Shown piece by piece: positions 1 to 64,000 of a stretch of 64,000 nucleotides of DNA. Each line of letters begins with the position of its first letter. The stretch's first letter is position 1. A model generated the notes under the pieces. The model was given only the letters and a program-made list of their open reading frames with translations. It was not told the DNA's origin and did not search any database. Origin of the DNA: Dehalococcoidia bacterium (GTDB lineage: Bacteria > Chloroflexota > Dehalococcoidia > Dehalococcoidales > RBG-16-60-22); the NCBI GenBank assembly GCA_011192005.1, contig DUFB01000065.1, positions 16,843 through 80,842 on the forward strand, in the 5' to 3' direction. Position numbers and translations under genes: made by a program.

Positions 1-15
1 TATAATATTTTATAG

Positions 16-993
16 ATGAAAGAGAGTATAATCAAAAATATCAGGATTTTCGACTTTCAACCCCAACCCGAGGATTTTCTCGGCGAGGTGCTGCGGGGGC
101 TTAAAAAGGTACCCAAGCAGCTTCCCACCAAGTACCTCTACGATGAACGTGGCTCGACTTTATACGAACGTATCTGTACCCTCGACGAGTATTACTTACC
201 GCGCGTAGAAATTGATATTATGGAACGGAACATCGATGAAATAGCCAATCTCCTGGGTAAAAATGTAAGTCTGGTCGAGTACGGCTGCGGCAGCTGCACC
301 AAAACACGTATTCTTCTGGACCATATGCCGGACCTGACTGCCTATATTCCCATAGATATCTCCAGAGAACAACTGCTTCATGAAAGTCAGGAACTCAATA
401 TTGCCTATCCGGAACTAGAAATCCTCCCCGTATGTGCTGACTTTACCGGGGATTTTCAACTGCCCGTACCTGAAAGAAACAGCGAGCGGAATGTGGCCTA
501 TTTCCCCGGTTCATCTATCGGCAATTTCGGGCCGGATTCCGCCCGCAATCTACTGACGCATATCGCCGATTTATGTAAACCAGGTGGAGCCCTGCTTATC
601 AGCATCGACCTGGCCAAAGACCCGGAGATGCTTCACTATGCCTATAACGACCGTGATGGTGTGACCGCCGCTTTCAATTTAAACCTCCTAGAAAGAATTA
701 ACCATGAGCTCGGCGGCGATTTTAACCTATCATGGTTCAGGCACCACGCCTTTTATAATATCGAGAAAGGGCGCGTGGAGATGCATCTGGTTAGTCTGAG
801 GGATCAGGTCGTGCATATTAATAATACAAGGATATCCTTTGCCGAGGGCGAAAGCATCTGGACGGAGAGTTCCTATAAATACGAGCTGCGCGATTTCATG
901 CTGATAGCAGATGACGCCGGTTTTAAGGTCGAAAAGGTATGGATCGACGACAAGGAATGGTTCAGTGTGTTGTACCTGGTGGTGGATGGTTAA
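16..993 (+). CDS. egtD: SAM-dependent L-histidine N-alpha-methyltransferase (EgtD/EanA family)
   Basis: 325-aa ORF with family-typical strings: YLYDERGSTLYERICTLDEYYLPRVE, EYGCGSCTKTRILL, YIPIDIS, FPGSSIGNF. TATAAT lies at 1-6 just upstream. Confidence 0.85.
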   Translation: MKESIIKNIRIFDFQPQPEDFLGEVLRGLKKVPKQLPTKYLYDERGSTLYERICTLDEYYLPRVEIDIMERNIDEIANLLGKNVSLVEYGCGSCTKTRILLDHMPDLTAYIPIDISREQLLHESQELNIAYPELEILPVCADFTGDFQLPVPERNSERNVAYFPGSSIGNFGPDSARNLLTHIADLCKPGGALLISIDLAKDPEMLHYAYNDRDGVTAAFNLNLLERINHELGGDFNLSWFRHHAFYNIEKGRVEMHLVSLRDQVVHINNTRISFAEGESIWTESSYKYELRDFMLIADDAGFKVEKVWIDDKEWFSVLYLVVDG

Positions 994-1011
994 AGAACCT
1001 GAAGTAAAATC

Positions 1012-4000
1012 CTATTTACAGGGAATCAGCCTTACCGTATCTTTCTCTTCCAGTACCTGCTTCAGGGCAGCTATCGTGTCGTCGATATCCTTTTTTGTAG
1101 TATTGTGAGACAGCGAGAAGCGCACCGAACAGTGGGCTTCTTCCTCCGTCCTGCCCATAGCCAGGAGTACATGGGTAGGCTCCGGAGAGCCCGATTTACA
1201 TGCCGACCCCGAGGAAAGGGCTATCCCGTGCCTGTCCATGGCGATGACAATCGATTCACCCCGGAGTTCCGGCAATGTCATGTTGAGAGTATTGGGCAAT
1301 CTACTGACGGGATGTCCGTTCAGTCTGGCATAAGGCACCAGCTTCTTGATTCCCTCCTCAAGTCTATCCCGCAGGGCCTCTATCCGTCTGCCCTTCTGCC
1401 AGGTCTGCCCTGCCAGCTCGGCGGCTTTTCCCAGTCCGACGATAGACGGAACGTTCTCCGTGCCCGCCCTGAAACCGCTCTCCTGCTGTCCACCATGGAT
1501 GAGGGGTTCTATCTCAACCCCTTTCCTGATATATAAGGCTCCCACGCCTTTCGGTGCTCCGAATTTGTGCCCGGATATGCTCAGAAGGTCCACGCCGAGT
1601 TCTTCCACATCGACCTTAATTTTGCCGATAGCCTGGACGGCATCGGTGTGAAACAGGATACCCTTTTCGTGAGCAATATCACACAACTCGCGGATGGGCA
1701 AGATGGTTCCCACTTCATTATTCGCCAGCATGATAGAGACAAGAATCGTTTCATCGGAAATGGCCGCTCGCAGTTTTTCCGACTCCAGGCAACCGAATCC
1801 GTCAACCTCCAGATAGGTAATCCTGAAACCTGATTTTTCCAGAAATTTAGCAGTATTCAGCACTGCGGGATGCTCAATGGCGGTGGTGATAATATGATTA
1901 CCTTTATCCCGACGGGCATTGGCTATACCCACCAGAGCCAGGTTGTCAGCTTCCGAACCGCCGCCCGTAAAGACAATCCGCCGCGGCGAGGTATTGATAA
2001 GCGAGGCTACCTGTCGTCGCGCTTTTTCCACAGCCACACGGGCGTCTCTGCCAGCAGCATGGATACTGGAAGGATTACCATATTCAGCCTCTAGGTACGG
2101 CAGCATCGCCTCCCGGGCGGCGTCAGCCACCGGAGTGGTGGCGTTGTTATCCAGATAGATTTGCTTTCGTGGTTCAGTACGCGCCCGCGTTAAAGATGCT
2201 TTCTTTTTTCTTTTCATTACAGGTTTTACGCCCTCTTCGCCTTTACCCGAGGCTACCTTCACCACATCACAGAGAAGGGCTTTATAGACGGGAAAACCGG
2301 ATATCTCGTCGAAATTATCCAGGTCAGTAAGTTCATTGACATTCCTCTCCCGCCAGGCTTTCGGTCCTACCGGTGTACCGCCTCCCATGGAGCACTCAAT
2401 CGTTCCCTTCATAATATCATCAGTCACCAATGCCCTGAAAGGGACACTACCCCGAGGGGTCACGACATCCACCAGGTCGCCACTCACGATATGCCTTTCG
2501 GCCGCATCTACACGGTTAATCTCGACAGCAGGTTCCGGGTATTCTGTCGCCAGGCCCTCTATGCCGTGATGCTGGGATCGAAAATCATTAGGGGTGCGGG
2601 CTCCAGAGTTAAAGACAAGGGGATATTCTCTGGCGAGTGCAGGACTGCCGAGAGGACCTTCTCTGGGTTCAATGTATCTGGGTAATGGTTCGTAACCATA
2701 TTCCTCCAGGGTTGTTGACCATATCTCAAACTTACCCGTAGGAGTTTCAAAACCAGGCTTTCCGTCCTGCCGCAGTCCTCCCTTTTGCCACTTTTTATAT
2801 TCCAGCATGGGGACGGGAATTCTCACCCAGCCTCCCTTTTCTCTGATATCCTCGGGAGTAAAGCCGGAGCCATCCAGAGCCAGACGAATCATTTCATCCT
2901 CGGATTGAGGAAACAAGTGCCCGTAGCCAAGTTTCTCGGCTAACCCGGCCATAATCAAATAGTCATTACGCGCTTCTCCCAGCGGCTCGATAATCCGCTC
3001 GCGTAATCGCAGAATCGGTCCGTAGACCATATAAGACTCATTCTCGAACATCGTCGTTGCCGGCAGAACGATATCGGCATAAGCAGCGTCGGCGGTTAAC
3101 TGGCGGTCGATACAGGCCAGGTAGTCCAGCTTTTCCAGTGTCTCCCGCCAGATAGCTGTCTGCGGCCAGGAAGTCAGCAAGGAAGCTCCGTGGATGATTA
3201 GAGCGCGCATCGAATAGGGCTCTCCCTTGAGGACGGAATTCACCAGGCCGATAGCGTGAGACTCGCCACGGTAATTGCTGTAGACAGGAAAGAGCTCTCT
3301 TCCGATAGCGATATCAAGATTCGGGTTTCTTTGATTACAGGCACGATTTATGGGAAAAGTGCTGTTGAGCATGTTAAGCCCGATACCGCCCGCCACATCG
3401 AGGTGCCCCGCCAGACTGAACAAAGTATACACAGCGCGGGCGGCCTGTACGCCGCCGTTGGAGAATTCCAGGCCAGTATACAGCAACGGACAGGCACCAT
3501 CGGCACTGGCGATACGGCGAGCCAGATCGTGTATGGTCTCGGCAGGTACACCGGTTATCGTCTCTACCACTTCAGGACTAAAATGCTGGGTATAAGCTCT
3601 GAGTTCGGCAAATCCGTGGCACCAGTTTTCGGCAAAGTCTTCATCATAAAGGTCTTCTTCAATCAGCACCTCAATCAGGCTCAAGGCCAGTGCGCCGTCG
3701 GTTCCGGGACGGATGGGAACCCACTGGCCACCGGTGCGTACGACTGTTTCCGTACGACGCGGGTCAATAACAACAATATCGGCACCTCTGCCTGCCGCTG
3801 TTTCCAGACGCTGCATATCAACCGGAGGAGAATCTGTGGCGGGATTGGTACCCCAGACGATAATCATTTCAGCGTTTTCAACATCGGAAAACATGTCAAC
3901 GCCCGACCGCCCCATGGTCACCCCCGGAGCGATAACATGCAGGGAAACATAACAAAGGGCGCCTACGCCGGTGGTATTCGGGGAACCGAAGGGGAAGAGG

Positions 4001-4395
4001 ACGTTAGATGCCGATGAAACGGTGATTCCCGCGGGTTGAAACATATCGCAGAGAGACAGCTCCTGGGCGCCGCGCCCGGTGTAAATACCCACCGCTTCGG
4101 GACCCGACTCATTCTTTATTTTATTCATATTTTCAATGATATTATCGTAAGCCTGATCCCAGGTAATATTCTCAAAGTCGTACGAGCCCTTGGGGCCGAC
4201 ACGCCGTATCGGGGACTTCAACCGGTGGTCGCTATAGACAATCTCCACGGCATGTTCGCCCAATCGACATATCGTCCCCAGCGAATGATCAGGGTCGGGA
4301 CGTATGCCAACCATTCTATTCTTATCAAGGGCTACTTCTACCCAGCACCCGGCGGGACATATACCGCATATACCTTTCTGCCAGACCATAGTCAA
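1012..4395 (-). CDS. Fusion protein: N-terminal Mo/W-bis-MGD oxidoreductase-like module plus C-terminal NifS/IscS-type cysteine desulfurase (MES-like ergothioneine synthase candidate)
   Basis: Uninterrupted 1127-aa ORF. N-terminus has a C-x2-C-x3-C-x25-C 4Fe-4S motif (CGICPAGCW...ICRLG) followed by molybdopterin oxidoreductase-like sequence. A K/R-rich linker (MKRKKKASLTRARTEPRK) maps to about nt 2160-2230. The C-terminal ~385 aa carry the NifS PLP-lysine motif SGHKFGAPKGVGALY and catalytic-Cys motif SSGSACKSG. Confidence 0.8.
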   Translation of the reverse strand: MTMVWQKGICGICPAGCWVEVALDKNRMVGIRPDPDHSLGTICRLGEHAVEIVYSDHRLKSPIRRVGPKGSYDFENITWDQAYDNIIENMNKIKNESGPEAVGIYTGRGAQELSLCDMFQPAGITVSSASNVLFPFGSPNTTGVGALCYVSLHVIAPGVTMGRSGVDMFSDVENAEMIIVWGTNPATDSPPVDMQRLETAAGRGADIVVIDPRRTETVVRTGGQWVPIRPGTDGALALSLIEVLIEEDLYDEDFAENWCHGFAELRAYTQHFSPEVVETITGVPAETIHDLARRIASADGACPLLYTGLEFSNGGVQAARAVYTLFSLAGHLDVAGGIGLNMLNSTFPINRACNQRNPNLDIAIGRELFPVYSNYRGESHAIGLVNSVLKGEPYSMRALIIHGASLLTSWPQTAIWRETLEKLDYLACIDRQLTADAAYADIVLPATTMFENESYMVYGPILRLRERIIEPLGEARNDYLIMAGLAEKLGYGHLFPQSEDEMIRLALDGSGFTPEDIREKGGWVRIPVPMLEYKKWQKGGLRQDGKPGFETPTGKFEIWSTTLEEYGYEPLPRYIEPREGPLGSPALAREYPLVFNSGARTPNDFRSQHHGIEGLATEYPEPAVEINRVDAAERHIVSGDLVDVVTPRGSVPFRALVTDDIMKGTIECSMGGGTPVGPKAWRERNVNELTDLDNFDEISGFPVYKALLCDVVKVASGKGEEGVKPVMKRKKKASLTRARTEPRKQIYLDNNATTPVADAAREAMLPYLEAEYGNPSSIHAAGRDARVAVEKARRQVASLINTSPRRIVFTGGGSEADNLALVGIANARRDKGNHIITTAIEHPAVLNTAKFLEKSGFRITYLEVDGFGCLESEKLRAAISDETILVSIMLANNEVGTILPIRELCDIAHEKGILFHTDAVQAIGKIKVDVEELGVDLLSISGHKFGAPKGVGALYIRKGVEIEPLIHGGQQESGFRAGTENVPSIVGLGKAAELAGQTWQKGRRIEALRDRLEEGIKKLVPYARLNGHPVSRLPNTLNMTLPELRGESIVIAMDRHGIALSSGSACKSGSPEPTHVLLAMGRTEEEAHCSVRFSLSHNTTKKDIDDTIAALKQVLEEKDTVRLIPCK

Positions 4396-4452
4396 TCCTT
4401 TTTATAAGTCTCTAACCAATATTGTATAAACACCAATATTAAAAATCCAGTA

Positions 4453-4480
4453 TTGACAAACTGGCATGAATTCATAGAAT
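4453..4480 (+). promoter_or_regulatory. sigma70-like promoter for the 4499 gene
   Basis: TTGACA (4453-4458), 16-nt spacer, TAGAAT (4475-4480). RBS GGGAGG at 4487-4492 precedes the ATG at 4499. Confidence 0.5.
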
Positions 4481-4498
4481 TGGATTGGGAGGTAACGG

Positions 4499-4975
4499 AT
4501 GCCACAACTCGTTAAGGGCGGTAAATATATCTACGGTTTGTCTAAAGTAAGTAGAACCGGGGTGATTATCATTCCTCCGGAAGCCATGACGGAATATAAA
4601 TTCAGGGATGGCGATAGGGTAATATTACTCAGCGGAAGCCGTAAATCCGGTGGTTTTGGAGTTACCAAATCGAGCATACTACAAAAAACAAACCTGGCAA
4701 GACTCATACAGGACATCCCCGGTTTAGCCAGTTACCAAATACCGGAAAACGTAACTATCGAAGCCAAAGGCAGGTGGCTGTGCTGGTCTACGATTAAGAC
4801 AGGTGGCTATCTGCAACTCACAACGGAAACACTATCAAAATATAATATTGCAGTCGGTGATTTTTTAACAATCGGTCGGGGTAGTTATCTGGCCATTAGC
4901 TTTATAGCACGGGGCGTTATCCTGGAAGAAGCTTTAAGACACCCTGACCTGGAGATATTTGAGGTTCATAACTAA
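4499..4975 (+). CDS. Hypothetical protein with two AbrB/SpoVT/MazE-like swapped-hairpin motifs
   Basis: 158-aa ORF with good promoter and RBS. Two segments look like AbrB-type motifs: GVIIIPPEAMTEYKFRDGDRVILL and GYLQLTTETLSKYNIAVGDFLTIGRG. The fold assignment is by eye only. Confidence 0.4.
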   Translation: MPQLVKGGKYIYGLSKVSRTGVIIIPPEAMTEYKFRDGDRVILLSGSRKSGGFGVTKSSILQKTNLARLIQDIPGLASYQIPENVTIEAKGRWLCWSTIKTGGYLQLTTETLSKYNIAVGDFLTIGRGSYLAISFIARGVILEEALRHPDLEIFEVHN

Positions 4976-5062
4976 TGTCAGATAGCCTGTTCAGGTAAGT
5001 AGCATAAAACAATATACAAAACTTTATTCCAATAATAGTTTATCATCACATATGAGCATCAC

Positions 5063-5091
5063 TTGACATTTGGCAAACCAGATGGTAGAAA
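5063..5091 (+). promoter_or_regulatory. sigma70-like promoter upstream of the PAS kinase gene
   Basis: TTGACA (5063-5068), 17-nt spacer, TAGAAA (5086-5091). Confidence 0.4.
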
Positions 5092-5159
5092 TATGACTAT
5101 AGAGCAAATAACCGCCAATTTATTGCTGTGGTTGGGTCGGTAATTTCAGGTAAAAAGAG

Positions 5160-8144
5160 ATGAACGACTCACACAAAACCAAGAAACAGCTCATCAATGA
5201 GCTGTCGCAGATACGCCAGGAACTAGCGGCCGTATCAACTTCGAAGAATACCTCTCAAAAAGTCACTCCGGAGTCAATAGAACCTGATAATATCTTTTAC
5301 AAGGCTTTTCTTTCCAGTCCTGACATGTTTATTATTGCCGATCCTACCAACGGCACATATGTAGAAGTGAATGATAGCTTTGTGAAAAACACCGGTTATA
5401 GCCGCGAGGAACTAATCGGGCACAGTGTTGGCGAACTCAACCTGTGGGTTCATCAGGAAGAACGTGATAAAATGAGCCGTCTTCTTACCGAACATGGCAA
5501 ACTAACCAATGAAGAATTCAGTTTCCGGATGAAATCAGGGGAGATACGCCAGTGGCTATGCGCTGCTGAGACAGTAAATATGGGCGGCGCGGAGCGGATG
5601 ATAGCGGTAGCCACGGATATTACCGAACGTAAACAAGTAGAGGATGCACTACGAACAAGTGAAGAAGAATTCCGCACCCTGTTTGAAACGATGGCTCAAG
5701 GTGTAGTTTATCAGGAAAAGACCGGTGAAGTGATATCCATGAATCCGGCAGCAGAAAGTATCCTTGGTATGAAATTGGAGAAACTAAAAAATCCTAGGAT
5801 AATCAATACAAACTTAAAAACTATACGCGAAGATGGTTCTATATATCCCGCAGAAGAGCATCCCACCATGGTTTCCTTAAAAACGGGCAAACCAGTAAAA
5901 GATGCGATTATGGGAATTTATAATACGGAAGAAGATAACTACAAATGGATAATTATCAACACCGTTCCACAATTCAGACCGGGTGAAGACGAACCATATC
6001 GAGTATTCGTTACATTTAACGATATCACCGAGCGAAAGCGTATGGAAGAAAACCTCAGATACCACGCTGACCTCATGCAAAACGTATCTGATGCCATTGT
6101 ATCCACTGACCTTGAACACAAAATTATTAGCTGGAACAGAGCTGCCGAGTTAAAATATGGCTGGCGGGAAGATGAGGTCATCGGCAGGAAAATGGTGGAT
6201 ATCCTAAAGCCAGAATATCCGAATAAGAAAATTGAAGACATAATGAAAACTCTAAGAAAGGACGGTATCTGGCGGGGTGAGGCCATCCACGAAACAAAAG
6301 GGGGAGAGAAGTTAAACGTATTAGTATCTACCTCCCTGATAAAGGATGAAGAAGGTGATAACAAAGGAGCCGTAACCTTTTTTACTGACATCACGGAACA
6401 GAAACAGGAGGAAGAAAGGCACCGGACAATTCTTCGTACGACTCTTGACGGCGTCTGGACGGTGGATTTGAAGGGGAAATTCATAGAAGTAAATGATGCT
6501 TACTGCAATATGGTGGGATATACGCGGGAAGAACTGCAAAATATGTCTATAATGGAAATAGAAGCCGTAGAAACACCTGAGGATATACTTCAACGGATCG
6601 ATAAAATTATCACAGAAGGCGGCGACCGTTTCGAGACTAAACACAAGCGTAAAGACGGCCGGATAATTGATGTTGATATCAGTACCAACTATCTCGATAT
6701 AGGCGAAGGACAGCTTTCTGTTTTCGTACGTGATATTACCGAACGCAAGGCGACTGAAAAGGCGTTAAGAGAATCAGAGGAAAGGTTTTCCAAAGCCTTC
6801 CGTTCCAGCCCGGACAGGGTGGTTATCTCAACCCTCAATGACGGGAAAGTCGTTGACGTTAATGACAGCTACCTCCGCTATACGGGATATAGACGTGATG
6901 ATGTGATAGGCCATACCATGATTGAACTCGGTTCCTGGGTAAACCCCGAGCAACGCATTAAAATAATTCAGAATTTAAAAAAACACGGAAAAGTTGAGAA
7001 TGAGGAAGTTGAGTTACGTAACAAATCAGGAGAGATACGAAATTCAATTTTTTCAGCCGAGCTAATCAACATCGACGGCGAACAATGCATGATATCCATA
7101 GCTACTGACATCACCGAACGAAAACACGCCGAAGAGGCATTGCGGGAGAGCGAGGAAAAATTTTCACGGGCTTTTCATGCCAGTTCTAATCTGGTGAGTA
7201 TTACCCGCATTAAGGACCATGTTATTCTTGATATTAACGAAGCTTACGCCCAACTCTCCGGTTACAGCCGCGAGGAGCTCATCGGGCGTTCCACGCGCGA
7301 TCTGAAACTCTGGGCAGATCCCGAACAAAGAAAAAAAGCCTCCACGCAACTTGACCAGAACGGCAAGGTTCGTCACATGGAGGTTAAACTACAAGCAAAG
7401 TCTGGTGATATTCGGACTATTCTCCTATCCACAGATATGGTATATCTGAAGGGTGAACCCTGTCTCCTTACCACAGGCGTTGATGTCACCGAACGTAAGG
7501 AGGTTGAAGAAGCACTAAAGGAAAATGAGGAAAGATACCGGCTGATTGCGGACAATGCTAATGATCTTATCTCGCGTATTCAGATGATTCCTGAAATAAG
7601 TACAGACTACGTGAGTCCATCATGTCTGCGTATCACAGGCTACAGGCAGGAGGATTTTTATAAAGACCGGAATCTAGGCCTTCAGATGATTCATCCAGAT
7701 GATCAGGATTTATTCCTGAAACACATAAGATCGGGGAATAAAAACCAGCAACCACTTATAGTACGACTGGTACGTAAAGATGGCCAGGTAATCTGGATAG
7801 AACAAACCCACACGGCCATCTCTAACGATAAAGGTGAAACCGTCGCTATGCATCTCATCGCCCGTGATATCACCGAGCGTAAGCGCGCCGAAGAGGCACT
7901 GAGAGAAAGTGAAGTTCAGTTAAAGGGTATTCTAAAAGCCGCTCCTATCGGCATAGCCCTGATTCAGGACCGCATACCTGTATGGGTAAACGACCATTTT
8001 TGCACCATGACGGGTTATTCAGAACAAGAACTGGTGGGAAAAAACTCCAGAAAACTGTATACATCATATGAAGAATACCTGAGAGTAAATGAACTAAAAA
8101 ACCGGGCCATAGAATTTTCTGGTAAAGGTGAAGCTGAAACCTAA
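5160..8144 (+). CDS. Multi-PAS sensor protein (N-terminal part of a sensor histidine kinase, ended by an in-frame TAA)
   Basis: 994-aa ORF. Seven PAS-like modules each end in D(I/V)TE(R/Q)K followed by a coiled linker such as EEALRESEE. Confidence 0.8.
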   Translation: MNDSHKTKKQLINELSQIRQELAAVSTSKNTSQKVTPESIEPDNIFYKAFLSSPDMFIIADPTNGTYVEVNDSFVKNTGYSREELIGHSVGELNLWVHQEERDKMSRLLTEHGKLTNEEFSFRMKSGEIRQWLCAAETVNMGGAERMIAVATDITERKQVEDALRTSEEEFRTLFETMAQGVVYQEKTGEVISMNPAAESILGMKLEKLKNPRIINTNLKTIREDGSIYPAEEHPTMVSLKTGKPVKDAIMGIYNTEEDNYKWIIINTVPQFRPGEDEPYRVFVTFNDITERKRMEENLRYHADLMQNVSDAIVSTDLEHKIISWNRAAELKYGWREDEVIGRKMVDILKPEYPNKKIEDIMKTLRKDGIWRGEAIHETKGGEKLNVLVSTSLIKDEEGDNKGAVTFFTDITEQKQEEERHRTILRTTLDGVWTVDLKGKFIEVNDAYCNMVGYTREELQNMSIMEIEAVETPEDILQRIDKIITEGGDRFETKHKRKDGRIIDVDISTNYLDIGEGQLSVFVRDITERKATEKALRESEERFSKAFRSSPDRVVISTLNDGKVVDVNDSYLRYTGYRRDDVIGHTMIELGSWVNPEQRIKIIQNLKKHGKVENEEVELRNKSGEIRNSIFSAELINIDGEQCMISIATDITERKHAEEALRESEEKFSRAFHASSNLVSITRIKDHVILDINEAYAQLSGYSREELIGRSTRDLKLWADPEQRKKASTQLDQNGKVRHMEVKLQAKSGDIRTILLSTDMVYLKGEPCLLTTGVDVTERKEVEEALKENEERYRLIADNANDLISRIQMIPEISTDYVSPSCLRITGYRQEDFYKDRNLGLQMIHPDDQDLFLKHIRSGNKNQQPLIVRLVRKDGQVIWIEQTHTAISNDKGETVAMHLIARDITERKRAEEALRESEVQLKGILKAAPIGIALIQDRIPVWVNDHFCTMTGYSEQELVGKNSRKLYTSYEEYLRVNELKNRAIEFSGKGEAET

Positions 8145-8177
8145 TTTGTCTGTAAAAACGGTGATATTAGAGATATT

Positions 8178-9047
8178 TTGATAGTCTCCACACCGCTGGA
8201 TCCCGATAACCAATCAGCCGGAACAATCGCAACCATGATGGATATCACCGAGCGGAAGAAAGCTGAAGAACATGAGAGGGAAGCCAAGAATTTAAGAGAA
8301 CTGGATAGATTGAGAACCGAGTTACTGGCGAATGTATCCCATGAACTGCGTACTCCGCTGGCCAGCATAAAGGGGTTTACAACCGTTCTTACTGACTACG
8401 ATAATAAACTCACGCCCGAGGAAAAAAGGGAATATCTGGAAATTATTGACCATAATACCGACAGGCTTTCGGAATTGATCGAACAATTGCTGGTCATTTC
8501 CCGCTTAGGCTCGGGCATGCTTACTATCGATAGGTCACCCAGTGATATCAAAACTCTATGTGAGGAAGTGATATCCGAAGCGAAAATCAGGTCACCGGAA
8601 TTCAATTTTATACATGATCTACCGGCACGATTGCCTAAAGTATACATTGACACCAAACGTATCAGGCAGGTCCTGGACAATCTTATCGATAACGCCGTGA
8701 AGCATTCATTTCCAGGTACCGAGATATCGATCACCGCCAGCAGGAAAAATAATGAAATAGTGGTAACGGTGACTGATGAAGGAACCGGCATCTCCCGGAA
8801 GGATAGGCCTTATATATTCGACCGCATGTTTCATACCCAACGTAAGCATAAATCGGGAGCAACGGGAGCCGGACTGGGATTATCCATCTGCAAAGGGCTT
8901 ATAGAAGCACATCAAGGCAGAATCTGGATAGAGAGTGAAGAAGGTAAAGGAACCAGATGCTTTTTTACCTTACCGACATATAACAACCGGGGTGTTCGTC
9001 ATGGTAAAAAGGAAAAGGGGGAATACCATTCTGTGCATCGAGGATGA
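8178..9047 (+). CDS. Histidine kinase core (HisKA + HATPase_c), in the same frame as 5160-8144
   Basis: Phospho-acceptor box SHELRTPLASIKG. N/G boxes DNLIDNAVKHS, DEGTGIS, GAGLGLSICKG. The reading frame is open from 8145 and in phase with the upstream ORF. Confidence 0.85.
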   Translation: MIVSTPLDPDNQSAGTIATMMDITERKKAEEHEREAKNLRELDRLRTELLANVSHELRTPLASIKGFTTVLTDYDNKLTPEEKREYLEIIDHNTDRLSELIEQLLVISRLGSGMLTIDRSPSDIKTLCEEVISEAKIRSPEFNFIHDLPARLPKVYIDTKRIRQVLDNLIDNAVKHSFPGTEISITASRKNNEIVVTVTDEGTGISRKDRPYIFDRMFHTQRKHKSGATGAGLGLSICKGLIEAHQGRIWIESEEGKGTRCFFTLPTYNNRGVRHGKKEKGEYHSVHRG

Positions 9048-9385
9048 AGCGGATAACCGTAATTTTGCCTGTAAAGTACTCGCTCTGGAAGGATATCGAT
9101 GCCTCGAGGCTGAAACCTGGGAAGACACTTTTAGATTGCTTGATGAAGAAGACATTAATCTGGTATTACTTGATTTAAAGCTCTTTGAACATGATGGCTG
9201 GGAAATACTGGAAAAAGATAAAAGAGAACCCGAAGACCTCGGCAATTCCGGTAATAGTGTGTACAGCATCATTCGGTGAACCACAGAAAAAGCGCGCCTT
9301 CAGAATGGGAGTCGTCGACTATCTTATCAAGCCCTTAAGTGCCAGCGTCCTGAAAACCGCAGTCTCTCGCGTCCTGCCAGTTTGA
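9001..9385 (+). pseudogene. CheY-like response regulator receiver, split by a 1-nt frameshift
   Basis: Frame 1 gives MVKRKRGNTILCIEDE...VLLDLKLFEHDGWEILEK. The +1 frame continues IKENPKTSAIPVIVCTASFGEPQKKRAFRMGVVDYLIKP. The junction is in the A5 run at 9212-9216. Confidence 0.75.
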
Positions 9386-9404
9386 GAGACATGACTTTGC
9401 TTAC

Positions 9405-9878
9405 CTAGAATTTGCCTCGGAGCATCTGGTAGGTATCAGACAGGGCCTGGGGTATAACACGCAAATCTGCAAGTACGGGGATATAATTGGTATCACCCTG
9501 CCAGCGGGGCACGATATGACTGTGAAAATGGTCTTCTATACCGGCCCCGGCTACCTTCCCGATGTTCGCCCCAATATTGAATCCACCCGGATCAAATGCC
9601 TTTTTGAGAACCTCCAGGCTTTTACTGATAAGTTCGAAGTGCTCGTTCCTCTCTTCTTCCGTCAGTTTTCCCGGGTCGGAAACATGACTGTAGGGGGCTA
9701 TCAGCAGGTGACCGGGATTATAGGGATAGCTGTTGAGCATGATGAAATTCGTTTTACCGCGGTATAGTATATAGTTCTCAACATCCTTCTTCTCGGCGGG
9801 TTTATCGCAAAGAATACAACCCTCCGGCTTTTCGCCGAGGATATACTGGATACGCCAGGGTGCCCAGATATGCTCCAT
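9405..9878 (-). CDS. HIT-family nucleotide hydrolase/transferase
   Basis: 157 aa with the histidine triad DHFHSHIVPRW and N-terminal WAPWRIQYI. Confidence 0.75.
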   Translation of the reverse strand: MEHIWAPWRIQYILGEKPEGCILCDKPAEKKDVENYILYRGKTNFIMLNSYPYNPGHLLIAPYSHVSDPGKLTEEERNEHFELISKSLEVLKKAFDPGGFNIGANIGKVAGAGIEDHFHSHIVPRWQGDTNYIPVLADLRVIPQALSDTYQMLRGKF

Positions 9879-9990
9879 AACCTTCTCCTGTACAAGCTAC
9901 GTTGTTATTTTAATCAGCCGGAAATACTACGTCAATGGTACATGAGAATCCTTGTTTGGTGTATTTTACGCCTTTTACCTTCGACTCCAT

Positions 9991-10020
9991 TTGGCTTCAC
10001 ACGCAGACTTATGATATAAT
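9991..10020 (+). promoter_or_regulatory. Extended -10 promoter for a small basic ORF
   Basis: TTGGCT (9991-9996), 18-nt spacer, TGaTATAAT (10012-10020). Confidence 0.4.
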
Positions 10021-10056
10021 ATTATGCAATATATTAAAATATAAAAGGATATAATC

Positions 10057-10194
10057 ATGACTGCTAAGACTAAAAAACCCGCCGAAACAGAAAAGCCTGC
10101 CAGAGACCTGCAGTCATTTATTGAAAACGTTAATAAAAAAGACAAAATTAACGGCAAGAGAATCCGCTTTGCCTTTACCAAACGTAAGAGATAA
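10057..10194 (+). CDS. Small basic protein (45 aa), hypothetical
   Basis: ATG at 10057 preceded by AAAAGGA. Translation MTAKTKKPAETEKPARDLQSFIENVNKKDKINGKRIRFAFTKRKR. Not in the ORF track because it is under 60 aa. It is antisense to the 68-aa ORF at 9975-10181. Confidence 0.3.
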   Translation: MTAKTKKPAETEKPARDLQSFIENVNKKDKINGKRIRFAFTKRKR

Positions 10195-10206
10195 CTAACC
10201 CCTTTT

Positions 10207-11214
10207 TTAACTCTTCTGATTTTGTTCTTTTTTTAAAAACAGTTCATCCGTGGAAAAATCCGGCAGATAATATCTGGGAGATTCCATCCCCTGCAACCAG
10301 CCGTTTTCCATCCCCAGCTTATCTACCAGCCTGACCACCCTGGCATACTCCTCCTTGGTTATCCTTCTATTCAGTTCCCTGTATTTATAAGCGCGGTATG
10401 ACGGATGGTACTGCGACATGATGCTGACGGTTACCCGGGGAGAAATCTCGTCGACCAGCCATCTCAGCGATTCCTCACTGCCGGCAATATCGTCAGGCAG
10501 TATCAGGTGCCGGATAATCAGCCCTTTCCGAGCGATACCGTCCTCATCCACTTCTAAATCTCCCACCTGCCGGTACATTTCCCTGATAGCCGAGTGGGAA
10601 CTCTCCACATAATGACGCACGTGGGAATATTTCCTGGCATATCCATCGGAAGAGTACCGCAAGTCGGCGAGATAGATACTGATTATTCCGTCGAGTTCCT
10701 GGAGAGTCCGGGTGGAATCATAGCTGCTGGTATTGTAGACGAGGGGCAACGTGAGCCCCATCGGCACCGCTTCCAATACGGCGCGGACAATCTGGGGAAC
10801 GAAATGAGAAGGTGTCACCAAATTGATATTGTGACACTTCAAATCGTCCTGAAGATAAAGCATGCACTCCGCCAGTCCGCGGGTACTAATCTCATCGTGC
10901 TGCTTGTTTTCCGGTTCCTGGCTGATCTGGTAGTTCTGGCAATATACGCAGCGCAGATTACAGTTAGCAAAGAAAATCGTTCCCGAGCCCCGTCTGCCGG
11001 AAAGCGCCGGCTCCTCGCCGTGGTGGGCGCAAACGGTCGAAATAATCGGGAGTAACCCCGAATGGCACGAGCCTGTCTTACCCGCGAGTCGATCAGTACC
11101 GCATTCCCGGGGGCAAATATCGCATTCGGAGAGTCGTTCTTCCAGTTTTTCAGCGCGTCTCTGCAATTCTCCGGAATGATATAAGGAGATATATCCGGGT
11201 TCTTCCATATTCAT
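10207..11214 (-). CDS. Radical SAM enzyme (PflX-like activating-enzyme family)
   Basis: CNLRCVYCQNY radical-SAM Cys triad plus an N-terminal Cys cluster (CDICPRECGTDR...GSC). Confidence 0.75.
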   Translation of the reverse strand: MNMEEPGYISLYHSGELQRRAEKLEERLSECDICPRECGTDRLAGKTGSCHSGLLPIISTVCAHHGEEPALSGRRGSGTIFFANCNLRCVYCQNYQISQEPENKQHDEISTRGLAECMLYLQDDLKCHNINLVTPSHFVPQIVRAVLEAVPMGLTLPLVYNTSSYDSTRTLQELDGIISIYLADLRYSSDGYARKYSHVRHYVESSHSAIREMYRQVGDLEVDEDGIARKGLIIRHLILPDDIAGSEESLRWLVDEISPRVTVSIMSQYHPSYRAYKYRELNRRITKEEYARVVRLVDKLGMENGWLQGMESPRYYLPDFSTDELFLKKEQNQKS

Positions 11215-11618
11215 GGTCCCTTCCTTTTTACCTCAAGGTTGAGCCCTTCAATATTCACAATTTCCACCTCTTCGCCAATATCAATATCACCACTCAAGGA
11301 TTTCGCCTTCCAGTACTCGTCCGCAATCTTAATCACGCCCTTCGGTTTCAAAGCCTGGGTTACCTCGCCAGCCCGACCTATCATGCCTTCTCTACCGACT
11401 ACCTTCTTTCTGCGCAGGCTGGGCACTATTGCCCGGTGCACGATAAATACAAAAGTGCCCACAATCAATCCTATGATGACAAGGAGATAAATGGGTATAT
11501 CCACATCAAAAGCCCAGAGAATAACGAAAAGCAGTACCAATGCAGCGATATCATCCAGTAATGCCACCAGGACAATTACCCAGGCTTTCATACCTGAAGA
11601 TTCGCCTTTTTTAGTCAT
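11211..11618 (-). CDS. NfeD-family membrane protein
   Basis: Two or three N-terminal TM helices. The C-terminal OB-like segment [30 protein letters not shown] is typical of NfeD. Confidence 0.65.
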
Positions 11619-13305
11619 TTTTCTGCTGCTTCTGAATCTTTGCCCAGGTATCGCGGAGTGTAACTATCCTGTTGAATACCAGTTTTCCCGATGACGAATC
11701 CGGGTCAACGCAGAAATATCCCTGCCTTTCAAACTGGTACCGACTCCCTGGCGTGGCACCGGCAAGAGAAGGTTCGACCCGACACGATGTTAATACCTCG
11801 AGGGAATCAGGATTTATATAGTCCTTAAAATCCTTTCCGTCTTCCACATCCGCGGGGTCTTCCTTGTTAAACAGGTGGTCGTACAAACGTACCTCGGCTT
11901 CGATGGCGTGCTCGGCAGAAACCCAGTGCAACGTTGATTTAACCCTGCGTCCGTCGGGGGCATCACCACCCCGCGTAGCCGGGTCATACGTGCAGTGGAC
12001 CTCAATCACCTCACCGCTTTTATCCTTGACCACGCCGGTACAGGTCACGAAGTAGGCGTATCGCAGTCTCACTTCGCTACCCGGTGTCAGACGGAAGTAC
12101 TTGGGAGGAGCTTCTTCAAGAAAATCATCCTGTTCGATATACAGCACGCGGGAAAAAGGCACTTTACGCGTCCCGGCGGCGGGGTTCTCGGGGTTATTGA
12201 CCGCGTCGAATTCCTCTACCTGACCCTCCGGGTAGTTATCAATTACCATTCGCAGGGGACGCAGCACTCCCATGACACGCTGAGCCCGCTGGTTCAAATC
12301 CTCCCGGAGGCAGTGCTCCAGGAAGGCAATATCAACGGTGCTGTTGGTCTTGGCTACTCCGGTACGCTGGCAGAAGGTCCGGATAGTTTCCGGCGTATAG
12401 CCGCGGCGGCGTAAACCGCAGAGGGTCGGCATACGGGGGTCGTCCCAGCCACTTACCAGGCCTTCCCGTACCATTCTCAGCAACCGGCGCTTACTCGTCA
12501 TGGTATAAGTCAGATTGGTTCGGGCAAACTCAATCTGTTGAGGATGATAAATACCCAGCTCATCGAGAAACCAGTCATAGAGAGGGCGGTGGTCTTCAAA
12601 TTCGAGAGAACAGAGGGAATGGGTAATCCCTTCGATGGAATCCTCAAGGCCGTGGGCCCAGTCATACATCGGATAAATACACCATTTATCGCCCGTACGT
12701 GGATGACTGGCGTGCAGGATACGGTACATGACCGGGTCGCGCATATTCAGGTTGGGGGAGGTCATATCGATCTTCGCCCGGAGTACGCGGGAACCATCCG
12801 GGAATTCCCCGGCCCGCATGCGCCGGAATAAAGCGAGGTTTTCCTCTAGCGGGCGCTCCCGGTAGGGACTCAGCCTGCCCGGCTCCGTCAGAGTGCCGCG
12901 ATAATCTCTGATTTCCTCCGCGCTCAGCTCATCGACGTAAGCTTTACCGGCACGGATAAGCTGCTCGGCGTATTCATACATTTGCTCGAAGTAGTCCGAG
13001 GCATAATACAGGCGGTCTCCCCAGTCCCAGCCGAGCCAGCGTATATCCCGTATTATCGCGTCGATATACTCCTGTTCCTCCTTGACGGGATTGGTATCAT
13101 CGAAGCGTAAATTATAGAGACCGTTGAACTCTTCGGCAATGCTGAAACTTATCCAGATGGCTTTAGCATGCCCGATGTGCAAATAGGCGTTAGGTTCAGG
13201 TGGAAACCGGGTATGTACCCGTCCGTCGTACTTGTTCGTCAGAAGGTCCTGGCGGACAATATCCCTGATAAAATCGCTGGCTGGCTTGCTGTCTTCTGTG
13301 GTCAT
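11611..13305 (-). CDS. glnS: Glutaminyl-tRNA synthetase
   Basis: [16 protein letters not shown] (HIGH motif), [17 protein letters not shown] (KMSKS-like). 564 aa. Confidence 0.9.
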
Positions 13306-13331
13306 GGTTTCCTATTGTCCTCCTTTCCTTC

Positions 13332-14810
13332 TTACAAACCTTTACTCGTTTCAAGCCTGGTTATAGCTGCTTTAATCCTTTTCATGCATCTTTCTTTGCC
13401 CAGCACCGCCATCGTTTCAAAGAGGGGCGGGGTGGCATTACGGCCGGTGGTTGCGACGCGAAGCAGGCTGAAAAGCTGCCCCGTCTTGATTTCTAAATCC
13501 CCGGCGAGATGCCGGAGGGTATCTTCTAACAAATTGTGGTCAAATTTATTCAATGACGATAGTCTTTCTCCGGCGGCTTTCAGTGCCGCTAACGCTGTTT
13601 CCGGGGTCATCTTCTTACCCACCAGCATCGCGGTTTCATATTCAAGCTCATCAACGAAGAAGAAGTCGGCATAGGTGGCAGCATTTTCCAGGATATTGAT
13701 ACGCTCCTGAACCAGCGGCATCATCTGCCGGACATAGCCAATATCCACCGGGCGTTTGACCTCTTCAGGCAGTCCCTTTTCCAGGAAAGGGAGCACCCGG
13801 CTCGTTAAATCTTCGACGGACAAGCCGCGGATGTAAACGCCATTCATCCAGTCGAGTTTATCACGGTTGAAGATGGCGCCGGTCCGGCCGATGCGATCGA
13901 GGGAGAAGTAGTCGATTAGCTCCTGGCGGTTCATTATCTCGGTCTTATCATCCAGCGACCAGCCGATTAGCGAGAGGAAGTTCAGCATGGTCTCCGGGAG
14001 GTAGCCGTGCGCGCGGTAGTCCAGCAGGGACACATCGGCATGACGCTTGCTCAGCTTGGCGCGGTCGGGGCCGACGATGAGGGGATGGTGGACGAACTGC
14101 GGCGGTTCCAGTCCGAGGGCCCTGTATATGAGGAGGTGGCGGGGCGTACTGGATATCCATTCCTCGGCGCGGATGACGTGGGTAATCTTCATGGCGGCGT
14201 CATCGACGACGTTGGCGAGGTGGTAGGTGGGATAGCCGTCCGACTTGAGCATGACGAAGTCGTCGATGGTGGCGTGGTCGAAGCTGACATCGCCGTAGAT
14301 AAGGTCGATGAAGTCCGTATGACCTTCCAGAGGTACTTTAAACCTTACGACCGGCGTGATGCCTTCGGCTTCCTTTTGCGCACGCTCCTGCGGGTTTAGC
14401 TCGCGGCAGTGTCGGTCATAGCCGGTGGACTGCTTGAGGGCGGCCTTCTCCTTCCTCATGACTTCGAGGCGCTCCGGGGAGCAGTAGCAGCAGTAGGCAT
14501 CGCCCTGCTCAACGAGTCGGCGGGCGGCCTCGGTGTAGAGGGGGAGTCGCTGCGACTGAAAGTAGGGACCATAATCGCCGCCGACCTCGGGTCCTTCATC
14601 CCAGTCGATACCGACCCAGCGGAGGGCATCCATGATGTCCTCAACGGCGCCGTCCACCTTGCGGGCGAGGTCGGTATCCTCGATGCGGAGGACGAAAGTA
14701 CCGCCGTAGTGGCGCGCCATGAGGTAGTCGAAGATGGCCGTGCGGATATTACCCACGTGGGGCGAGCCGGTGGGACTGGGGGCAAAGCGTACTCTGACAG
14801 GCTGAGCCAT
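13332..14810 (-). CDS. gltX: Glutamyl-tRNA synthetase
   Basis: VRVRFAPSPTGSPHVGNIRTA, LRIEDTD, KLSKRH. Start placed at the ATG at 14810 (GGAAAGG RBS) rather than the ORF-track start at 14843. Confidence 0.9.
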   Translation of the reverse strand: MAQPVRVRFAPSPTGSPHVGNIRTAIFDYLMARHYGGTFVLRIEDTDLARKVDGAVEDIMDALRWVGIDWDEGPEVGGDYGPYFQSQRLPLYTEAARRLVEQGDAYCCYCSPERLEVMRKEKAALKQSTGYDRHCRELNPQERAQKEAEGITPVVRFKVPLEGHTDFIDLIYGDVSFDHATIDDFVMLKSDGYPTYHLANVVDDAAMKITHVIRAEEWISSTPRHLLIYRALGLEPPQFVHHPLIVGPDRAKLSKRHADVSLLDYRAHGYLPETMLNFLSLIGWSLDDKTEIMNRQELIDYFSLDRIGRTGAIFNRDKLDWMNGVYIRGLSVEDLTSRVLPFLEKGLPEEVKRPVDIGYVRQMMPLVQERINILENAATYADFFFVDELEYETAMLVGKKMTPETALAALKAAGERLSSLNKFDHNLLEDTLRHLAGDLEIKTGQLFSLLRVATTGRNATPPLFETMAVLGKERCMKRIKAAITRLETSKGL

Positions 14811-14977
14811 GGCAAACCTTTCCGATGGACTGGTACAATCCATTCTACCACCAAAGCCAGCCAGATACCAAGAAGGAGCCAGATTTTGAGAAGAAACAAA
14901 CAGAGACTGGAAGGGGGGTGAACGGGCTTGAATTGTACAGATGGTTATGTTAAGTCTGATTCATAGGAGCAGACAGG

Positions 14978-15745
14978 CTACCTTACCTCGATTCGGTCTA
15001 CCCATTTAATCCACGTACCGCCAAAGTCGCCTTCTACGACCAAACGCAGCGGGAAGCCGTGCTCCACCGGAAGTACCTCGCCATTGACGGTATGCGCCAA
15101 GAAAACACCATCGTGCAGAATATCCTCGATTGAAAACTTTTGCTCATAGTAGCCATCGGCCGAATAGAAGACCACAACTTCAGCCCCGGGCTTGATGCCG
15201 GCTTCCTTTAACAGCGTTTTTACCGGTATGCCCATCCACTCGGCGTTATCAGCGAAGAAAGCGGGGCATATAAGAAGAACCACGCGGGTGACGGTGGGAT
15301 ATCCAAGGAGAGTTTCATAAGTAAGGGCGAGTTCGTTTTCCACTAATCCGTCAATGATGAGGCGGTATTGTGTTATATCCACTTCAGGAGCCGAGCCGGT
15401 GATATGCAAGTGTTCCGTGGATGTTATGGGGAGCTTCGAATTATCAACTTCCGCAGGGTCTCTATTGATGAGGTTGGAGAGATCATCCGCCCGGTCATTA
15501 CCAGGTGTCCGGCCGGGTATCTGGTTATCAGCTTCAATCTCATCCTGCGTTTGCCCTGCCAACGGCGACGGCGGAGTCGCCGAATCCTGTTGAATGGACA
15601 CGCAGGAAGAAACAGCTATAACCGAGCCCGAAGCGACCATTAAAAAGACGAAAAGCAAACCCAAGTGGTTCTTAGGCAATACAGCGCCCTCCCAAAGAAT
15701 AGGATTATTTACTCTACCTATATTTTTAACCTTAACGCATATCAT
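14978..15745 (-). CDS. Secreted/lipoprotein molybdopterin-dependent oxidoreductase domain protein (sulfite-oxidase/MsrP-fold)
   Basis: Lipobox-like AVSSC. C-terminal ADGYYEQKF...NGEVLPVEHGFPLRLVVEGDFGGTWIKWVDRIEV is typical of the Oxidored_molyb domain. The start codon is uncertain. Confidence 0.6.
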   Translation of the reverse strand: MICVKVKNIGRVNNPILWEGAVLPKNHLGLLFVFLMVASGSVIAVSSCVSIQQDSATPPSPLAGQTQDEIEADNQIPGRTPGNDRADDLSNLINRDPAEVDNSKLPITSTEHLHITGSAPEVDITQYRLIIDGLVENELALTYETLLGYPTVTRVVLLICPAFFADNAEWMGIPVKTLLKEAGIKPGAEVVVFYSADGYYEQKFSIEDILHDGVFLAHTVNGEVLPVEHGFPLRLVVEGDFGGTWIKWVDRIEVR

Positions 15746-15966
15746 GTATGTGACTTTACTCTCATGGAAGAATGATACGGGGCGGGAGGGTGGAAAGAGG
15801 ATAAATTTGCTTGAACTGTTTTCAGGAGTTATGTCAGATGAGTTAGGATGAGGTGTGAGAAACGTCTTATTCCACTTGTAGCTTTGCGGTATATAATGAT
15901 ATCATAGGTATCTATTTAGAAGTCCGTACGCAGAGAGAACAGCCCAGCCGGGCGGGAGGCAGGCAC

Positions 15967-16527
15967 ATGGAGAACGACAGGATAATACAGGACGGGAAAG
16001 ACATTACCGTGGTGGTGAGCCGTAATGTGTACCCGGGGCACGAGCGGGAGTACGACGAGTGGGTACGCAAGCTGGTGGCGGCGGCTAAAGAGGCGCCGGG
16101 GAACAAGGGTGTAACGATGCTTATCCCCGAGCCGGGTAAGTCTGGGTTGTACCACGTCGTTTTGAGATTCGTCGACGAGAGGTCGGTGCACCTGTGGGAG
16201 ACCTCCTACGTACGCCAGAAACTGTCGCACGAGGCGGACGAGTTTTCACGGAGAATCCGGCAGGAAGCCACCGGCCTAGAAACGTGGTTCTCCCTCCCCG
16301 ACTGCCCGCAGCTGGAGGCGCCGCCGCGCTGGAAGATGTTCACCGTGACCGCGATAGCGGTGTACATCCTGGCGTCCATCATCGTGCCGCTGCTGGACAT
16401 GGCCTTCGAGAACGTTAACTTTTACGTCGTCAATATCCTGACGAGCTTGCTGCTGGTGGGCATCCTGACTTACGCCGTGATGCCCTGGCTGAGCCGGTAC
16501 GTCCTGCGCCGGTGGTTGTACAAGTGA
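15967..16527 (+). CDS. ABM (antibiotic-biosynthesis-monooxygenase-like) domain protein with C-terminal TM helices
   Basis: 186 aa. The N-terminal ~100 aa resemble a ferredoxin-like ABM fold. The C-terminus has two hydrophobic helices. Confidence 0.4.
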   Translation: MENDRIIQDGKDITVVVSRNVYPGHEREYDEWVRKLVAAAKEAPGNKGVTMLIPEPGKSGLYHVVLRFVDERSVHLWETSYVRQKLSHEADEFSRRIRQEATGLETWFSLPDCPQLEAPPRWKMFTVTAIAVYILASIIVPLLDMAFENVNFYVVNILTSLLLVGILTYAVMPWLSRYVLRRWLYK

Positions 16528-16534
16528 GGGGGCT

Positions 16535-17317
16535 TTAAGAGGGAAATATATCGTTGATGACGCCCGCGAATACACGGCGTAACCTTTCACGGGCGTTTCT
16601 GAATTTGTCCGAATCCAAGTCGGGTATTACTTCTTCCTCGAAGCTATCTCCCTCCAGGTAAGCCGGGAACCTGAGCTCAATCTGCAACGCCTCGATAGCG
16701 TCCATAGCCCCGTAGTACCGGGTAATGTGCCCACCAATCCACTTATCGTTAGCGACGACGCGAAAACCGTGGCGACGATAGCTCCGCTCGAAAGCATCGA
16801 TAAGGTCTGGCGAGCAGGTAACGCCGTTAACATTGCCCAGGCAGACGTCAACCTCGGGACCCCGGTAGTAGCTGTGCAAATCCAGCAAATACGCATGCCT
16901 GCTTTCCTGAAGCATTTCTTCCAGAAGATCAGATAACTTGCGGTGATACGGGGAGTAATAATCGCTGACCCGCCTTTCGACCTGAATACGCGTCGGTTCC
17001 CTTTCATAGAGAGGTTTGCTGAAACAGGTATTTTCAGGAACAACGCAGGTGTTTTCCGGTCCGAACAGCGGTTCGGTTAAAGAACGGTTGAGATTGACGA
17101 CATAGCGACTGTGGGTGGCGTGAATCACGGTGATACCCAGTTCCGGGAGGAAATCGTACAGTCTTTCCAGGTGCCAGTCCAGCGGCGAAAAGGCCGGGAG
17201 AGGGTCCTGCCTGAACTGCTTTTTTACCTCCGGGGGAACATGACTGCCGCTGTGAGGAAGGCTGGCAACGACGGGTATTCTGTTTTCAGGGGGGACATGC
17301 AGGTTAAACAGCCTCAT
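16535..17317 (-). CDS. N-formylglutamate amidohydrolase family protein
   Basis: 260 aa. VVASLPHSGSHVP and LLDLHSY strings resemble the FGase family. Assigned by eye. Confidence 0.55.
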   Translation of the reverse strand: MRLFNLHVPPENRIPVVASLPHSGSHVPPEVKKQFRQDPLPAFSPLDWHLERLYDFLPELGITVIHATHSRYVVNLNRSLTEPLFGPENTCVVPENTCFSKPLYEREPTRIQVERRVSDYYSPYHRKLSDLLEEMLQESRHAYLLDLHSYYRGPEVDVCLGNVNGVTCSPDLIDAFERSYRRHGFRVVANDKWIGGHITRYYGAMDAIEALQIELRFPAYLEGDSFEEEVIPDLDSDKFRNARERLRRVFAGVINDIFPS

Positions 17318-17336
17318 CCAGCCTCCTTTTTACCCG

Positions 17337-18530
17337 TTAATCCTCTTTTTTCGTCGGAGTCGGGGGACGGGGACCGGGTGGATTTTCCATATAGAGTTCC
17401 TCGTGGACCTTCTTGAGCCAGTTAGGGATATCGATGTGCTGGGGGCATTTCTCCAGGCACTCGCCGCACTCGGTGCACTTGTCGGCGCGACGTTCTTGGT
17501 CAAGCCCGAAGGGGCCGTTATAGCGGAACTGCCCTATATGGGTATCCTGATACATCATGGCGTCGTCATAAATCTGGAAGATAGCGGGGATATCCACGTT
17601 GTTGGGACAGGGTAAACAGTATTTGCAATCGGAGCACTTGATGGGCCTTATACTGCGGTAAGCCTTGCGTACCTTATCAATGACAGCCTGGTCATCTTCC
17701 GTGAGAATGCCCGCCCGGGCGGCATCGGCGATTTCCAGGTTCTGGACAACCTGCTCCATCATGCTCATGCCGCTGAGAGCCAGGGTAATCTCGGGCTGGT
17801 CCCATACCCAGTGGAAAGCCCACTCCACCGGCCGGAACTTGCGCGATGACTTCGCCCATTCCTTGGCGACGGGCTCCGGGGGCTCTTTGGCGAGGAGTCC
17901 GCCGCGCAGGGGCTCCATGACAACGACGGCCAGTCCCTTGCCGGCGGCGTATTCGACGCCCTTAGTGGTGGCCTGGGTGTCCCTGTCCATGAAGTTATAG
18001 AGTACCTGGGCGAGCACCCAGTTATCGTAGGAATCAACAATCTCTTTGAAGACGTCGTACTCATCGTGGAAGGAGAAGCCGAGTCGGTCGAAGTAGCCCT
18101 TAGCCATCTGCTTTTCCGCCCAGTCGAGCACCTTGAAATCCCTGACCTTGTGCCAGCTATCCTTGCCCAGCCCGTGCAGCAGATAGAAATCTATTTTATC
18201 GATGTCAAGTCGTTCGAGCTGCTCGTTGAGAATACGGTCGAAGTCGTCCGCTTTTTCAATCATGCGGGCAGGCAGCTTGGTGGCAAGCCTGGCCTTCTCG
18301 CGGTAGCCGTCTTTGAGCGCCCTGCCGACGAGTTTCTCGCTGTTGCCCATGTGGTAGAGGTAAGCGGTATCGATGTAGTTGACGCCGTTATCGAGGGCGT
18401 GGCGTATCATGCTGATAGCCTCGGGTTCGTTGATGTTAGCCTGGTCTCCGTCGATGACTGGCAGGCGCATGGCTCCGAAGCCGAGCACTGAAACCTGCCA
18501 GTCGAGGCTGCCGAACTTGCGGTATTTCAT
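17337..18530 (-). CDS. Aldo/keto reductase with C-terminal 2x[4Fe-4S]-type Cys motifs
   Basis: N-terminal MKYRKFGSLDWQVSVLGFGAMRLP. C-terminal CSDCKYCLPCP and CTECGECLEKCP. Confidence 0.8.
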   Translation of the reverse strand: MKYRKFGSLDWQVSVLGFGAMRLPVIDGDQANINEPEAISMIRHALDNGVNYIDTAYLYHMGNSEKLVGRALKDGYREKARLATKLPARMIEKADDFDRILNEQLERLDIDKIDFYLLHGLGKDSWHKVRDFKVLDWAEKQMAKGYFDRLGFSFHDEYDVFKEIVDSYDNWVLAQVLYNFMDRDTQATTKGVEYAAGKGLAVVVMEPLRGGLLAKEPPEPVAKEWAKSSRKFRPVEWAFHWVWDQPEITLALSGMSMMEQVVQNLEIADAARAGILTEDDQAVIDKVRKAYRSIRPIKCSDCKYCLPCPNNVDIPAIFQIYDDAMMYQDTHIGQFRYNGPFGLDQERRADKCTECGECLEKCPQHIDIPNWLKKVHEELYMENPPGPRPPTPTKKED

Positions 18531-18690
18531 AGAGTTCTCCCCATTTGATAGTGATTTATAAGCAGACGATATATCGGTATCTATAATAGTATTTTCTCAC
18601 GTATGGGGGTTGAGATGCAAACGGGGGAAGATTGAGGAGGGCGAAGAAAAAATGGAGTGATAATAATACCCTAATTCAACTAATTGATTT

Positions 18691-19662
18691 CTAGTGATAA
18701 CGCCAGAAACCTAAAGATTCTAGCAGTAGCCGTCTCGCTAAATGTTGCACATTTGCCACATCACATATTGTAAGAGATTTGGCTAGTTTAGATAGTCTAT
18801 GTGCAGATATTTTGCTTCGAAGCCAACTTGCATAAGCTATAGCATCAATAACTTTCATATAAATATCTCTAACTTCATAACTAGCCCATTCTGTTTTCTT
18901 TTGTGCAATAGGCTTTCGCTTTTTTTGAATTCTGGTCGGCGTCTCGCGTATATGCCACATCAAATCTTCTGATAAATCGATACCTGCTGTAATAAGACGT
19001 TTTTCAAGGTTAATTTTTACTTCAGGATTCCATCTATGGTTGATTAGACTTGGTCTTTCAGATGAAGCACGGATTTCTAGGGAAAGCTCTTCTAGTACAG
19101 AATAAGCCTGAGTGATTGCATTTGCATATAAAACATGCTCTTTGGTAGATATAGTAACTACTTTACCTGGAGCCCAATCACCGAAGTTAGGATCAAGTGC
19201 ATGTCCCCATAATGGTACAGCATGATAGCATAAAAAATACTTAAAAATAGCATATTGATAAGAATATCTATGAGAAGCTTTAGTGGCGATTAGACAAGAA
19301 ACAGCTAGATGTTCGGCACCGATACGATTATGACCACCAACCATTATTCGGTCATTAGTTTCATTTCCTGTCTCAGCCTTATATGGATAAACTACTCTAT
19401 CTTCATCTGTTATCAAATCACCAGTATACAAACAATGAGCAGCTAGTATTAGGTTAGCGACGTATTGGGCTCGTTCTGTTGATTGGGCATATATAACGAT
19501 CTCCTTAGCCAATTCGCCATTAACGTAAGTATTACATGATTGGTTTTGTTCAAAGAAGACCTGCCAACCTCTGCCTTTACAGTAGTAACCTTCTTCCTGA
19601 TTAGAGTCTAAAATGATTAAATTGGTATAATATTTGTTCATATTCTTGGTTAGGCACATCAT
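18691..19662 (-). CDS. Orphan hypothetical protein on an AT-rich islet, with a C-terminal HEPN-like R-x5-H motif
   Basis: 323-aa ORF. Hand counts of 60-nt lines give about 32-45% G+C inside versus about 62% in both flanking genes. Motif WLRSKISAHR lies near the C-terminus. Confidence 0.5.
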   Translation of the reverse strand: MMCLTKNMNKYYTNLIILDSNQEEGYYCKGRGWQVFFEQNQSCNTYVNGELAKEIVIYAQSTERAQYVANLILAAHCLYTGDLITDEDRVVYPYKAETGNETNDRIMVGGHNRIGAEHLAVSCLIATKASHRYSYQYAIFKYFLCYHAVPLWGHALDPNFGDWAPGKVVTISTKEHVLYANAITQAYSVLEELSLEIRASSERPSLINHRWNPEVKINLEKRLITAGIDLSEDLMWHIRETPTRIQKKRKPIAQKKTEWASYEVRDIYMKVIDAIAYASWLRSKISAHRLSKLAKSLTICDVANVQHLARRLLLESLGFWRYH

Positions 19663-19784
19663 TATATCACTTTATTAAAATCTATCAAATAGATATAACT
19701 AATGCTATGCGGGATTAGCCTAGGATGATACGAGGGCGGCTTGGGTGGGAATAGATAACTTTTGATGGGGCGGGGAGGGGCTGG

Positions 19785-19828
19785 ATTCCCGCTGGAGTCT
19801 ATCCCGTACCACGATACGGGGCGGGAAT
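19785..19828 (-). terminator. Nested hairpin immediately downstream of rluD (possible terminator or repeat element)
   Basis: ATTCCCGC (19785-19792) pairs with GCGGGAAT (19821-19828). Inner stem CCCGTA/TACGGG at 19803-19820. No clear U-tract. Confidence 0.3.
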
Positions 19829-19838
19829 GACGATAATC

Positions 19839-20735
19839 CTATCCTATTTCTTTCAGCGCGCGGGATAAATCGGGGGGGAGGGGGGACTCGAACTCCACGT
19901 ATTTGCCGGTGGAGGAGAGCTTGAAGCCGAGTTTGCTGGCGTGGAGGAACTGCCGCGAGAGTTTTGTACTTTTTACCCCGTAAGTAGCGTCGCCCATCAC
20001 GGGAAAGCCAATGGCCGCCAGATGTACGCGAATCTGGTGAGTGCGACCGGTTTCCGGGTGGATTTCCAGCAGAGTACAGCCACCGACGTACCTGACGACG
20101 TGATATTCCGTGCGGGCCTCCCTGCCACGCGAGACAACCGCCATACGCTGTCGGTTACGCGGATCGCGGCCGATAGCCGCCTCGATAATCCCGTCCCGGG
20201 GAGTAAGTCTTCCTTTCACCAGCACGAGATAAGATTTCTTCACCGAGCGCGACTTGAACTGCGCCGAGAGATTCGCCTGCGCCACCCGGTTCTTGGCCAC
20301 AAGAATCAACCCTGAAGTATCCTTATCCAGCCGGTGCACGATACCAGGTCGGAGGGAATCATCGCCGTCAGCCAGACCGGGCAGGTAAGCCAGGATGGCA
20401 TTGACCAGGGTATGATCGGGGTGTCCCGGGGCGGGGTGCACGGCCAGTCCGGCAGGCTTGTCGATAACCAGAAGATCGGCATCCTCATAGACTATGTCCA
20501 GCGGGATTGGTTCGGGGGCAAGAGTGGGAGGAGGCTCGGGGGGAATACTTACTACTACCACATCGCCGGCGTCCAGCTTATGGCCAGCTTTAAGATTTTT
20601 GTCGTTAACCGTAATAAAACCGCCATCGATTAGCTGGCGGGCATGGGAGCGGGAGAGTCCGGGGCAGCTCGCGGCAACGAATACATCAAGTCGCACCCCG
20701 GAAGCGTCGGCGATATAGCGATACTCCCCGGTCAT
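19839..20735 (-). CDS. rluD: 23S rRNA pseudouridine synthase, RluA/RluD family
   Basis: S4-like N-terminus and catalytic HRLDKDTSGLILVAKN motif. Confidence 0.9.
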   Translation of the reverse strand: MTGEYRYIADASGVRLDVFVAASCPGLSRSHARQLIDGGFITVNDKNLKAGHKLDAGDVVVVSIPPEPPPTLAPEPIPLDIVYEDADLLVIDKPAGLAVHPAPGHPDHTLVNAILAYLPGLADGDDSLRPGIVHRLDKDTSGLILVAKNRVAQANLSAQFKSRSVKKSYLVLVKGRLTPRDGIIEAAIGRDPRNRQRMAVVSRGREARTEYHVVRYVGGCTLLEIHPETGRTHQIRVHLAAIGFPVMGDATYGVKSTKLSRQFLHASKLGFKLSSTGKYVEFESPLPPDLSRALKEIG

Positions 20736-21244
20736 TCCTTCTTCTCTGACTTCTTGGTGAATTTAAGCTGGAAAATAATGCAGTAAATCATGATAATACT
20801 GCCGATAGTTGAGCAGGAATCGGCGATATTAAAAACGGGCCACACCTTAAAGTCGATAAAATCGGTGACGTATCCCAGCCAAAAGCGGTCTATCTGATTG
20901 CCGATGGTGCCGCAGACAATCAACAAGAGCGCCAGCTGTACCAGCCTGCCATGAAGAAAAGACCAGCGCTTATAGAAATAGATAAAAAGCCCGACAATAA
21001 GGACGATGCCGACGCAGGCAATGATGCGGACGATATCAATGCTGCCTTTAAACAGACCGAAAACAACACCGGTATTCTGACTGTGGATTATTTGGAAAAA
21101 ACCAGCATCGAAAAGGGTCTCACCCCTTTCCAGACCAGCTCTTATCCATGTCTTGGTCAACTGGTCGGCCAGTAATAAAAGCAAACCGATACAGCCAAAA
21201 ACAACAAGCCGCCACTTACCCCGGGGACGGTTTTCCTTTAGCAT
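20732..21244 (-). CDS. lspA: Lipoprotein signal peptidase II
   Basis: Four TM segments. Motifs NTGVVFG and FNIADSCSTIG. Confidence 0.9.
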   Translation of the reverse strand: MLKENRPRGKWRLVVFGCIGLLLLLADQLTKTWIRAGLERGETLFDAGFFQIIHSQNTGVVFGLFKGSIDIVRIIACVGIVLIVGLFIYFYKRWSFLHGRLVQLALLLIVCGTIGNQIDRFWLGYVTDFIDFKVWPVFNIADSCSTIGSIIMIYCIIFQLKFTKKSEKKE

Positions 21245-21596
21245 TCTTCGCCTGTTGAGATTTACAGTCTAGGCAGAGACTTGCCTGAGGGAGGGCTTCC
21301 AACCGGGCCTTGGCAATGGATTTACCGCAGTTATCACACTTACCGTAAGTGCCTTCGTCAAACTTGCGGAGGGCATGCTCTATCCCGACCAGTTCCTGAC
21401 GGATACGGTTCTCCATGGTAAGCCGTTTTTCCAGTTCCAGAGTCTCGGTGGCCTCTTCTTCACGCTTACCGAACGGACTACCCTCACGTCGTTCATCGGA
21501 ACTGGACGCGCTGGTATGAATCTGCTCCAGCTCTTCTTCCAGTCGTTTTTGTTCGCTTTTTAGTTTCTTACGCAGTTCACTATAATCGGTGGACAT
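21216..21596 (-). CDS. DksA/TraR-family C4 zinc-finger protein (YlyA-like)
   Basis: CDNCGKSI...CLDCK zinc finger with a coiled N-terminus. Start set at the ATG at 21596 (GGAGG RBS). Gene order dksA-like/lspA/rluD is as in Bacillus ylyA-lspA-ylyB. Confidence 0.8.
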   Translation of the reverse strand: MSTDYSELRKKLKSEQKRLEEELEQIHTSASSSDERREGSPFGKREEEATETLELEKRLTMENRIRQELVGIEHALRKFDEGTYGKCDNCGKSIAKARLEALPQASLCLDCKSQQAKNAKGKPSPG

Positions 21597-21761
21597 TTGT
21601 GCCTCCATCCGCCTCTCACCAGCTCTGAGCAAGGCTCTTTTGTGCGCTCCTCCCAACAACCTAACGGTGTGTGTTCATATATACCTAAAAATGATTAGTG
21701 AAGAAAGTTTCAGGATACGGACTATACAGCAGGTGTCGCTGGCGGGCATAACCTGTCCGCG

Positions 21762-21782
21762 AAATAAAAGAGCCCGAGGCTC
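21762..21782 (-). terminator. Intrinsic-terminator-like hairpin on the minus strand with no annotated upstream gene
   Basis: Minus strand reads AGGAGCC-TCG-GGCTCTT followed by TTATTTC. Confidence 0.3.
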
Positions 21783-22153
21783 CTGCTAAAGACGAAGGTC
21801 TTATTTCTTATTGCCGCCAACGGATAAAACATATTACCAGTGTAAACCATTTTATACCTGTGGTCAATGCTTTATTGTAACATTTTTTAGTAAAAAAGTA
21901 CCATGTGGCTTATTATTACGAAGGGTATGCGTGCTATCAATCAAGATAGATATGTAAATATTAATAATAACTAATAAAGATGAACAGCTACCAGCAACGG
22001 CAGTACAGTTTTGAGGGATGACACCTATAGAAAACTGGTGATAACCATCTCTGACTTTGGCCAGGGTGGTTGTAGTATCATAGCAGAGCCCGTGTACCCG
22101 GAAGGCAGATACAAACGTGTAGAATATAGCGGCGAAGAGCAAGGCGACTTACG

Positions 22154-22711
22154 GTGCAGGAGAAGGCTTTTTTCAGCCATAATATGAAAAATATAGCCAT
22201 TAACAAAAGAAATGTAATTAAAACCACGATACCCGGCAGGCAAAGCCAGGTCGTGCAGGTGAACAGACCTGCGCCACAGAGTCAGCCTGCCAGCAACGTG
22301 AAGAGCACTCCTACCATCCCGAGACCGGCAGCTTTACCATCACAGCCACAGTCAGTCAGCGCGCAGCGGGAACTGGAAGCTGCCAGACGATTGAGGATGC
22401 AGGCTCAGAGGTACCTCCAGGAGACGGAAATGAAGGCGCGTAGCGAAGCACAGCGGCTCATGCTCCAGACACGCCTTACAATCCGCAAGGAGGTACAGGA
22501 AATGATACGCGAAGCAAAGGAAGAAGTCCATAAAGTACTAGCCGACATCCGGGTAATACGCATGACCGCGCAGGAAGAACTGGCCGCCCAGAAGAAATTC
22601 ACTGATGCGGCGCGGTTACGTTCCTTTACCCTTTCACTCAGTAGAGACGAAATGGAACCGGAGGAAAAGAAGACCAGAAAACCGGCCCGCAAGAAACAGA
22701 CCGTCCACTAA
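22154..22711 (+). CDS. Coiled-coil hypothetical protein (P/Q/S-rich N-terminus)
   Basis: 185-aa ORF rich in heptad-like R/E/Q/A segments. The start codon is uncertain (GTG 22154 or ATG 22184). Confidence 0.45.
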   Translation: MQEKAFFSHNMKNIAINKRNVIKTTIPGRQSQVVQVNRPAPQSQPASNVKSTPTIPRPAALPSQPQSVSAQRELEAARRLRMQAQRYLQETEMKARSEAQRLMLQTRLTIRKEVQEMIREAKEEVHKVLADIRVIRMTAQEELAAQKKFTDAARLRSFTLSLSRDEMEPEEKKTRKPARKKQTVH

Positions 22712-22851
22712 TATCCTTCCCTCTTACTCAAAGATTCATCGTTCGTGTTCCTGCAACGAGCTTTACCCTCTTACCTGTATTTGAGGCAGTCGCGTGCGTG
22801 GTGTACAATTGAGTTGTTCAGAATGAAATCCGGTAGTCAGGAACAGACCGC

Positions 22852-23511
22852 GTGACAATTAGAGAGAACATCAACAGCATCTGCCACGAACTACCGCCCG
22901 ATGTGCAACTGCTTGCCGCCGCAAAGTCGAGAAGTCCGGAGGAAGTCGAGGAAGCGGTCGCTGCAGGGATAAAGATAATCGGGGAGAATTACGTCCAGGA
23001 AGCCGAAAACGCCCGGGAGTTAATCGGAAGCAGGGTAGCATGGCATTTCATCGGGCACCTTCAGAAGAATAAGGTAAAAAAAGCCGTCGAGCTGTTTGAC
23101 ATGATAGAAACGGTGGACTCGGTCGAGCTCGCCCGGGAAATTGAAAAAAGATGCGCTCAGAGCGGGAAAACCATGCCGGTCCTGATAGAGATAAACAGCG
23201 GGCGCGAGCCGCAGAAATCAGGCGTGTACCCTGAAAAAGCGGTGGATTTAATTAACGAAATCGCCGATCTTAAGAACATCAAGGTCATGGGGCTGATGAC
23301 CATGGGGCCACTGACCGGCAATCCCGAGGAACTGCGTCCCTATTTCAGGGAAACCAGAAAGCTCTACGACAAAATAGCCCGACTCGGGCTACCACGCGTC
23401 GAGATGAAGTACCTCTCCATGGGAATGACGGATTCATATAAGACGGCTATCGAGGAAGGTGCCAACCTGGTAAGAATCGGGAGTAAAATTTTCACTCGAG
23501 CCAGCCGCTGA
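22852..23511 (+). CDS. yggS: YggS/YlmE-family pyridoxal-phosphate homeostasis protein
   Basis: LLAAAKSRS, IIGENYVQEA, WHFIGHLQKNKVKK, MGMTDSYKTAIEEGANLVRIGSKIF. Confidence 0.9.
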   Translation: MTIRENINSICHELPPDVQLLAAAKSRSPEEVEEAVAAGIKIIGENYVQEAENARELIGSRVAWHFIGHLQKNKVKKAVELFDMIETVDSVELAREIEKRCAQSGKTMPVLIEINSGREPQKSGVYPEKAVDLINEIADLKNIKVMGLMTMGPLTGNPEELRPYFRETRKLYDKIARLGLPRVEMKYLSMGMTDSYKTAIEEGANLVRIGSKIFTRASR

Positions 23512-23520
23512 CAAATTCCG

Positions 23521-23781
23521 TTAATGACCATTGGAGATGAACAGGTTGGCGGCACCACTCAGGAAAACGACGACGGAAAAGATCGCCAGCGTCAGCGAGA
23601 GTTCCATTCCGTCAATAATCTCTATTTGCGAACTGACCACTACGGTTCCCAGAAAACCGATTACCGCTCCGCAAAGGCCGCCGATCATCATTATTATTCC
23701 GGTTACGATCCGCATCGGTAATCCCCCTATATATCGAGAATACTGCCCCGCTTCCTCGATTGTACACGTTTTTACTCCCAT
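23521..23781 (-). CDS. Small membrane protein, hypothetical
   Basis: 86-aa ORF with two predicted TM helices (IVTGIIMMIGGLCGAVIGFLG and LAIFSVVVFLSGAANLFI). Confidence 0.35.
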   Translation of the reverse strand: MGVKTCTIEEAGQYSRYIGGLPMRIVTGIIMMIGGLCGAVIGFLGTVVVSSQIEIIDGMELSLTLAIFSVVVFLSGAANLFISNGH

Positions 23782-23966
23782 CTAATATAAGTCTAACGCA
23801 CCCCTGATACGGGTCAATAACCTTTCAGTAATAGATAGCCATTATACTTATTTACCACGTACCTGCAACAGCGCGCGGAAACATCAGGCGTGATTCTTGA
23901 CAAACAAGCCCAGCTTCGCCAGAATTAAACTAAGGAAAAAGCAAACCGGACTCATTATAGAAAGCG

Positions 23967-24506
23967 GTGGGTACCATTCCGGACGAGAAAGATACAACCA
24001 GCGAGGAAGCACAAAACCGGGAAAAAACGATAAAAGTCCTTCAGGGCTTCAGCAGAAAACGCTTCAACCTGATACCCATATTGCAGAAGGTTCAGGGCAG
24101 CCTGGGATACCTGCCTCATGAAGCCATGATTGAAATCGCCGAATACCTCGACATCCCCGCCATAGACGTGTATGGCGTGACGACCTTCTACAACCAGTTC
24201 AGATTAACACCGCCCGGCAAGCATTCCATAAGGGTATGTCTGGGCACCGCCTGCCACATGAAGGGCGGTTACATCACGCTGGACGCCTGGAAGAGACGGC
24301 TCCAAATCGAGCCCGGAGAGACCACCGCCGACCGTGAGTTCGACCTGGACACCGTGGCCTGCGTGGGCTGCTGTACGATGGCGCCGGTAACGGTAGTTGA
24401 CGATAAGCCGGAAGGAAGCGTCGAGCCAACCAGGGTAGATGGAATCCTGCTGGCTTTCGAGCAGGAGCGCGCCGGAAAGAAAGAAGTAGAGAGTGAAAGC
24501 GACTGA
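23967..24506 (+). CDS. NuoE/HydC-like [2Fe-2S] thioredoxin-fold subunit
   Basis: LIPILQKVQGSLGYLPHEA, VCLGTACHMKG, VACVGCCTMAP. Confidence 0.85.
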   Translation: MGTIPDEKDTTSEEAQNREKTIKVLQGFSRKRFNLIPILQKVQGSLGYLPHEAMIEIAEYLDIPAIDVYGVTTFYNQFRLTPPGKHSIRVCLGTACHMKGGYITLDAWKRRLQIEPGETTADREFDLDTVACVGCCTMAPVTVVDDKPEGSVEPTRVDGILLAFEQERAGKKEVESESD

Positions 24507-26400
24507 GAAAGCGGCGGTGATGGCTGCTTTCGAGAAAATAAAACGTAACGCCGCAGCCCACGGCGAAGAGTTAGCACGAGAAAAACCGGTAATTATGGTG
24601 GGCGCGGCCACGTGCGGTCGGGCGGCTGGTGCATTAGAAGTTCTCCAGACTTTCCGTGAAGAGGTAGAGAAACGAAAGGTCGACTGCCAGGTGATGGAAG
24701 TCGGCTGCATGGGACACTGCTACGCCGAACCGCTGGTAATCATCAGCAAGCCGGGTTACCCGCCGATATGCTACGGGTATGTCAATGCCGTCATAGCGGA
24801 AAGACTTGTAAAAGAATTTATCCTCGGGGATAATACCTGTCCGGAATTCGTACTGGCAGCACTGGAACCGAACGAACTCCTGCCCAGTTTCAGCGACTTT
24901 CCCCGCTCGCAATACGAGCAAAAAATCATCCTGAAGAACTGCGGGCATATCGACCCGGAGGATGTCAACCAGTACATCAATGCCGACGGCTATGCGGGCC
25001 TAGCCAAAGCCCTGCAAATGTCTCCCGAAGAAGTGACCGAAGAAGTGGTGAAATCGGGACTGAGGGGACGTGGCGGGGCAGGCTTCCCGACAGGACAGAA
25101 ATGGCGCTTATGCCGCGACGAACCAGGCAAGACCAGATACATCATCTGCAACGCCGACGAGGGTGACCCCGGGGCTTTCATGGACCGTTCCATCCTGGAA
25201 AGTGACCCGCATGCAGTGATAGAGGGGATGATAATCGGGGGATACGCCATCGGGGCGCGCTACGGATACATCTACGTGCGCGCCGAGTACCCGCTGGCGG
25301 TAAAACGAATGGAAACGGCGCTGAAACAGGCAAAAAAGCTGAACCTGCTGGGCAATCACATACTCGGGAACGGGTATTCGTTCGATATCAGGCTTTTCCA
25401 TGGCTCGGGGGCTTTCGTGTGCGGGGAGGAAACAGCCCTGATAGCCTCGCTAGAAGGCAGGATGGGCATGCCGCGTCATCGTCCACCTTATCCGTCTTCC
25501 CGCGGCCTCTTCAACAAGCCGACGGTGGTCAATAACGTCAAGACCCTCGCTTTCATACCTCATATCATCAGGAACGGAGTGGAATGGTTCAGGAGCATCG
25601 GGACGAAAGAGAGTCCCGGCACCGCCGTCTTCGCGCTGGCCGGTAAGATAGTAAATACGGGGCTTGTCGAGGTACCGATGGGCACGACGCTGCGGCAGAT
25701 TATCTTCGACGTGGGGAGCGGTATACCCAATGGCAGGCAATTCAAAGCAGTCCAGATAGGTGGGCCTTCCGGTGGCTGCCTGCCCGAGTCAGCCCTGGAT
25801 GTACCGGTTGATTACGATTCACTACACAAAGCAGGGGCGATGATGGGCTCGGGAGGTATGGTGGTACTCGACGAGGACGACTGCATGGTGGAGATAGCCC
25901 GTTACTTCCTCGAGTTTACCCAGCGAGAGTCCTGCGGTAAGTGTACCTTCTGTCGACTGGGTACCAAACAGATGCTGGAGATACTCGGGGAGTTTACCTT
26001 CGGCCAAGGCAGCCTGGAAGATATCGACAGGCTGGAACAGCTGGCGGAGGAAGTCCAGGCCGGTTCGCTCTGCCGGCTGGGGCAGACGGCCCCCAATCCA
26101 ATATTGACCACGCTCCGGTATTTCCGAAACGAATACGAAGCACATATCGAGCTAGGGAAATGCCCGGCACTGATGTGCCAGCACCTCATTGCCTACTACA
26201 TCCTGCCCGATAAATGCGAGCGTTCCTGCGACGCCTGTATCGGCACGTGCACCGTCGAGGCGATATCACCGAATAAAAAGAGAATCAAGGTCATCGACCA
26301 GGATAAGTGCGTCAAGTGCGGCACGTGCGTGACCGCCTGTCCTCCGCAGTACAACGCCATCGTGAAACTGTCGCCGCCGAGCGAGGTGCCGTCAAAATGA
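24493..26400 (+). CDS. NuoF/HydB-like NADH- and FMN-binding Fe-S subunit
   Basis: GLRGRGGAGFPTGQKW, ESCGKCTFCRLG. C-terminal CERSCDACIGTC and CVKCGTCVTACP ferredoxin motifs. N-terminal thioredoxin-like extension. Confidence 0.9.
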   Translation: MKATEKAAVMAAFEKIKRNAAAHGEELAREKPVIMVGAATCGRAAGALEVLQTFREEVEKRKVDCQVMEVGCMGHCYAEPLVIISKPGYPPICYGYVNAVIAERLVKEFILGDNTCPEFVLAALEPNELLPSFSDFPRSQYEQKIILKNCGHIDPEDVNQYINADGYAGLAKALQMSPEEVTEEVVKSGLRGRGGAGFPTGQKWRLCRDEPGKTRYIICNADEGDPGAFMDRSILESDPHAVIEGMIIGGYAIGARYGYIYVRAEYPLAVKRMETALKQAKKLNLLGNHILGNGYSFDIRLFHGSGAFVCGEETALIASLEGRMGMPRHRPPYPSSRGLFNKPTVVNNVKTLAFIPHIIRNGVEWFRSIGTKESPGTAVFALAGKIVNTGLVEVPMGTTLRQIIFDVGSGIPNGRQFKAVQIGGPSGGCLPESALDVPVDYDSLHKAGAMMGSGGMVVLDEDDCMVEIARYFLEFTQRESCGKCTFCRLGTKQMLEILGEFTFGQGSLEDIDRLEQLAEEVQAGSLCRLGQTAPNPILTTLRYFRNEYEAHIELGKCPALMCQHLIAYYILPDKCERSCDACIGTCTVEAISPNKKRIKVIDQDKCVKCGTCVTACPPQYNAIVKLSPPSEVPSK

Positions 26401-27041
26401 AGAACGTTACGCTGACCATAGACGGCAAGAAAATAACCGCCAGAGCCGGCGAGAAAATCCTATGGGCGGCGTTGGGAAATGATATCTATATACCCAACCT
26501 GTGCGCCATCAAAGAAAAACCGGAGCCGAACGCCGCCTGCCGCCTGTGCTTCGTGGAGATAGAGGGCGAGGATGAACCGGTGACCGCCTGCACCCGCGAG
26601 GTGGAAGATGGAATGGTCGTCAACACCAGGGGCGAAAAGGCATTAAAACTGGCGCAGGCGGGCTTCGAGCTGATAATGGCTTCCCATCCGGTCGATTGCG
26701 CCCATTGTGCCGCCAACGGAGCCTGCGAGCTCCAGGCGCTAGCCCGGCACCTAGGCTGCAAGCTCAAGACCAAACGATACCGACAGCTACTCCGCGACCT
26801 GCCGATAGACGATAGCAACCCCATGTTTACCCTCGACCCGAACAAATGTGTTCTCTGCGGGCGCTGCGTATGGGAATGTCACAAACGTAAAGAGACGGCG
26901 CTGCTGGGATTTGCCTACCGTGGCTTTAACAGAGTGATTACCACTTTTGCTTCGGAACCTATCGGCGAGAGGTGTCTTGACTGCAGGGAGTGCGTGGAGG
27001 TATGCCCGACCGGAGCGCTGGCGTTTAAGGATAAAAAATAA
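26397..27041 (+). CDS. NuoG/HydA N-terminal-like Fe-S subunit (2Fe-2S, His-ligated 4Fe-4S, 2x4Fe-4S) with no catalytic domain
   Basis: Start at the ATG at 26397 (ATGA overlap with the upstream stop). MKNVTLTIDGKKI..., HPVDCAHCAANGACELQ, CVLCGRCVWEC, CLDCRECVEVCPTGA. It stops after 214 aa. Confidence 0.8.
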   Translation: MKNVTLTIDGKKITARAGEKILWAALGNDIYIPNLCAIKEKPEPNAACRLCFVEIEGEDEPVTACTREVEDGMVVNTRGEKALKLAQAGFELIMASHPVDCAHCAANGACELQALARHLGCKLKTKRYRQLLRDLPIDDSNPMFTLDPNKCVLCGRCVWECHKRKETALLGFAYRGFNRVITTFASEPIGERCLDCRECVEVCPTGALAFKDKK

Positions 27042-27344
27042 GATTTTCTTCAGAAGCTGAATTATACCTCACTCCCTTTGTCCCCTTTTCCAAACCATTC
27101 ATGGTAGAATCATGAAAAATTAAGCCGCTTCCATATCGTCGCACCCCTCATTTCACTGATTACATCAATCGTCTAAAATTCAGCCAGCCTTTTAAAACTA
27201 GCCAGGTCCTGAAGAAATTGATTTCTACCTGTATAGAGAGTATATTAATAAAAACAGAATTTCTGGTGGCCGGTTACAGGATAGGTCGGACGTAACAGTC
27301 TCCCCATGCGTACAAATCGCAATTACATCTGGAGGTAATAAGAA

Positions 27345-27809
27345 ATGGAATTTACTCATGATAGTATCCGGAAATGGTTCTATAGTTATTTTGCGGAATT
27401 CACCGAATGTAACGGAAACCCCAAAAAAGTCCCGAACATGGAAAAATATTTTACTGAAGACCTTCAATTTATTTCATATATTCTGGGTGTTAAAAGACCT
27501 GATGACCGTGAAGGGCTGCTGAATACCATGGTACACCCGGGTCTCCTGGAGAGTCTCGAACCGGAAGAAATAGTAATTGATGAGAAGAATAAATCTGTTG
27601 CCGTTATTTTAAAGGTACAGTTCAAAGAAGAATCCACCGGCACAGTATTCCCGTTAAAGCATAATTGCGCTGTTTATAATCTTATCAATGACAAGAAGGG
27701 CAATATGAAGATAAACAAAATAACATACTTTACCGAGCACCGTTCCCCTGATGAGCCTGATATGAAAAGCCTCATGAAAAAGTACCGTCAACAAGCGCTT
27801 GGTTCTTAA
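27345..27809 (+). CDS. Hypothetical protein, possibly NTF2/SnoaL-like fold
   Basis: 154-aa ORF with GGAGG RBS. Fold guess rests on size and alternating beta-like C-terminal pattern only. Confidence 0.35.
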   Translation: MEFTHDSIRKWFYSYFAEFTECNGNPKKVPNMEKYFTEDLQFISYILGVKRPDDREGLLNTMVHPGLLESLEPEEIVIDEKNKSVAVILKVQFKEESTGTVFPLKHNCAVYNLINDKKGNMKINKITYFTEHRSPDEPDMKSLMKKYRQQALGS

Positions 27810-27920
27810 GCGTTATCATAGCTGACATCGAAGCAATTCGCCATTGAAATCACCGGGAGAAAAAACGACGATAGACGACGATTAAACCCCGTCAAACCGT
27901 GAAAAGAAAGGGAGAAAAAA

Positions 27921-28817
27921 GTGGCCAGAAAAAAGAAAGAGCTCAAGTACGAGAAATATTTTCTCAGGGACGTAATAACTGATGGACTGAGAAAGGAATG
28001 GGGAGGACAGGCGATATCAGCCGGGCGGGGACACGATGATATCATACCGGCGAATGCCAGGGCAGTCCCGGCAATAACTGTCATCAGGAAACCATACATG
28101 TTCCATGAGCCGACTCATAAACACATGTTTACAGAGTACTTTATCTTCTTCGGCTCAAACCCGATGGACATGCATGAATTTGATGCTGATGTGGAGTACA
28201 CTTTCGGAGCGGAGCGCGAGAAGCATGTCATCAACCGCCCGACAATAGTCATCGCCGCACCGGGGGTTTACCACTGCCCGCTGAACTACGCGAGAGTCGG
28301 CAAGCCCTTTTACTGCCTGGAAATGTTCATGACAACGGGATACTCCGGAGTTGACCTAGGTGAAGACCTGAACGAAATAAGGGTACCCGAACCAAGCTAC
28401 AACAGGTATTTCATCCAGGATGTTATTAAAGACAACAAATGGGGTGGCGAAGGTATAGGACTATCCGCGGTACCGGAGCATATTATCCCGGCCGGAGCGA
28501 GGATAACCCTGGGACTAACGGCGGTCAGGAAGCCGTATATGTTCCATGCACCGACCCATAAACACAATTTCACCGAGTTCTTTTACTTCTTCGGTTCAAA
28601 CCCAATGGATATGAAGGAATTCGACGCCGAAATAGAGTTCTACTTCGGGGAAGAGAAAGAAAAGCATATCATCAATAGCCCGACCGTTGTGGTGATTCCA
28701 CCCGGGATATTCCACTGCCCGCTGAATTACGTAAAAGTGAATAAGCCCTTCTACTGTCTGGAAATGTTCATGACCTCGAAATATACCGGGACGGATTTAG
28801 TACCGCAGATGCGGTAA
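27921..28817 (+). CDS. Bicupin paralog A (internally duplicated metal-cupin protein)
   Basis: Both halves align by eye. First half: KPYMFHEPTHKHMFTEYFIFFGSNPMDMHEFDADVEYTFGAEREKHVINRPTIVIAAPGVYHCPLNY. Second half: KPYMFHAPTHKHNFTEFFYFFGSNPMDMKEFDAEIEFYFGEEKEKHIINSPTVVVIPPGIFHCPLNY. This is a cupin-like H-x-H-x3-E ... P-x-G-x2-H pattern. Confidence 0.7.
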   Translation: MARKKKELKYEKYFLRDVITDGLRKEWGGQAISAGRGHDDIIPANARAVPAITVIRKPYMFHEPTHKHMFTEYFIFFGSNPMDMHEFDADVEYTFGAEREKHVINRPTIVIAAPGVYHCPLNYARVGKPFYCLEMFMTTGYSGVDLGEDLNEIRVPEPSYNRYFIQDVIKDNKWGGEGIGLSAVPEHIIPAGARITLGLTAVRKPYMFHAPTHKHNFTEFFYFFGSNPMDMKEFDAEIEFYFGEEKEKHIINSPTVVVIPPGIFHCPLNYVKVNKPFYCLEMFMTSKYTGTDLVPQMR

Positions 28818-29027
28818 ACGGAGAACTCCTGAGCTTTCATGTATCAGTTAATAATAATGCCCATGTTCTTCTGACAAAAAAGTTCCTTTATTAGTATTAA
28901 ACAATCCCTCGGAATAGTCTTACTCTACTTCCGTCACAGAAGACAAACTGAGACGACGGTTCAAAGCCTACAGGGCATGAAGACTATGGTTGATTTTTAG
29001 TGGTAGGTCAACACTTCAGGTGGTATA

Positions 29028-29720
29028 TTGTTTGTTGCAGAGCATCTCCTGCGAGGCATCAAAGGAGCAACCGTGGGGGAGTATGTGAATCTCGGTCAGA
29101 TCGTCATCCTGAATGGTGCACCTCTAGCCGGGAAGTCAAGCATAGTCAAGGTTATTCAAGACACCTTCGAGGGCGTCTGGATGAATCTTGGTGTGGATGT
29201 GTTTGCAAGAGGCGTCACACCGAAGAGATACCAACCTGGAATTGGCCTGCGTCCGGGACCAGGCTTGAGATTCGGAGGTGATGTTCCAGAGTTGGAGCCG
29301 CTCATACCAAGATTCTACGCAGCTATGTACGAGTCGATCGCTGCACACAGCAGGCTAGGTCTTAACGTTGTCACCGACGTCGGTCACCATGGGGCTATCC
29401 ACTCGGGGATCCTGCCGAACTGCGCTCGCCAGCTTATGGGTTTGCCGGTTCTCTTCGTTGGTGTTCGCTGCCCAATCAAGGAGATCATGAAACGACGTAG
29501 TCAAGCTGACCGCGAAAGCGGGTACATTGTGGGAACGAATGACGAATTAGTACCGCCGCCGGTCGTCCTATGGCAGGAAGAGGTCCACAAGCCTGGCATC
29601 TACGACCTGGAGGTGGATACGTCTCTACTGAGTCCTAATGACTGTGCTAAAGAAATCAGGCAGCGGCTGATGGAAGGGCCACCTGGTACAGCGTTCCAGC
29701 AGCTCGCTGAATTAGCATAG
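29028..29720 (+). CDS. Chloramphenicol-phosphotransferase-like P-loop kinase family protein
   Basis: VILNGAPLAGKSS P-loop near the N-terminus, about 200-aa length. The start is probably an internal GTG near 29072. Confidence 0.55.
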   Translation: MFVAEHLLRGIKGATVGEYVNLGQIVILNGAPLAGKSSIVKVIQDTFEGVWMNLGVDVFARGVTPKRYQPGIGLRPGPGLRFGGDVPELEPLIPRFYAAMYESIAAHSRLGLNVVTDVGHHGAIHSGILPNCARQLMGLPVLFVGVRCPIKEIMKRRSQADRESGYIVGTNDELVPPPVVLWQEEVHKPGIYDLEVDTSLLSPNDCAKEIRQRLMEGPPGTAFQQLAELA

Positions 29721-30024
29721 ATTATGACCTGTTCCCACCACCACTTTAGATATTATGGAGAGAAATGTCCAAGCCTGCCGTGGAAACACAAGATTATAAT
29801 TTCAATTCAAGGCAAACCAGGTTTTTCATAGATACGGGCGTGTATCGTACTCAGTCAGACGAGGCGAAATACCTTTATTAAGTACAATAGCAGTCTTTGC
29901 CAATGAGCTGAGAACCTCATGTTGACAAATTTCTGTGTTTATTATTAGATCTATCCTTATTATCTAGGCTGAAAATATTTACTTAACTATACTGGAGCTT
30001 TTTCTTTTCTCTTCGCATTTATTT

Positions 30025-30234
30025 TTATGCTTTCACAATGGCTTTTGCCGGGCACCACCATTCGTGGGAAACGCAGACTCCGCAATCCGTGCATTTATCC
30101 GGATCAATTCTGGTTGTGTACAGGTTCAGTCCATCAAAATCGGTAACCTGTTCGTCCACGACGATTGCTCCCTCCGGGCATTCGTCGATGCAAATGCCGC
30201 ACTTAAGACAACTATCTGTAATCTTATAGGCCAT
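30025..30234 (-). CDS. Mini 2x[4Fe-4S] ferredoxin with extended second Cys motif
   Basis: 69 aa. CLKCGICIDECP is canonical. CTDCGVCVSHEWWCP has C-x2-C-x2-C-x6-CP spacing. Confidence 0.85.
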   Translation of the reverse strand: MAYKITDSCLKCGICIDECPEGAIVVDEQVTDFDGLNLYTTRIDPDKCTDCGVCVSHEWWCPAKAIVKA

Positions 30235-30278
30235 ATTATACTCCTTTTAACCCTAAGGAAATGATTTTCCCGCTCTGC

Positions 30279-30857
30279 TTATCGTGTATAACCCTCGTCA
30301 GGCCACATTCTATCCCAGGGTGTTGCTTCTCTCAGTTCTCTGGGTAATAGCTGCCGGAAGGATTTTTCCGTATGCACGGGTCCTTGATTGACTTCAATGA
30401 ATATCCAGGGTCGTGTTGTTTTCAATGGTTTCCACGGGGAATGGATGAAATTGGGCGGAATCCAGATTACGGTAGATTTATTGAACACGTGTTTTTCCAT
30501 TTCCGGTCCCATATACATCTGAACCTCGGCACCCAGATCCATCGGATCGTCCGGGTTTGTACCGATGTGAAACAGGAGCTCGGCATCTTTGTGTATGTGC
30601 GGGGGATGACCGGCCATCTCATGCGAAGACACTATATCCTGGAGGTCGCCGTACTGGTTCTTCCAGAGGTCACCTTTGCGTCTAACACCGCTATAAAAAC
30701 CATCTTTTTCATCGAAAGGGAACATCCAGTGAACCAGATAAAAGTAGCTACCTTTGGCCACGGCGTCATCCATGCGAGCGATTACCGGCCGGCGTTCAGT
30801 CTCTATTATAGGCGTCGTAATACCGTATTGAATAAAATACTTATCATATTTGCCCAT
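30279..30857 (-). CDS. Mono-cupin paralog B
   Basis: 192 aa. MGKYDKYFIQ N-terminus, as in the paralog A repeats. HPPHIHKDAELLFHIGTNPDDPMDLGAEVQMYMGPEMEKHVFNKSTVIWIPPNFIHSP. Confidence 0.65.
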   Translation of the reverse strand: MGKYDKYFIQYGITTPIIETERRPVIARMDDAVAKGSYFYLVHWMFPFDEKDGFYSGVRRKGDLWKNQYGDLQDIVSSHEMAGHPPHIHKDAELLFHIGTNPDDPMDLGAEVQMYMGPEMEKHVFNKSTVIWIPPNFIHSPWKPLKTTRPWIFIEVNQGPVHTEKSFRQLLPRELREATPWDRMWPDEGYTR

Positions 30858-31184
30858 TGTCTTTCTTCTCCTTTACTATTTATTTCCAATTAAGATATTA
30901 GCCTGGCAATTGATGATTTTATCTTGTTATTAACCTCCTTGTTTAGAATTATGTACCGACATCCAAATGCAAGATTCAACTTAACTTGCTGATAAAAAGG
31001 AGCTTGCTTAACTAATTTTGCTCAATTTCCGTCTTCATTTTACAATAATTTCGTATTGAGAAAAAGTTCGAAGAAGGGGATTATATTTTTTTGGCTAATG
31101 GATAGCTAACCAACGATTTTTTTTCAAATCCTTATCAAGGTCATTCTTTTTGTGAATGACAGTATTATCAAATAAGCCAGCTTC

Positions 31185-31214
31185 TTGATAGGATAGTCGT
31201 TAAGGGAATATAAT
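31185..31214 (+). promoter_or_regulatory. sigma70-like promoter for the PpiC-domain gene
   Basis: TTGATA (31185-31190), 18-nt spacer, TATAAT (31209-31214). Confidence 0.45.
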
Positions 31215-31304
31215 CAAATACGTACGCATAACTTTTTCGGCAGCAGGATAAAGCTATCGTAGAGCGACCTTCAGTATAACAATTACATATGAGGGGTTTT
31301 ATAA

Positions 31305-33110
31305 ATGTCAAAGAAACATCGAACCAGCAAGAACGAGCGTTTTATATCCAAACGCCAGGACTCCGGAAAACAGCGGCAGAAGCGCATACGCAATATTATT
31401 ATCTCCGTTGTCCTGGTAGTCGTAATCGCCGCTGTAAGTGTAGGCGTGTGGGCTTACTTCAATTATCAGGTTATACCGTATAACCAAACGGCCATAAGGA
31501 TCAACGACGTCACTTTCGATCTAGGATATTACATCAACATGCTCAAAATTTATTATGGAAATGTCTCGCCGTCTACCCTGGAAAATTATACAAGCTATGG
31601 TAGACAGGAGATTGAGAAGCTAGCAGGTTATGTGGAACAACAGATTATACAGAACGAGATTATCAAACAAGGTTCCTTAGCTTTTGGAGTCCAGATTGAA
31701 CGTAGTCTAATCGAAGACATTCTTAATGAATCAGATATGCCGGTCACTGACGAACGTATTGATATCCTGACGGCGCAAGAATTGGTTGAAAAGCAGGTTC
31801 CACCAACCCAGCAGCAGGTGAACCTGCAAATCATGTTACTTGAAAGCGAAAGTGTTGCGCAGGAGGCAATAGCCAGGTTGGAGTCGGGTGAGTCATTCAA
31901 CCAGGTGGCCAGTGATCTCACGAAGGTCACTGATATCATGCTCCTTGAAGGTGATATGGGATGGGTAACCGCGCGGGAGATTGATCTCAAGATGGGTAGT
32001 ACGAAGTTAGGCAACACGGTTTTTGGGTCCAATCCTAATGTATTAAGCAGTCCGGTTTACGATGATATGGCAACCAAAGCGTTTGGATACTGGGTCATGA
32101 AGGTTATAGAGAAGAATGATGCTACTGATACAACTTCGGCTTCAATACGTCTTCAAGGTATCTTACTGGGAAGTGAACAGGAAGCTTACGATATAATCGA
32201 AAAACTGAATGCCGGTGCAGACATAGATGAACTGGCTAAGGAATTTTCAGAACTGTCAGGTGCCGAAAATAGTGGAGCCCAACAGTTCTGGATGGCAGAA
32301 GACGAAGCTATCGAAAGCTTTCAGGTTCTATTCGATCTGCCGATAAACGGAATCAGTGAGCCGATAAGCGATAATCAGACTGAGACGAAGGGCGGATACT
32401 GGGTATTCAATGTACTAGAAAAGGATGATAACCGGGAGTTGACTGCTAACCAGCAGAACATACTTATAAATGATTTTCTTGTAAGGTGCTCTGCCGAACT
32501 GGAGAAAGATCCCGGATATATCGTGGAGAGCCTTTTAACCGAAGAAATGGTTGTCTCAGCAATCAATAAGGCTGTACTGGCACAGGGAGAAGGCTCGGTT
32601 TTAATCCGTACGGGTTCGCTACCCTATGGTGAAGCAAAAGTAAGCTACTACTGCCAGCTCGAAGCATATGGTAACCAAAAAGGTAATACCTGGTACATAA
32701 CCGAAGGTAGATTGCCTGAGGGATTAAGTCTGGACGGGTCTGCAGGCGTGATATCGGGGGCTCCTAAATTGGCCGGCGGTTACAGCATCACGTTAGTAGT
32801 CGACAGTGGCCTTCACTATCATCAACAGGACTATACAATACGGGTGTACCTGCCGGTTTCAGTGACGACCAGTTCTTTACCCGAAGCTCAGGTAGGGGTT
32901 GACTACGCAGCAATACTTGAGGCATTCGGCGATATTTCCTATTATAAGTGGTCAATTATTGATGGTAAATTACCTGAAGGCTTAGAACTAGATGGCACTC
33001 TAGGATATATATACGGAACGCCAACCACTGCCGGTACCTATGACTTTACGTTACAGGTAGATGATGGTCTGGGAACAGCAACACAGACATTGACTATAGT
33101 TGTGCGATAG
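31305..33110 (+). CDS. Membrane-anchored parvulin (PpiC)-type peptidyl-prolyl isomerase with two C-terminal Ig-like repeats
   Basis: N-terminal TM helix. Parvulin-like GDMGWVTAREI and KGGYWVFNVLE. Two repeats: LPEGLSLDGSAGVISGAPKLAGGYSITLVVDSG and LPEGLELDGTLGYIYGTPTTAGTYDFTLQVDDG. Confidence 0.7.
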   Translation: MSKKHRTSKNERFISKRQDSGKQRQKRIRNIIISVVLVVVIAAVSVGVWAYFNYQVIPYNQTAIRINDVTFDLGYYINMLKIYYGNVSPSTLENYTSYGRQEIEKLAGYVEQQIIQNEIIKQGSLAFGVQIERSLIEDILNESDMPVTDERIDILTAQELVEKQVPPTQQQVNLQIMLLESESVAQEAIARLESGESFNQVASDLTKVTDIMLLEGDMGWVTAREIDLKMGSTKLGNTVFGSNPNVLSSPVYDDMATKAFGYWVMKVIEKNDATDTTSASIRLQGILLGSEQEAYDIIEKLNAGADIDELAKEFSELSGAENSGAQQFWMAEDEAIESFQVLFDLPINGISEPISDNQTETKGGYWVFNVLEKDDNRELTANQQNILINDFLVRCSAELEKDPGYIVESLLTEEMVVSAINKAVLAQGEGSVLIRTGSLPYGEAKVSYYCQLEAYGNQKGNTWYITEGRLPEGLSLDGSAGVISGAPKLAGGYSITLVVDSGLHYHQQDYTIRVYLPVSVTTSSLPEAQVGVDYAAILEAFGDISYYKWSIIDGKLPEGLELDGTLGYIYGTPTTAGTYDFTLQVDDGLGTATQTLTIVVR

Positions 33111-33338
33111 CCCGGGTAAAACCTGGCATCAACAACAGCAAGGACAACAGACCATAAATTTTTACAGTTTAACACTTAAATGAGGTGATACCCCGGAGAA
33201 TGTGAAAAGTACCGAAAAATGATGCTAATTCCTCAACCGGTGCTTTTCTGCAAAAACCAAAATACAACCGGGTTATATACAACATTCGGAGAGATAAATA
33301 ATTAGCTTCAATTAACTGCGAATTGAGCTTAAAATAAC

Positions 33339-33368
33339 TTGACAAATGTGGATTTTTTGTTGTAATAT
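33339..33368 (+). promoter_or_regulatory. sigma70-like promoter for the ABC importer operon
   Basis: TTGACA (33339-33344), 18-nt spacer, TAATAT (33363-33368). It leaves a leader of about 190 nt. Confidence 0.45.
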
Positions 33369-33562
33369 TCTGACACCCTGATTGTTTCCACAGACGTAAT
33401 TTTGAAAGTAAATTTCAATCGCAGTAAAATGGTTAATAACCAGACATAGTGCACTTTCCATTATATAAGTACGATGACAATCCAGAGGAGGTGTATAATG
33501 ACATGATTAGAAGGTTTAAAAATATTCTTCATAATTCAATAAAGGAGGTATAAGAGAAAATA

Positions 33563-35173
33563 ATGAAGAAATATCTGATTCCAGCTTTGGCGGTTATTTT
33601 ATTAGCCAGTATGATTCTCAGCAGTTGCGGTGAGCCTGAACCTACAACAACACAACCGACAACAGCACCGACATCTACACCTACCACCACACCTACCACT
33701 GGACCCGTCTACGGCGGTAAATTTACCATGGTACGCAATACAGGCATCACCGAGGTTGGTGCTCCCATGGACCTGCAGGGTGGCTACGGCGGTGTGACTT
33801 ATCCTCTCTGGTGCCCTGTCGTTGAGACTTTATACATTGTTGATGCCGCAGACCGGATCGTGCCCGTACTGGCCGAGTCCGTGGAAGTAGCATCGGACGG
33901 ACTGTCTGTCGTGTTCAAACTGAGACAGGGAGTCAAGTTCCACGATGGTACGGACTTCAATGCTGAAGCGGTGAAAATTAACCTAGAAACTGTAATTGCC
34001 GCCGAGGTTCCTGGTTCTACCCCCCTGAAGAGCATTGAATCTTTCGATATTATTGATGACCATACCCTAAAAATTAACCTGAAAAACTTTGACGCTACCT
34101 TTCTGATGAGCCTGGCCCAATCGGGTGTTGGTGTCATGATATCCCCCGCTGCCCTGACCAAAGAGACGACGCCGGAAAATGCCGGAAAAGATCACCTGGT
34201 GGGCACCGGGCCTTTCCTGTTTGATAGCTGGGCTCTAGACCAGTACATCATCATGAAAAAGAATCCCAACTACTGGCAGGAAGGCAGACCTTACCTCGAT
34301 GAGATTGAAATCCGCAATATTACGGACTACACCATTTCAATCATGGCTTTCAAGGCCGGGGAAGTGGACATGGTTGAAAGTATTGACCCTGCTCAATATA
34401 ACGAATTGAAGGAACAGGGTTATACCGTCGGTATTCCAGAAGGCCTGGCTTTCGTCTTTAGCTTCCGAACCGCCAATGCCGACCCCGCCTCACCTTTCTC
34501 TGATAAAAAGGTACGGGAAGCCCTGTGGTATTCTGTTGACAGGGAAAGCCTGGTTTTCGGTCTGGGTAAAGGCACCTATAATGTGGCGAACCAATTAGCC
34601 GCGCCGCAGCAGGGGTGGTATATTGAGGATTACCCCGCCCGACCATATGATCCAGATAAGGCCATGGAGTTGCTGGCTGATGCTGGCTTTGAAGGTGGTT
34701 TTAAGACCATTTTACACGGTGATATCCGCGGACGTCAGGATGACCTGGTCGCTCTCCAGACTTACTTCGGTGCGATTGGCATAGAGTGCGAGCTGGATAT
34801 TGCCGACGTTGCTCGATCGAGTACCTTCGGCACCGAGGGCTTCGATGGCATTTTCCAGAGCGGTTTCCCCAACTGGTCTTCCTTCTCCAGCTGGATGAAT
34901 GTCTGGCTTAGCCCTACAGCGACCTACCCCACCATGAAGTTCCCAGATAACTGGACAGAAGACTGGCAGGCTGTCAAGACTGAGCCAGATTACGATAAAC
35001 GGATGGCTCAAATGAAGGCCCTCCTTAAAGTAGTCTATGATGAAGCCCTGGTAATTCCCTGGATGTGGGATGCTCCACGCTACTGTATAAACTCCAAAGT
35101 CCATGATCTGATGTGGGATGCCGTGGACATCAATGGCTACTTCGATCCAGTCAATGTCTGGAAAGAGAAATAA
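33563..35173 (+). CDS. ABC transporter substrate-binding lipoprotein, family 5 (peptide/nickel/opine type)
   Basis: Lipobox LSSCG, Thr/Pro-rich tether TTTQPTTAPTSTPTTTPTTGP, then family-5 SBP-like sequence (GGKFTM..., NPNYWQEGRPYLDEIE). Confidence 0.85.
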   Translation: MKKYLIPALAVILLASMILSSCGEPEPTTTQPTTAPTSTPTTTPTTGPVYGGKFTMVRNTGITEVGAPMDLQGGYGGVTYPLWCPVVETLYIVDAADRIVPVLAESVEVASDGLSVVFKLRQGVKFHDGTDFNAEAVKINLETVIAAEVPGSTPLKSIESFDIIDDHTLKINLKNFDATFLMSLAQSGVGVMISPAALTKETTPENAGKDHLVGTGPFLFDSWALDQYIIMKKNPNYWQEGRPYLDEIEIRNITDYTISIMAFKAGEVDMVESIDPAQYNELKEQGYTVGIPEGLAFVFSFRTANADPASPFSDKKVREALWYSVDRESLVFGLGKGTYNVANQLAAPQQGWYIEDYPARPYDPDKAMELLADAGFEGGFKTILHGDIRGRQDDLVALQTYFGAIGIECELDIADVARSSTFGTEGFDGIFQSGFPNWSSFSSWMNVWLSPTATYPTMKFPDNWTEDWQAVKTEPDYDKRMAQMKALLKVVYDEALVIPWMWDAPRYCINSKVHDLMWDAVDINGYFDPVNVWKEK

Positions 35174-35218
35174 ACCATAAATATGCGGTTATGGTAATTA
35201 CGTGATGAAAGGGAGGTT

Positions 35219-35269
35219 CTCCGTCCCCGGGGAGAAAAAACAACCGGGGGCGGAGTCCTTTCTTTTCTT
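35219..35269 (+). terminator. Strong intrinsic terminator between the SBP and permease genes
   Basis: 12-bp stem CTCCGTCCCCGG (35219-35230) / CCGGGGGCGGAG (35244-35255, one G-U pair), followed by TCCTTTCTTTTCTT. Confidence 0.7.
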
Positions 35270-35686
35270 ACGGTGCATATTGCACTGGTTAGAAAAACCG
35301 GGGTGGAAAGAGGCCATATCCATGACTTAATATTTACCGGTCTGCCATGGATGGCGCAAGGTATAACCGAATATAAATCATCCTGAAAACGATCCGGCAA
35401 ATCAGACAGAATAAAAAAACTGCCACGTGCACCGAAACTAGATTTGGCAGGATAAATATGGTACAAATTACTTGGAGATTATTTTACATATCGAGTTTTT
35501 TGTCCCTTAAACGTAACAACTCCTCAACCCTAAAATGACCTGGCTGTAATACAAAAAACAAAGAAACACTAAAGACATTAACAAATTAGAACAGGGTAAA
35601 TGCTATCCTGAACGCTAAATAGAATAAGTTAGCGGAAACAAGAGACTTCCTTGGTAGTCAAATAATCCCTCCGTGGAGGATATGAA

Positions 35687-36643
35687 ATGACAGCGTATAT
35701 CATACGCCGTTTATTGTTAGGAGTGATTATCCTCTTGCTGGTTACCCTGCTGGTCTTTCTGGCGATGCGTCTGTTACCAGGTGACCCGCTGATGATTTTC
35801 GTTTCTCAGTTCCAGACTGAATCCTTCACCCCTGAGCAGATAGAAGAGCTGCGCCGTGAATTTGGCTTGGATAGATCTCTTCCCATGCAGTATATCAACT
35901 GGCTCGGTGATATATTGCGAGGAGATATGGGTAAATCCATTATTATGGGTCAGGACGTGGGGTATTTGATATCCACCAGGCTGCCGGTAACGGTTTATTT
36001 CGGTGTCATGTCTTTTGTCGTGAGTGCATTTTTAGGCGTCATTTTCGGCGTAATCTGTGCTCTAAGAAGGGGTAAATGGCTTGATTCGGTAGTTACTGTT
36101 CTGGCTAATATCGGCATTACGGTGCCTGCTTTCTGGATTGGAATATTATTGATGTATCTATTCTCGCTGACGTTACACTGGTTACCTACCAGCGGTTATG
36201 TAGCTCCCACAGAGAATCTGGCACAAAGTCTACGTGCAGCAATCATGCCTGTTATCTGCCTTTCTCTATTTTCGGTGGCTGCACTGACCCGTCAGACCCG
36301 CTCTGCCATGCTTGAGGTTGTCAGCCAGGATTATATCCGGACCGCCTGGGCTAAGGGTTTACGTGAGCGGGTAATAGTTCTCCGGCATACCATAAAGAAT
36401 GCCATGATACCCGTTATTACCATCCTGGGCTTACAGGTTGGGTTGATCTTCGGGGGATCAGTCCTGATAGAAACCGTCTTCAATATTCCGGGAATGGGAC
36501 GGCTATTAGCCAATTCCCTATTTTCTCATGATTATCAGATAGTCCAGGCCGGGACACTGGTCATTGCGGTGGTAGTGGTGCTTTCCAACCTGATAGTCGA
36601 TATTTCCTACGGCTGGTTTGATCCACGCATAAGGTACGGTTAA
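35687..36643 (+). CDS. ABC transporter permease (DppB/OppB-like)
   Basis: 318 aa, six TM helices. N-terminal MTAYIIRRLL and the DYIRTAWAKGL EAA-loop motif. Confidence 0.9.
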   Translation: MTAYIIRRLLLGVIILLLVTLLVFLAMRLLPGDPLMIFVSQFQTESFTPEQIEELRREFGLDRSLPMQYINWLGDILRGDMGKSIIMGQDVGYLISTRLPVTVYFGVMSFVVSAFLGVIFGVICALRRGKWLDSVVTVLANIGITVPAFWIGILLMYLFSLTLHWLPTSGYVAPTENLAQSLRAAIMPVICLSLFSVAALTRQTRSAMLEVVSQDYIRTAWAKGLRERVIVLRHTIKNAMIPVITILGLQVGLIFGGSVLIETVFNIPGMGRLLANSLFSHDYQIVQAGTLVIAVVVVLSNLIVDISYGWFDPRIRYG

Positions 36644-36654
36644 GGAGTGCGTGC

Positions 36655-37560
36655 ATGCAGAATAATGTGACCAATTCAGTGGAACCGACGGCATGGTCTG
36701 AAGTCGCACCGGCCCAGAGCGAGTTCCGCCGGGTGATAAGGGTATTTTTCAGCCGCAAGATTGCGGTAGTCGGTTTGGTACTGATTGTCTTATTGGTTAT
36801 AACGGCCATATTTGCTCCATGGCTGGCACCCTATCCTCCTAATGACATCGACATGGCTAACACTCTGGCCAAACCCAGCGGTGACCACTGGCTGGGAACT
36901 GATAATCTGGGAAGAGATGTTCTGAGCCGCATTATTTATGGCGCCCGTACTTCTTTAATAATCGCTGTCGGCGCGACCGCGATGTCCGTCGTACTGGGCG
37001 AGATTTTAGGTCTGATTGCCGCTTATTTTGGCGGAATCGTTTTTCAAATTATAATGCGTTTCATCGATGCATTAATGGCAGTTCCGATGCTTCTAGTTGC
37101 TCTGATTATGGCTTCCCTGCTGGGTGGCGGGGTGAAAAACGTAATTCTGGCTCTTGGCGTCGGTATGCTGTCCGTCCACGCACGAATGATGTGCGCTCAG
37201 GCGCTCAGCGTTAAGCAGAATGATTATATTCTGGCCGCCAGGTCGATGGGAATGGGCGATATGCGCATGATGATTCAGGAAATTGTGCCCAATGCTTTCC
37301 CGGCTCTGGTGGTCGTCGCGACCGTAGGTCTGGGGGCAGTTATTCTGGCAGAAGCCGGCCTGAGCTTTCTGGGCGTGGGTGTAATGCCTCCTTATCCGGC
37401 CTGGGGCAAGATGATCAGCGACGGTTACAAATATATACTCTCCAACCCTGCATTGGCATTTTCTCCCGGCATAGCCATAATGCTGGTTGTCTTTGGCTTT
37501 AATATGATGGGGGACGGGCTCCGTGATGCCTTGGATCCCAGGTTAAGAGGAGTTGTATAA
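36655..37560 (+). CDS. ABC transporter permease (DppC/OppC-like)
   Basis: 301 aa. IFAPWLAPYPPN, HWLGTDNLGRDVLSRIIYGAR, YILAARSMGM. Confidence 0.9.
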   Translation: MQNNVTNSVEPTAWSEVAPAQSEFRRVIRVFFSRKIAVVGLVLIVLLVITAIFAPWLAPYPPNDIDMANTLAKPSGDHWLGTDNLGRDVLSRIIYGARTSLIIAVGATAMSVVLGEILGLIAAYFGGIVFQIIMRFIDALMAVPMLLVALIMASLLGGGVKNVILALGVGMLSVHARMMCAQALSVKQNDYILAARSMGMGDMRMMIQEIVPNAFPALVVVATVGLGAVILAEAGLSFLGVGVMPPYPAWGKMISDGYKYILSNPALAFSPGIAIMLVVFGFNMMGDGLRDALDPRLRGVV

Positions 37561-37593
37561 AGTAGAGGACCATAAGAATAGCGAGAAGTAGAT

Positions 37594-38586
37594 ATGTCTG
37601 TTCTTTTAGATGTTAAGAACCTGAGAACCCATTTTCATACGCACCGCGGGTTGGTTAAAGCTGTGGATGGGGTCTCTTTCCATATTAATGAGAAAGAGAT
37701 AGTAGGGCTGGTTGGAGAAAGCGGGTGCGGGAAATCGGTAAGCATGCTTTCCGTGATGCAACTAATAGCGATCCCACCGGGGAAGATAGTAAGTGGTAGC
37801 GCCATGTTTGATGGCCATGATTTATTAAAATATAAACCCAAAGGCGATGAAATGAGGGCGATACGTGGCGCCAAGATAGCCATGATATTTCAGGAACCGA
37901 TGACATCGCTTAATCCGGTGTTAACTATTGCCCGTCAGGTTACCGAAACGCTGGAACTGCACCTTAAAATGGACACTCAGACTGCCAGAAAAAGGGCAGT
38001 TGAGCTACTCAAACTGGTCGGTATCCCTGAGGCTGAAAGCCGCCTTGATAACTACCCGCACCAGTTTAGTGGCGGCATGAGACAGAGAGTGATGATCGCC
38101 ATCGCCCTCTCATGCAATCCCAAAATACTCATCGCCGATGAGCCGACCACGGCAGTAGATGTTACCACACAGGCTCAACTGCTGGAGCTGATGCAGGAAA
38201 TGGTCAACCGGTTTAATACTTCACTTGTCATCGTAACGCATAATCTCGGTGTCGTGGCCCGCTACGCCGATAGAATATACGTAATGTATGCCGGCCGTAT
38301 CGTAGAATCGGGCCTTTCGGAAGATATATTCTTAAGACCTCTTCATCCTTATACCATCGGACTCCTTAAATCTGTTCCACAATTAGGGCAAACGAAAAGC
38401 GACAGGGAACTGGTCCCTATCTCCGGTCTGCCGCCAAATCTGATTGATATGCCCCAGAACTGCGCATTTTTACCGAGATGTTCTTATCATAAAGAGAGGT
38501 GCCGGCTCGAACCCTGGCCTGAGCTTCATGCTGTAGGTGCACAGCATTACGTATCCTGTTATGTTGATACCCGGGAGACATCATGA
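37594..38586 (+). CDS. ABC transporter ATP-binding protein (DppD/OppD-like)
   Basis: GESGCGKS Walker A, FSGGMRQR signature, [11 protein letters not shown] Walker B. C-terminal Cys-rich oligopeptide-type extension. Confidence 0.9.
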
Positions 38587-39566
38587 ACGCCCATCAAAAT
38601 AACAATCTAATTGAAATAAAAAACCTGAAAATGTACTTTCCTATCACCAAAGGATTGTTACGTCGTAAGGTCGGTGACGTTAAGGCTGTAGATGACATCA
38701 GTTTTGATATCAAGCAAAATGAAACCCTCGGCCTAGTAGGAGAAAGCGGATGCGGTAAGACCACGACCGGACGGTGTATCTTACGTCTGTATCAACCCAC
38801 GTCAGGAAGTATAGTGTTTAATGGAACCGATATTTCCTCTATACCTGAGAAGCAGGTAAGGCCTCTCCGACGTCACATGGGCGCTATTTTCCAGGACCCT
38901 TACGGTTCTCTTAACCCAAGACAAAGCGCACGCACTATTGCCGGAATGCCGCTGATAGTTCATCATATGATAGACAAAAAAGATTTAGATGATAAAGTAG
39001 CCGAGCTCTTCAATCTTGTGGGACTGGATTCAAGTATGATGGATCGTGTCCCTCATGAATTCAGTGGTGGCCAACGGCAACGTCTGGGAATTGCCCGTGC
39101 TCTGGCCTGTAACCCATCGCTAATAGTCTGTGATGAGCCAATTTCAGCCCTTGATGTTTCTATACAAGCTCAAATAATCAACTTACTTGAAAAGCTCCAG
39201 AAGAGCCTGGGACTTACCTATCTCTTCATTGCGCATGACCTTTCCGTGGTACAGCATATCAGCGACCGCGTAGCGGTTATGTATCTGGGCCGTATCGTAG
39301 AGATAGCGAATTCAAAGGAACTCTACCAGAGTCCACTGCATCCGTATACCAAAGCACTGCTGTCGGCAGTACCCGTGCCAAATCCCGTAAGAGAAAGAGA
39401 GCGCGTACGAATTGTCTTGAAAGGAGAGGTTCCCAGCCCCGCCCATCCACCGACTGGTTGCCACTTTCATCCGCGGTGCTCTATTGCATCTGCCGAATGT
39501 GAAGAATTCATACCACCTCTGAATACTATCAGCGGCACCCATCAGGTATCTTGTCTGAAGGTATGA
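38583..39566 (+). CDS. ABC transporter ATP-binding protein (DppF/OppF-like)
   Basis: [32 protein letters not shown] overlap with the upstream gene. Confidence 0.9.
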
Positions 39567-39669
39567 GATTTGCTCGCTGATAAAGTCTTGTAGAACCTAG
39601 AATTAGATAGCTTTTAAAAACATTAAACCTGAAGTGTAAAAAGTATATTTATTAGAAAGAGAGAGAGAA

Positions 39670-40593
39670 ATGGCACAAACAAAATACGGGCACTTAAAAA
39701 AAGATATTCCCAAATTTAAAGATTATGGACCCGGCGCTTACCGGCAGGGAACTGAAATGAACGGTAAGTTTTTCGGATACGATCTCAATGTGAGATATGG
39801 CACTTTCTACAATTCCGGAAGACAGCTACCTTACCAGACCCAGGTATGCGACTATGATCAAATTATGATCTTCATGGGAGCAGACACTTATGACCTGGGC
39901 TACTTGGGAGCTCAGATTGATTTCTGTATCGGTGAAGATAAAGAAAAGCACCGCATCACCACGTCCCAGGCTGTTTCCATCCCAAAGGGACTACCATATG
40001 GTCCGATAACCATCGGCCCGATGGAGGACCGGTTTATTCTTATGCAGGTCGCCATAGCACCTACCGTGAAAGTCAAGCCGACGCTTAAAGATAAACCTGA
40101 AGGCCCCTATGCTGCCTGGAGGTTCGCCAAATACTCCGAGAATTTTGAGGAACTCGCATTCATACGTAACGGTCCCTGGCATTACGGCCCCCTCAATCCG
40201 GATACTAATGACGGCTATATAACCAACATAAACGCCAAGGGTTTCGAATATAACATGTCCTACGAAAGTATGAATAAAGCCCCCTATAGATTCACGCCAG
40301 CCCCCGACCAACCCCACGTACATCCCTATACCGAATTCCTGATTTTCATCGGCTGCGATTGTGATAACCTGAACGAGTTCCCCGCTGAGGTGGAAGCATG
40401 CTGGGGTGACGAGATGGAAGCACACCTTATCACCAAACCGACTGTTGCTATCCAGCCAAAAGGAACCCCACACTGTCCAGTAAGGGTTTTAAAGCAGGAT
40501 AAACCCTGGATATTTATCGTCCTGCGTCCCTGGGGCCACGGTGGCGATGTATACTCTGGAGGGGAAGCTACAGCGCGCGAGGGTCGACGTTAA
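39670..40593 (+). CDS. Bicupin paralog C (degenerate N-terminal module, intact C-terminal module)
   Basis: N-terminus MAQTKYGHLKK. C-module PHVHPYTEFLIFIGCD...EVEACWGDEMEAHLITKPTVAIQPKGTPHCP. The N-module has CDYDQIMIFMG and PKGLPYGP in place of the His/Glu ligand positions. Confidence 0.65.
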   Translation: MAQTKYGHLKKDIPKFKDYGPGAYRQGTEMNGKFFGYDLNVRYGTFYNSGRQLPYQTQVCDYDQIMIFMGADTYDLGYLGAQIDFCIGEDKEKHRITTSQAVSIPKGLPYGPITIGPMEDRFILMQVAIAPTVKVKPTLKDKPEGPYAAWRFAKYSENFEELAFIRNGPWHYGPLNPDTNDGYITNINAKGFEYNMSYESMNKAPYRFTPAPDQPHVHPYTEFLIFIGCDCDNLNEFPAEVEACWGDEMEAHLITKPTVAIQPKGTPHCPVRVLKQDKPWIFIVLRPWGHGGDVYSGGEATAREGRR

Positions 40594-40670
40594 TATCTTG
40601 AAATAATAGAACTGTAAAAATTACGGGGAAAAACTGGCTGTAATCAAGGGGAATTCCCCAAGAGATATCA

Positions 40671-40859
40671 GTGGCATATAAAATCAGCGATAAATGCATT
40701 CAATGTCATGCTTGTATATGGAATCGTATCTGCCCTGAAGAAGCGATTATCGAATGCAATAATATCTTCAGTATTGACCCGGAAAAATGCACCGGTTGTG
40801 GAACCTGTTATGATCAGGAAGAATATTTCTGCCCGGTCCGGGCGATTATCGAAGTATAA
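40671..40859 (+). CDS. Mini 2x[4Fe-4S] ferredoxin, paralog of 30025-30234, both Cys motifs extended
   Basis: 62 aa, GTG start. CIQCHACIWNRICP (x5 spacing) and CTGCGTCYDQEEYFCP (x7 spacing). Shares MAYKI(T/S)D and IDP(D/E)KCT with the other ferredoxin. Confidence 0.8.
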   Translation: MAYKISDKCIQCHACIWNRICPEEAIIECNNIFSIDPEKCTGCGTCYDQEEYFCPVRAIIEV

Positions 40860-41034
40860 CAAGTGACATGCAGGGAGACATCGACCTGTATAGAATCATC
40901 GCTGAATTCACTCATAGAAGATGCATGAACAAAGTATCGTGGAATCTCTACTAGCTCTGGAACTCGAAAAAAGGTAACCTACAAATAACTCGCATAAGGT
41001 ACTGCGGAACAAATCGTAAAAAAGAAGGAGAATT

Positions 41035-42165
41035 ATGCCGGAAAGTGATATTTACAGTGAATTAGCCACGAAATTGGGAGCGCCTCTATCCAGACGTTTT
41101 CTTAGCATCCTCGAGGAAATGCTTAATCCCAAGGAAGCGGAAATCTGCCTGGAGTTATATATCCCGGGAACCTGTAAGGAATTGGCAGAAGTTTTAGATG
41201 AAGATGAAAAAACCATTTTGAAAAGCTGTGAGAGCCTAGTAGATAGAGGGATACTTACCCGGGGCAAGACCCAGTTCGCTTTTCACACGACCCTCCTGGG
41301 ATTCCATCATGATGTTGCGGATACAGGTGTACATACGGGGCCGCACGCCATGTCTCAAAAAGTCAAAGACCTCTGGGGAGACTTCTTTTACAATGAGTGG
41401 TCAGACATCTGGGTAAAAATGGCCAGCGACAGGAAGAAAGCCGGGGGGCAGGGCATCATGATAACACCTGCCATCGGTGCTCTGGAACTCAGTCCAAACA
41501 TCACACCAGACCAGATTCTGCCCCAGGAGAACTGGAAAATGCAAATCCAACTCGCCAAAAAGAGAATCGTGGCTCCCTGCGGATGCAGGGTGCTCTGGGG
41601 TAAATGCGAACACCCGCTCATGACCTGTTTCGCCTGTTTTGATAATGCCAGGGGCGAATATTATCTCAACCAGCCGGGTCGCCTGTTGAAAGAGGTCTCT
41701 CTGGAAGAAGCCCTGGAGATTGTACGCGCCAACGAGGAAGCCGGGCTTGTTCACTGGGGAGTATGTTACTGCTGTCCTGATGCGTGTGAAATGCTTTACT
41801 CTTACACCAAAGCCGACAGGCTTGACCTGGTAGAACCGAACCGGTTCCAGGCTGTGGTAGACGAGGACCGTTGTATTGGCTGCCAGGACTGTATCGAAAA
41901 GTGTCCGTTCAATGCCATAGAGATGAAAAAATCTCCCAACTCCAAGAGATACAAGGCATCTATCATCGCCGAGAACTGCAAGGGATGCGGCGTCTGCATA
42001 GTGGGATGTGAGCAGAGGGCGTTAAGGTATGAAATAGTGAGGCCGCCGGAGTATATGAAGTCTCGCAAGTTCAAATTTCCAACCCCGGAACCGACTAAGT
42101 CCGGCCGGCGTATTCCGGTTAATCTGGTTGTCGGTCCTTACGGCGGTTATTACGAGCTCGATTAA
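41035..42165 (+). CDS. Cys-rich Fe-S protein: wHTH-like N-terminus, central Cys cluster, C-terminal 2x[4Fe-4S] ferredoxin domain
   Basis: 376 aa. CKELAEVLDEDEKTILKSCESLVDRGIL (wHTH-like), PCGCRVLWGKCEHPLMTCFACFD, WGVCYCCPDAC, CIGCQDCIEKCP, CKGCGVCIVGCE. Confidence 0.6.
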   Translation: MPESDIYSELATKLGAPLSRRFLSILEEMLNPKEAEICLELYIPGTCKELAEVLDEDEKTILKSCESLVDRGILTRGKTQFAFHTTLLGFHHDVADTGVHTGPHAMSQKVKDLWGDFFYNEWSDIWVKMASDRKKAGGQGIMITPAIGALELSPNITPDQILPQENWKMQIQLAKKRIVAPCGCRVLWGKCEHPLMTCFACFDNARGEYYLNQPGRLLKEVSLEEALEIVRANEEAGLVHWGVCYCCPDACEMLYSYTKADRLDLVEPNRFQAVVDEDRCIGCQDCIEKCPFNAIEMKKSPNSKRYKASIIAENCKGCGVCIVGCEQRALRYEIVRPPEYMKSRKFKFPTPEPTKSGRRIPVNLVVGPYGGYYELD

Positions 42166-42214
42166 GGGAACCTTCGTCAGATAGCCCTTACCACTTAAAT
42201 AACCGGGGGCATAC

Positions 42215-42340
42215 ATGGAAAACGAAGACATATGCCTTGAAGCGACGGAGAAACTCGGTTATCCGGGCTCAGCTAATTGTTCGGAGCTGTCGGAGAGAAA
42301 TTTTATCAAACCGGGGCCCTTGATTTTGAATGCGGGTTAG
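42215..42340 (+). pseudogene. 41-codon remnant resembling the N-terminus of the 41035 Fe-S protein
   Basis: MENEDICLEATEKLGYPGS compared with MPESDIYSELATKLGAPLS of the upstream gene. It is truncated by a TAG at 42338. Confidence 0.35.
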
Positions 42341-42344
42341 ACCT

Positions 42345-42398
42345 GCGGTGCGGAGACAGGCACTACCCTTCCAAGCGAGGGTCTCACCGCGCCTTTTT
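42345..42398 (+). terminator. Intrinsic terminator closing the plus-strand cupin/ferredoxin operon
   Basis: GCGGTGCGGAGAC (42345-42357) pairs imperfectly with GGTCTCACCGCGC (42380-42392), followed by CTTTTTG. Confidence 0.5.
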
Positions 42399-42445
42399 GC
42401 CTATCCTTATAGCTGTAGCCTGACAGTTCCCCGGAACAAATGGAA

Positions 42446-43537
42446 TCAGTCTACGTAGGTAGTGCCATGCTCGCCGGAGAGACCGATCAGGAAGAACGCG
42501 TAAGGCCTATCGACGTATCTGGCAATTACCGGGTTATGCGGCAATCCCCGGGGACATATGACGGCGGTGGGTCTATCAAAGACGTATCTTTCATGTTCTT
42601 CGCCCATATCTATTGAGATTTCCGCCCCCAGGTAGTCGATATCACTCGGGTCGGTCCCGACGAAAACCAGCACTTCATCGGTAGGATGGACATGCGCTCC
42701 GTCCGAATCTCCCGGTCCGCGATGCCAGACACCGGGCGACTTGTAGAAACCCCAGGTAAAATTAAGCTCCAGCCCTTCCAGGTCTTTGCCGTACATCCAT
42801 ACCAGGTTGTCCGCATTTCCCGGCCCGACCTTCATGCCGCCTGAAGTTACTTTTTCAAACTGCGCCCTTTCCTCGGGTGTCAGTTTTTCCAGGGACGTCT
42901 TGAACGGCACCAGGGGTTTGACCAGATGGTCGTACTTATGGCCGTAGGTAAGGGTCTCCGGAGAAACCTTTATCCTTTTATCCGAGAAGCTGGACACCAT
43001 CAGCGGTCCTCTGGCTCCTTCGGGCGGAGGCTGCTGCCGCTGCGCCATCTGCTGGTCGGTGATGCCAGCCCCCATCCAGGTCGTCGTGGGCTCGGCCCCC
43101 AGAGAAAATATCATGAAGCTGTAGCCTATTGGACTCGTCACATCTTCAGTTATCGACGGGCAATGAGGCATGCCGGCCGGAACGATGACGACCGAAGGTT
43201 TGTCAAAGGTATGTACCTCCAGTTCTTCACCGAGGCAGTAAGAAATTTTCGCGCCCAGATACTCTACATTATCGGGGTCCAGGCCGACCCATAGGAGGGC
43301 TTCCGGATAGGGATGTATATGGGGGTCCATACCGGGGTGCCAGTCTCCCAGGCCCGTGTAGAATCCCCAAGAAAAATTGAGCGGCAGCCCTTCCAGGTGT
43401 TCTTTGCCGTTCAACCAGTATATGCTATCGGCGTTTCCCGTGTTTCTAAAACCGGCGCCGTCCCTCATCATCTGGGGTATCGTGGCTATGTTCAGGGGTT
43501 TTAACAGATGCTCGTATTTTCCCTTTGCCATTTTCAT
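42446..43537 (-). CDS. Bicupin paralog D
   Basis: 363 aa. Each half starts KY(E/D)HL(L/V)KPL and contains GNAD..(V/Y)W..GK..LEGL.LNF(S/T)WGFY, H(I/V)HP..E.L..VG.DP...(E/D)YLGA.IS...GEE.E...FD.P..VI.P.G.PH.P. Confidence 0.7.
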   Translation of the reverse strand: MKMAKGKYEHLLKPLNIATIPQMMRDGAGFRNTGNADSIYWLNGKEHLEGLPLNFSWGFYTGLGDWHPGMDPHIHPYPEALLWVGLDPDNVEYLGAKISYCLGEELEVHTFDKPSVVIVPAGMPHCPSITEDVTSPIGYSFMIFSLGAEPTTTWMGAGITDQQMAQRQQPPPEGARGPLMVSSFSDKRIKVSPETLTYGHKYDHLVKPLVPFKTSLEKLTPEERAQFEKVTSGGMKVGPGNADNLVWMYGKDLEGLELNFTWGFYKSPGVWHRGPGDSDGAHVHPTDEVLVFVGTDPSDIDYLGAEISIDMGEEHERYVFDRPTAVICPRGLPHNPVIARYVDRPYAFFLIGLSGEHGTTYVD

Positions 43538-43587
43538 TTATCCTCCTTGGATATTTCATGATGACTTTATTACATATTTTTAATTAG

Positions 43588-44691
43588 CTAGTCTACAGCA
43601 GTAGCCTTGTATTCGCCGGAGAGAATAATCCCGTAGGACGCGTAGGGTTTATCAACCCACCTGGTTACCAGTGGAGCATGCGGCACTCCTTTGGGGCATA
43701 TCACGACGGTGGGTTTTTCAAAGACATACCTTTCGTGCTCTTCACCTATATCTATCTCTATCTTGGCCCCCAGGTAATTGATATCAGTAGGGTCGAGACC
43801 GGCGAAGACCAGGACTTCATCAACGGGATGGACATGCGCGCCCATGCCGCGGTGCCAGATACCGGGTTTGCTGTAGAATCCCCAGCTAAAATTTACATCC
43901 AGTCCGGCCAGGTCCCGACCGAACAGCCATGTCAGATGGTCGGCATTGCCCGGTCCCGGCTTCATTCCTTTTTTTGCCATTTCGTCATACTGTTTTTTTT
44001 GCTCCGGCTTTAAGTTATCCAGGAGCATCTGGCCCCGCTGTGTTACCATTCCCGTGTTAAGCGGTTTAATCAGGTGGGCATATTTGCCAGTAGGTTTCCT
44101 CGGGTTCTTTTTTATTCTCTTCTCAGAGACATAAGAGGTCATCGGTATCTGCCTTCCGCTCTTAGCCGCTGCTTCCTGCATCGCCTTCATCACCTCCTCC
44201 GAGATCCCCTCGCCCATCCAGGTCGTCGCGGGTTCGGCACCCAGGGACGCCAGGTAAAAACCGAAGCTCTTGGGACTCCACACCCGCTTGGTTGTCAACG
44301 GACAATGGGGCATGCCGGCGGGGACGGAGACAACGGTGGGAACATCGAACGTGTAGGCTTCCTGTTCTTCACCCAGGCATATCTCGATTTCCGCCCCCAG
44401 GTAATTCAGGTTGGCCGAATCGAGGCCGACAAAGACGAGGCATTCCGGGTAGGGATGCGTGTGAGGGTCCTGACCGTTATGCCAATCGCCAATGCCGCTA
44501 TAGAATCCCCAGGTGAAATTAAGATTCAGCCCCTCCAGGTGGTCTCTACCGTTCAGCCAGACGAGGGTGTCAGCGTTACCCGGTCCGTTGGCAAAGGCGC
44601 CCTTCGGCATTTTCAGGTCTTTCATTACTCCCATGTCCATGCCACCGACACTCAAGGGTTTAACCAGGTGTTCGTATTTTCTTTTTGCCAT
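43588..44691 (-). CDS. Bicupin paralog E (tandem to D)
   Basis: Start at the ATG at 44691 with GAGGAG RBS (MAKRKYEHLVKPL). Same two-module architecture as D (HTHPYPECLVFVG...PAGMPHCP and HVHPVDEVLVFAG...PKGVPHAP). Confidence 0.7.
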   Translation of the reverse strand: MAKRKYEHLVKPLSVGGMDMGVMKDLKMPKGAFANGPGNADTLVWLNGRDHLEGLNLNFTWGFYSGIGDWHNGQDPHTHPYPECLVFVGLDSANLNYLGAEIEICLGEEQEAYTFDVPTVVSVPAGMPHCPLTTKRVWSPKSFGFYLASLGAEPATTWMGEGISEEVMKAMQEAAAKSGRQIPMTSYVSEKRIKKNPRKPTGKYAHLIKPLNTGMVTQRGQMLLDNLKPEQKKQYDEMAKKGMKPGPGNADHLTWLFGRDLAGLDVNFSWGFYSKPGIWHRGMGAHVHPVDEVLVFAGLDPTDINYLGAKIEIDIGEEHERYVFEKPTVVICPKGVPHAPLVTRWVDKPYASYGIILSGEYKATAVD

Positions 44692-45006
44692 TTCAACTAC
44701 TCTCCTCAATTATGGATTATGGTATACCTGCCCCGATAATGCAGCAGACTATCGATACTAGAGTTTTTAACCCGATGACTACCGTGCCAGACGTGATTAT
44801 AAATATTTTCCCACTACCCAGTCAAATATCTGGCTTCTTTCAATACAGCGAAAATCGCGTTCTGCGAATTTTTCATATGCGAGTGATATGATATTTGGTA
44901 AATCATACATTCTAGTTCGTGGTACTGATCATATCCCTTGAAATATTACTAATTGGCTAGAAAATATGAGGTTAGTACTAATAATGAAGGGGACAGGGAT
45001 CTCCTA

Positions 45007-45229
45007 GGCGAGTCTGTCAAAGAGCTGATCAAAGAAAAAAGCATTCCGGAATTGCTGTGGGTATCTTGCACATGGAGCAGGCGCTCACAGGTGATTACTG
45101 AGTAACCAATATGGAGCATTCTTGCCTGTTACCGATGAAACGCTATTTCACACCGGCTCGATCACCAGGACATTCAAGGGAATGGCTATCATGACGGATA
45201 TACAGTCGGAACGCGACTGCAACAATTAA
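45007..45229 (+). pseudogene. Degraded N-terminal fragment of a serine beta-lactamase/esterase-family gene
   Basis: Three frames together read ...KELIKEKSIP / GIAVGILHMEQALTGDY* / PVTDETLFHTGSITRTFKGMAI. That is at least two frameshifts, one stop, and an S-x-x-K box reading SITR. It is cut off after about 75 codons and overlaps the 3' end of the opposite-strand SCP2 gene. Confidence 0.55.
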
Positions 45230-45599
45230 CCAGTTCGATAGCTGCCTTTGGGTTCCTGACAATTTTCATCATATTACCTGATACCTTCAACTGACCTGTC
45301 ATCATTCCCTGTATTGGATTTAGTTTCTTTTCAAGCACCTTACGCCATTTACCTAAAGGTGCCCGTATTCGGAACTCGGGATTCCTGTCGGCTTCGTCAG
45401 TCACGACAGAGGCAGAGCGACAATCACCATGCCATAAATCCATATACGCAATGACTCTTTCTTCAAGGCCCTCATCAGGCTCTATAATGAAATAGAAATC
45501 CCCTTCCCAGTTTTTAGCGGCATCCCGGTATTGCTGATTACCCTTGAGCTCTTCCACAAGTGCATCAAGCCATTCCTCTGATGGAAATAAAAACGACAT
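45189..45599 (-). CDS. SCP2 sterol-carrier-like domain protein
   Basis: 136 aa. C-terminal KLNPIQGMMTGQLKVSGNMMKI is typical of the SCP2 fold. Confidence 0.6.
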   Translation of the reverse strand: MSFLFPSEEWLDALVEELKGNQQYRDAAKNWEGDFYFIIEPDEGLEERVIAYMDLWHGDCRSASVVTDEADRNPEFRIRAPLGKWRKVLEKKLNPIQGMMTGQLKVSGNMMKIVRNPKAAIELVNCCSRVPTVYPS

Positions 45600-45682
45600 C
45601 TCTATCCTTCCTGACCATCGTAATACGGGTAGGTAAATTAAATAATATGCAATTCCATTTATTGGCAGATTTATTACAAGAC

Positions 45683-45979
45683 CTAGGCGCTAAGGCTGTC
45701 AATCATCTCTTCTACGTCATCTACCGTAGCAACCGGATGTACTTTAAAACTGACGAAGGGAACCCAATTCTGATTGAAAGCACCGATTTCTGCTTCCGTT
45801 CCCTCAGCTACCGAATAGCCTGACATCTCTCCAACAAATGCGCCCCACTCTTTTATTCGCCCTTCCTGGATACCCTGTTTAACCATATCAATCATAGGTT
45901 TCCAGGCGGCAGCTCTTTCTTCACGGCTAATCGGAACTTTGTTTGTATCTATTTCCCATGTCATGAAATATTTTCCCAT
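45683..45979 (-). CDS. Small hypothetical protein (98 aa)
   Basis: ORF with GGAGG RBS (RC of 45986-45990). I recognise no family. Confidence 0.4.
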   Translation of the reverse strand: MGKYFMTWEIDTNKVPISREERAAAWKPMIDMVKQGIQEGRIKEWGAFVGEMSGYSVAEGTEAEIGAFNQNWVPFVSFKVHPVATVDDVEEMIDSLSA

Positions 45980-46088
45980 TTTTATTACCTCCGTTCTCTG
46001 AATAACAGGTAACAGTGAAGATGATTTCTAAATAACAGGATAATTAACTTTGCTATACTTTGCGATAAATATCACCTCCTTAAAATTA

Positions 46089-46129
46089 AGGGCACCAGTA
46101 ACCGCTTGGTTAGCGAGTACCGGTGCCTT
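46089..46129. terminator. Long imperfect hairpin in a 550-nt non-coding stretch (possible bidirectional terminator)
   Basis: GGCACCAGTA (46091-46100) pairs with TACCGGTGCC (46118-46127), one mismatch. Inner CGCT/AGCG stem. AT-rich runs on both sides. Confidence 0.3.
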
Positions 46130-46533
46130 ATTATTATCCCCAAACATCGTTACTACCAGATTTATCCACTTGAATATTCAGGTGTTATTCCAGGCTATCA
46201 AGCCTTCGACATAGCCTTATGCCTCAGCGTCCTTTCCGAAGTAGTTCGGACACTTCGTGAGGTATAGACCTCCCGTCGCCGTAAATGGTGTTTACAGTCT
46301 ATGACTAACCGGTATTATTGTCAAGCTATAACAAAATATAAAAAGGTCCGGTAAATATTACACATGAGGTTCCGGAAAGCTCAGGTGGGTTTTACTGCCA
46401 TAGCAGCAGGTTATGAGTAGTACCTATGGATGTTTTTTCCGGTGAGGAGAGGGGAAGTCTGCTTAAACCAAGGATAAATACTGCCGATGATGTTTTTCTA
46501 CTACTTATTCAATCCGAAGTTATCACAAACAAA

Positions 46534-47340
46534 TCATGACTGATAATAATCCAGAATCGCCTTTCTCACATCTTCGTGAGAGGACGTTCCCCTATCGTTC
46601 AGTTCACGTAGAAATGCTTCGCGCCGCGCGATTTCATCAAATATACGGTCTTTCTTTATGGCGAATTTATCAGAAAGTGTGCTGTATAAAGTCTTTTCCG
46701 AAGGGTAAATAAATTCCTTTTCGGTCAATTCTCTGGCCGCCAGAGTCTGTGCAACCAGGTTATTCTCTCCCATGTTTAAAATACTCACCGTGTCTACCCG
46801 GCGAATAGGTTCATCATAATACGATTTCCCGTTCATAGCCTGAAGAGTAACGACGACGTCAATTCTGGCGATCAGCGGCAGAGGTACTTTAAGGATACCG
46901 TGCAGGATGTACGCTACTTCCCTGACATTACGGGCGTGAATGGTGCTTCCCAGAGCATAACCCCTTGGCAGCAACTCCAACGCCCTGGTAACCTGATATC
47001 CCCATAGATATTCATAATTGTGATTGCTTATTTCTTCAGAAACGAGATAGGTTTTATCCGGCGTGCAACGATCTGCAAATTTGAAATCCTCTACATAACC
47101 GCGTAAGTTAATCTGCTGTATACCTGGAGGTAGAAAGTCCAGCAATGAATACAATATGGTGGTCTTTCCCGCCCATATTGGACCAGCCGCCACCATTACC
47201 GAAGCACGGTGTTCCATAAGAATCCAGAGTAGCCCGGCCAGTTTAAAATCGATAGTGCCGGAATTCACCACGTCAAATATAGTAAGGCCCTCATCGACTC
47301 TGCTGTACGGCCAGTCCGGCCACCATCTGTATCTTACCAT
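46534..47340 (-). CDS. Stand-alone VirB11/PilT/GspE-like secretion-ATPase core with variant P-loop
   Basis: 268 aa. AAGPIWAGKTT (Walker A-like), TYLVSEEIS (Walker B-like), GSTIHARNVREVAYIL (His-box-like). No N-terminal domain. Confidence 0.5.
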   Translation of the reverse strand: MVRYRWWPDWPYSRVDEGLTIFDVVNSGTIDFKLAGLLWILMEHRASVMVAAGPIWAGKTTILYSLLDFLPPGIQQINLRGYVEDFKFADRCTPDKTYLVSEEISNHNYEYLWGYQVTRALELLPRGYALGSTIHARNVREVAYILHGILKVPLPLIARIDVVVTLQAMNGKSYYDEPIRRVDTVSILNMGENNLVAQTLAARELTEKEFIYPSEKTLYSTLSDKFAIKKDRIFDEIARREAFLRELNDRGTSSHEDVRKAILDYYQS

Positions 47341-47413
47341 TGTCTTCTCTCTATTATATCTACATCCGCGTGTCGGGAGCTAATTATAAAGCAAATGGAT
47401 AAACGAAAGTATA

Positions 47414-49441
47414 TCAAATTCTCGTCTTTTTGTTGTTGATATAGTCGACAATAATGTACTTACCTAGGTCACCGGGGGAAGTAAAAAAGACCCTTCCCTT
47501 GTTCAAGCGCGCCATCCTGTCAACAAACATATTGAAAATATCCCGGCTGGGCAGCATGAAGGTATTGATAACGATACCTGCCCGCGTGCAGTTTTTAACT
47601 TCCTTTAAAGTCACGTCGATACAGCGCTGGGTGGTGGGCAGGTGAAAGACAATGCGGCCGTTTTCAATGTGCGACGTGGGTTGCCCGTCGGAAATCATGA
47701 TAATCTGCTTGTTGGTGCTGCGGTCTTTTTCGAGTATCTTACGGGCAAGCATAAATCCGTGCTGCATGTTGGTATAAGGAGTAAAATCATCCCAGGTAAT
47801 ATAGGTGAGTTCTTCCGGGGTCATGCGCCGGGCGATGCTGGAGAATCCCAGGATATAAAGGCTGTCTTTTGGAAATTTGCCGGTTATCAAGGAGTTAAGA
47901 GCAATTGAGACTATTTTCGCCGCTTCGAAATTCCCGCCCATCCTCATCGATAGACTCATATCCAGCATCATGACTGTGGCAGAACGGGTTCTCTGTTCCT
48001 GCCGAAAAATTTCGAAGTCTTCGACCTCCAGCTTCACCGGAACCTGCTTCTCACGAAGCAAAGCGTTGGTAAAGGTTCTTTCCAGGTTCAGATCAAAATC
48101 ATCCCCGAACTCATACCGCTTCGTTTCATCGATTCTTTCACCGCCGTTACCCCGCTGCCGGATATCATGGCTGCCGCTGCGATCTTTCTTCAGGCTGGCA
48201 AATACTGTATTCAGGGCTTTTTCCCCTATTTTCCTCATGCCGCGCGGTGTCAGCTCATACCTGCCCTTTCTCTTGCGGATGTAGCCGGCATCCTCCAAGA
48301 TTTTTGTAATACTACGCATCTGCCTCAGCTCTTCCGCAGCAGTATCCCCGAGCAACTCCCTGAGCAACTCTTCATCAATTTCGTCCGTAGAATCAGTAAT
48401 CCGGGAGTCCATGAACTGGTCTTCGAGGGTATCCATTTTCTGGAGTTGTTCCATCAATTTAAGAGCTTCCTGGTAGGAAAGTGATTCTTCTCCCGAAAAA
48501 GGATACCGCTGCGGTGTCAACCAGCCGGGGTCCAGCGTCTCCAGGTTAGCCATCATCTTTCCCATCTCGTACTTGGTGGACTCATCCAGCATGGAGTCGA
48601 TAAGGTCCTGGAGTTCCTGACGGTCGGCGGGCGAAAGGCTTTCCATCAACGACTGCGCCTGCGCAATCTGGTTCTGCAGATACTCAATCAGTTCATCGAG
48701 GTTTTTAGGGGGGTTCGGCCCGAAGAAGTTTCCAAACCGGTCCATAAAGCCCCGAAAATCCGGCTCTTCGCCTCTCCTTCTGGCTTCCAGCATCTGGTTG
48801 ATAGCCTCGATAAAATGCCTCATAGCAGCCAGGGAATTAGCGTCCATATTCTGCAGTTTCTGGGTCATTTCCCGGGCGAAGGAAGACATGGCGTTTCTTT
48901 TGAGCATGTCCATAAGCTCCTGGAACTGGCGCCGTGCCTCCTCATCCATAAACTCATACTGGCTGAGTTCTTTTATCCTCCCGCCGGTATCCGGAGGCAG
49001 GTTATCCAATTTCTCCGCGTTCCTGGTAGCGCGCTCCTCAACGTTTTTCAGCAGTTTCTCACGTACTTCCCGGTTCAGCTCCTGACTTCTACCAGCTGAC
49101 TTCTGCCTGGCCGAATCGAGCCTTTCTTGGATGCCTTTCCTCTCCATCTGGACAATTTCATCGAGTCTTTTGCGTATGTCGTCCATTATCGAGTTCAGCT
49201 TATATTTTTCCAGATGTTCCTGACGACGCTGGCGTAGCCTTTCCAGGAATTCCCGGAGACTGGGCAAACGCCTTCCCTGGCGGTCCATGAGACCTTCGCG
49301 CTGCATCATGCGGAGAGCTTCAGCAAGGTCGCCGTCATACATCAGGTTCCGCTGCAGCTCATCCATCAAGGCATCGGCATTCGGCTCGAAAATATTCTGC
49401 GTGCCGTCCCACTCCGAATAGCGATAGTTTTCCATCATCAA
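47414..49441 (-). CDS. Large helical protein with C-terminal von Willebrand factor A domain
   Basis: 675 aa. MIDAS DMSLS in VMMLDMSLSM, downstream IIMISDGQPT. The N-terminal ~450 aa are acidic and helical. Confidence 0.75.
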   Translation of the reverse strand: MMMENYRYSEWDGTQNIFEPNADALMDELQRNLMYDGDLAEALRMMQREGLMDRQGRRLPSLREFLERLRQRRQEHLEKYKLNSIMDDIRKRLDEIVQMERKGIQERLDSARQKSAGRSQELNREVREKLLKNVEERATRNAEKLDNLPPDTGGRIKELSQYEFMDEEARRQFQELMDMLKRNAMSSFAREMTQKLQNMDANSLAAMRHFIEAINQMLEARRRGEEPDFRGFMDRFGNFFGPNPPKNLDELIEYLQNQIAQAQSLMESLSPADRQELQDLIDSMLDESTKYEMGKMMANLETLDPGWLTPQRYPFSGEESLSYQEALKLMEQLQKMDTLEDQFMDSRITDSTDEIDEELLRELLGDTAAEELRQMRSITKILEDAGYIRKRKGRYELTPRGMRKIGEKALNTVFASLKKDRSGSHDIRQRGNGGERIDETKRYEFGDDFDLNLERTFTNALLREKQVPVKLEVEDFEIFRQEQRTRSATVMMLDMSLSMRMGGNFEAAKIVSIALNSLITGKFPKDSLYILGFSSIARRMTPEELTYITWDDFTPYTNMQHGFMLARKILEKDRSTNKQIIMISDGQPTSHIENGRIVFHLPTTQRCIDVTLKEVKNCTRAGIVINTFMLPSRDIFNMFVDRMARLNKGRVFFTSPGDLGKYIIVDYINNKKTRI

Positions 49442-50964
49442 TTCCCGTAAACGGTCTTACCTGCCAGTCTTATCTTGTTTAACCTCTTGTTCAGGTGTAG
49501 TCCCTCAAAGATGAATTCCATTATCGATGCCTGTATCTCCGGGGATTCTTCTTTAGTCATTTTTTTCATTACTTTTAGCAGCCCCGGGATTTCTTTGTAA
49601 TAATTTATGTAAGATTTAGCACTCATGCTATCCGAGGTCTCCACACTGAATCCGTCATCGAAGGGCTTAATAATACTATCAAGGTCTTCAGCCCGGTAAT
49701 ACCGGTTAAACACACTGAGTGTCGCCTTCCTGACGAGGTCGGTAATAATTTTCTGCTCGTTCTTGTCTTCAAAGCCCTCCAGTTCCACCTTGCCGGTTGT
49801 GGAGGCAACGATGTACGGCAGGTCGCTGATGCGGGGCACAGCCAGTTTTTCATTCAGCGTGACAGCCCGTCTGATAGCATTGGAGACCACCGTCTCCAGG
49901 TTGGTAATAGAGACCCTCACACTGACCCCGGAACTCTGGCCAATATCCGGACTCCTTCTGGCCTGGTGAGTTATTTCAGCGATAACTTCTTTAATATAGT
50001 CCGGAATGCTAAAGCTAACATCACCGTCTTTAAATTGCTGCCATTCCTGCTCGACGATGGTGATTTCATCCCTGACCGAGACGGGGTAATGGGTGCGGAT
50101 TTGTGCCCCGAAACGGTCTTTGAGCGGGGTTATTATCCTGCCGCGATTGGTATAATCCTCGGGATTGGCACTGGCAACGAGCATGATATCCAGGGGCAAT
50201 CTTACCCGGTAGCCCTTAATCTGGATATCCGCCTCTTCCATGAGGTTAAAGAGCCCTACCTGTAGCCTTTCCGCCAGATCAGGCAACTCATTGATGCAGA
50301 ATATACCGCGGTTCGTCCGGGGAATAATCCCGTAGTGCATGGTCAGCTCATCGGATAAATACCGGCCTTCAGCAACCTTGATAGGGTCGACATCACCAAT
50401 GAGGTCAGCAATAGTAATGTCAGGCGTGGCCAGCTTCTCTCCGTACCTGTCCTGCCGGGATAACCAGGCGATTTCCGTGGCGTCCCCGTCCCGGGCGACC
50501 CTGTCCCGGCAGGCCCTGCATATCGGGTAGAGCGGGTCATCATTGATTTCACAACCACGTATTACCGGTATTTCTTCGTCCAGCAGGTCGACCAGCTGGC
50601 GCATAATCCGTGATTTCGCCTGCCCTCTTTCACCCAGGAAGATTATATTCTGACCGGAGATAACCGCATTCTCTACCTGCGGAATGACGGTATTATTATA
50701 GCCAATGATACCGGGAAAGACAGCCTTTTTTGCCTTGATCGACGCAATGAGATTACGCCTCATTTCTTCTTTTACAGATACGGATTTGTATCCAGAGGCT
50801 TTCAACTCACCGAGTGTATCAGGCTTCTGGGATACAGGGGAAATATCAGAGCTCTTCGTCTGGCTGTATGATGCCGGCTGTTTTTCCGTAGGGGAAGTAG
50901 AAATTTTAACGTTCGATGTGGCATCCTTATTTTCTTTTTTCTGTCTTTTAAAGAGAAATCCCAT
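49438..50964 (-). CDS. ChlI/MoxR-like AAA+ ATPase
   Basis: 508 aa. FLGERGQAKSR Walker A variant, GIFCINELPDL Walker B, ASANPEDY, PLKDRFG. Its stop overlaps the vWA gene start (ATGA). Confidence 0.75.
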   Translation of the reverse strand: MGFLFKRQKKENKDATSNVKISTSPTEKQPASYSQTKSSDISPVSQKPDTLGELKASGYKSVSVKEEMRRNLIASIKAKKAVFPGIIGYNNTVIPQVENAVISGQNIIFLGERGQAKSRIMRQLVDLLDEEIPVIRGCEINDDPLYPICRACRDRVARDGDATEIAWLSRQDRYGEKLATPDITIADLIGDVDPIKVAEGRYLSDELTMHYGIIPRTNRGIFCINELPDLAERLQVGLFNLMEEADIQIKGYRVRLPLDIMLVASANPEDYTNRGRIITPLKDRFGAQIRTHYPVSVRDEITIVEQEWQQFKDGDVSFSIPDYIKEVIAEITHQARRSPDIGQSSGVSVRVSITNLETVVSNAIRRAVTLNEKLAVPRISDLPYIVASTTGKVELEGFEDKNEQKIITDLVRKATLSVFNRYYRAEDLDSIIKPFDDGFSVETSDSMSAKSYINYYKEIPGLLKVMKKMTKEESPEIQASIMEFIFEGLHLNKRLNKIRLAGKTVYGN

Positions 50965-51221
50965 AGATAATACCTTTTCCTTTTTTGTTGAACAGTCGAC
51001 TCCGGAGTGACTTTTTCCCTTCCAATAAGGATACGGGAAATGAGTTTTGAAGCAATTTCTTGATCAATACCCGGGAGGCCGGCTTACATTAAATAATAAC
51101 CCTATATTTAAGTATAAGCACGGTTCTAAAAACGTGTCAATTATAATATTATGCACCGACAGGATAGTTTTTGCCACATCGTTCCGATGAAACCGTGACT
51201 TATCGCAATGATAGAGAGATA

Positions 51222-52634
51222 TCAGCGGTAGCGGGTGGTCTTGCCGCGGGAGGACGAACGCTTCTTTCCGGCCCGCCTATCGCCGCGGTAGTCCGGCGCC
51301 ATGATATTGAAGGGTACGCTGGTCTGGCTATCGACGAGGCGGGAACTGATAGCATCGGGGACCTCGCCGAGAAGCTCATCGAAGGAATAGCGGGTGGTCA
51401 CCACAGTGGGCAGGCGGCCGTTATAGCGATAATTGAGCATCTGGTACATCTTCTCGTTTGCCCAAGGGGTGGTCGATTGCTCACCGAAATCATCCAGCAC
51501 TAAAAGCGGGGCCGTCTTGACGCTTTCAAAAACATCATCGTAGGACACCTTGCTGTCGGGACTAAAGGTAGAGCGAAGGTGGTCGAGGAACTCCGGGACG
51601 ACGATGAACAAGGCCGGTTTGCCTGCCTCATAACGATAGTTTACGATAGCGGCAGCTAGGTGAGTTTTTCCACATCCCGTCTGTCCCATGAAGACCAGCC
51701 ATCCTTCAGGATTTTTGGCGAAATCAAAGGCGACTCGATAGGCTTCGTCGAGGTTGTCCTGCTGTTCCAGAGACAGGTTATTACGTCGTTTGAAATTGAC
51801 AAAAGTCATGCCCTGCTGGAGCTTGAACTCCGGTCCCCAGCCGTATTCCGACGCCTGGTGCTCCTCTTCGAGGATATAGACGCGGCACAAACGGGGATCG
51901 GTCAGGCGAGTTTTGAGTCTTTCGTCCATCTGCTCCAGAGGGGTGATGGCAACCACCACCGTGGGCAGTTCGCCGTTGAAACGGGCGGTCAGAAGCTGGT
52001 CTAATTTCTCCTTAGCCCAGGCGGTGGCGCTCTGCGCGCCAAGGTCATCGAGAACGAGCAGCGGGGCGTTGCGTACCTGCTCGAAAAACTCATCGTAAGG
52101 AACCTCGCTATCGGCCGTAAAGGACGTTCTCAGCCGGTCGAGAAGGTCGGGTACGGAGATGTAGTAGGCCGGGTGCCCCTGTGCTATCCTTTCGTTGGCG
52201 ATAGCCGCCGCCAGATGGGTCTTACCGCTGCCGCTAGCACCGCCGAGTACCAGCCAGCCAGCGGGATTAGCAGCAAACTCTCTGGCGGCCTCGCAGGCGG
52301 CTTTAAACTTGGCCTGGTTGGCGGGATTGCCGCTCTTTCCTAGGGGCTCGAGGTTTTCGAACATCAGGCGCGTCAGCGAGCCCAGGTTGCTGTACTGGAT
52401 AAAACGGGAATGCCTTTCGTCATCAAGTTCTTTTCGGGTGCAGGGACAGCGTACGACGCGGCTGTAGTCCGGCTTCCCGGAGGGCAGCAACGGGTGGATG
52501 ATGCCCGCGCCCTTACAGATGGTACAGTCCGGACTGGCCGGGGAGGTTTCATCATCTTCGGACCATGTGTCCGTATTTTCCCTTGATGTACTTGTCCGGG
52601 TCTGTCTTTTTAGGATGTCGCTGATGTGTTCCAT
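51222..52634 (-). CDS. DnaC/DnaI-like helicase loader with N-terminal zinc ribbon and two tandem AAA+ modules
   Basis: Start at the ATG at 52634 (GGAAGG RBS). CTICKGAG...RCPC. Module 1: GGASGSGKTHLAAAI ... LLVLDDLG. Module 2: GQTGCGKTHLAAAI ... LLVLDDFG. Confidence 0.75.
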   Translation of the reverse strand: MEHISDILKRQTRTSTSRENTDTWSEDDETSPASPDCTICKGAGIIHPLLPSGKPDYSRVVRCPCTRKELDDERHSRFIQYSNLGSLTRLMFENLEPLGKSGNPANQAKFKAACEAAREFAANPAGWLVLGGASGSGKTHLAAAIANERIAQGHPAYYISVPDLLDRLRTSFTADSEVPYDEFFEQVRNAPLLVLDDLGAQSATAWAKEKLDQLLTARFNGELPTVVVAITPLEQMDERLKTRLTDPRLCRVYILEEEHQASEYGWGPEFKLQQGMTFVNFKRRNNLSLEQQDNLDEAYRVAFDFAKNPEGWLVFMGQTGCGKTHLAAAIVNYRYEAGKPALFIVVPEFLDHLRSTFSPDSKVSYDDVFESVKTAPLLVLDDFGEQSTTPWANEKMYQMLNYRYNGRLPTVVTTRYSFDELLGEVPDAISSRLVDSQTSVPFNIMAPDYRGDRRAGKKRSSSRGKTTRYR

Positions 52635-53265
52635 CGTTTTTACCTTCCGCCGCCCAGTTTTCCAGTATCTTGAGTATATATTTAATATTGCGCTTGTTAT
52701 ACAGTACCGCCTCTTTAACGGCGTCGTTAATCCATTCCGCGGGATAAAGCTTCTCGGCTTCGCTGAGTTCGTCGGCAATCATGGGAGTCAAGATGCCGAT
52801 ATTCTCTTCATAGAGAGTAAAGATATCCGGGACTTCATCAGGGGGAACATATTTTTTACCCGATTTTTTAAGTCCGGTAAGCTCAAGTTCTCCACTCTCG
52901 ACCTGCTCAATTAGCTGGCGATTTGAAGTCGTATTCAGGAAAAAGATATCTTCGGAGGTGCCGTCCTTTTCCACCGCAATGGACAGAAGCGTCCCGCGAC
53001 TGACCGCCTTTTCCAGGGATTTTTGCAGGGTTGATTCCGAAGATTCGTCTTTAGTTTTCAATCCTGCCATGAGGCTCTCGTTAGCCAGGAGTTCCTGGCG
53101 GGAGACATAGCGGGGATAGCCTTTTTTACGGGATAACATCGCCAGGACGTGCAGGGTGGTCTTGAGCTCCGCTAAATCGTCGATTTGCGGCAGCAGACCG
53201 CTGAAAAAAACATTGGGCAGAGCCGTATATTCGGTCCTGGCGGGAAAACCATCGAACTTCTTCAT
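52552..53265 (-). CDS. DnaD-domain replication initiation/replisome organiser protein
   Basis: C-terminal IFTLYEENIGILTPMIADELSEAEKLYPAEWINDAVKEAVLYNKRNIKYILKILENW (DnaD domain). ATGA overlap with the dnaB stop. Confidence 0.75.
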   Translation of the reverse strand: MKKFDGFPARTEYTALPNVFFSGLLPQIDDLAELKTTLHVLAMLSRKKGYPRYVSRQELLANESLMAGLKTKDESSESTLQKSLEKAVSRGTLLSIAVEKDGTSEDIFFLNTTSNRQLIEQVESGELELTGLKKSGKKYVPPDEVPDIFTLYEENIGILTPMIADELSEAEKLYPAEWINDAVKEAVLYNKRNIKYILKILENWAAEGKNDGTHQRHPKKTDPDKYIKGKYGHMVRR

Positions 53266-54635
53266 AGCATACTCGGCTCCCCGCTGCTGATGCTTTCAAA
53301 TCTTGCCAGGCTGTGCCGGAAGCGCAGCTTAACGCGACCGGTGGGGCCGTTGCGGTGCTTGGCAATGATAACATCGGCTTCCTCACGGGGGTATTCACGG
53401 TCGGGATGGACGGCAATCCATTCCTCTTCTGTCTTATAGTAATACTCATCGCGATAGATAAAGAGGACAACATCGGCGTCCTGCTCGATGCTGCCGCTCT
53501 CACGGAGATCGGAGAGCTGGGGCTCGTGGGAGGCGCGCCACTCCACGGCGCGGCTTAGCTGCGAGACCGCCAGCACGGGGGCATTAAGCTCGCGGGCCAG
53601 TGCCTTGAGCGAACGCGAGATATAGCTGATTTCGTTGACGCGGTTCTCGTTTCTACCCTCGCCCTGCATGAGCTGGAGATAGTCGATAATGACCATATCA
53701 ACCCCGCGTTCGAAGTTAAGACGGAGGGCCTTGCTGCGCATCTCCGCCATGCGAATCATCGGGGTATCATCAACGTAAATGGGAGACTCGGAGAGGATGC
53801 CGGTTGCCTCCATTACCTGTCTTTCTTCATCCTCGGTGTGCGAGCCAAACCGCACGCGACGGGAATTGACGCCGGACTCGCTGGAAAGGAGACGCATTAC
53901 AAGCGAATCGCGAGCCATTTCCAGGCTGAAGAGGGCAACGCAGGCGCGGTGCTCCACGGCGGCATTCCGGGCAATATTTAACGCCAGACTGGTCTTGCCC
54001 ATGCTGGGTCGACCGGCGATGATGACGAGGTCGGCACGCTGGAAGCCCCCGAGAAATTCGTCGAGACCGGGAAAGCTGGAAAGCACGTAGGGCAGATGCT
54101 CGACGCGTCCTTCGATGAGTGGAGGGGGCTCCTCGAAATACTTGTCCAGCACCTGACGGATATGCGTGAGTTCGCCGGCACCCTGGGTACGGCGCAGTCC
54201 AAAGAGGATGCTCTCCGCTTTAGCGAGGCTTTCTTCAACATCGGGGCTGGACTGATAGCCGATGGCGGTGATTTTGTCGCCGGCGGAAATCATCTGACGC
54301 ATGACCGAAAGCCGGTAGACGATGCGGGCGTAATGCTCGATGTCCATCGAGGTGGGACAGATGGATATCAGATAACTCAGATGAGCGGCACCGCCGCATG
54401 ATTCCAGGCGCTGCTGGTGTGACAGCTCCTGCGCCAGGGTAATCTGGTTGATGGCTTCATCACGCTGGTAAAGCGCCATGCAGCCTTCGAAGAGCCAGCG
54501 GTTCTGCTCGAAGTAGAAATCATGCGGCTGGAGGAAGTCGGTAATCTGGAAAATGGCGGCACCATCAATCAACAGCGAGCCGATAACCGCTTCCTCGGCA
54601 TCGGAATCATTGGGCGGTAACCTGGCTTCATTCAC
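53262..54635 (-). CDS. dnaB: Replicative DNA helicase
   Basis: 457 aa. PPNDSDAEEAVIGSLL, GRPSMGKTSLALN Walker A, IIDYLQLM, SQLSRAVE, IAKHRNGPTG. Confidence 0.95.
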   Translation of the reverse strand: MNEARLPPNDSDAEEAVIGSLLIDGAAIFQITDFLQPHDFYFEQNRWLFEGCMALYQRDEAINQITLAQELSHQQRLESCGGAAHLSYLISICPTSMDIEHYARIVYRLSVMRQMISAGDKITAIGYQSSPDVEESLAKAESILFGLRRTQGAGELTHIRQVLDKYFEEPPPLIEGRVEHLPYVLSSFPGLDEFLGGFQRADLVIIAGRPSMGKTSLALNIARNAAVEHRACVALFSLEMARDSLVMRLLSSESGVNSRRVRFGSHTEDEERQVMEATGILSESPIYVDDTPMIRMAEMRSKALRLNFERGVDMVIIDYLQLMQGEGRNENRVNEISYISRSLKALARELNAPVLAVSQLSRAVEWRASHEPQLSDLRESGSIEQDADVVLFIYRDEYYYKTEEEWIAVHPDREYPREEADVIIAKHRNGPTGRVKLRFRHSLARFESISSGEPSML

Positions 54636-55377
54636 CCGATTCTTTCTCCTCTACCTTTTCCTCGGCTTTCTTCGTCGACTTTTTCTTAACTTTAGGTTTT
54701 TTTACTTTACTTTCAGTTTCCTCTGCCTTCGCCTCAGCTTCTTCAGTTTTTACGTCGGCAACTTCCGATTCTTCCAGCTTCAATACCAGCTTTTCTCCCT
54801 CGGCTTCTGCCTCCTCAGCCAAGACTTCCGCTTCTTCAGCAGCTATAGCCTCTTCCTGAGCTTTCTTGGCCCTGCGAGCCCGGGGCTTCTTCTCTTCTTT
54901 AGCCTCTTTTTCCGCGGCTTCAGGAGCGGCTTCCTCCGCTTCGACCAATACTTTTATGGCAGCATTGATATCATGCGTGAATTTCAGAGTTACTTCATGA
55001 ACGCCCAACTGACGAATCGGCTCTTCAAGGTCAACCTTCCTTTTATCGATAGCCTGTCCAACCATATTACCGAGTTCGGCGGCAATATCGGCGGCGGTTA
55101 CCGAGCCGTAGAGTCGTTCTTTTTCACCGGCTTTAGCCCGGATGGTTATCTCGGTGCCGTCGAGTCTGGCGGCTATCTCCTTCATTTCCGCTTCGGCCTG
55201 GGCACGCCTAGCTAGAACCTGCTTCATCTGCGCCTTAAGGATATTTGAAGCCGCCGAGTCAGCCAGGACCGCCAGCTTCTTCGGCAGCAGATAATTCCTG
55301 CCGTAGCCGTCAGCTACCTCTTTAGTTTCTCCAGCCAGGGCTACATCAGGAACATCCTCAATAAATACAACTTTCAC
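54628..55377 (-). CDS. rplI: 50S ribosomal protein L9 with a ~100-aa E/A/K-rich C-terminal extension
   Basis: MKVVFIEDV...GYGRNYLLPKKLA is a canonical L9 N-terminus. The ORF runs to 249 aa. Confidence 0.85.
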   Translation of the reverse strand: MKVVFIEDVPDVALAGETKEVADGYGRNYLLPKKLAVLADSAASNILKAQMKQVLARRAQAEAEMKEIAARLDGTEITIRAKAGEKERLYGSVTAADIAAELGNMVGQAIDKRKVDLEEPIRQLGVHEVTLKFTHDINAAIKVLVEAEEAAPEAAEKEAKEEKKPRARRAKKAQEEAIAAEEAEVLAEEAEAEGEKLVLKLEESEVADVKTEEAEAKAEETESKVKKPKVKKKSTKKAEEKVEEKESGE

Positions 55378-55487
55378 AACGGGTACTCCTTAAAATGATT
55401 ACTGCTAATTATACTGCAAAACGAAAAAAAATCTCCAATATTTTCCGTCTCACAACGTCATGGATTTCGGGTATTTTTTGTTAAATT

Positions 55488-56426
55488 TTATAGACCGGCA
55501 ATATATCTGTCAGCGTTAATGGCGGCGACAGCGCCGTCGCCGGTGGCGGCAATCACCTGGCGGACAGAGCCACTGCGGATATCACCAGCAGCGAAAACGC
55601 CGCGAACACTGGTGGCCATCTGGGCATCGGTGACGATAGAATTATTTTTATCCAGCTCCAGGGCACCTTTGAGGAAGTCGGTATTGGCTTTAAAACCAAC
55701 ACCCATAAAGACACCGGCAACATTTAGAGTAGATTTTTTCTTGGTCTTTACGTTGCTGACCTTTACCTTCTCGACGAAAGTATCACCGGTAATCTCATCA
55801 ACGACGCTATCCCAGAGGATTTTTATCTTGGGCTCGGCCAAAGCCCTTTCCTGCAGTATTTTGGTAGCGCGAAGCTCGTCACGGCGGTGTATCACGGTGA
55901 TTTTAGAGGCGAATTTGGTGAGTTCGAGAGCCTCGGTAATGGCGACGTTACCGCCGCCGACCACCACCACCGGTTTGTCCCTGAAGAAAGCACCATCACA
56001 GGTAGCGCAGTAAGATACCCCCTTGCCGGTGTATTCGGCTTCGCCGGGGACGCCGAGCTTCTGTCTTTCTAGGCCGATGGCGATGATGACGGCTTTGGCA
56101 GCAAAGCTTCCCCCGGATGTTTCAACCGTTTTTTGCTTGCCCGTGAGTTTAACGCCGGTAACATCAGCAAGCAGAGTTTCCAGTCCGAACTTCTCCGCCT
56201 GCTTGTGCATCGCCGCGGTAAGGTCGAGACCGCTGACGCCGTCGGGAAAGCCCGGATAATTCTCCACCCACTCCGTGTTGAGAATCTGGCCACCGACAGC
56301 CCCCCTCTCGATGAGGATATTTTTGAGTCTGGCCCTGGCGGCGTAAACACCAGCACCAAGCCCGGCAGGACCGCCACCGATAATGATAACATCGTATTTC
56401 TTCGGGGATTTATTCATCAGACTCAC
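55488..56426 (-). CDS. trxB: Thioredoxin-disulfide reductase
   Basis: IIIGGGPAGLGAG, CATCDG redox centre, VVGGGNVA NADPH site. Confidence 0.9.
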   Translation of the reverse strand: MSLMNKSPKKYDVIIIGGGPAGLGAGVYAARARLKNILIERGAVGGQILNTEWVENYPGFPDGVSGLDLTAAMHKQAEKFGLETLLADVTGVKLTGKQKTVETSGGSFAAKAVIIAIGLERQKLGVPGEAEYTGKGVSYCATCDGAFFRDKPVVVVGGGNVAITEALELTKFASKITVIHRRDELRATKILQERALAEPKIKILWDSVVDEITGDTFVEKVKVSNVKTKKKSTLNVAGVFMGVGFKANTDFLKGALELDKNNSIVTDAQMATSVRGVFAAGDIRSGSVRQVIAATGDGAVAAINADRYIAGL

Positions 56427-56456
56427 CTTGCAATCGGTTCGACTCTCTACCCGAGA

Positions 56457-56783
56457 TTACAGAGCCTCGTCAATACTCTTCTTCAACTCGTTCTTGGGTC
56501 TGAAGCCGACGACATTGGAAACCGGTTTGCCGTCCTTAAAAAGTATCAGGGTAGGGATACTCATGATACCGTACTGGCTGGCAACCTGGGGGCAATTATC
56601 AACGTTTACCTTGACAAAGTTCACTTTCTCGCCGTAATCCTCCGCCAGCTCCTCTACCACTGGCGCGACCATTTTGCAGGGACCGCACCACGGCGCCCAG
56701 AAGTCGACCAGTACCGGCGTCGACGCCTTTAAAACCGCTTCTTCAAATTTCGCTTCTTCAATCTCCACTGGTTTGCTCATCAT
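56457..56783 (-). CDS. trxA: Thioredoxin
   Basis: 108 aa with the WAPWCGPCK active site. Confidence 0.9.
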   Translation of the reverse strand: MMSKPVEIEEAKFEEAVLKASTPVLVDFWAPWCGPCKMVAPVVEELAEDYGEKVNFVKVNVDNCPQVASQYGIMSIPTLILFKDGKPVSNVVGFRPKNELKKSIDEAL

Positions 56784-57771
56784 TTTCCTCCTCAGCTATT
56801 TCCGTAATATTCCGTTCCACCGTTTCCTTAGCCAGGCCGATGGCGTTTTTAATAGCCCTGGCCTTACTGCGTCCGTGGGCAATAATAACATTACCATTGA
56901 TACCGAGTAAACAGGCTCCGCCGTATTCAGTGTAGTCCAGCTTCTCAATCCACGATTCCAGGCCGATATCGCGCAGCAGGTCGCGACCCCGCACGCTCGA
57001 AGCACTGGAAAAGACACGCCCTATCTGCCTAACCGAAGTTAAAAAGTTATCGCTGTAACCCTCGGCGGTCTTGAGAACGATATTACCGGTAAAACCGTCG
57101 GTGACGATAACATCAACGGTCCGGTTAGTAATATCGTGTCCCTCAATATTGCCGAAAAAATTAATATCTTTGGCCTTTTTCAGAAGCTTGTAGGTCTCGT
57201 GAATCAGTCGGTTACCCTTACCGTCCTCGGTGCCATTGCTGAGTAAGCCAACACGCGGTGAAGGTATTTTGAGAATATTCTGACTGTACTGAGAACCCAG
57301 TCTGGCGAACTCGAGCAAATGTTTGGCACGGCAATCCGAGTTAGCCCCGGCATCAACCAACAACGGCGGCACCGACGATATGGTATCCAGAAAGCAACCG
57401 ATGGCAGGCCGGCTGACGCCTTTAGCCTTTCCGAGGGTAAGTAAAGACGCGGCTACAACAGCTCCGGTATTTCCTGCCGAGACAAATGCCGAAGCACCGC
57501 CGCTCTTGATCAGATTGATACCCACAACTATCGACGAGTTAGGCTTGGCCTGAAGCGCCTTAATGGGTGATTCATCATAATCGATGACTTGACTGGCATC
57601 GATAATGGTTACGCCGGACTGGCGCGAGGAACGCCCGGTGAGCACGTGGAGCACGCTCCTCCTGCCCACTAGAGCCACTTCAATACCAAATTCCTTGGCG
57701 GCATTAAGCGCTCCCTTGACAACCTCATGGGGGGCGTAGTCACCGCCGGCGGCATCAACCGCAATTATCAT
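56758..57771 (-). CDS. plsX: Phosphate acyltransferase PlsX
   Basis: MIIAVDAAGGDYAP, VTDGFTGNIVLK, GACLLGINGNVIIAHGRS. Confidence 0.9.
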   Translation of the reverse strand: MIIAVDAAGGDYAPHEVVKGALNAAKEFGIEVALVGRRSVLHVLTGRSSRQSGVTIIDASQVIDYDESPIKALQAKPNSSIVVGINLIKSGGASAFVSAGNTGAVVAASLLTLGKAKGVSRPAIGCFLDTISSVPPLLVDAGANSDCRAKHLLEFARLGSQYSQNILKIPSPRVGLLSNGTEDGKGNRLIHETYKLLKKAKDINFFGNIEGHDITNRTVDVIVTDGFTGNIVLKTAEGYSDNFLTSVRQIGRVFSSASSVRGRDLLRDIGLESWIEKLDYTEYGGACLLGINGNVIIAHGRSKARAIKNAIGLAKETVERNITEIAEEENDEQTSGD

Positions 57772-57876
57772 ATATCTATTTTACTCCCTGAGGTATAATA
57801 ATTTCATCCCACCTATCATTCCGGTATCCCGCGCAGGTAAATAGATGAATAAAGACGGAACCGACACCTCGCAAAT

Positions 57877-57940
57877 ACATGGTTAGCAGTTACTTCACTT
57901 TAGCAAACACATGGTCAACAGTTACTTCACTTTAGCGAAC
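57877..57940. repeat. Tandem 2 x 32-bp direct repeat spanning the stop codon of the M20 gene
   Basis: Copy 1 is 57877-57908: acatggttagcagttacttcactttagcaaac. Copy 2 is 57909-57940: acatggtcaacagttacttcactttagcgaac. By hand alignment 29 of 32 positions match. Confidence 0.8.
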
Positions 57941-59094
57941 TCATCCCGGGATTTCGCCAGATTATCGGGACTTCCCAGGAGGTCGATAACCGTCATCGCC
58001 ATGGCTTTAGCAGCATCAAGCATTGACCTAAGGCTATCTTCAGTTTTTGCTCTTTCAGCAAACTCCGGAGTATGTATCAGGACATCGTCGGGGGCGATGG
58101 ATACCAGCGGCTGGATGGTGGGGACAAGTCGGCTGACATTACCGACGTCACTGCTGCCTCCCCAGAATTTATCGCCGCCCAGAGGTATATCGTAGCCTAG
58201 GGCTTTCATATTGTCCCGGAACAAACGCGCCATGGTCATATTATTAATCATCGCCGCATAGCGTATAGTATCCCATTTATATTTAAGCTCAGCACCCGTA
58301 GCTACAGCCGCCCCGGTAAAGCAGTCGATTACCTTTTCCTTGAGGATATCGAGATACTCGTCATCAATAGCCCGCACGAAAAAGCTGGCGGAGGTATGGG
58401 CAGGGACGATATTGGCCGCCTCACCACCATCGGTGATAACGCCGTGAATGCGCGCCCCGTCCTTAATGTGCTGCCGCAAAGAATTGATGGCGTTGTAGGA
58501 CTGAATCATGGCTTCCAGAGCATTGATGCCCAGTTCCGGTTCAGCAGAAGCGTGCGCTGCCCTGCCGATAAACTCGACTTCCAGCGTCTGGCAGGCCAGG
58601 GTGTTCATGGCAGCGCTGTTACCGCCGCCGGGATGAACAATCATCGCCGCATCGATAGCATCGAAAGCCCCCCGCTCCGCCATGACAGCCTTACCACCGG
58701 TAAGCTCTTCACCGGGCGTACCGATAACGGCGACGCAACCGCCCAGTGCGTCGACGGCAATTTTTGAAGCTACGCCGGCCGCCACAGTCGCGGTGGCGAT
58801 GAGATTATGACCGCAGGCATGGCCCAGCTTGGGGAGAGCATCGTACTCAGCCAGTATGGCGATAGTGGGTCTGCCCGTACCGTAACTTCCGCGGAAAGCG
58901 GTAGACAGCTTGCAGATACCGCGTTCAAGAGTAAAGCCGTTATCCTCCAGATATTTCGATAGCCAGTCGGCGGCCTGACGCTCCTCGAAAGCCGTCTCGG
59001 GATTATCGTGTATTTTACGACTCAGCTCTTCAAGCTGCATGGTGCGGTCTGCTATATCTTTTTGGACTGATTTTTTTAGTTCCCCGCTATTCAC
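57922..59094 (-). CDS. M20-family amidohydrolase (AbgB/AmhX-like)
   Basis: 390 aa. IHDNPETAFEE, AILAEYDALPKLGHACGHNLI, GTPGEE. Confidence 0.8.
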   Translation of the reverse strand: MNSGELKKSVQKDIADRTMQLEELSRKIHDNPETAFEERQAADWLSKYLEDNGFTLERGICKLSTAFRGSYGTGRPTIAILAEYDALPKLGHACGHNLIATATVAAGVASKIAVDALGGCVAVIGTPGEELTGGKAVMAERGAFDAIDAAMIVHPGGGNSAAMNTLACQTLEVEFIGRAAHASAEPELGINALEAMIQSYNAINSLRQHIKDGARIHGVITDGGEAANIVPAHTSASFFVRAIDDEYLDILKEKVIDCFTGAAVATGAELKYKWDTIRYAAMINNMTMARLFRDNMKALGYDIPLGGDKFWGGSSDVGNVSRLVPTIQPLVSIAPDDVLIHTPEFAERAKTEDSLRSMLDAAKAMAMTVIDLLGSPDNLAKSRDEFAKVK

Positions 59095-59291
59095 ATGAAC
59101 GCTCCCACCCTGGCCGATAAACGGCCAGAAGCACCTTGAATATTATACACATTCCGTGCCGTTAACGCCATTGGATATTAAATGGATATCTCACCCCCAA
59201 GCTCCTTCCCCTTCTAAGGTGAATGAGTACATATGAGGCTTTAACAAATAAACACACAAGATTATAATAGAATTGCCAAGAGGATGCAGCA

Positions 59292-60182
59292 ATGAAATTG
59301 TGGCTGAAAGTCATAATTGGTGTAGTCGTCCTAGTGATAGTAATTATTATCGGTATTTCGGCTTACCTGGGCGGCATAGCAACCAGAGTGGATAGAGAAT
59401 CCATCACGATAGATCCGGCCGACCTGGGACTGGAATACGAAAATATCACGTTTCCGAGTCGGGAGGACCACCTGACGCTGCACGGCTGGTTTCTTCCCTC
59501 GCCGAACAGCGAGGAGATAATCATTATCCTCCACGGAGCCGAGTCGAACCGGTGCGATATAAATGTGAACGTTATGGGCATTGCCGCCGAATTAATATCA
59601 CTCGGTTATAATGTCCTCATGTTCGACTTCCGCGGTCACGGGGAGTCCGAGGGCGAGCGAATATCCGCCGGATTTCACGAGAGGAAGGACCTTTGGGGAG
59701 CGGTGGACTTCGCGCGGGAGCGGGGATTCGAGAAAATCGGGGTACTGGGCTTTTCTATGGGCGCCGCCACCGCCCTGATGGGAGCGGCCGAAGAACCAGA
59801 CATCGACTGCGTGGTAGCCGACAGCAGCTTCGCCGACATGGAAGGTATCATGGAGGGGGAGTTCACGGAGCGTACCAAATTTCCGGGATTCTTCATCACT
59901 CCCGTTTTGTATATGGTAAAAATCATGTACGGCGTGGATTTTACGGCGGTTAAACCAGTGGAAAGCGTTCCGGAGATAGCGCCGCGACCCATCATGTTCA
60001 TCCACGGCGAGAAGGACGATTTCGTACCCCTCGACCATGCTTACAGGCTGTACCAGGCATCTCAAAATCCTGATAACATACTCTGGATAGTCCCGGGCGC
60101 CGAACATGTGAAAGGCTATATTACTAGTCCGGCTGAATACATTAATAGAATAACCGCTTTTTTCGATAAAGTATTAAAATAA
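59292..60182 (+). CDS. Membrane-anchored alpha/beta hydrolase
   Basis: N-terminal TM helix, nucleophile elbow GFSMGA, HGEKDDFVP, and a C-terminal His in GAEHV. Confidence 0.75.
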   Translation: MKLWLKVIIGVVVLVIVIIIGISAYLGGIATRVDRESITIDPADLGLEYENITFPSREDHLTLHGWFLPSPNSEEIIIILHGAESNRCDINVNVMGIAAELISLGYNVLMFDFRGHGESEGERISAGFHERKDLWGAVDFARERGFEKIGVLGFSMGAATALMGAAEEPDIDCVVADSSFADMEGIMEGEFTERTKFPGFFITPVLYMVKIMYGVDFTAVKPVESVPEIAPRPIMFIHGEKDDFVPLDHAYRLYQASQNPDNILWIVPGAEHVKGYITSPAEYINRITAFFDKVLK

Positions 60183-60214
60183 AAATACAGATTACAACAA
60201 TGGGTTATGTTGAC

Positions 60215-60243
60215 TTGCATCATGTCATTTGCTGTGTTATAAT
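60215..60243 (+). promoter_or_regulatory. Extended -10 promoter upstream of nusA
   Basis: TTGCAT (60215-60220), 17-nt spacer, TGtTATAAT (60235-60243). Confidence 0.45.
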
Positions 60244-60274
60244 TCACCTGATAAGTTAAGATGTTTTAGTAGTG

Positions 60275-60299
60275 AAGTGGGTTTGATTCCCACTTTTTT
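60275..60299 (+). terminator. Intrinsic terminator hairpin inside the nusA leader
   Basis: AAGTGGG (60275-60281), loop TTTGATT, CCCACTT (60289-60295), running into T6 (60294-60299). The nusA RBS GGAGG is at 60321. Confidence 0.55.
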
Positions 60300-60336
60300 G
60301 TTAACAATTAATTACGGGCCGGAGGTTAAATCCGAG

Positions 60337-61860
60337 ATGAAGAGCGAATTCCTGCTCGCTATAACTCAGTTGTCGGCTGAGAAGAACCTGCCGAAAGACG
60401 TGGTTCTTACCGCCGTCGAGGCGGCGCTGGTTTCAGCCTACAAGAAGGACAATTTCGGTTCTAACCAGAATATCGCGGTAAAGATAGACCCCAACAGCGG
60501 TAGAGTGGAAGTGTGGGCGGAAAAGGCAGTAGTGAGGCTGGCAAAGGATAAAAACACAGAGATATCACTACGCGAAGCCAAGAAAATAAAAGAGGATGTT
60601 GAGGTCGGGGATACGCTGATGGTGGAATCCACCCCGGCCAACGCCGGGCGCATCGCGGCACAAACTGCCAAGCAGGTAATTCTACAGAGGCTGCACGAAG
60701 CCGAACACAGCGCCATCTTCGAGGAATATGCCGACAGGGAAGGCGAGGTTATCAGCGGCGTCGTGCAGCGTTTCGAACTCGGACAGGTCAACATCGACCT
60801 GGGACGCACCGAAGCTGTATTACCGCCTTCCGAGCAGGTGCGCACGGAACGATACCGCGTGGGTCAGCGACTAAAAGTAGTCCTTTTACAGGTAGCGCGT
60901 ACCAGCAAAGGTCCACGGGTAATCGTATCGCGCTCTCATCCCGACCTTCTCCGCCGGCTTTTCGAACTGGAAGTCCCGGAGGTATATAACGGGACTGTCG
61001 AGATAAAGGGTATCGCCCGCGAGGCCGGTTACCGAAGTAAAATCGCCGTGGCAGCCAAGCAGGAAGGCATCGACCCGGTGGGCTGCTGCGTCGGTCTGCG
61101 CGGCATCAGGATACAGAACATCGTCAGCGAATTGAACGGTGAAAAAATAGACGTGGTCATGTGGAGTCCCGATGTCACGGCTTATATCGCCAACGCCCTT
61201 AGCCCCGCCCATATAATAAGCGTGGAACTCAACGAGGAGGAACAGGCGGCCACGGTGGTCGTGCCCGACAAACAGCTATCCCTAGCGATAGGCAAAGAAG
61301 GGCAAAACGCCAGGCTTGCCGCCAAACTCACCGGGTGGCGAATCGACATCAAGAGCGCCTCCATTGTCGAAGCCGAAAAAGTAACGGAAACCAGGAAAGA
61401 ACCGGAGGCTGGGGCCCTGGAGGAAACGAAAGCCGAAATGGCGGAAGCCGAACCAATAGAGACCGAGCCGGTCAAGGTTGAATCAACCGTGTCCGAAGAA
61501 GAACAGGTGATAACCGAGGAGATACCGGAGGAAATAACAGCGGAGCTGGAATCGCTGGAGATTGAGGAGGAGGCCGCCGAGGAGGAAGCGGAAGAAGAGG
61601 AAGAGGAAACAGAACCAGTCGCCGAAGAGATGGTCATGCCCACACAGATGTTCGCGGAGGCCTTAGAGGACGACGGGAGGCCCCAGCTGCGTTTCGCTGA
61701 GGATATTTTACCCGGTCGCCGGGGCAGGTCCAGCTCCAAGTCGGATAAATCTAAGAAGAAGAGAAAGGGCGGATACGTGAGAGACACCAGTGAGGACGGT
61801 GTCAGGATGAGGAGAGGCCAGAAAGATTACAGGGAAGACGAGGACGATGAGTACTACTAA
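60337..61860 (+). CDS. nusA: Transcription termination/antitermination factor NusA with a long acidic C-terminal tail
   Basis: Start at the ATG at 60337 (GGAGG at 60321-60325). [24 protein letters not shown]1 and two KH modules ([39 protein letters not shown]). About 160 aa of E/D-rich tail. Confidence 0.92.
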
Positions 61861-62152
61861 AACGCATTCTCCCGGTAAAAAACACGTCCCGCAACGGACA
61901 TGCGTCGCCTGCCGAGAGGTGAAAACGAAGCATGAGCTGGTCCGCGTGGTACGCACGCCCGACGGTAATATCGAGCTTGACAGCACGGGGAAGAAGAACG
62001 GGCGTGGCGCCTACATATGTCCGAACCGTGACTGCTGGGAGAAGGCATTGACGGGAATACAGCTGGAGCGTACGCTGCACAGCAATATCACCGAAAAAAA
62101 CCGTGAAGAGCTGAGAATAAGCGGCAAGACACTGTTTAAAGGAGCAAGCTAG
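61847..62152 (+). CDS. ylxR: YlxR/RnpM-family (DUF448) RNA-binding protein
   Basis: [24 protein letters not shown]...[12 protein letters not shown]. Confidence 0.85.
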
Positions 62153-63999
62153 TGCCTAAGGCCAGCCAACCGGATAATGTAGCCGAACCCGTTGCCGCAA
62201 AAGCGGAGAAGAAGACCGCAGCGGCCAAGGTACCGGTTGTCAATATTCCCAACTCCGTGGGAATCAGGCAACTGGCCGACTTCATGGGGGTGGACTCCAT
62301 ACAGGTAATCAAGCAGCTGATGAGAAGCGGCATCATGGCCAACATCAACCAGGTAATAGACTACGAAACCGCCGCTGCCATAGCAGGCTCATTCGGCTAT
62401 CAAGCCAAGCTGAAACCCCTGAAAGAACAACGTCTCGCCACCGCCTCTGAAGAAAGCAAGAAGCTAAAAAAACGGTATATTAAAGAATCGATAGACCTGC
62501 AGCCGCGTCCGCCGGTGGTTACCGTAATGGGGCACGTTAACCACGGCAAGACCAAACTGCTGGACGCTATAAGGCAGACGAACGTGGTTGACTCCGAGGC
62601 GGGAGGTATAACCCAGCATATCGGTGCTTACCAGGTAACCATCGACAGCCATAAAATTACCTTCCTGGACACACCGGGTCACGAAGCCTTTACCGCCATG
62701 CGCGCTCACGGTGCTAACATAACCGACGTAACCATCCTGGTAGTTGCCGCCGACGACGGGGTCATGCCCCAGACGATAGAAGCGATAAACCATGCCAAAG
62801 CCGCTGAAGTGCCAATAGTGGTGGCGATTAACAAGATTGACCGTGAAAATGCCAATCCCGATCTGGTAAAACAGCAGCTTACCGAGGCCGGCCTGGTTAT
62901 CGAGGAATACGGGGGCAACACGGTCTGCGTCGAAATATCAGCCAAAGAGAAGATAGGAATTCCCGAGCTGCTGGAAAGCCTGCTGCTGGTTGCCGAAATG
63001 GAAGAACTGAAAGCCTCGCCGAACCAGCCCGCGGCAGGGGTGGTAATCGAAGCCGAGATAGATAAGACACGGGGACCGCTGGCGACCGTACTGGTACAGA
63101 CGGGAACCCTGAAACTGGGCGACACGATAGTGGTCGGGAATACCTGGGGCAGGGTAAGAGCGATGTTCAACGACACCGGCAAGAGGATAAAGAAAGCCGA
63201 ACCCTCGACGCCGGTAGTGATTCTGGGATTGAACGAAGTACCTCACGCCGGTGATACACTTACGTCGGTAGTCGACGAGCAACACGCCCAGGCGATGCTG
63301 GTGAAGCAGAGAGAAGAAGCCAAGCGCAGCGCGTCTCTCACGGCAGACTCGGTGAACCTTGACAACCTCTACGACCAGATAAGCGCGGGGAAAGTTAAGG
63401 AACTTAATGTCGTGCTGAAGACGGACGTGCAGGGCAGCATCGAGCCGATAAGGCACTCTCTGGAACAGCTTGCCACTGACGAAGTCCAGGTAAGAATCAT
63501 CCACAGCGGTACGGGTAACATCACCGAGAGCGATGTAATGCTGGCCGCGGCATCTAACGGACTGATAATCGGCTTCAACGTCAGCGCTGGAGAAGGTGCC
63601 CGCCAGGTATCCTCCAATCAGAGGGTGGACATACGTTACTACGACGTGATTTATACTCTGACGGATGACGTAGCCAAAGCCCTCAAGGGTATGCTGGAAC
63701 CCAAGTATATCGAGGTAATCGATGGGAAAGCGGAGGTCAGAGCAGTCTTCCCCGCGGGCAAGGGAGCCAAGGCCGCCGGAGTGTATGTTACCGATGGTAA
63801 GATTACCCGAAATGCAACGGTGAGAGTATACCGGGGCAAAGAGGTATTGGTCGAATCCACAGTAAGCAGCCTGAAACGCTTTAAGGACGATGCCAAGGAA
63901 GTGGCGGCGGGTTATGAATGCGGCGTAGGCATCAAGGACTTCAACGATTTCGCCGTAGGTGATATGCTGGAATTCTATAAAATGGAGAAGTCCAGTTAG
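62152..63999 (+). CDS. infB: Translation initiation factor IF-2
   Basis: GTG start. [28 protein letters not shown]. Canonical C-terminal domains. Short N-terminal region (615 aa in total). Confidence 0.95.
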
Positions 64000-64000
64000 G

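Follow-up and report, generated by a model that had tools for sequence, protein, structure and literature searches.

A convergent egtD and MES gene pair predicted to encode an oxygen-independent ergothioneine pathway in an uncultured Dehalococcoidia bacterium

Ergothioneine is an antioxidant. Routes to it through EgtB (a sulfoxide synthase) and EanB (rhodanese-type) begin with the same EgtD- or EanA-catalysed step as the route through the metallopterin-dependent ergothioneine synthase (MES) and lead to the same product, but MES is not related to the enzymes that transfer sulfur in those two routes. In a 64-kb stretch of DNA from a Dehalococcoidia bacterium (the window), an egtD-like gene converges with a long open reading frame that joins a pterin module to a cysteine desulfurase, which raises the question whether the two encode a MES pathway that would make ergothioneine oxygen-independently. 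An earlier note, made from the letters of the DNA, had proposed exactly this and had pointed to work of the Seebeck laboratory on Caldithrix abyssi; that work exists, and the note gave a correct account of it (Beliaeva and Seebeck, JACS Au 2022; PMC9516567). Our analysis supports the proposal, and the locus very probably encodes, in this uncultured organism, the whole of an O2-independent ergothioneine pathway through MES.

Both reading frames are present as the note had described them. The egtD gene (16-993, plus strand) encodes 325 aa, a predicted SAM-dependent L-histidine N-alpha-trimethyltransferase forming trimethylhistidine (hercynine), and corresponds to GenBank HEY97487.1, named L-histidine N(alpha)-methyltransferase. 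Its stop codon is separated from that of the MES gene by 18 nt (994-1011), read straight from the sequence, and this spacer has no room for a terminator-like hairpin. The two genes are likewise convergent, with an 18-nt gap, in a closed Dehalococcoidales genome (L004, the same locus as L015). The longest MES frame (1012-4395, minus strand) is uninterrupted and starts at a TTG at 4395, giving 1127 aa. However, since the ATG at 4389 has an AAGGA box 6 nt before it and a 1125-aa product is called by GenBank as well as in three other assemblies, 1012-4389 is the likelier gene. Residue numbers throughout refer to the 1127-aa frame. The protein is identical to HEY97488.1, which bears a generic name in GenBank.

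The assignment of the methyltransferase to the EgtD family was borne out by profile searches, in which it scored 385.3 bits against TIGR03438 (egtD; cutoff 290.9) and 5e-107 against Pfam PF10017. It matches the EgtD structures 4uy6 and 4pim of Mycolicibacterium smegmatis at 3.5e-49, and comparison with that enzyme (PDB 4PIO, 4UY6) gave 36% identity over 315 aligned residues. The substrate-contact positions Y39, Y56, N166, Y206, T213, F216, M252, E282 and S284 are kept, and the sole contact change noted is a conservative one, F47 to Y. The partner of EgtD is here MES, and not EgtB/EgtC of the aerobic route or EanB of the rhodanese route.

The N-terminal part of MES (aa 1-712; 2260-4389, minus strand) is a predicted bis-MGD (Mo/W pterin) module, in which Pfam detects Molybdop_Fe4S4 (4-55), Molybdopterin (58-488, 6e-36) and Molydop_binding (599-706, 2e-17). 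The expected cluster motif is C10-x2-C13-x3-C17-x25-C43. Compared with the corresponding modules of the four validated MES, this part scores 707-877 bits with 56-64% identity. Among solved structures its best match is acetylene hydratase (2e7z, 206 bits), and the HMMER alignment with it covers only about 600 of some 710 N-module residues. For the N-module of the C. abyssi enzyme (CaMES), 27% identity to acetylene hydratase was reported (PMC9516567). The two proteins have in common the Fe4S4 cysteine motif, the bis-MGD fold family and an aligned metal-ligand cysteine. This is Cys148 (codon 3952-3954, minus strand; CaMES Cys153), the predicted Mo/W ligand, which stands opposite the tungsten-binding cysteine of acetylene hydratase in the alignment. 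All four validated MES and 120 of 120 homologues have a cysteine here, and its replacement by serine in CaMES (C153S) abolishes activity (PMC9516567). From these domain matches we infer binding of bis-MGD and of Mo or W. A further cysteine, Cys116 (codon 4048-4050, minus strand; motif ELSLC-DMF), is specific to MES among the proteins compared: the four validated enzymes, 119 of 120 homologues and the protein P0123 have it, and it is replaced in all 16 other relatives aligned (14 unfused proteins and two long ones lacking the MES C-terminal residues). The main text of the discovery paper does not mention this residue (PMC9516567), and it is a side lead worth noting.

A linker (aa 713-744; 2164-2259, minus strand) follows, which varies in length and sequence among homologues between conserved flanks. 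Its K/R-rich portion, KPVMKRKKKASLTRARTEPRK, was placed by the note at about nt 2160-2230 and lies at 2164-2226 (aa 724-744). The remainder (aa 745-1127; 1015-2163, minus strand) is a NifS-like class-V PLP cysteine desulfurase module, supported by Pfam Aminotran_5 (746-1105, 1e-83) and by TIGR03402 NifS (523.4 bits, just under the cutoff of 530.75). It scores 339-453 bits against the four validated C-modules and aligns end to end with NifS/IscS structures (9wep, 4eb5, 1p3w) at 5e-112 to 2e-93. The NifS signatures named beforehand hold the PLP lysine and the persulfide-loop cysteine that both groups have: Lys944 in SGHKFGAPKG (nt 1564-1566; CaMES K952) and Cys1066 in SSGSACKSG (nt 1198-1200; CaMES C1074), both on the minus strand. 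Unlike NifS/IscS, the module is fused to an acceptor enzyme and bears a MES-specific relay cysteine, the penultimate Cys1126 (nt 1018-1020, minus strand; tail ...RLIPCK), equivalent to the essential C1135 of CaMES; the tail ends in PCK or PCR in 120 of 120 homologues. Together with Cys1089 (minus strand; CaMES C1097, by alignment), these residues are all kept in the validated MES. While NifS/IscS pass sulfur to scaffold proteins, MES would pass it intramolecularly to the pterin metal centre. The C-terminal part of CaMES alone is an active cysteine desulfurase (PMC9516567).

Four MES are known to make ergothioneine in E. coli: CaMES (UniProt A0A7V4WV16), hvMES, EaMES and AbMES (PMC9516567). The window protein is full-length and collinear with them at 59%, 62%, 55% and 54% identity, respectively, values to be read as minima, as the reference sequences come from machine reading (OCR) of the supplementary PDF. 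In the hvMES text, for example, an H stands at the PLP-lysine column within 'SGKHF', which we take as a transposed SGHKF. All nine MES-defining residues of the discovery paper (the four Fe4S4 cysteines, C148, K944, C1066, C1089 and C1126) are kept; among 120 close homologues eight of them are invariant and the equivalent of CaMES Cys1097 is Cys in 115. Every sequence-level mark of membership in that paper was found, including the fusion architecture and a co-encoded EgtD (PMC9516567). An exhaustive search of 1.84 billion representatives returned as top match, at 1007 bits and 62% identity, a fused MES representative of 1139 aa; this protein shares 66-67% identity with CaMES and EaMES. Judged by sequence, the window enzyme is a mainstream member of the family, about 60% identical to the tested ones, with which it shares a single polypeptide of about 1130 aa, two modules, a variable linker and a co-encoded EgtD. 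It differs in its shorter, K/R-rich linker, its host (a Dehalococcoidia MAG), the convergent EgtD with an 18-nt gap, and in Cys668, which is invariant in 120 of 120 members of the window clade (at least 71% identity) and Ala in all four tested MES; the clade positions C259, C353, C428 and C905 are also mostly Cys.

From orthology, EgtD would convert L-histidine and three SAM into N-alpha-trimethylhistidine (TMH), and MES (1125 aa) would add sulfur at C2 of the imidazole ring. The PLP domain (Lys944) would turn L-cysteine into alanine and load a persulfide on Cys1066, whose sulfur would be relayed within one polypeptide to Cys1126 on the C-terminal tail and on to the Cys148-ligated Mo or W bis-MGD centre beside the Fe4S4 cluster, where a metal-sulfido species would form. 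TMH, with its imidazole deprotonated, may attack this species; ergothioneine would depart and the reduced metal would be re-sulfurised by the next persulfide. The net reaction would be TMH and cysteine to ergothioneine and alanine, without O2. For CaMES, the reaction, the essential residues and the obligatory intramolecular transfer were shown in E. coli, and the chemistry at the metal centre is a proposal even there (PMC9516567). We infer the same activity for the window MES; its level is not predictable, because the output of the tested homologues in E. coli spreads about 1000-fold, from 0.4 to 420 uM (PMC9516567). The proposed swing of the tail gains no support from the full-length AlphaFold model, whose quality is too low for this.

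The same sulfur relay could serve another acceptor or chalcogen, thiolating a different heterocycle or delivering selenium, by an activity like that of selenocysteine lyase, to form selenoneine, so that the linkage to EgtD would reflect a related betaine product instead of ergothioneine. The discovery paper considers that heterocycle sulfurisation by Mo enzymes may be more widespread (PMC9516567), in 44 of 79 related loci no EgtD lies within 10 kb, and the C-module also matches selenocysteine lyase (NF040779, 122.6 bits; 3gzc, 1.7e-62), albeit far below NifS/IscS. Nevertheless we regard this as improbable: the enzyme falls inside the group of the four ergothioneine-making MES with every catalytic residue kept, EgtD directly adjoins with its histidine contacts, including E282 and M252, and the window showed no gene of selenium metabolism.

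Even less probable is that the N-module is an ordinary DMSO-reductase-family enzyme, such as a formate dehydrogenase, polysulfide/thiosulfate reductase or acetylene hydratase, with NifS only maturing the Fe-S cluster or sulfurating the cofactor once (cf. Moco-sulfurase, FdhD). Desulfurase-dependent cofactor sulfuration is a known theme (PMC9516567), and there are partial NCBIfam matches to Fdh-alpha (279.5 bits) and PhsA (245.7 bits) and PDB matches to PsrA/PhsA (2vpw, 190 bits) and formate dehydrogenases (about 150, at most 158 bits). However, the family scores lie far below their cutoffs (666 and 694), and all of these scores lie far below those to MES; the N-module groups with MES and acetylene hydratase and not, as the note had allowed for, with formate dehydrogenases. 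The catalytic Asp13 of acetylene hydratase, beside the second cluster cysteine, is Pro14 here; that enzyme stands alone (about 730 aa, no desulfurase) and catalyses C-O hydration, whereas MES forms a C-S bond. Cys116 is missing from P0125 (53% identity), the closest relative without the fusion, whose gene neighbourhood is unrelated. A mere maturation role is also at odds with CaMES, whose desulfurase is required for turnover and not for maturation, as demonstrated by sulfur exchange with the K952A variant (PMC9516567).

It is scarcely credible that the frame arose from an assembly error or a frameshift, or belongs to a decaying gene, and yields no functional fusion: the source is a metagenome-assembled genome, the MES frame is C-terminally truncated in 5 of 80 related loci and MES and EgtD are both fragmented in the long-read MAG L076, but here the frame is intact with its catalytic residues, and the uninterrupted architecture recurs in more than 120 protein clusters and 68 of 80 related species loci. 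Window positions 1-5200 are reproduced by three independent assemblies from different samples at 99.92-99.94% identity, with an identical, gap-free linker and no gaps across the junction. The MES fusion is therefore real, and two genes joined by error, a possibility that the note had raised, do not explain it.

Elsewhere in the window, a Pfam scan covering 51 of the 56 ORFs that do not overlap and reach 90 aa or more detected no FGE-sulfatase, glutamine amidotransferase or rhodanese domain, in agreement with the note, which had seen no egtB, egtC or eanB; no FGE-sulfatase/DinB EgtB-like protein was found there either. The 64 kb contain no pterin-synthesis or Mo/W-uptake genes; a sulfite-oxidase-type Moco protein (14978-15745) suggests that the organism makes the pterin cofactor.

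The hope for a valuable second divergent example was overstated. With four homologues already tested and roughly 85 species in Table S1, including four Dehalococcoidia or Dehalococcoidales homologues (PMC9516567), the locus is an ordinary, under-annotated example of a family that was described in 2022, together with its pairing with EgtD and its occurrence in this lineage. The window MES is neither rare nor divergent: the clusters mentioned above are at least 71% identical to it, and relatives occur in at least 302 species genomes. EgtD is convergent just downstream in 31 related species loci, 30 of them in Chloroflexota-labelled genomes. Related loci further show an adjoining flavoprotein disulfide reductase and a homologue of the Rv0443-type "mycothiol" S-transferase; both are leads worth noting.

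The locus comprises an egtD gene on the plus strand (16-993, 325 aa, stop codon TAA at 991-993) and, converging with it on the minus strand, a long ORF for a putative metallopterin-dependent ergothioneine synthase (MES). In its longest form this ORF covers 1012-4395 (1127 aa, TTG start at 4395) and ends with CTA at 1012-1014, which is TAG on the minus strand; read from the sequence, 18 nt separate the stop codons of the two genes. An AAGGA box is located 6 nt 5′ of an ATG at 4389, and GenBank as well as other assemblies call a product of 1125 aa, so that the MES gene most likely extends over 1012-4389 and encodes 1125 instead of 1127 aa. Residue numbers are given here for the 1127-aa ORF. The Pfam domains detected are Molybdop_Fe4S4 (4-55), Molybdopterin (58-488), Molydop_binding (599-706) and Aminotran_5 (746-1105, 1e-83). 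The Fe4S4 motif at the N-terminus reads C10-x2-C13-x3-C17-x25-C43, Lys944 is situated within SGHKFGAPKG and Cys1066 within SSGSACKSG, and the K/R-rich part of the linker, KPVMKRKKKASLTRARTEPRK, occupies aa 724-744 (nt 2164-2226). An earlier note on this DNA had described both ORFs with their spacing, the cluster motif, the PLP lysine, the persulfide cysteine and the K/R-rich linker; all of them were found, the ORFs exactly as placed there. The identical proteins are on public record from a Dehalococcoidia MAG as HEY97487.1 ('L-histidine N(alpha)-methyltransferase') and HEY97488.1 ('aminotransferase class V-fold PLP-dependent enzyme').

The literature on MES to which the earlier note referred exists: the enzyme of Caldithrix abyssi (CaMES) was described by Beliaeva and Seebeck (JACS Au 2022, PMC9516567) as an acetylene-hydratase-like pterin module joined to a functional cysteine desulfurase. 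Four members of the family, CaMES, hvMES, EaMES and AbMES, made ergothioneine from trimethylhistidine (TMH, hercynine) in E. coli (PMC9516567). Ergothioneine production was lost with the CaMES variants C153S, K952A, C1074S and C1135S and halved with C1097S, and sulfur transfer in CaMES was found to be necessarily intramolecular (PMC9516567). The window MES can be aligned collinearly from end to end with each of these four validated enzymes, at identities of 59% (CaMES), 62% (hvMES), 55% (EaMES) and 54% (AbMES) that represent lower bounds, since the reference sequences printed in the supplement were machine-read with errors. When the two modules were aligned separately, each matched the validated MES, the N-module with 707-877 bits and 56-64% identity and the C-module with 339-453 bits and 52-62% identity.

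In a joint alignment, all residues that define MES were present. Cysteines C10, C13, C17 and C43 correspond to CaMES C14, C17, C21 and C48, are invariant in all four validated enzymes and in 120/120 homologues, and also align with the cluster cysteines of acetylene hydratase. Cys148 (GVGALCYVS) corresponds to CaMES C153 and aligns with the metal-ligand cysteine of acetylene hydratase. In the desulfurase module, Lys944 (SGHKF) is the counterpart of the PLP lysine K952 and invariant in 120/120 homologues, Cys1066 of the persulfide cysteine C1074, Cys1089 of C1097 and the penultimate Cys1126 of C1135, the C-terminal tail being IPCK in the window MES and IPCR in CaMES. The window protein is like the validated MES in that it is a single two-module polypeptide with the defining residues, is closer to these enzymes than to any other pterin enzyme and is associated with EgtD. 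From these relationships we infer that it would catalyse the conversion of TMH and cysteine to ergothioneine and alanine, and that it would bind a Mo/W bis-MGD cofactor.

The partner protein scored 385.3 bits against the EgtD equivalog model TIGR03438 (cutoff 290.9) and matched Methyltransf_33 of Pfam at 5e-107. The score against the related EasF model, 173.3 bits, was under the cutoff of 205.55. M. smegmatis EgtD structures were matched at 3.5e-49 with 36% identity. The residues which we take to be the substrate contacts of that enzyme (Y39, F47, Y56, N166, Y206, T213, F216, M252, E282 and S284) are identical in the window EgtD except for a tyrosine in place of F47, and they are conserved also across 34 MES-linked EgtDs. 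Taken with the collinearity to the four validated enzymes and the presence of all defining residues, the EgtD score above its cutoff supports the pathway reading proposed in the earlier note: the locus is very probably a conventional, as yet uncharacterised example of ergothioneine synthesis by MES and EgtD, in a lineage from which the family was already known.

Beyond the residues that define MES, several cysteines are conserved. Cys116 (codon 4048-4050, minus strand; ELSLC-DMF) in the pterin module is a cysteine in the four tested MES and in P0123, a fused representative protein, as well as in 119/120 close homologues. The same position is occupied by other residues in 16/16 further relatives aligned, namely 14 unfused proteins and two long proteins without the MES C-terminal residues. 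The main text of PMC9516567 does not mention it. Cys116 may be a final relay or active-site residue. Cys668 (codon 2392-2394, minus strand; GTIECSMGGG) is a cysteine in 120/120 homologues with at least 71% identity and alanine in the four tested MES; further conserved cysteines specific for the clade of the window MES are C259, C353, C428 and C905.

Other identities of the fusion protein were weighed by bit-score and identity contrasts and by running HMMER exhaustively over 1.84 billion representatives at the 50% identity level; the placement of the N-module rests on these comparisons. In this search the top match was P0123, a fused protein of 1139 aa (1007 bits) with 66-67% identity to CaMES and EaMES. 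The proteins ranked below it are unfused, with about 700-735 aa, and their identity falls gradually from 53% to about 30%. Unfused pterin proteins of 724-735 aa with 43-53% identity to the MES N-module (P0125, P0126, P0127 and P0131; genomic locus L085:2431-4638) keep the cluster and metal-ligand cysteines and lack Cys116. A split MES, composed of an unfused N-module and a separate NifS, was considered by means of the closest unfused relative, P0125 (53%). The P0125 gene sits among genes for an acyl-CoA dehydrogenase, a cupin and an Fe-ADH, and no EgtD or NifS gene was found near it. Because of this neighbourhood and the missing Cys116, P0125 was treated as a different enzyme.

Among the solved structures, 2e7z of tungsten acetylene hydratase gave the best score with the N-module (206 bits), followed by PsrA/PhsA (190), DMSO reductases (about 170) and formate dehydrogenases (at most 158). 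Acetylene hydratase stands alone, with about 730 aa, and has the catalytic Asp13 beside the second Fe4S4 cysteine, whereas the window protein includes a desulfurase and has Pro14 at the aligned position, where every MES has Pro or Ser. The proline and the fusion speak against an identity as acetylene hydratase. The C-module reached 523.4 bits against the NifS equivalog TIGR03402, just below its cutoff of 530.75; this domain is NifS-like, but it is not a nitrogenase-maturation NifS. The N-module does not group with formate or other dehydrogenases, an outcome that the earlier note had named as refuting its reading, since a fused MES came out on top and formate dehydrogenases reached 158 bits at most. 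The scores against the Fdh-alpha, PhsA and DmsA equivalogs of NCBIfam were likewise far under their cutoffs (279.5 vs 666.25, 245.7 vs 694 and 204.8 vs 777.7, respectively). Finally, a misassembly or a frameshift can in practice be dismissed as the origin of the fusion. Window positions 1-5200, including the MES junction at nt 2116-2253, recur with 99.92-99.94% identity and zero gaps at three loci whose samples differ (two ENA assemblies and GCA_034431235.1). The full-length fused architecture is common to more than 120 protein clusters with identities of at least 71% and intact in 68 of the best 80 species-genome loci, with six more interrupted only by contig ends. The window EgtD protein was found on nine contigs.

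For the preferred reading, MES together with EgtD, the mechanism proposed for CaMES can presumably be extended to the window enzyme by orthology. EgtD would trimethylate histidine, and the desulfurase module of MES would move sulfur from cysteine onto Cys1066. From there, the sulfur would reach the C-terminal tail at Cys1126, to be handed on as a sulfido ligand to the Mo/W bis-MGD centre ligated by Cys148. Attack of the imidazole C2 of trimethylhistidine on the metal sulfido would yield ergothioneine, and a fresh persulfide would re-sulfurise the reduced metal. The chemistry at the metal centre is a tentative proposal by the authors of the CaMES study, who showed by experiment which residues CaMES needs and that its sulfur transfer is intramolecular (PMC9516567). 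An AlphaFold2 model of the full-length MES from a 30-sequence alignment (mean pLDDT 53.8, pTM 0.39) was too poor for a statement on the geometry between tail and metal.

The expectation that the locus would provide a second, divergent example of MES did not hold, as the locus is neither rare nor divergent. With two MES-specific peptides and one genome per GTDB species, relatives were confirmed by tblastn in at least 302 genomes, which span Chloroflexota, KSB1, Gemmatimonadota, Calditrichia, Acidobacteriota, Aminicenantes, Fidelibacterota and others. Four MES homologues from Dehalococcoidia/Dehalococcoidales are already included among the approximately 85 species in Table S1 of PMC9516567. Among the best 80 loci, EgtD is convergent just 3′ of MES in 31, with gaps of mostly 3-133 nt and Chloroflexota-type labels in 30 of the 31; a further four have EgtD on the strand of MES, and in 44 none was found within 10 kb. 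The convergent spacing of 18 nt also occurs in the closed Dehalococcoidales genome CP070842. In five loci (L009, L042, L050, L060 and L076) the MES ORF is truncated inside the desulfurase module, and in L076 EgtD is fragmented as well; either sequencing errors, of the kind that long-read MAGs can be expected to contain, or genuine pseudogenes may account for this. Intact fusions were also observed in L077 (a Thiobacillus sp. MAG) and in L084 and other Gemmatimonadota loci, from MAGs labelled as lineages not usually deemed strict anaerobes. These occurrences are in some tension with PMC9516567, where MES is said to be confined to anaerobes.

Two further genes were found beside the pair in related loci outside the window. 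In L001, the near-identical strain locus, a flavoprotein disulfide reductase of 455 aa (L001:8502-9869, minus strand) is divergent from egtD, at a distance of some 130 nt on the upstream side of window position 16. It scored under every curated cutoff (564 vs 592 for one dihydrolipoyl dehydrogenase model, its best match, and 388 vs 501 for mycothione reductase). Orthologues with 65-88% identity adjoin EgtD in L005, L006, L007, L012 and L076 in two layouts, so that the link between EgtD and the reductase rests on six loci only. The cluster of 'reductase' neighbours is heterogeneous: the copy in L044 is a true MerA-type enzyme and only 37% identical to the reductase of the window strain. The second gene encodes a DinB-fold protein of 175 aa and occurs beside MES/EgtD in 12 Chloroflexota loci (L015:14594-15121, L008:7908-8435, L076:10987-11535 and nine further loci). 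It reached 184-186 bits against the cutoff of 170 for Rv0443-type mycothiol S-transferases (MST) and matched the M. tuberculosis MST structures 8f5v/8fx9 at 7e-34. The gene overlaps the MES start (e.g. in L008) or diverges from EgtD (e.g. in L015), and in L076 the genes for the MST-like protein, the reductase and EgtD follow each other on one strand. Actinobacteria are the only organisms known to make mycothiol, and for this reason the MST-like protein could be the first S-transferase specific for ergothioneine, and the flavoprotein the first enzyme that reduces its oxidised form. The ergothioneine thiol transferase is given as 'Unknown' in a 2024 review (PMC10950700). The two neighbour families lend support to a reading in which EgtD and MES of Dehalococcoidia form the core of a wider ergothioneine thiol system with its own transferase and reductase, and not a stand-alone two-gene pathway; this reading appears unlikely to us at this point.

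The 2022 study had already covered the MES family, the proposed mechanism, the pairing with EgtD and the occurrence in Dehalococcoidia, and the novelty of the locus is low. If expressed, it would allow oxygen-free ergothioneine synthesis in an obligately anaerobic, uncultured Dehalococcoidia lineage and would add to the evidence for widespread ergothioneine in anoxic subsurface and sediment microbiota. Its practical value lies mainly in annotation, and no new question is raised by the locus itself. GenBank uses the generic name 'aminotransferase class V-fold PLP-dependent enzyme', JGI homologues are termed 'cysteine desulfurase NifS' and a model for MES is missing from NCBIfam, so that the ergothioneine synthase would go unrecognised in at least 302 species genomes. 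Specialists might make use of Cys116, which is specific for MES, and of the neighbouring genes for the MST-like protein and the reductase.

As the earlier note had stated, no gene for EgtB, EgtC (aerobic route) or EanB (rhodanese route) was found within the 64-kb window. The same holds for pterin synthesis and Mo/W uptake genes, a second desulfurase, a DinB/MST homologue and a homologue of the reductase. An Rfam scan of the whole window gave no match, including no Moco riboswitch, no tRNAs were detected, and promoter or terminator consensus matches around MES and egtD were at chance level only. Outside MES/EgtD the window is housekeeping: GlnRS, GluRS, NuoE/F/G-like proteins, DnaB, ribosomal protein L9, PlsX, NusA, IF-2, thioredoxin, a thioredoxin reductase-like protein and an Opp/Dpp-type ABC transporter (33563-39566). 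A sulfite-oxidase-type Moco protein of 255 aa (14978-15745, minus strand; Oxidored_molyb 4e-36) is far under the SoxC, SorA and MsrP cutoffs; as a second pterin-dependent protein it suggests that the organism makes the pterin cofactor.

Divergent from MES and 110 nt apart, a gene on the plus strand (4499-4975) encodes a protein of 158 aa, which keeps its position in L005 (76% identity). Its single match is a weak, sub-threshold one of the SpoVT/AbrB type (MazE_antitoxin, E = 0.002), and the product may be a small DNA-binding regulator. The adjoining gene for a PAS-rich sensor histidine kinase (5160-9047, plus strand) contains an in-frame TAA at 8142-8144. In the 99.9%-identical strain of L001 the kinase gene has CAA at this site and a nonsense codon of its own (GAA to TAA) at the equivalent of position 5514; the two stops are independent nonsense polymorphisms of one gene.

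Follow-up and report, generated by a model that had tools for sequence, protein, structure and literature searches.

Unannotated cupin genes paired with small ferredoxins of extended cysteine spacing in Dehalococcoidia and other anaerobic lineages

Few enzyme folds are as diverse in function as the cupins, and almost all that we know of their redox chemistry comes from enzymes that use oxygen. The known cupin enzymes with a His/His/Glu/His ligand set mostly use O2 or carry out non-redox chemistry, and we know of no precedent for ferredoxin-driven catalysis among them. Oxalate decarboxylase (OxdC), Ni-quercetinase (QueD) and acireductone dioxygenase have no dedicated ferredoxin gene that we are aware of, and pirins, as far as we know, are not encoded with a private ferredoxin. 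Rieske oxygenase and bacterial P450-ferredoxin systems use [2Fe-2S] or [3Fe-4S] ferredoxins, require O2 and are systems of aerobes. All characterised two-cluster ferredoxins known to us act as electron wires; the Alvin-type proteins (Allochromatium vinosum) have the arrangement Cx2Cx8Cx3CP, with an insertion between the second and third cysteines, and a C-terminal helix. The bicupin pirins Pir1 and Pir2 of Bacteroides fragilis bind PFOR and Zn-ADH and change the fermentation output (PMC11304471). Our full-text literature search found neither a description of a cupin-ferredoxin pair nor a described relative, and the pirin-PFOR paper was its one useful lead.

Two such pairs occur in the window, a 64,000-nt stretch of DNA from a Dehalococcoidia bacterium, where a mono-cupin (cupin A) precedes the ferredoxin FdA and a bicupin (bicupin C) precedes the ferredoxin FdB (Table 1). 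The ORFs, strands and gaps of 44 and 77 nt in the original prediction are exact to the base for both pairs. Cupin A and FdA are arranged like an operon, 44 nt apart and each with its own ribosome-binding site, that of FdA being of the AGGAG type; counts from a promoter and terminator scan around this pair were not above shuffled expectation. A stretch of about 25 aa in cupin A, at residues 50-80 or so, is an insertion specific to its lineage. The ABC importer upstream of bicupin C comprises an SBP_bac_5 binding protein at 33563-35173, identified by a Pfam scan of that protein only, with two permease-like and two ATPase-like ORFs judged from sequence, and is a possible substrate-uptake system. 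In the 376-aa protein downstream of FdB the Fer4 domains are the sole recognised domains. Its homologues (74% and 60% identity) adjoin bicupin C-FdB in L166/L167 and L168, and it is a candidate third component or regulator. The 154-aa ORF at 27345-27809 was considered as a SnoaL/NTF2-like protein and ruled out, having no Pfam match and falling outside the SnoaL-like cluster; homologues of this ORF lie beside cupins in L146 and L005.

Table 1. Coordinates of the cupin, ferredoxin and neighbouring genes in the window
Feature	Position	Strand	Remarks
Cupin A (mono-cupin), 192 aa	30279-30857	minus	Unannotated family; predicted metal ligands H87, H89, E93, H139
FdA (Fd1), 69-aa predicted 2x[4Fe-4S] ferredoxin	30025-30234	minus	44 nt downstream of cupin A
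Bicupin C, 307 aa	39670-40593	plus	C-terminal domain with HxHxxxE...H; N-terminal domain without His ligands
FdB (Fd2), 62-aa predicted 2x[4Fe-4S] ferredoxin, GTG start	40671-40859	plus	77 nt downstream of bicupin C
376-aa protein	41035-42165	plus	C-terminal 2x[4Fe-4S] domain (~273-331); Cys-rich unannotated N-terminal part
Bicupin paralog, 298 aa	27921-28817	plus	HxHxxxE...H in both domains; without adjacent small ferredoxin
Bicupin paralog, 363 aa	42446-43537	minus	HxHxxxE...H in both domains; without adjacent small ferredoxin
Bicupin paralog, 373 aa	43588-44709	minus	Tandem with the 363-aa paralog
Opp/Dpp-type ABC importer	33563-39566	plus	Directly upstream of bicupin C

The two ferredoxins had been described as paralogs with non-canonical cysteine spacings, and both points are borne out. 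They share 41% identity within the window (BLASTP E ~1e-11 to 1e-12), and their motifs are CLKCGICIDECP (x3) and CTDCGVCVSHEWWCP (x6) in Fd1 and CIQCHACIWNRICP (x5) and CTGCGTCYDQEEYFCP (x7) in Fd2; neither protein has the canonical CxxCxxCxxxCP in both motifs. The cysteines are C9, C12, C15, C19, C48, C51, C54 and C61 in Fd1 and C9, C12, C15, C21, C40, C43, C46 and C54 in Fd2. Throughout the FdA subtype, the second motif reads CxxCxxCx6CP with an invariant E-W/Y-W preceding the Cys-Pro, and a 10-residue insertion separates the two halves of the protein, while the FdB motifs are CxxCxxCx5CP (IWNRI) and CxxCxxCx7CP (YDQEEYF). The E-aromatic-aromatic-Cys-Pro insertion is derived, common to FdA and FdB, and missing in their nearest canonical relatives. 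Both proteins matched Pfam Fer4, Fer4_6, Fer4_7 and Fer4_9 above the gathering score, and scored 50.9 and 50.5 bits for NCBIfam FdxA_fam (NF058577) against an equivalog cut-off of 65. The FdB subtype is rare: 5.8 billion proteins yielded 10 clusters, after which the matches are canonical ferredoxins. Extended spacing is not common in ordinary ferredoxins: among the 136 Fe-S motifs outside FdA and FdB in the fetched loci and the window, 128 have the x3 spacing, three have x2 and five have x4, all five x4 cases being the first motif of FdA variants. In this DNA, FdA and FdB alone have spacings of x5 to x7.

We examined the linkage of cupin A and FdA in both directions. The FdA subtype lies directly downstream in 77 of the 79 species-representative genomes that have a mono-cupin homologue. 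The reverse search was seeded solely on the ferredoxin motif E[WY]WCPA[KQ]A, and a full cupin was found 13-109 nt upstream in 70 of 74 metagenome contigs with room upstream. Because it recurs at these rates in genomes and metagenome contigs alike, the cupin-ferredoxin arrangement is far beyond chance. A full cupin A ends less than 200 nt upstream of 137 out of 158 FdA genes, and most of the others lie where a contig breaks off. In every case the ferredoxin comes after the predicted metal-binding cupin domain. Together with the confinement of the extended spacings to FdA and FdB, this two-way linkage upholds the proposal that the pairing is specific and that the ferredoxin is not a generic one; neither of the two outcomes named beforehand as contradicting it was found.

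The pair is conserved across phyla and domains, occurring in Chloroflexota, Acidobacteriota, Desulfobacterota-like bacteria, Spirochaetota and Planctomycetota as well as in Bathyarchaeia. Peat and estuarine sediment are source environments of the metagenomes. Its adjacency could in principle be a gene order inherited within one clade, with the ferredoxin serving as a generic electron carrier. The strong contribution of Chloroflexota (60 of the 79 genome loci with cupin A) would fit such an origin, as would one Dehalococcoidales subclade that keeps a long gene order including housekeeping genes. However, the flanks are entirely different in Acidobacteriota, Desulfobacterota-like bacteria, Spirochaetota, Planctomycetota and Bathyarchaeia, and cupin A-FdA is kept under wholly changed neighbours in Dehalococcoidales, Acidobacteriota, Desulfobacterota-like bacteria, Spirochaetota, Sedimentisphaerales and Bathyarchaeia. 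Moreover, the ferredoxin subtype essentially never occurs without the cupin, fusions of the two exist, and the generic ferredoxins in the same DNA have the x3 spacing. Inheritance of gene order around a generic carrier is thus already contradicted, and we regard it as barely credible.

The second pair and the gene fusions lead to the same association. In four lineages FdB comes directly after a homologue of bicupin C, and in a fifth it lies within the same cupin cluster; L169 ends 135 nt past the bicupin and is uninformative for FdB linkage. Two independent sources (P0312, 374 aa, and P0401) carry in-frame fusions in which bicupin C is joined to FdB by a Lys/Arg-rich linker, and one cupin A-FdA read-through ORF of 258 aa is found in L058. 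The distance matrices of cupin A and FdA are correlated (r = 0.43, Mantel p = 0.001, 115 unique pairs). Tight pairing and fusions prove association, not electron transfer, and the ferredoxin might accordingly be a structural or maturation factor, for instance a stabilising small subunit or a carrier of metal or Fe-S clusters, whose own clusters stay idle in turnover. We consider such a role very unlikely, as the eight cluster-ligating cysteines are invariant across 75 FdA sequences and all FdB sequences, two-cluster ferredoxins transfer electrons in all characterised cases known to us, and the cupins lack a conserved cysteine that could accept a cluster (none able to receive one was found in the cupin A alignment).

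The association does not extend to every cupin of the family, which numbers 860 representatives. Five paralogs are present in the window, and a small ferredoxin lies beside only two of them. A 301-aa sister subfamily of bicupin C likewise has no adjacent small ferredoxin. Given these three window paralogs and the sister subfamily, ferredoxin dependence is not a property of the whole cupin family. Conversely, a second cupin lies downstream in 66 of the 122 FdA genes with room downstream, and in L126 and L149 the ferredoxin stays only with the downstream cupin; FdA may therefore serve more than one cupin. The original prediction had described the two pairs as a duplication. This holds for the ferredoxins, which are paralogous, but one partner is a mono-cupin and the other a bicupin, and the predicted metal-binding domain is all that they have in common.

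The cupins themselves are recognised by structure and not by existing family models. Neither single sequences nor profiles of cupin A found a match in Pfam, NCBIfam or PDB sequences; none of 21 members matched Pfam at E up to 1, and all 304 homologues are named 'hypothetical'. The searches of Pfam gave no Pirin match for the window cupins and no Cupin_1 match for bicupin C, and the 363-aa paralog had a sub-threshold Cupin_2 match (E 0.064). The AlphaFold2 model of cupin A has a mean pLDDT of 71, exceeding 80 in the barrel. In the model of the P0312 fusion the bicupin part is mostly above 90, and the ferredoxin part falls below 40 and so carries no docking information. Foldseek searches with the cupin A and bicupin models retrieved only cupins and bicupins at probability 1.0, the top match being OxdC (E ~1e-11 at probability 1.0 for the bicupin model, E ~1e-3 for the mono-cupin model); these matches were generic and included no specific functional analogue. 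A cupin A profile aligned ligand for ligand to the C-terminal, metal-site-bearing domain of bicupin C with 99.1% probability. Membership in the cupin family is hence recognisable from the modelled fold and the invariant predicted metal site alone, and the 'cupin' label assigned earlier stands at the level of fold and motif, with no Pfam or NCBIfam family behind it.

Cupin A carries both cupin motifs, G83-x3-H87-x-H89-x3-E93-x5-G99 and P134-P-N-F-I-H139, at a spacing slightly unlike the consensus G(x)5HxH(x)3-4E(x)6G / G(x)5PxG(x)2H(x)3N. The corresponding site in the C-terminal domain of bicupin C is H215-x-H217-x3-E221 with H267 (P0312 numbering), and its N-terminal domain has QTQVCDYDQ where the His ligands would stand. 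The His/His/Glu/His ligands do not vary among 21 cupin A sequences or among 28 sequences of the bicupin C family, the latter count being 28 as P0401 is without its N-terminal part. Cupins with three His and one Glu typically bind and activate O2, and oxalate decarboxylase and Ni-quercetinase are the closest folds. A module for detoxification of O2 or reactive oxygen might be envisaged on this basis, in which O2, superoxide or peroxide would be reduced at a cupin metal centre with electrons from the ferredoxin. The hosts, lineages of anaerobic sediment and peat, could make use of such a module, and the pair is small, self-contained and apparently horizontally mobile. Nevertheless, our neighbourhood census found no classical oxidative-stress genes beside the pair, which lies within catabolic clusters together with transporters and several cupin paralogs, and two differentiated pairs with further paralogs in one locus are hard to justify for one small oxidant. 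Oxidant removal is for these reasons an improbable function.

The gene neighbourhoods bear on whether the cupins are enzymes at all. The Pfam-confirmed neighbours of cupin A-FdA include Zn-ADH, a POR/IOR-type 2-oxoacid oxidoreductase and AOR, and in addition an OYE-type reductase, a CoA-transferase and SnoaL-like proteins. In a large Dehalococcoidales subclade the pair adjoins Zn-ADH and the POR/IOR-type oxidoreductase, and the cupin clusters of many other loci come with ABC importers, which vary in type. An IOR-type oxidoreductase as the true partner of FdA was rejected, since the IOR neighbourhood is clade-restricted and the cupin-ferredoxin pair is not. The cupins could also be redox- or iron-sensing regulators that bind other proteins in the manner of pirins, with the ferredoxin as redox signal input or with the pair modulating the nearby IOR, AOR or ADH. 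The pirins Pir1 and Pir2 of B. fragilis set a precedent (PMC11304471), the Zn-ADH and POR/IOR-type genes in the Dehalococcoidales subclade recall their targets, and the 67% mean column identity of cupin A across phyla fits multiple protein contacts. Against this, the cupins match neither Pirin nor any other Pfam family, the ADH/IOR neighbourhood occurs in one clade only while the cupin-ferredoxin pair is universal, and the complete His/His/Glu/His site is invariant. In addition, a single locus may carry up to five or six paralogs, with ABC importers, CoA-transferases and reductases next to them, which looks like diversification of enzyme substrates. A regulatory role therefore appears unlikely. 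Many paralogs beside transporters and dehydrogenases are typical of catabolic enzymes.

The pairs are best read as ferredoxin-dependent, mononuclear-metal cupin enzymes of anaerobic catabolism. We consider it probable that cupin A-FdA and bicupin C-FdB are paralogous two-component enzymes in which the dedicated ferredoxin is an obligate, docking redox partner, and we infer from the genomic evidence that the two proteins form a complex and exchange electrons. Low-potential electrons would come from ferredoxin-linked enzymes elsewhere in the cell, candidates being the 2-oxoacid:ferredoxin and aldehyde:ferredoxin oxidoreductases near the pairs of relatives and the NuoE/NuoF/NuoG-N-like NADH module in the window. 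The dedicated ferredoxin would load these electrons onto its two clusters and dock on the cupin via the Glu-aromatic-aromatic insertion before the last Cys-Pro (spacing x6/x7), with the 10-residue loop of FdA as a putative second, subtype-specific docking element. Electrons would then pass singly, either to the His/His/Glu/His site where the cupin is predicted to bind its metal or to a substrate at that site. The outcome might be an oxygen-independent reductive change of a small organic compound imported by the neighbouring ABC transporters; the opposite direction, oxidation of the substrate with the ferredoxin as acceptor, would be equally possible.

A broader proposal, plausible to us if not quite favoured on balance, is that these proteins are the first members of an unrecognised class of O2-independent cupin metalloenzymes with a private 2x[4Fe-4S] ferredoxin. 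The Glu-Trp-Trp and Glu-Tyr-Phe residues would act in docking and as a relay, and the paralogs of the class, mono-cupins as well as bicupins, with or without a ferredoxin, would reduce sedimentary and peat organics in uncultured Dehalococcoidia, Acidobacteriota, Desulfobacterota and Bathyarchaeia. A cupin family hard-wired to a low-potential ferredoxin and restricted to anaerobes would, if true, suggest a new kind of metal-centred reductive catalysis. A conserved set of 'hypothetical' genes would thereby gain a function as well; uncultured Dehalococcoidia and Bathyarchaeia of the subsurface and of peat, the carbon metabolism of which is little understood, have this set in abundance. FdA and FdB would offer a clean natural case of partner specificity through short insertions at the Cys-Pro position of a minimal two-cluster ferredoxin, and these insertions are of interest for engineering electron-transfer specificity. 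The P0312 and P0401 fusions are ready-made constructs for structural work.

Compared with known ferredoxins, FdA and FdB resemble the clostridial-type 2x[4Fe-4S] proteins in their small size (55-70 aa), MAYKI start, eight cysteines in two motifs and acidic character, and their nearest relatives outside the subtypes are canonical ferredoxins of 55-58 aa. Unlike the clostridial type, they have the last Cys-Pro displaced by the Glu-aromatic-aromatic insertion (x6/x7), an x5 first motif in FdB and a 10-residue insertion between the halves of FdA, and they are tied to one gene partner instead of being general carriers. As in Alvin-type ferredoxins, an insertion inside the second Cys motif marks a functional subclass of two-cluster ferredoxins. 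Here, however, its place is after the third Cys and before the Cys-Pro (Cx2Cx2Cx6CP or Cx2Cx2Cx7CP), and there is no C-terminal extension, the proteins ending 8 residues past the Cys-Pro.

The cupins share the double-stranded beta-helix and the His-x-His-x3-Glu ... His set with OxdC, Ni-quercetinase QueD and acireductone dioxygenase, but are about 10-14% identical in sequence to these metal-dependent cupins and bicupins and match no cupin model in Pfam. OxdC has two Mn sites and belongs to Cupin_1, whereas bicupin C has one intact site and 10-13% identity to it in the structural alignment. Cupin A and bicupin C further differ from all three enzymes in occurring in anaerobes with a dedicated ferredoxin gene. 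Genes similar to those of the 2-oxoacid:ferredoxin oxidoreductases and Zn-ADH to which the iron-binding bicupins Pir1 and Pir2 are tied in B. fragilis (PMC11304471) adjoin cupin A in many Dehalococcoidales; in contrast to pirins, the cupins described here have no sequence or Pfam relation to that family, and their conserved partner is a ferredoxin and not an oxidoreductase. In organisation, the pairs resemble the Rieske and P450-ferredoxin systems, in which one operon encodes a metalloprotein catalyst together with its own small ferredoxin, the two being sometimes fused, but the pairs combine a low-potential-type 2x[4Fe-4S] carrier with a cupin fold and are found in anaerobic hosts.

In the ORF list of the window, both cupin-ferredoxin pairs have coordinates identical to those of the original prediction, and a Shine-Dalgarno-like sequence precedes each gene of the first pair. 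The two small ferredoxins, FdA following the mono-cupin (cupin A) and FdB following the bicupin (bicupin C), are both of the Fer4 type by Pfam and share 41% identity (E about 1e-11 to 1e-12 in a search against the window's own ORFs), while their scores with the NCBIfam equivalog FdxA_fam (50.9 and 50.5 bits) are below the cut-off of 65. The Cys motifs of FdA are CLKCGICIDECP and CTDCGVCVSHEWWCP, with three and six residues between the third Cys and the final Cys-Pro (x3 and x6), and those of FdB are CIQCHACIWNRICP (x5) and CTGCGTCYDQEEYFCP (x7). A small ferredoxin adjoins only two of the five cupin-family paralogs in the window (at 27921, 30279, 39670, 42446, and 43588).

Genes of the two cupin-ferredoxin pairs and of their surroundings in the window
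Feature	Position	Strand	Remarks
Mono-cupin (cupin A)	30279-30857	-	192 aa (ORF list)
Ferredoxin FdA	30025-30234	-	69 aa; 44 nt past cupin A
Bicupin C	39670-40593	+	307 aa
Ferredoxin FdB	40671-40859	+	62 aa; GTG start; 77 nt past bicupin C
376-aa protein	41035-42165	+	C-terminal 2x[4Fe-4S] domain, the only recognisable part
NuoE-like, NuoF-like, and short NuoG-N-terminal-like trio	23967-27041	+	upstream of bicupin
154-aa protein	27345-27809	+	directly upstream of bicupin 27921-28817
Chloramphenicol-phosphotransferase-like (CPT family) kinase	29028-29720	+	Pfam E 1e-46
601-aa protein	31305-33110	+	PpiC rotamase and He_PIG/PKD Ig-like domains; precedes ABC importer
Opp/Dpp-type importer	33563-39566		precedes bicupin C
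SCP2 sterol-carrier-like protein	45189-45599	-	adjoins two tandem bicupins

Scanning one genome per GTDB species with the cupin A alignment yielded 79 loci, including 60 from Chloroflexota (mostly Dehalococcoidales), 11 from Acidobacteriota, five from Desulfobacteraceae, 'Deltaproteobacteria' or Thermodesulfobacteriota, two from Spirochaetes or Leptospirales, and one from Sedimentisphaerales; the top locus (L001, 97% identity) belongs to a Dehalococcoidaceae MAG and probably shows where the window comes from. At 77 of these loci the cupin stop is followed within a few tens of nucleotides by the start of a ferredoxin of about 70 aa, with the spacing CxxCxxCx6CP (x7 in a few) and a motif ending in E-W/Y-W-C-P. 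Among the 77, two genes run off the contig just past the first ferredoxin residues, Ns mask another, and L058 encodes cupin and ferredoxin in one frame as a read-through ORF (258 aa); the ferredoxin is truly missing only in L006 and L079. In the reverse direction, a metagenome scan with the ferredoxin peptide E[WY]WCPA[KQ]A alone gave 80 loci, 74 of them with upstream room, and 70 of the 74 have a strong cupin A domain whose end lies 13-109 nt upstream of FdA. Two others retain only a 30-bit cupin remnant (L098, L102), and two have no upstream cupin A and another cupin just downstream (L126, L149). Thus the adjacency expected for other genomes is found from either gene. When all loci are pooled, a full cupin A lies less than 200 nt upstream of 137 of 158 FdA genes, the rest being mostly truncated at contig ends, and the distance matrices of the two proteins are correlated (r = 0.43, Mantel p = 0.001, 115 unique pairs).

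In three Bathyarchaeia MAGs, cupin A and FdA are 60 nt apart and flanked by a DUF169 gene and an MFS transporter, whereas in one Dehalococcoidales genome the pair is flanked by an SDR and a corrinoid methyltransferase cluster; what is conserved is therefore a two-gene module, not a larger inherited block. That the adjacency reflects mere synteny within a clade is contradicted by these flanks, by the recovery of the upstream cupin from the ferredoxin side, and by the fusions and exclusive Cys spacing described below. The 192-aa variant of cupin A, which has an inserted stretch of about 25 aa, and its FdA have 80-85% identity between Acidobacteriota MAGs (L002-L004, L072) and the window or L001 (Dehalococcoidaceae), which suggests either recent horizontal transfer of the module between phyla or binning errors. 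Cupin B, as we term a further mono-cupin (about 165 aa, no Pfam match; L016, L018, L020, L024, L030, and many more, such as L036 7374-7871), is absent from the window. It lies downstream of FdA in 66 of the 122 loci with downstream room and is the only cupin retained with FdA in L126 and L149, so FdA may serve two cupins.

A complete count of CxxCxxCx(n)CP motifs covered the window and all fetched loci. Apart from FdA and FdB, n is 3 in 128 motifs, 2 in three, and 4 in five, each of the five being the first motif of an FdA variant; values of 5 to 7 are confined to FdA and FdB. Extended spacing as an ordinary feature of ferredoxins would have spoken against the original prediction, and in this set it is not one. 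Compared with its nearest canonical relatives, FdA has 10 additional residues between its halves and three before the last Cys-Pro, and FdB has two in motif 1 and four in motif 2. Common to both is a Glu-aromatic-aromatic sequence just before the final Cys-Pro; in FdA, E58 and W60 are invariant and residue 59 is W or Y. In clostridial ferredoxins the cysteine of the final Cys-Pro is a ligand of the N-terminal cluster, and the insertion would therefore remodel the surface around that cluster. We infer that it is a partner-recognition element, and possibly an aromatic relay. A structural or maturation role of the ferredoxin is unlikely, since the cluster ligands are invariant.

The cupins match no described family: the five in the window have no hits among Pfam and NCBIfam models, 21 cupin A orthologues have none in a Pfam scan at E up to 1, and a cupin A profile search of PDB sequences returned nothing meaningful. 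In a large protein database, cupin A has 304 relatives, every one named 'hypothetical', with uncultured Dehalococcoidales, other Chloroflexota, Spirochaetes, and Bathyarchaeia or Nitrososphaerota as their sources. An exhaustive HMM search over 1.84 billion cluster representatives found only 860 family members with an E-value cut-off of 1e-3, a number that drops to 288 at 1e-10 and to 29 at 1e-30, hence this branch of the superfamily is small. The mean column identity of cupin A across phyla is 67%, and its invariant residues include H87, H89, E93, and H139, arranged in the two motifs classical for cupins. With Foldseek, cupin A as modelled by AlphaFold2 (mean pLDDT of 71; above 80 in the barrel) retrieves only generic cupins (OxdC, Ni-quercetinase, phosphomannose isomerase; E about 1e-3), and the model of the bicupin C family (residues 1-290 mostly above pLDDT 90) retrieves bicupins, namely OxdC and seed globulins (E about 1e-11, TM of about 0.45, identity of about 10%). 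In profile-profile comparison, cupin A aligns ligand on ligand with the C-terminal domain of bicupin C (99.1% probability), and the N-terminal domain of the latter has lost its His ligands, so that in both pairs the ferredoxin gene follows a single intact, predicted metal-binding cupin domain. One database protein (P0024, 324 aa) has tandem cupin A-like domains on one polypeptide with both metal sites intact and appears to be a snapshot of how the bicupins of the family arise.

FdB is rare, with 10 clusters carrying the x5 and x7 signature CIQCHACIWNRxCP ... CYxxEEYFCP in a search of 5.8 billion proteins; beyond them E-values rise sharply from 1e-19 to 1e-9 and the matches are ordinary x3 ferredoxins. 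FdB lies directly 3' of a bicupin C homologue in the window and its own lineage (L001, L082, L083), in a Spirochaetes MAG (L025; 69% identity for bicupin C and 61% for FdB), in L166 and L167 (82% and 71%), and in L168, where the upstream bicupin C copy is 53% identical and frameshifted. In L170 the two genes are about 2.3 kb apart within one multi-cupin cluster. In two proteins from different sources (P0312, 374 aa, JGI; P0401, an ENA fragment), bicupin C and FdB are fused in frame through a Lys/Arg-rich linker. No ferredoxin follows the 301-aa sister subfamily of bicupin C (about 60% identity). Both pairs share one locus in the window's lineage, the Spirochaetes MAG, and L170. In the closest relatives (L001 2897-5397, L082, and L083) the two pairs are neighbours in the same orientation, in the order cupin A, FdA, 80-aa ORF, bicupin C, FdB. 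The window has them on opposite strands, 9 kb apart, with the ABC importer in between (30025-40859), which points to a recent rearrangement or inversion. Counting the window, the 376-aa protein recurs beside bicupin C-FdB in three lineages, and L166 (10867-12003), L167, and L168 (about 4720-5797) all carry it, with weak HTH/MarR matches of the N-terminal fragments in L168; it may act as a third component or as a redox-sensing regulator.

The neighbour census was crude, with cluster representatives checked by Pfam. A large Dehalococcoidales subclade has the gene order POR-gamma-like, POR/IOR-alpha-like 2-oxoacid oxidoreductase fused to Fer4_20, one to four SnoaL-like genes, Zn-ADH, cupin A, FdA, and a second cupin of about 165 aa. 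The fusion in this oxidoreductase (L126 3-2105 and the rest of census cluster 3) is unusual, the C-terminal Fer4_20 leading into a GltD/NfnB-like NAD(P)-binding region. Outside this subclade, the neighbours include bicupins, Opp- or Liv-type ABC importers, aldehyde:ferredoxin oxidoreductase, OYE-type reductase, family III CoA-transferase, SDRs, LuxR regulators, and corrinoid methyltransferase systems. In the window, the members of the Nuo-like trio are NuoE-like (2Fe-2S_thioredx), NuoF-like (635 aa, with a two-cluster domain added at the C-terminus), and NuoG-N-terminal-like (244 aa; Fer2_4, NADH-G_4Fe-4S_3, Fer4); no hydrogenase or molybdopterin catalytic subunit accompanies it, and it looks like a stand-alone NADH-linked electron-input module. 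The CPT-like kinase gene separates a bicupin from the cupin A-FdA pair and is convergent with FdA. The 154-aa protein has no Pfam or PDB match and homologues next to cupin genes in L146 (3132-3614, 70%) and L005 (1507-2004, 48%); a SnoaL-like assignment was rejected, as it falls outside the SnoaL-like cluster of other loci. The SCP2 protein may point to a hydrophobic substrate. The gene context fits ferredoxin-linked anaerobic catabolism without naming the substrate.

In B. fragilis, pirins bind PFOR and Zn-ADH (PMC11304471), and by analogy the cupins may be pirin-like regulators, but they have no sequence relation to pirins and the paralog expansion beside transporters argues for enzymes. A module for O2 or ROS detoxification is possible, although the census revealed no stress-gene context and two differentiated pairs would be hard to explain. 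The best-supported reading is a two-component enzyme formed by a cupin and a dedicated two-cluster ferredoxin. The ferredoxin would dock on the cupin and exchange single electrons with its putative His/His/Glu/His metal centre or with a bound substrate, the electrons coming from, or passing to, the ferredoxin-linked oxidoreductases of the cell. The specific partnership originally proposed is supported by the two-way linkage, the fusions, and the exclusive spacing; docking of the partners, electron transfer and its direction, the metal, and the substrate are inferred.

In the papers searched, we found no mention of a cupin paired with a private ferredoxin. The cupin fold, the two-cluster ferredoxin, and the logic of an enzyme with its private ferredoxin are already known; new is their combination, in which an orphan cupin family of anaerobes is joined to a dedicated 2x[4Fe-4S] ferredoxin with a new insertion that displaces the Cys-Pro.
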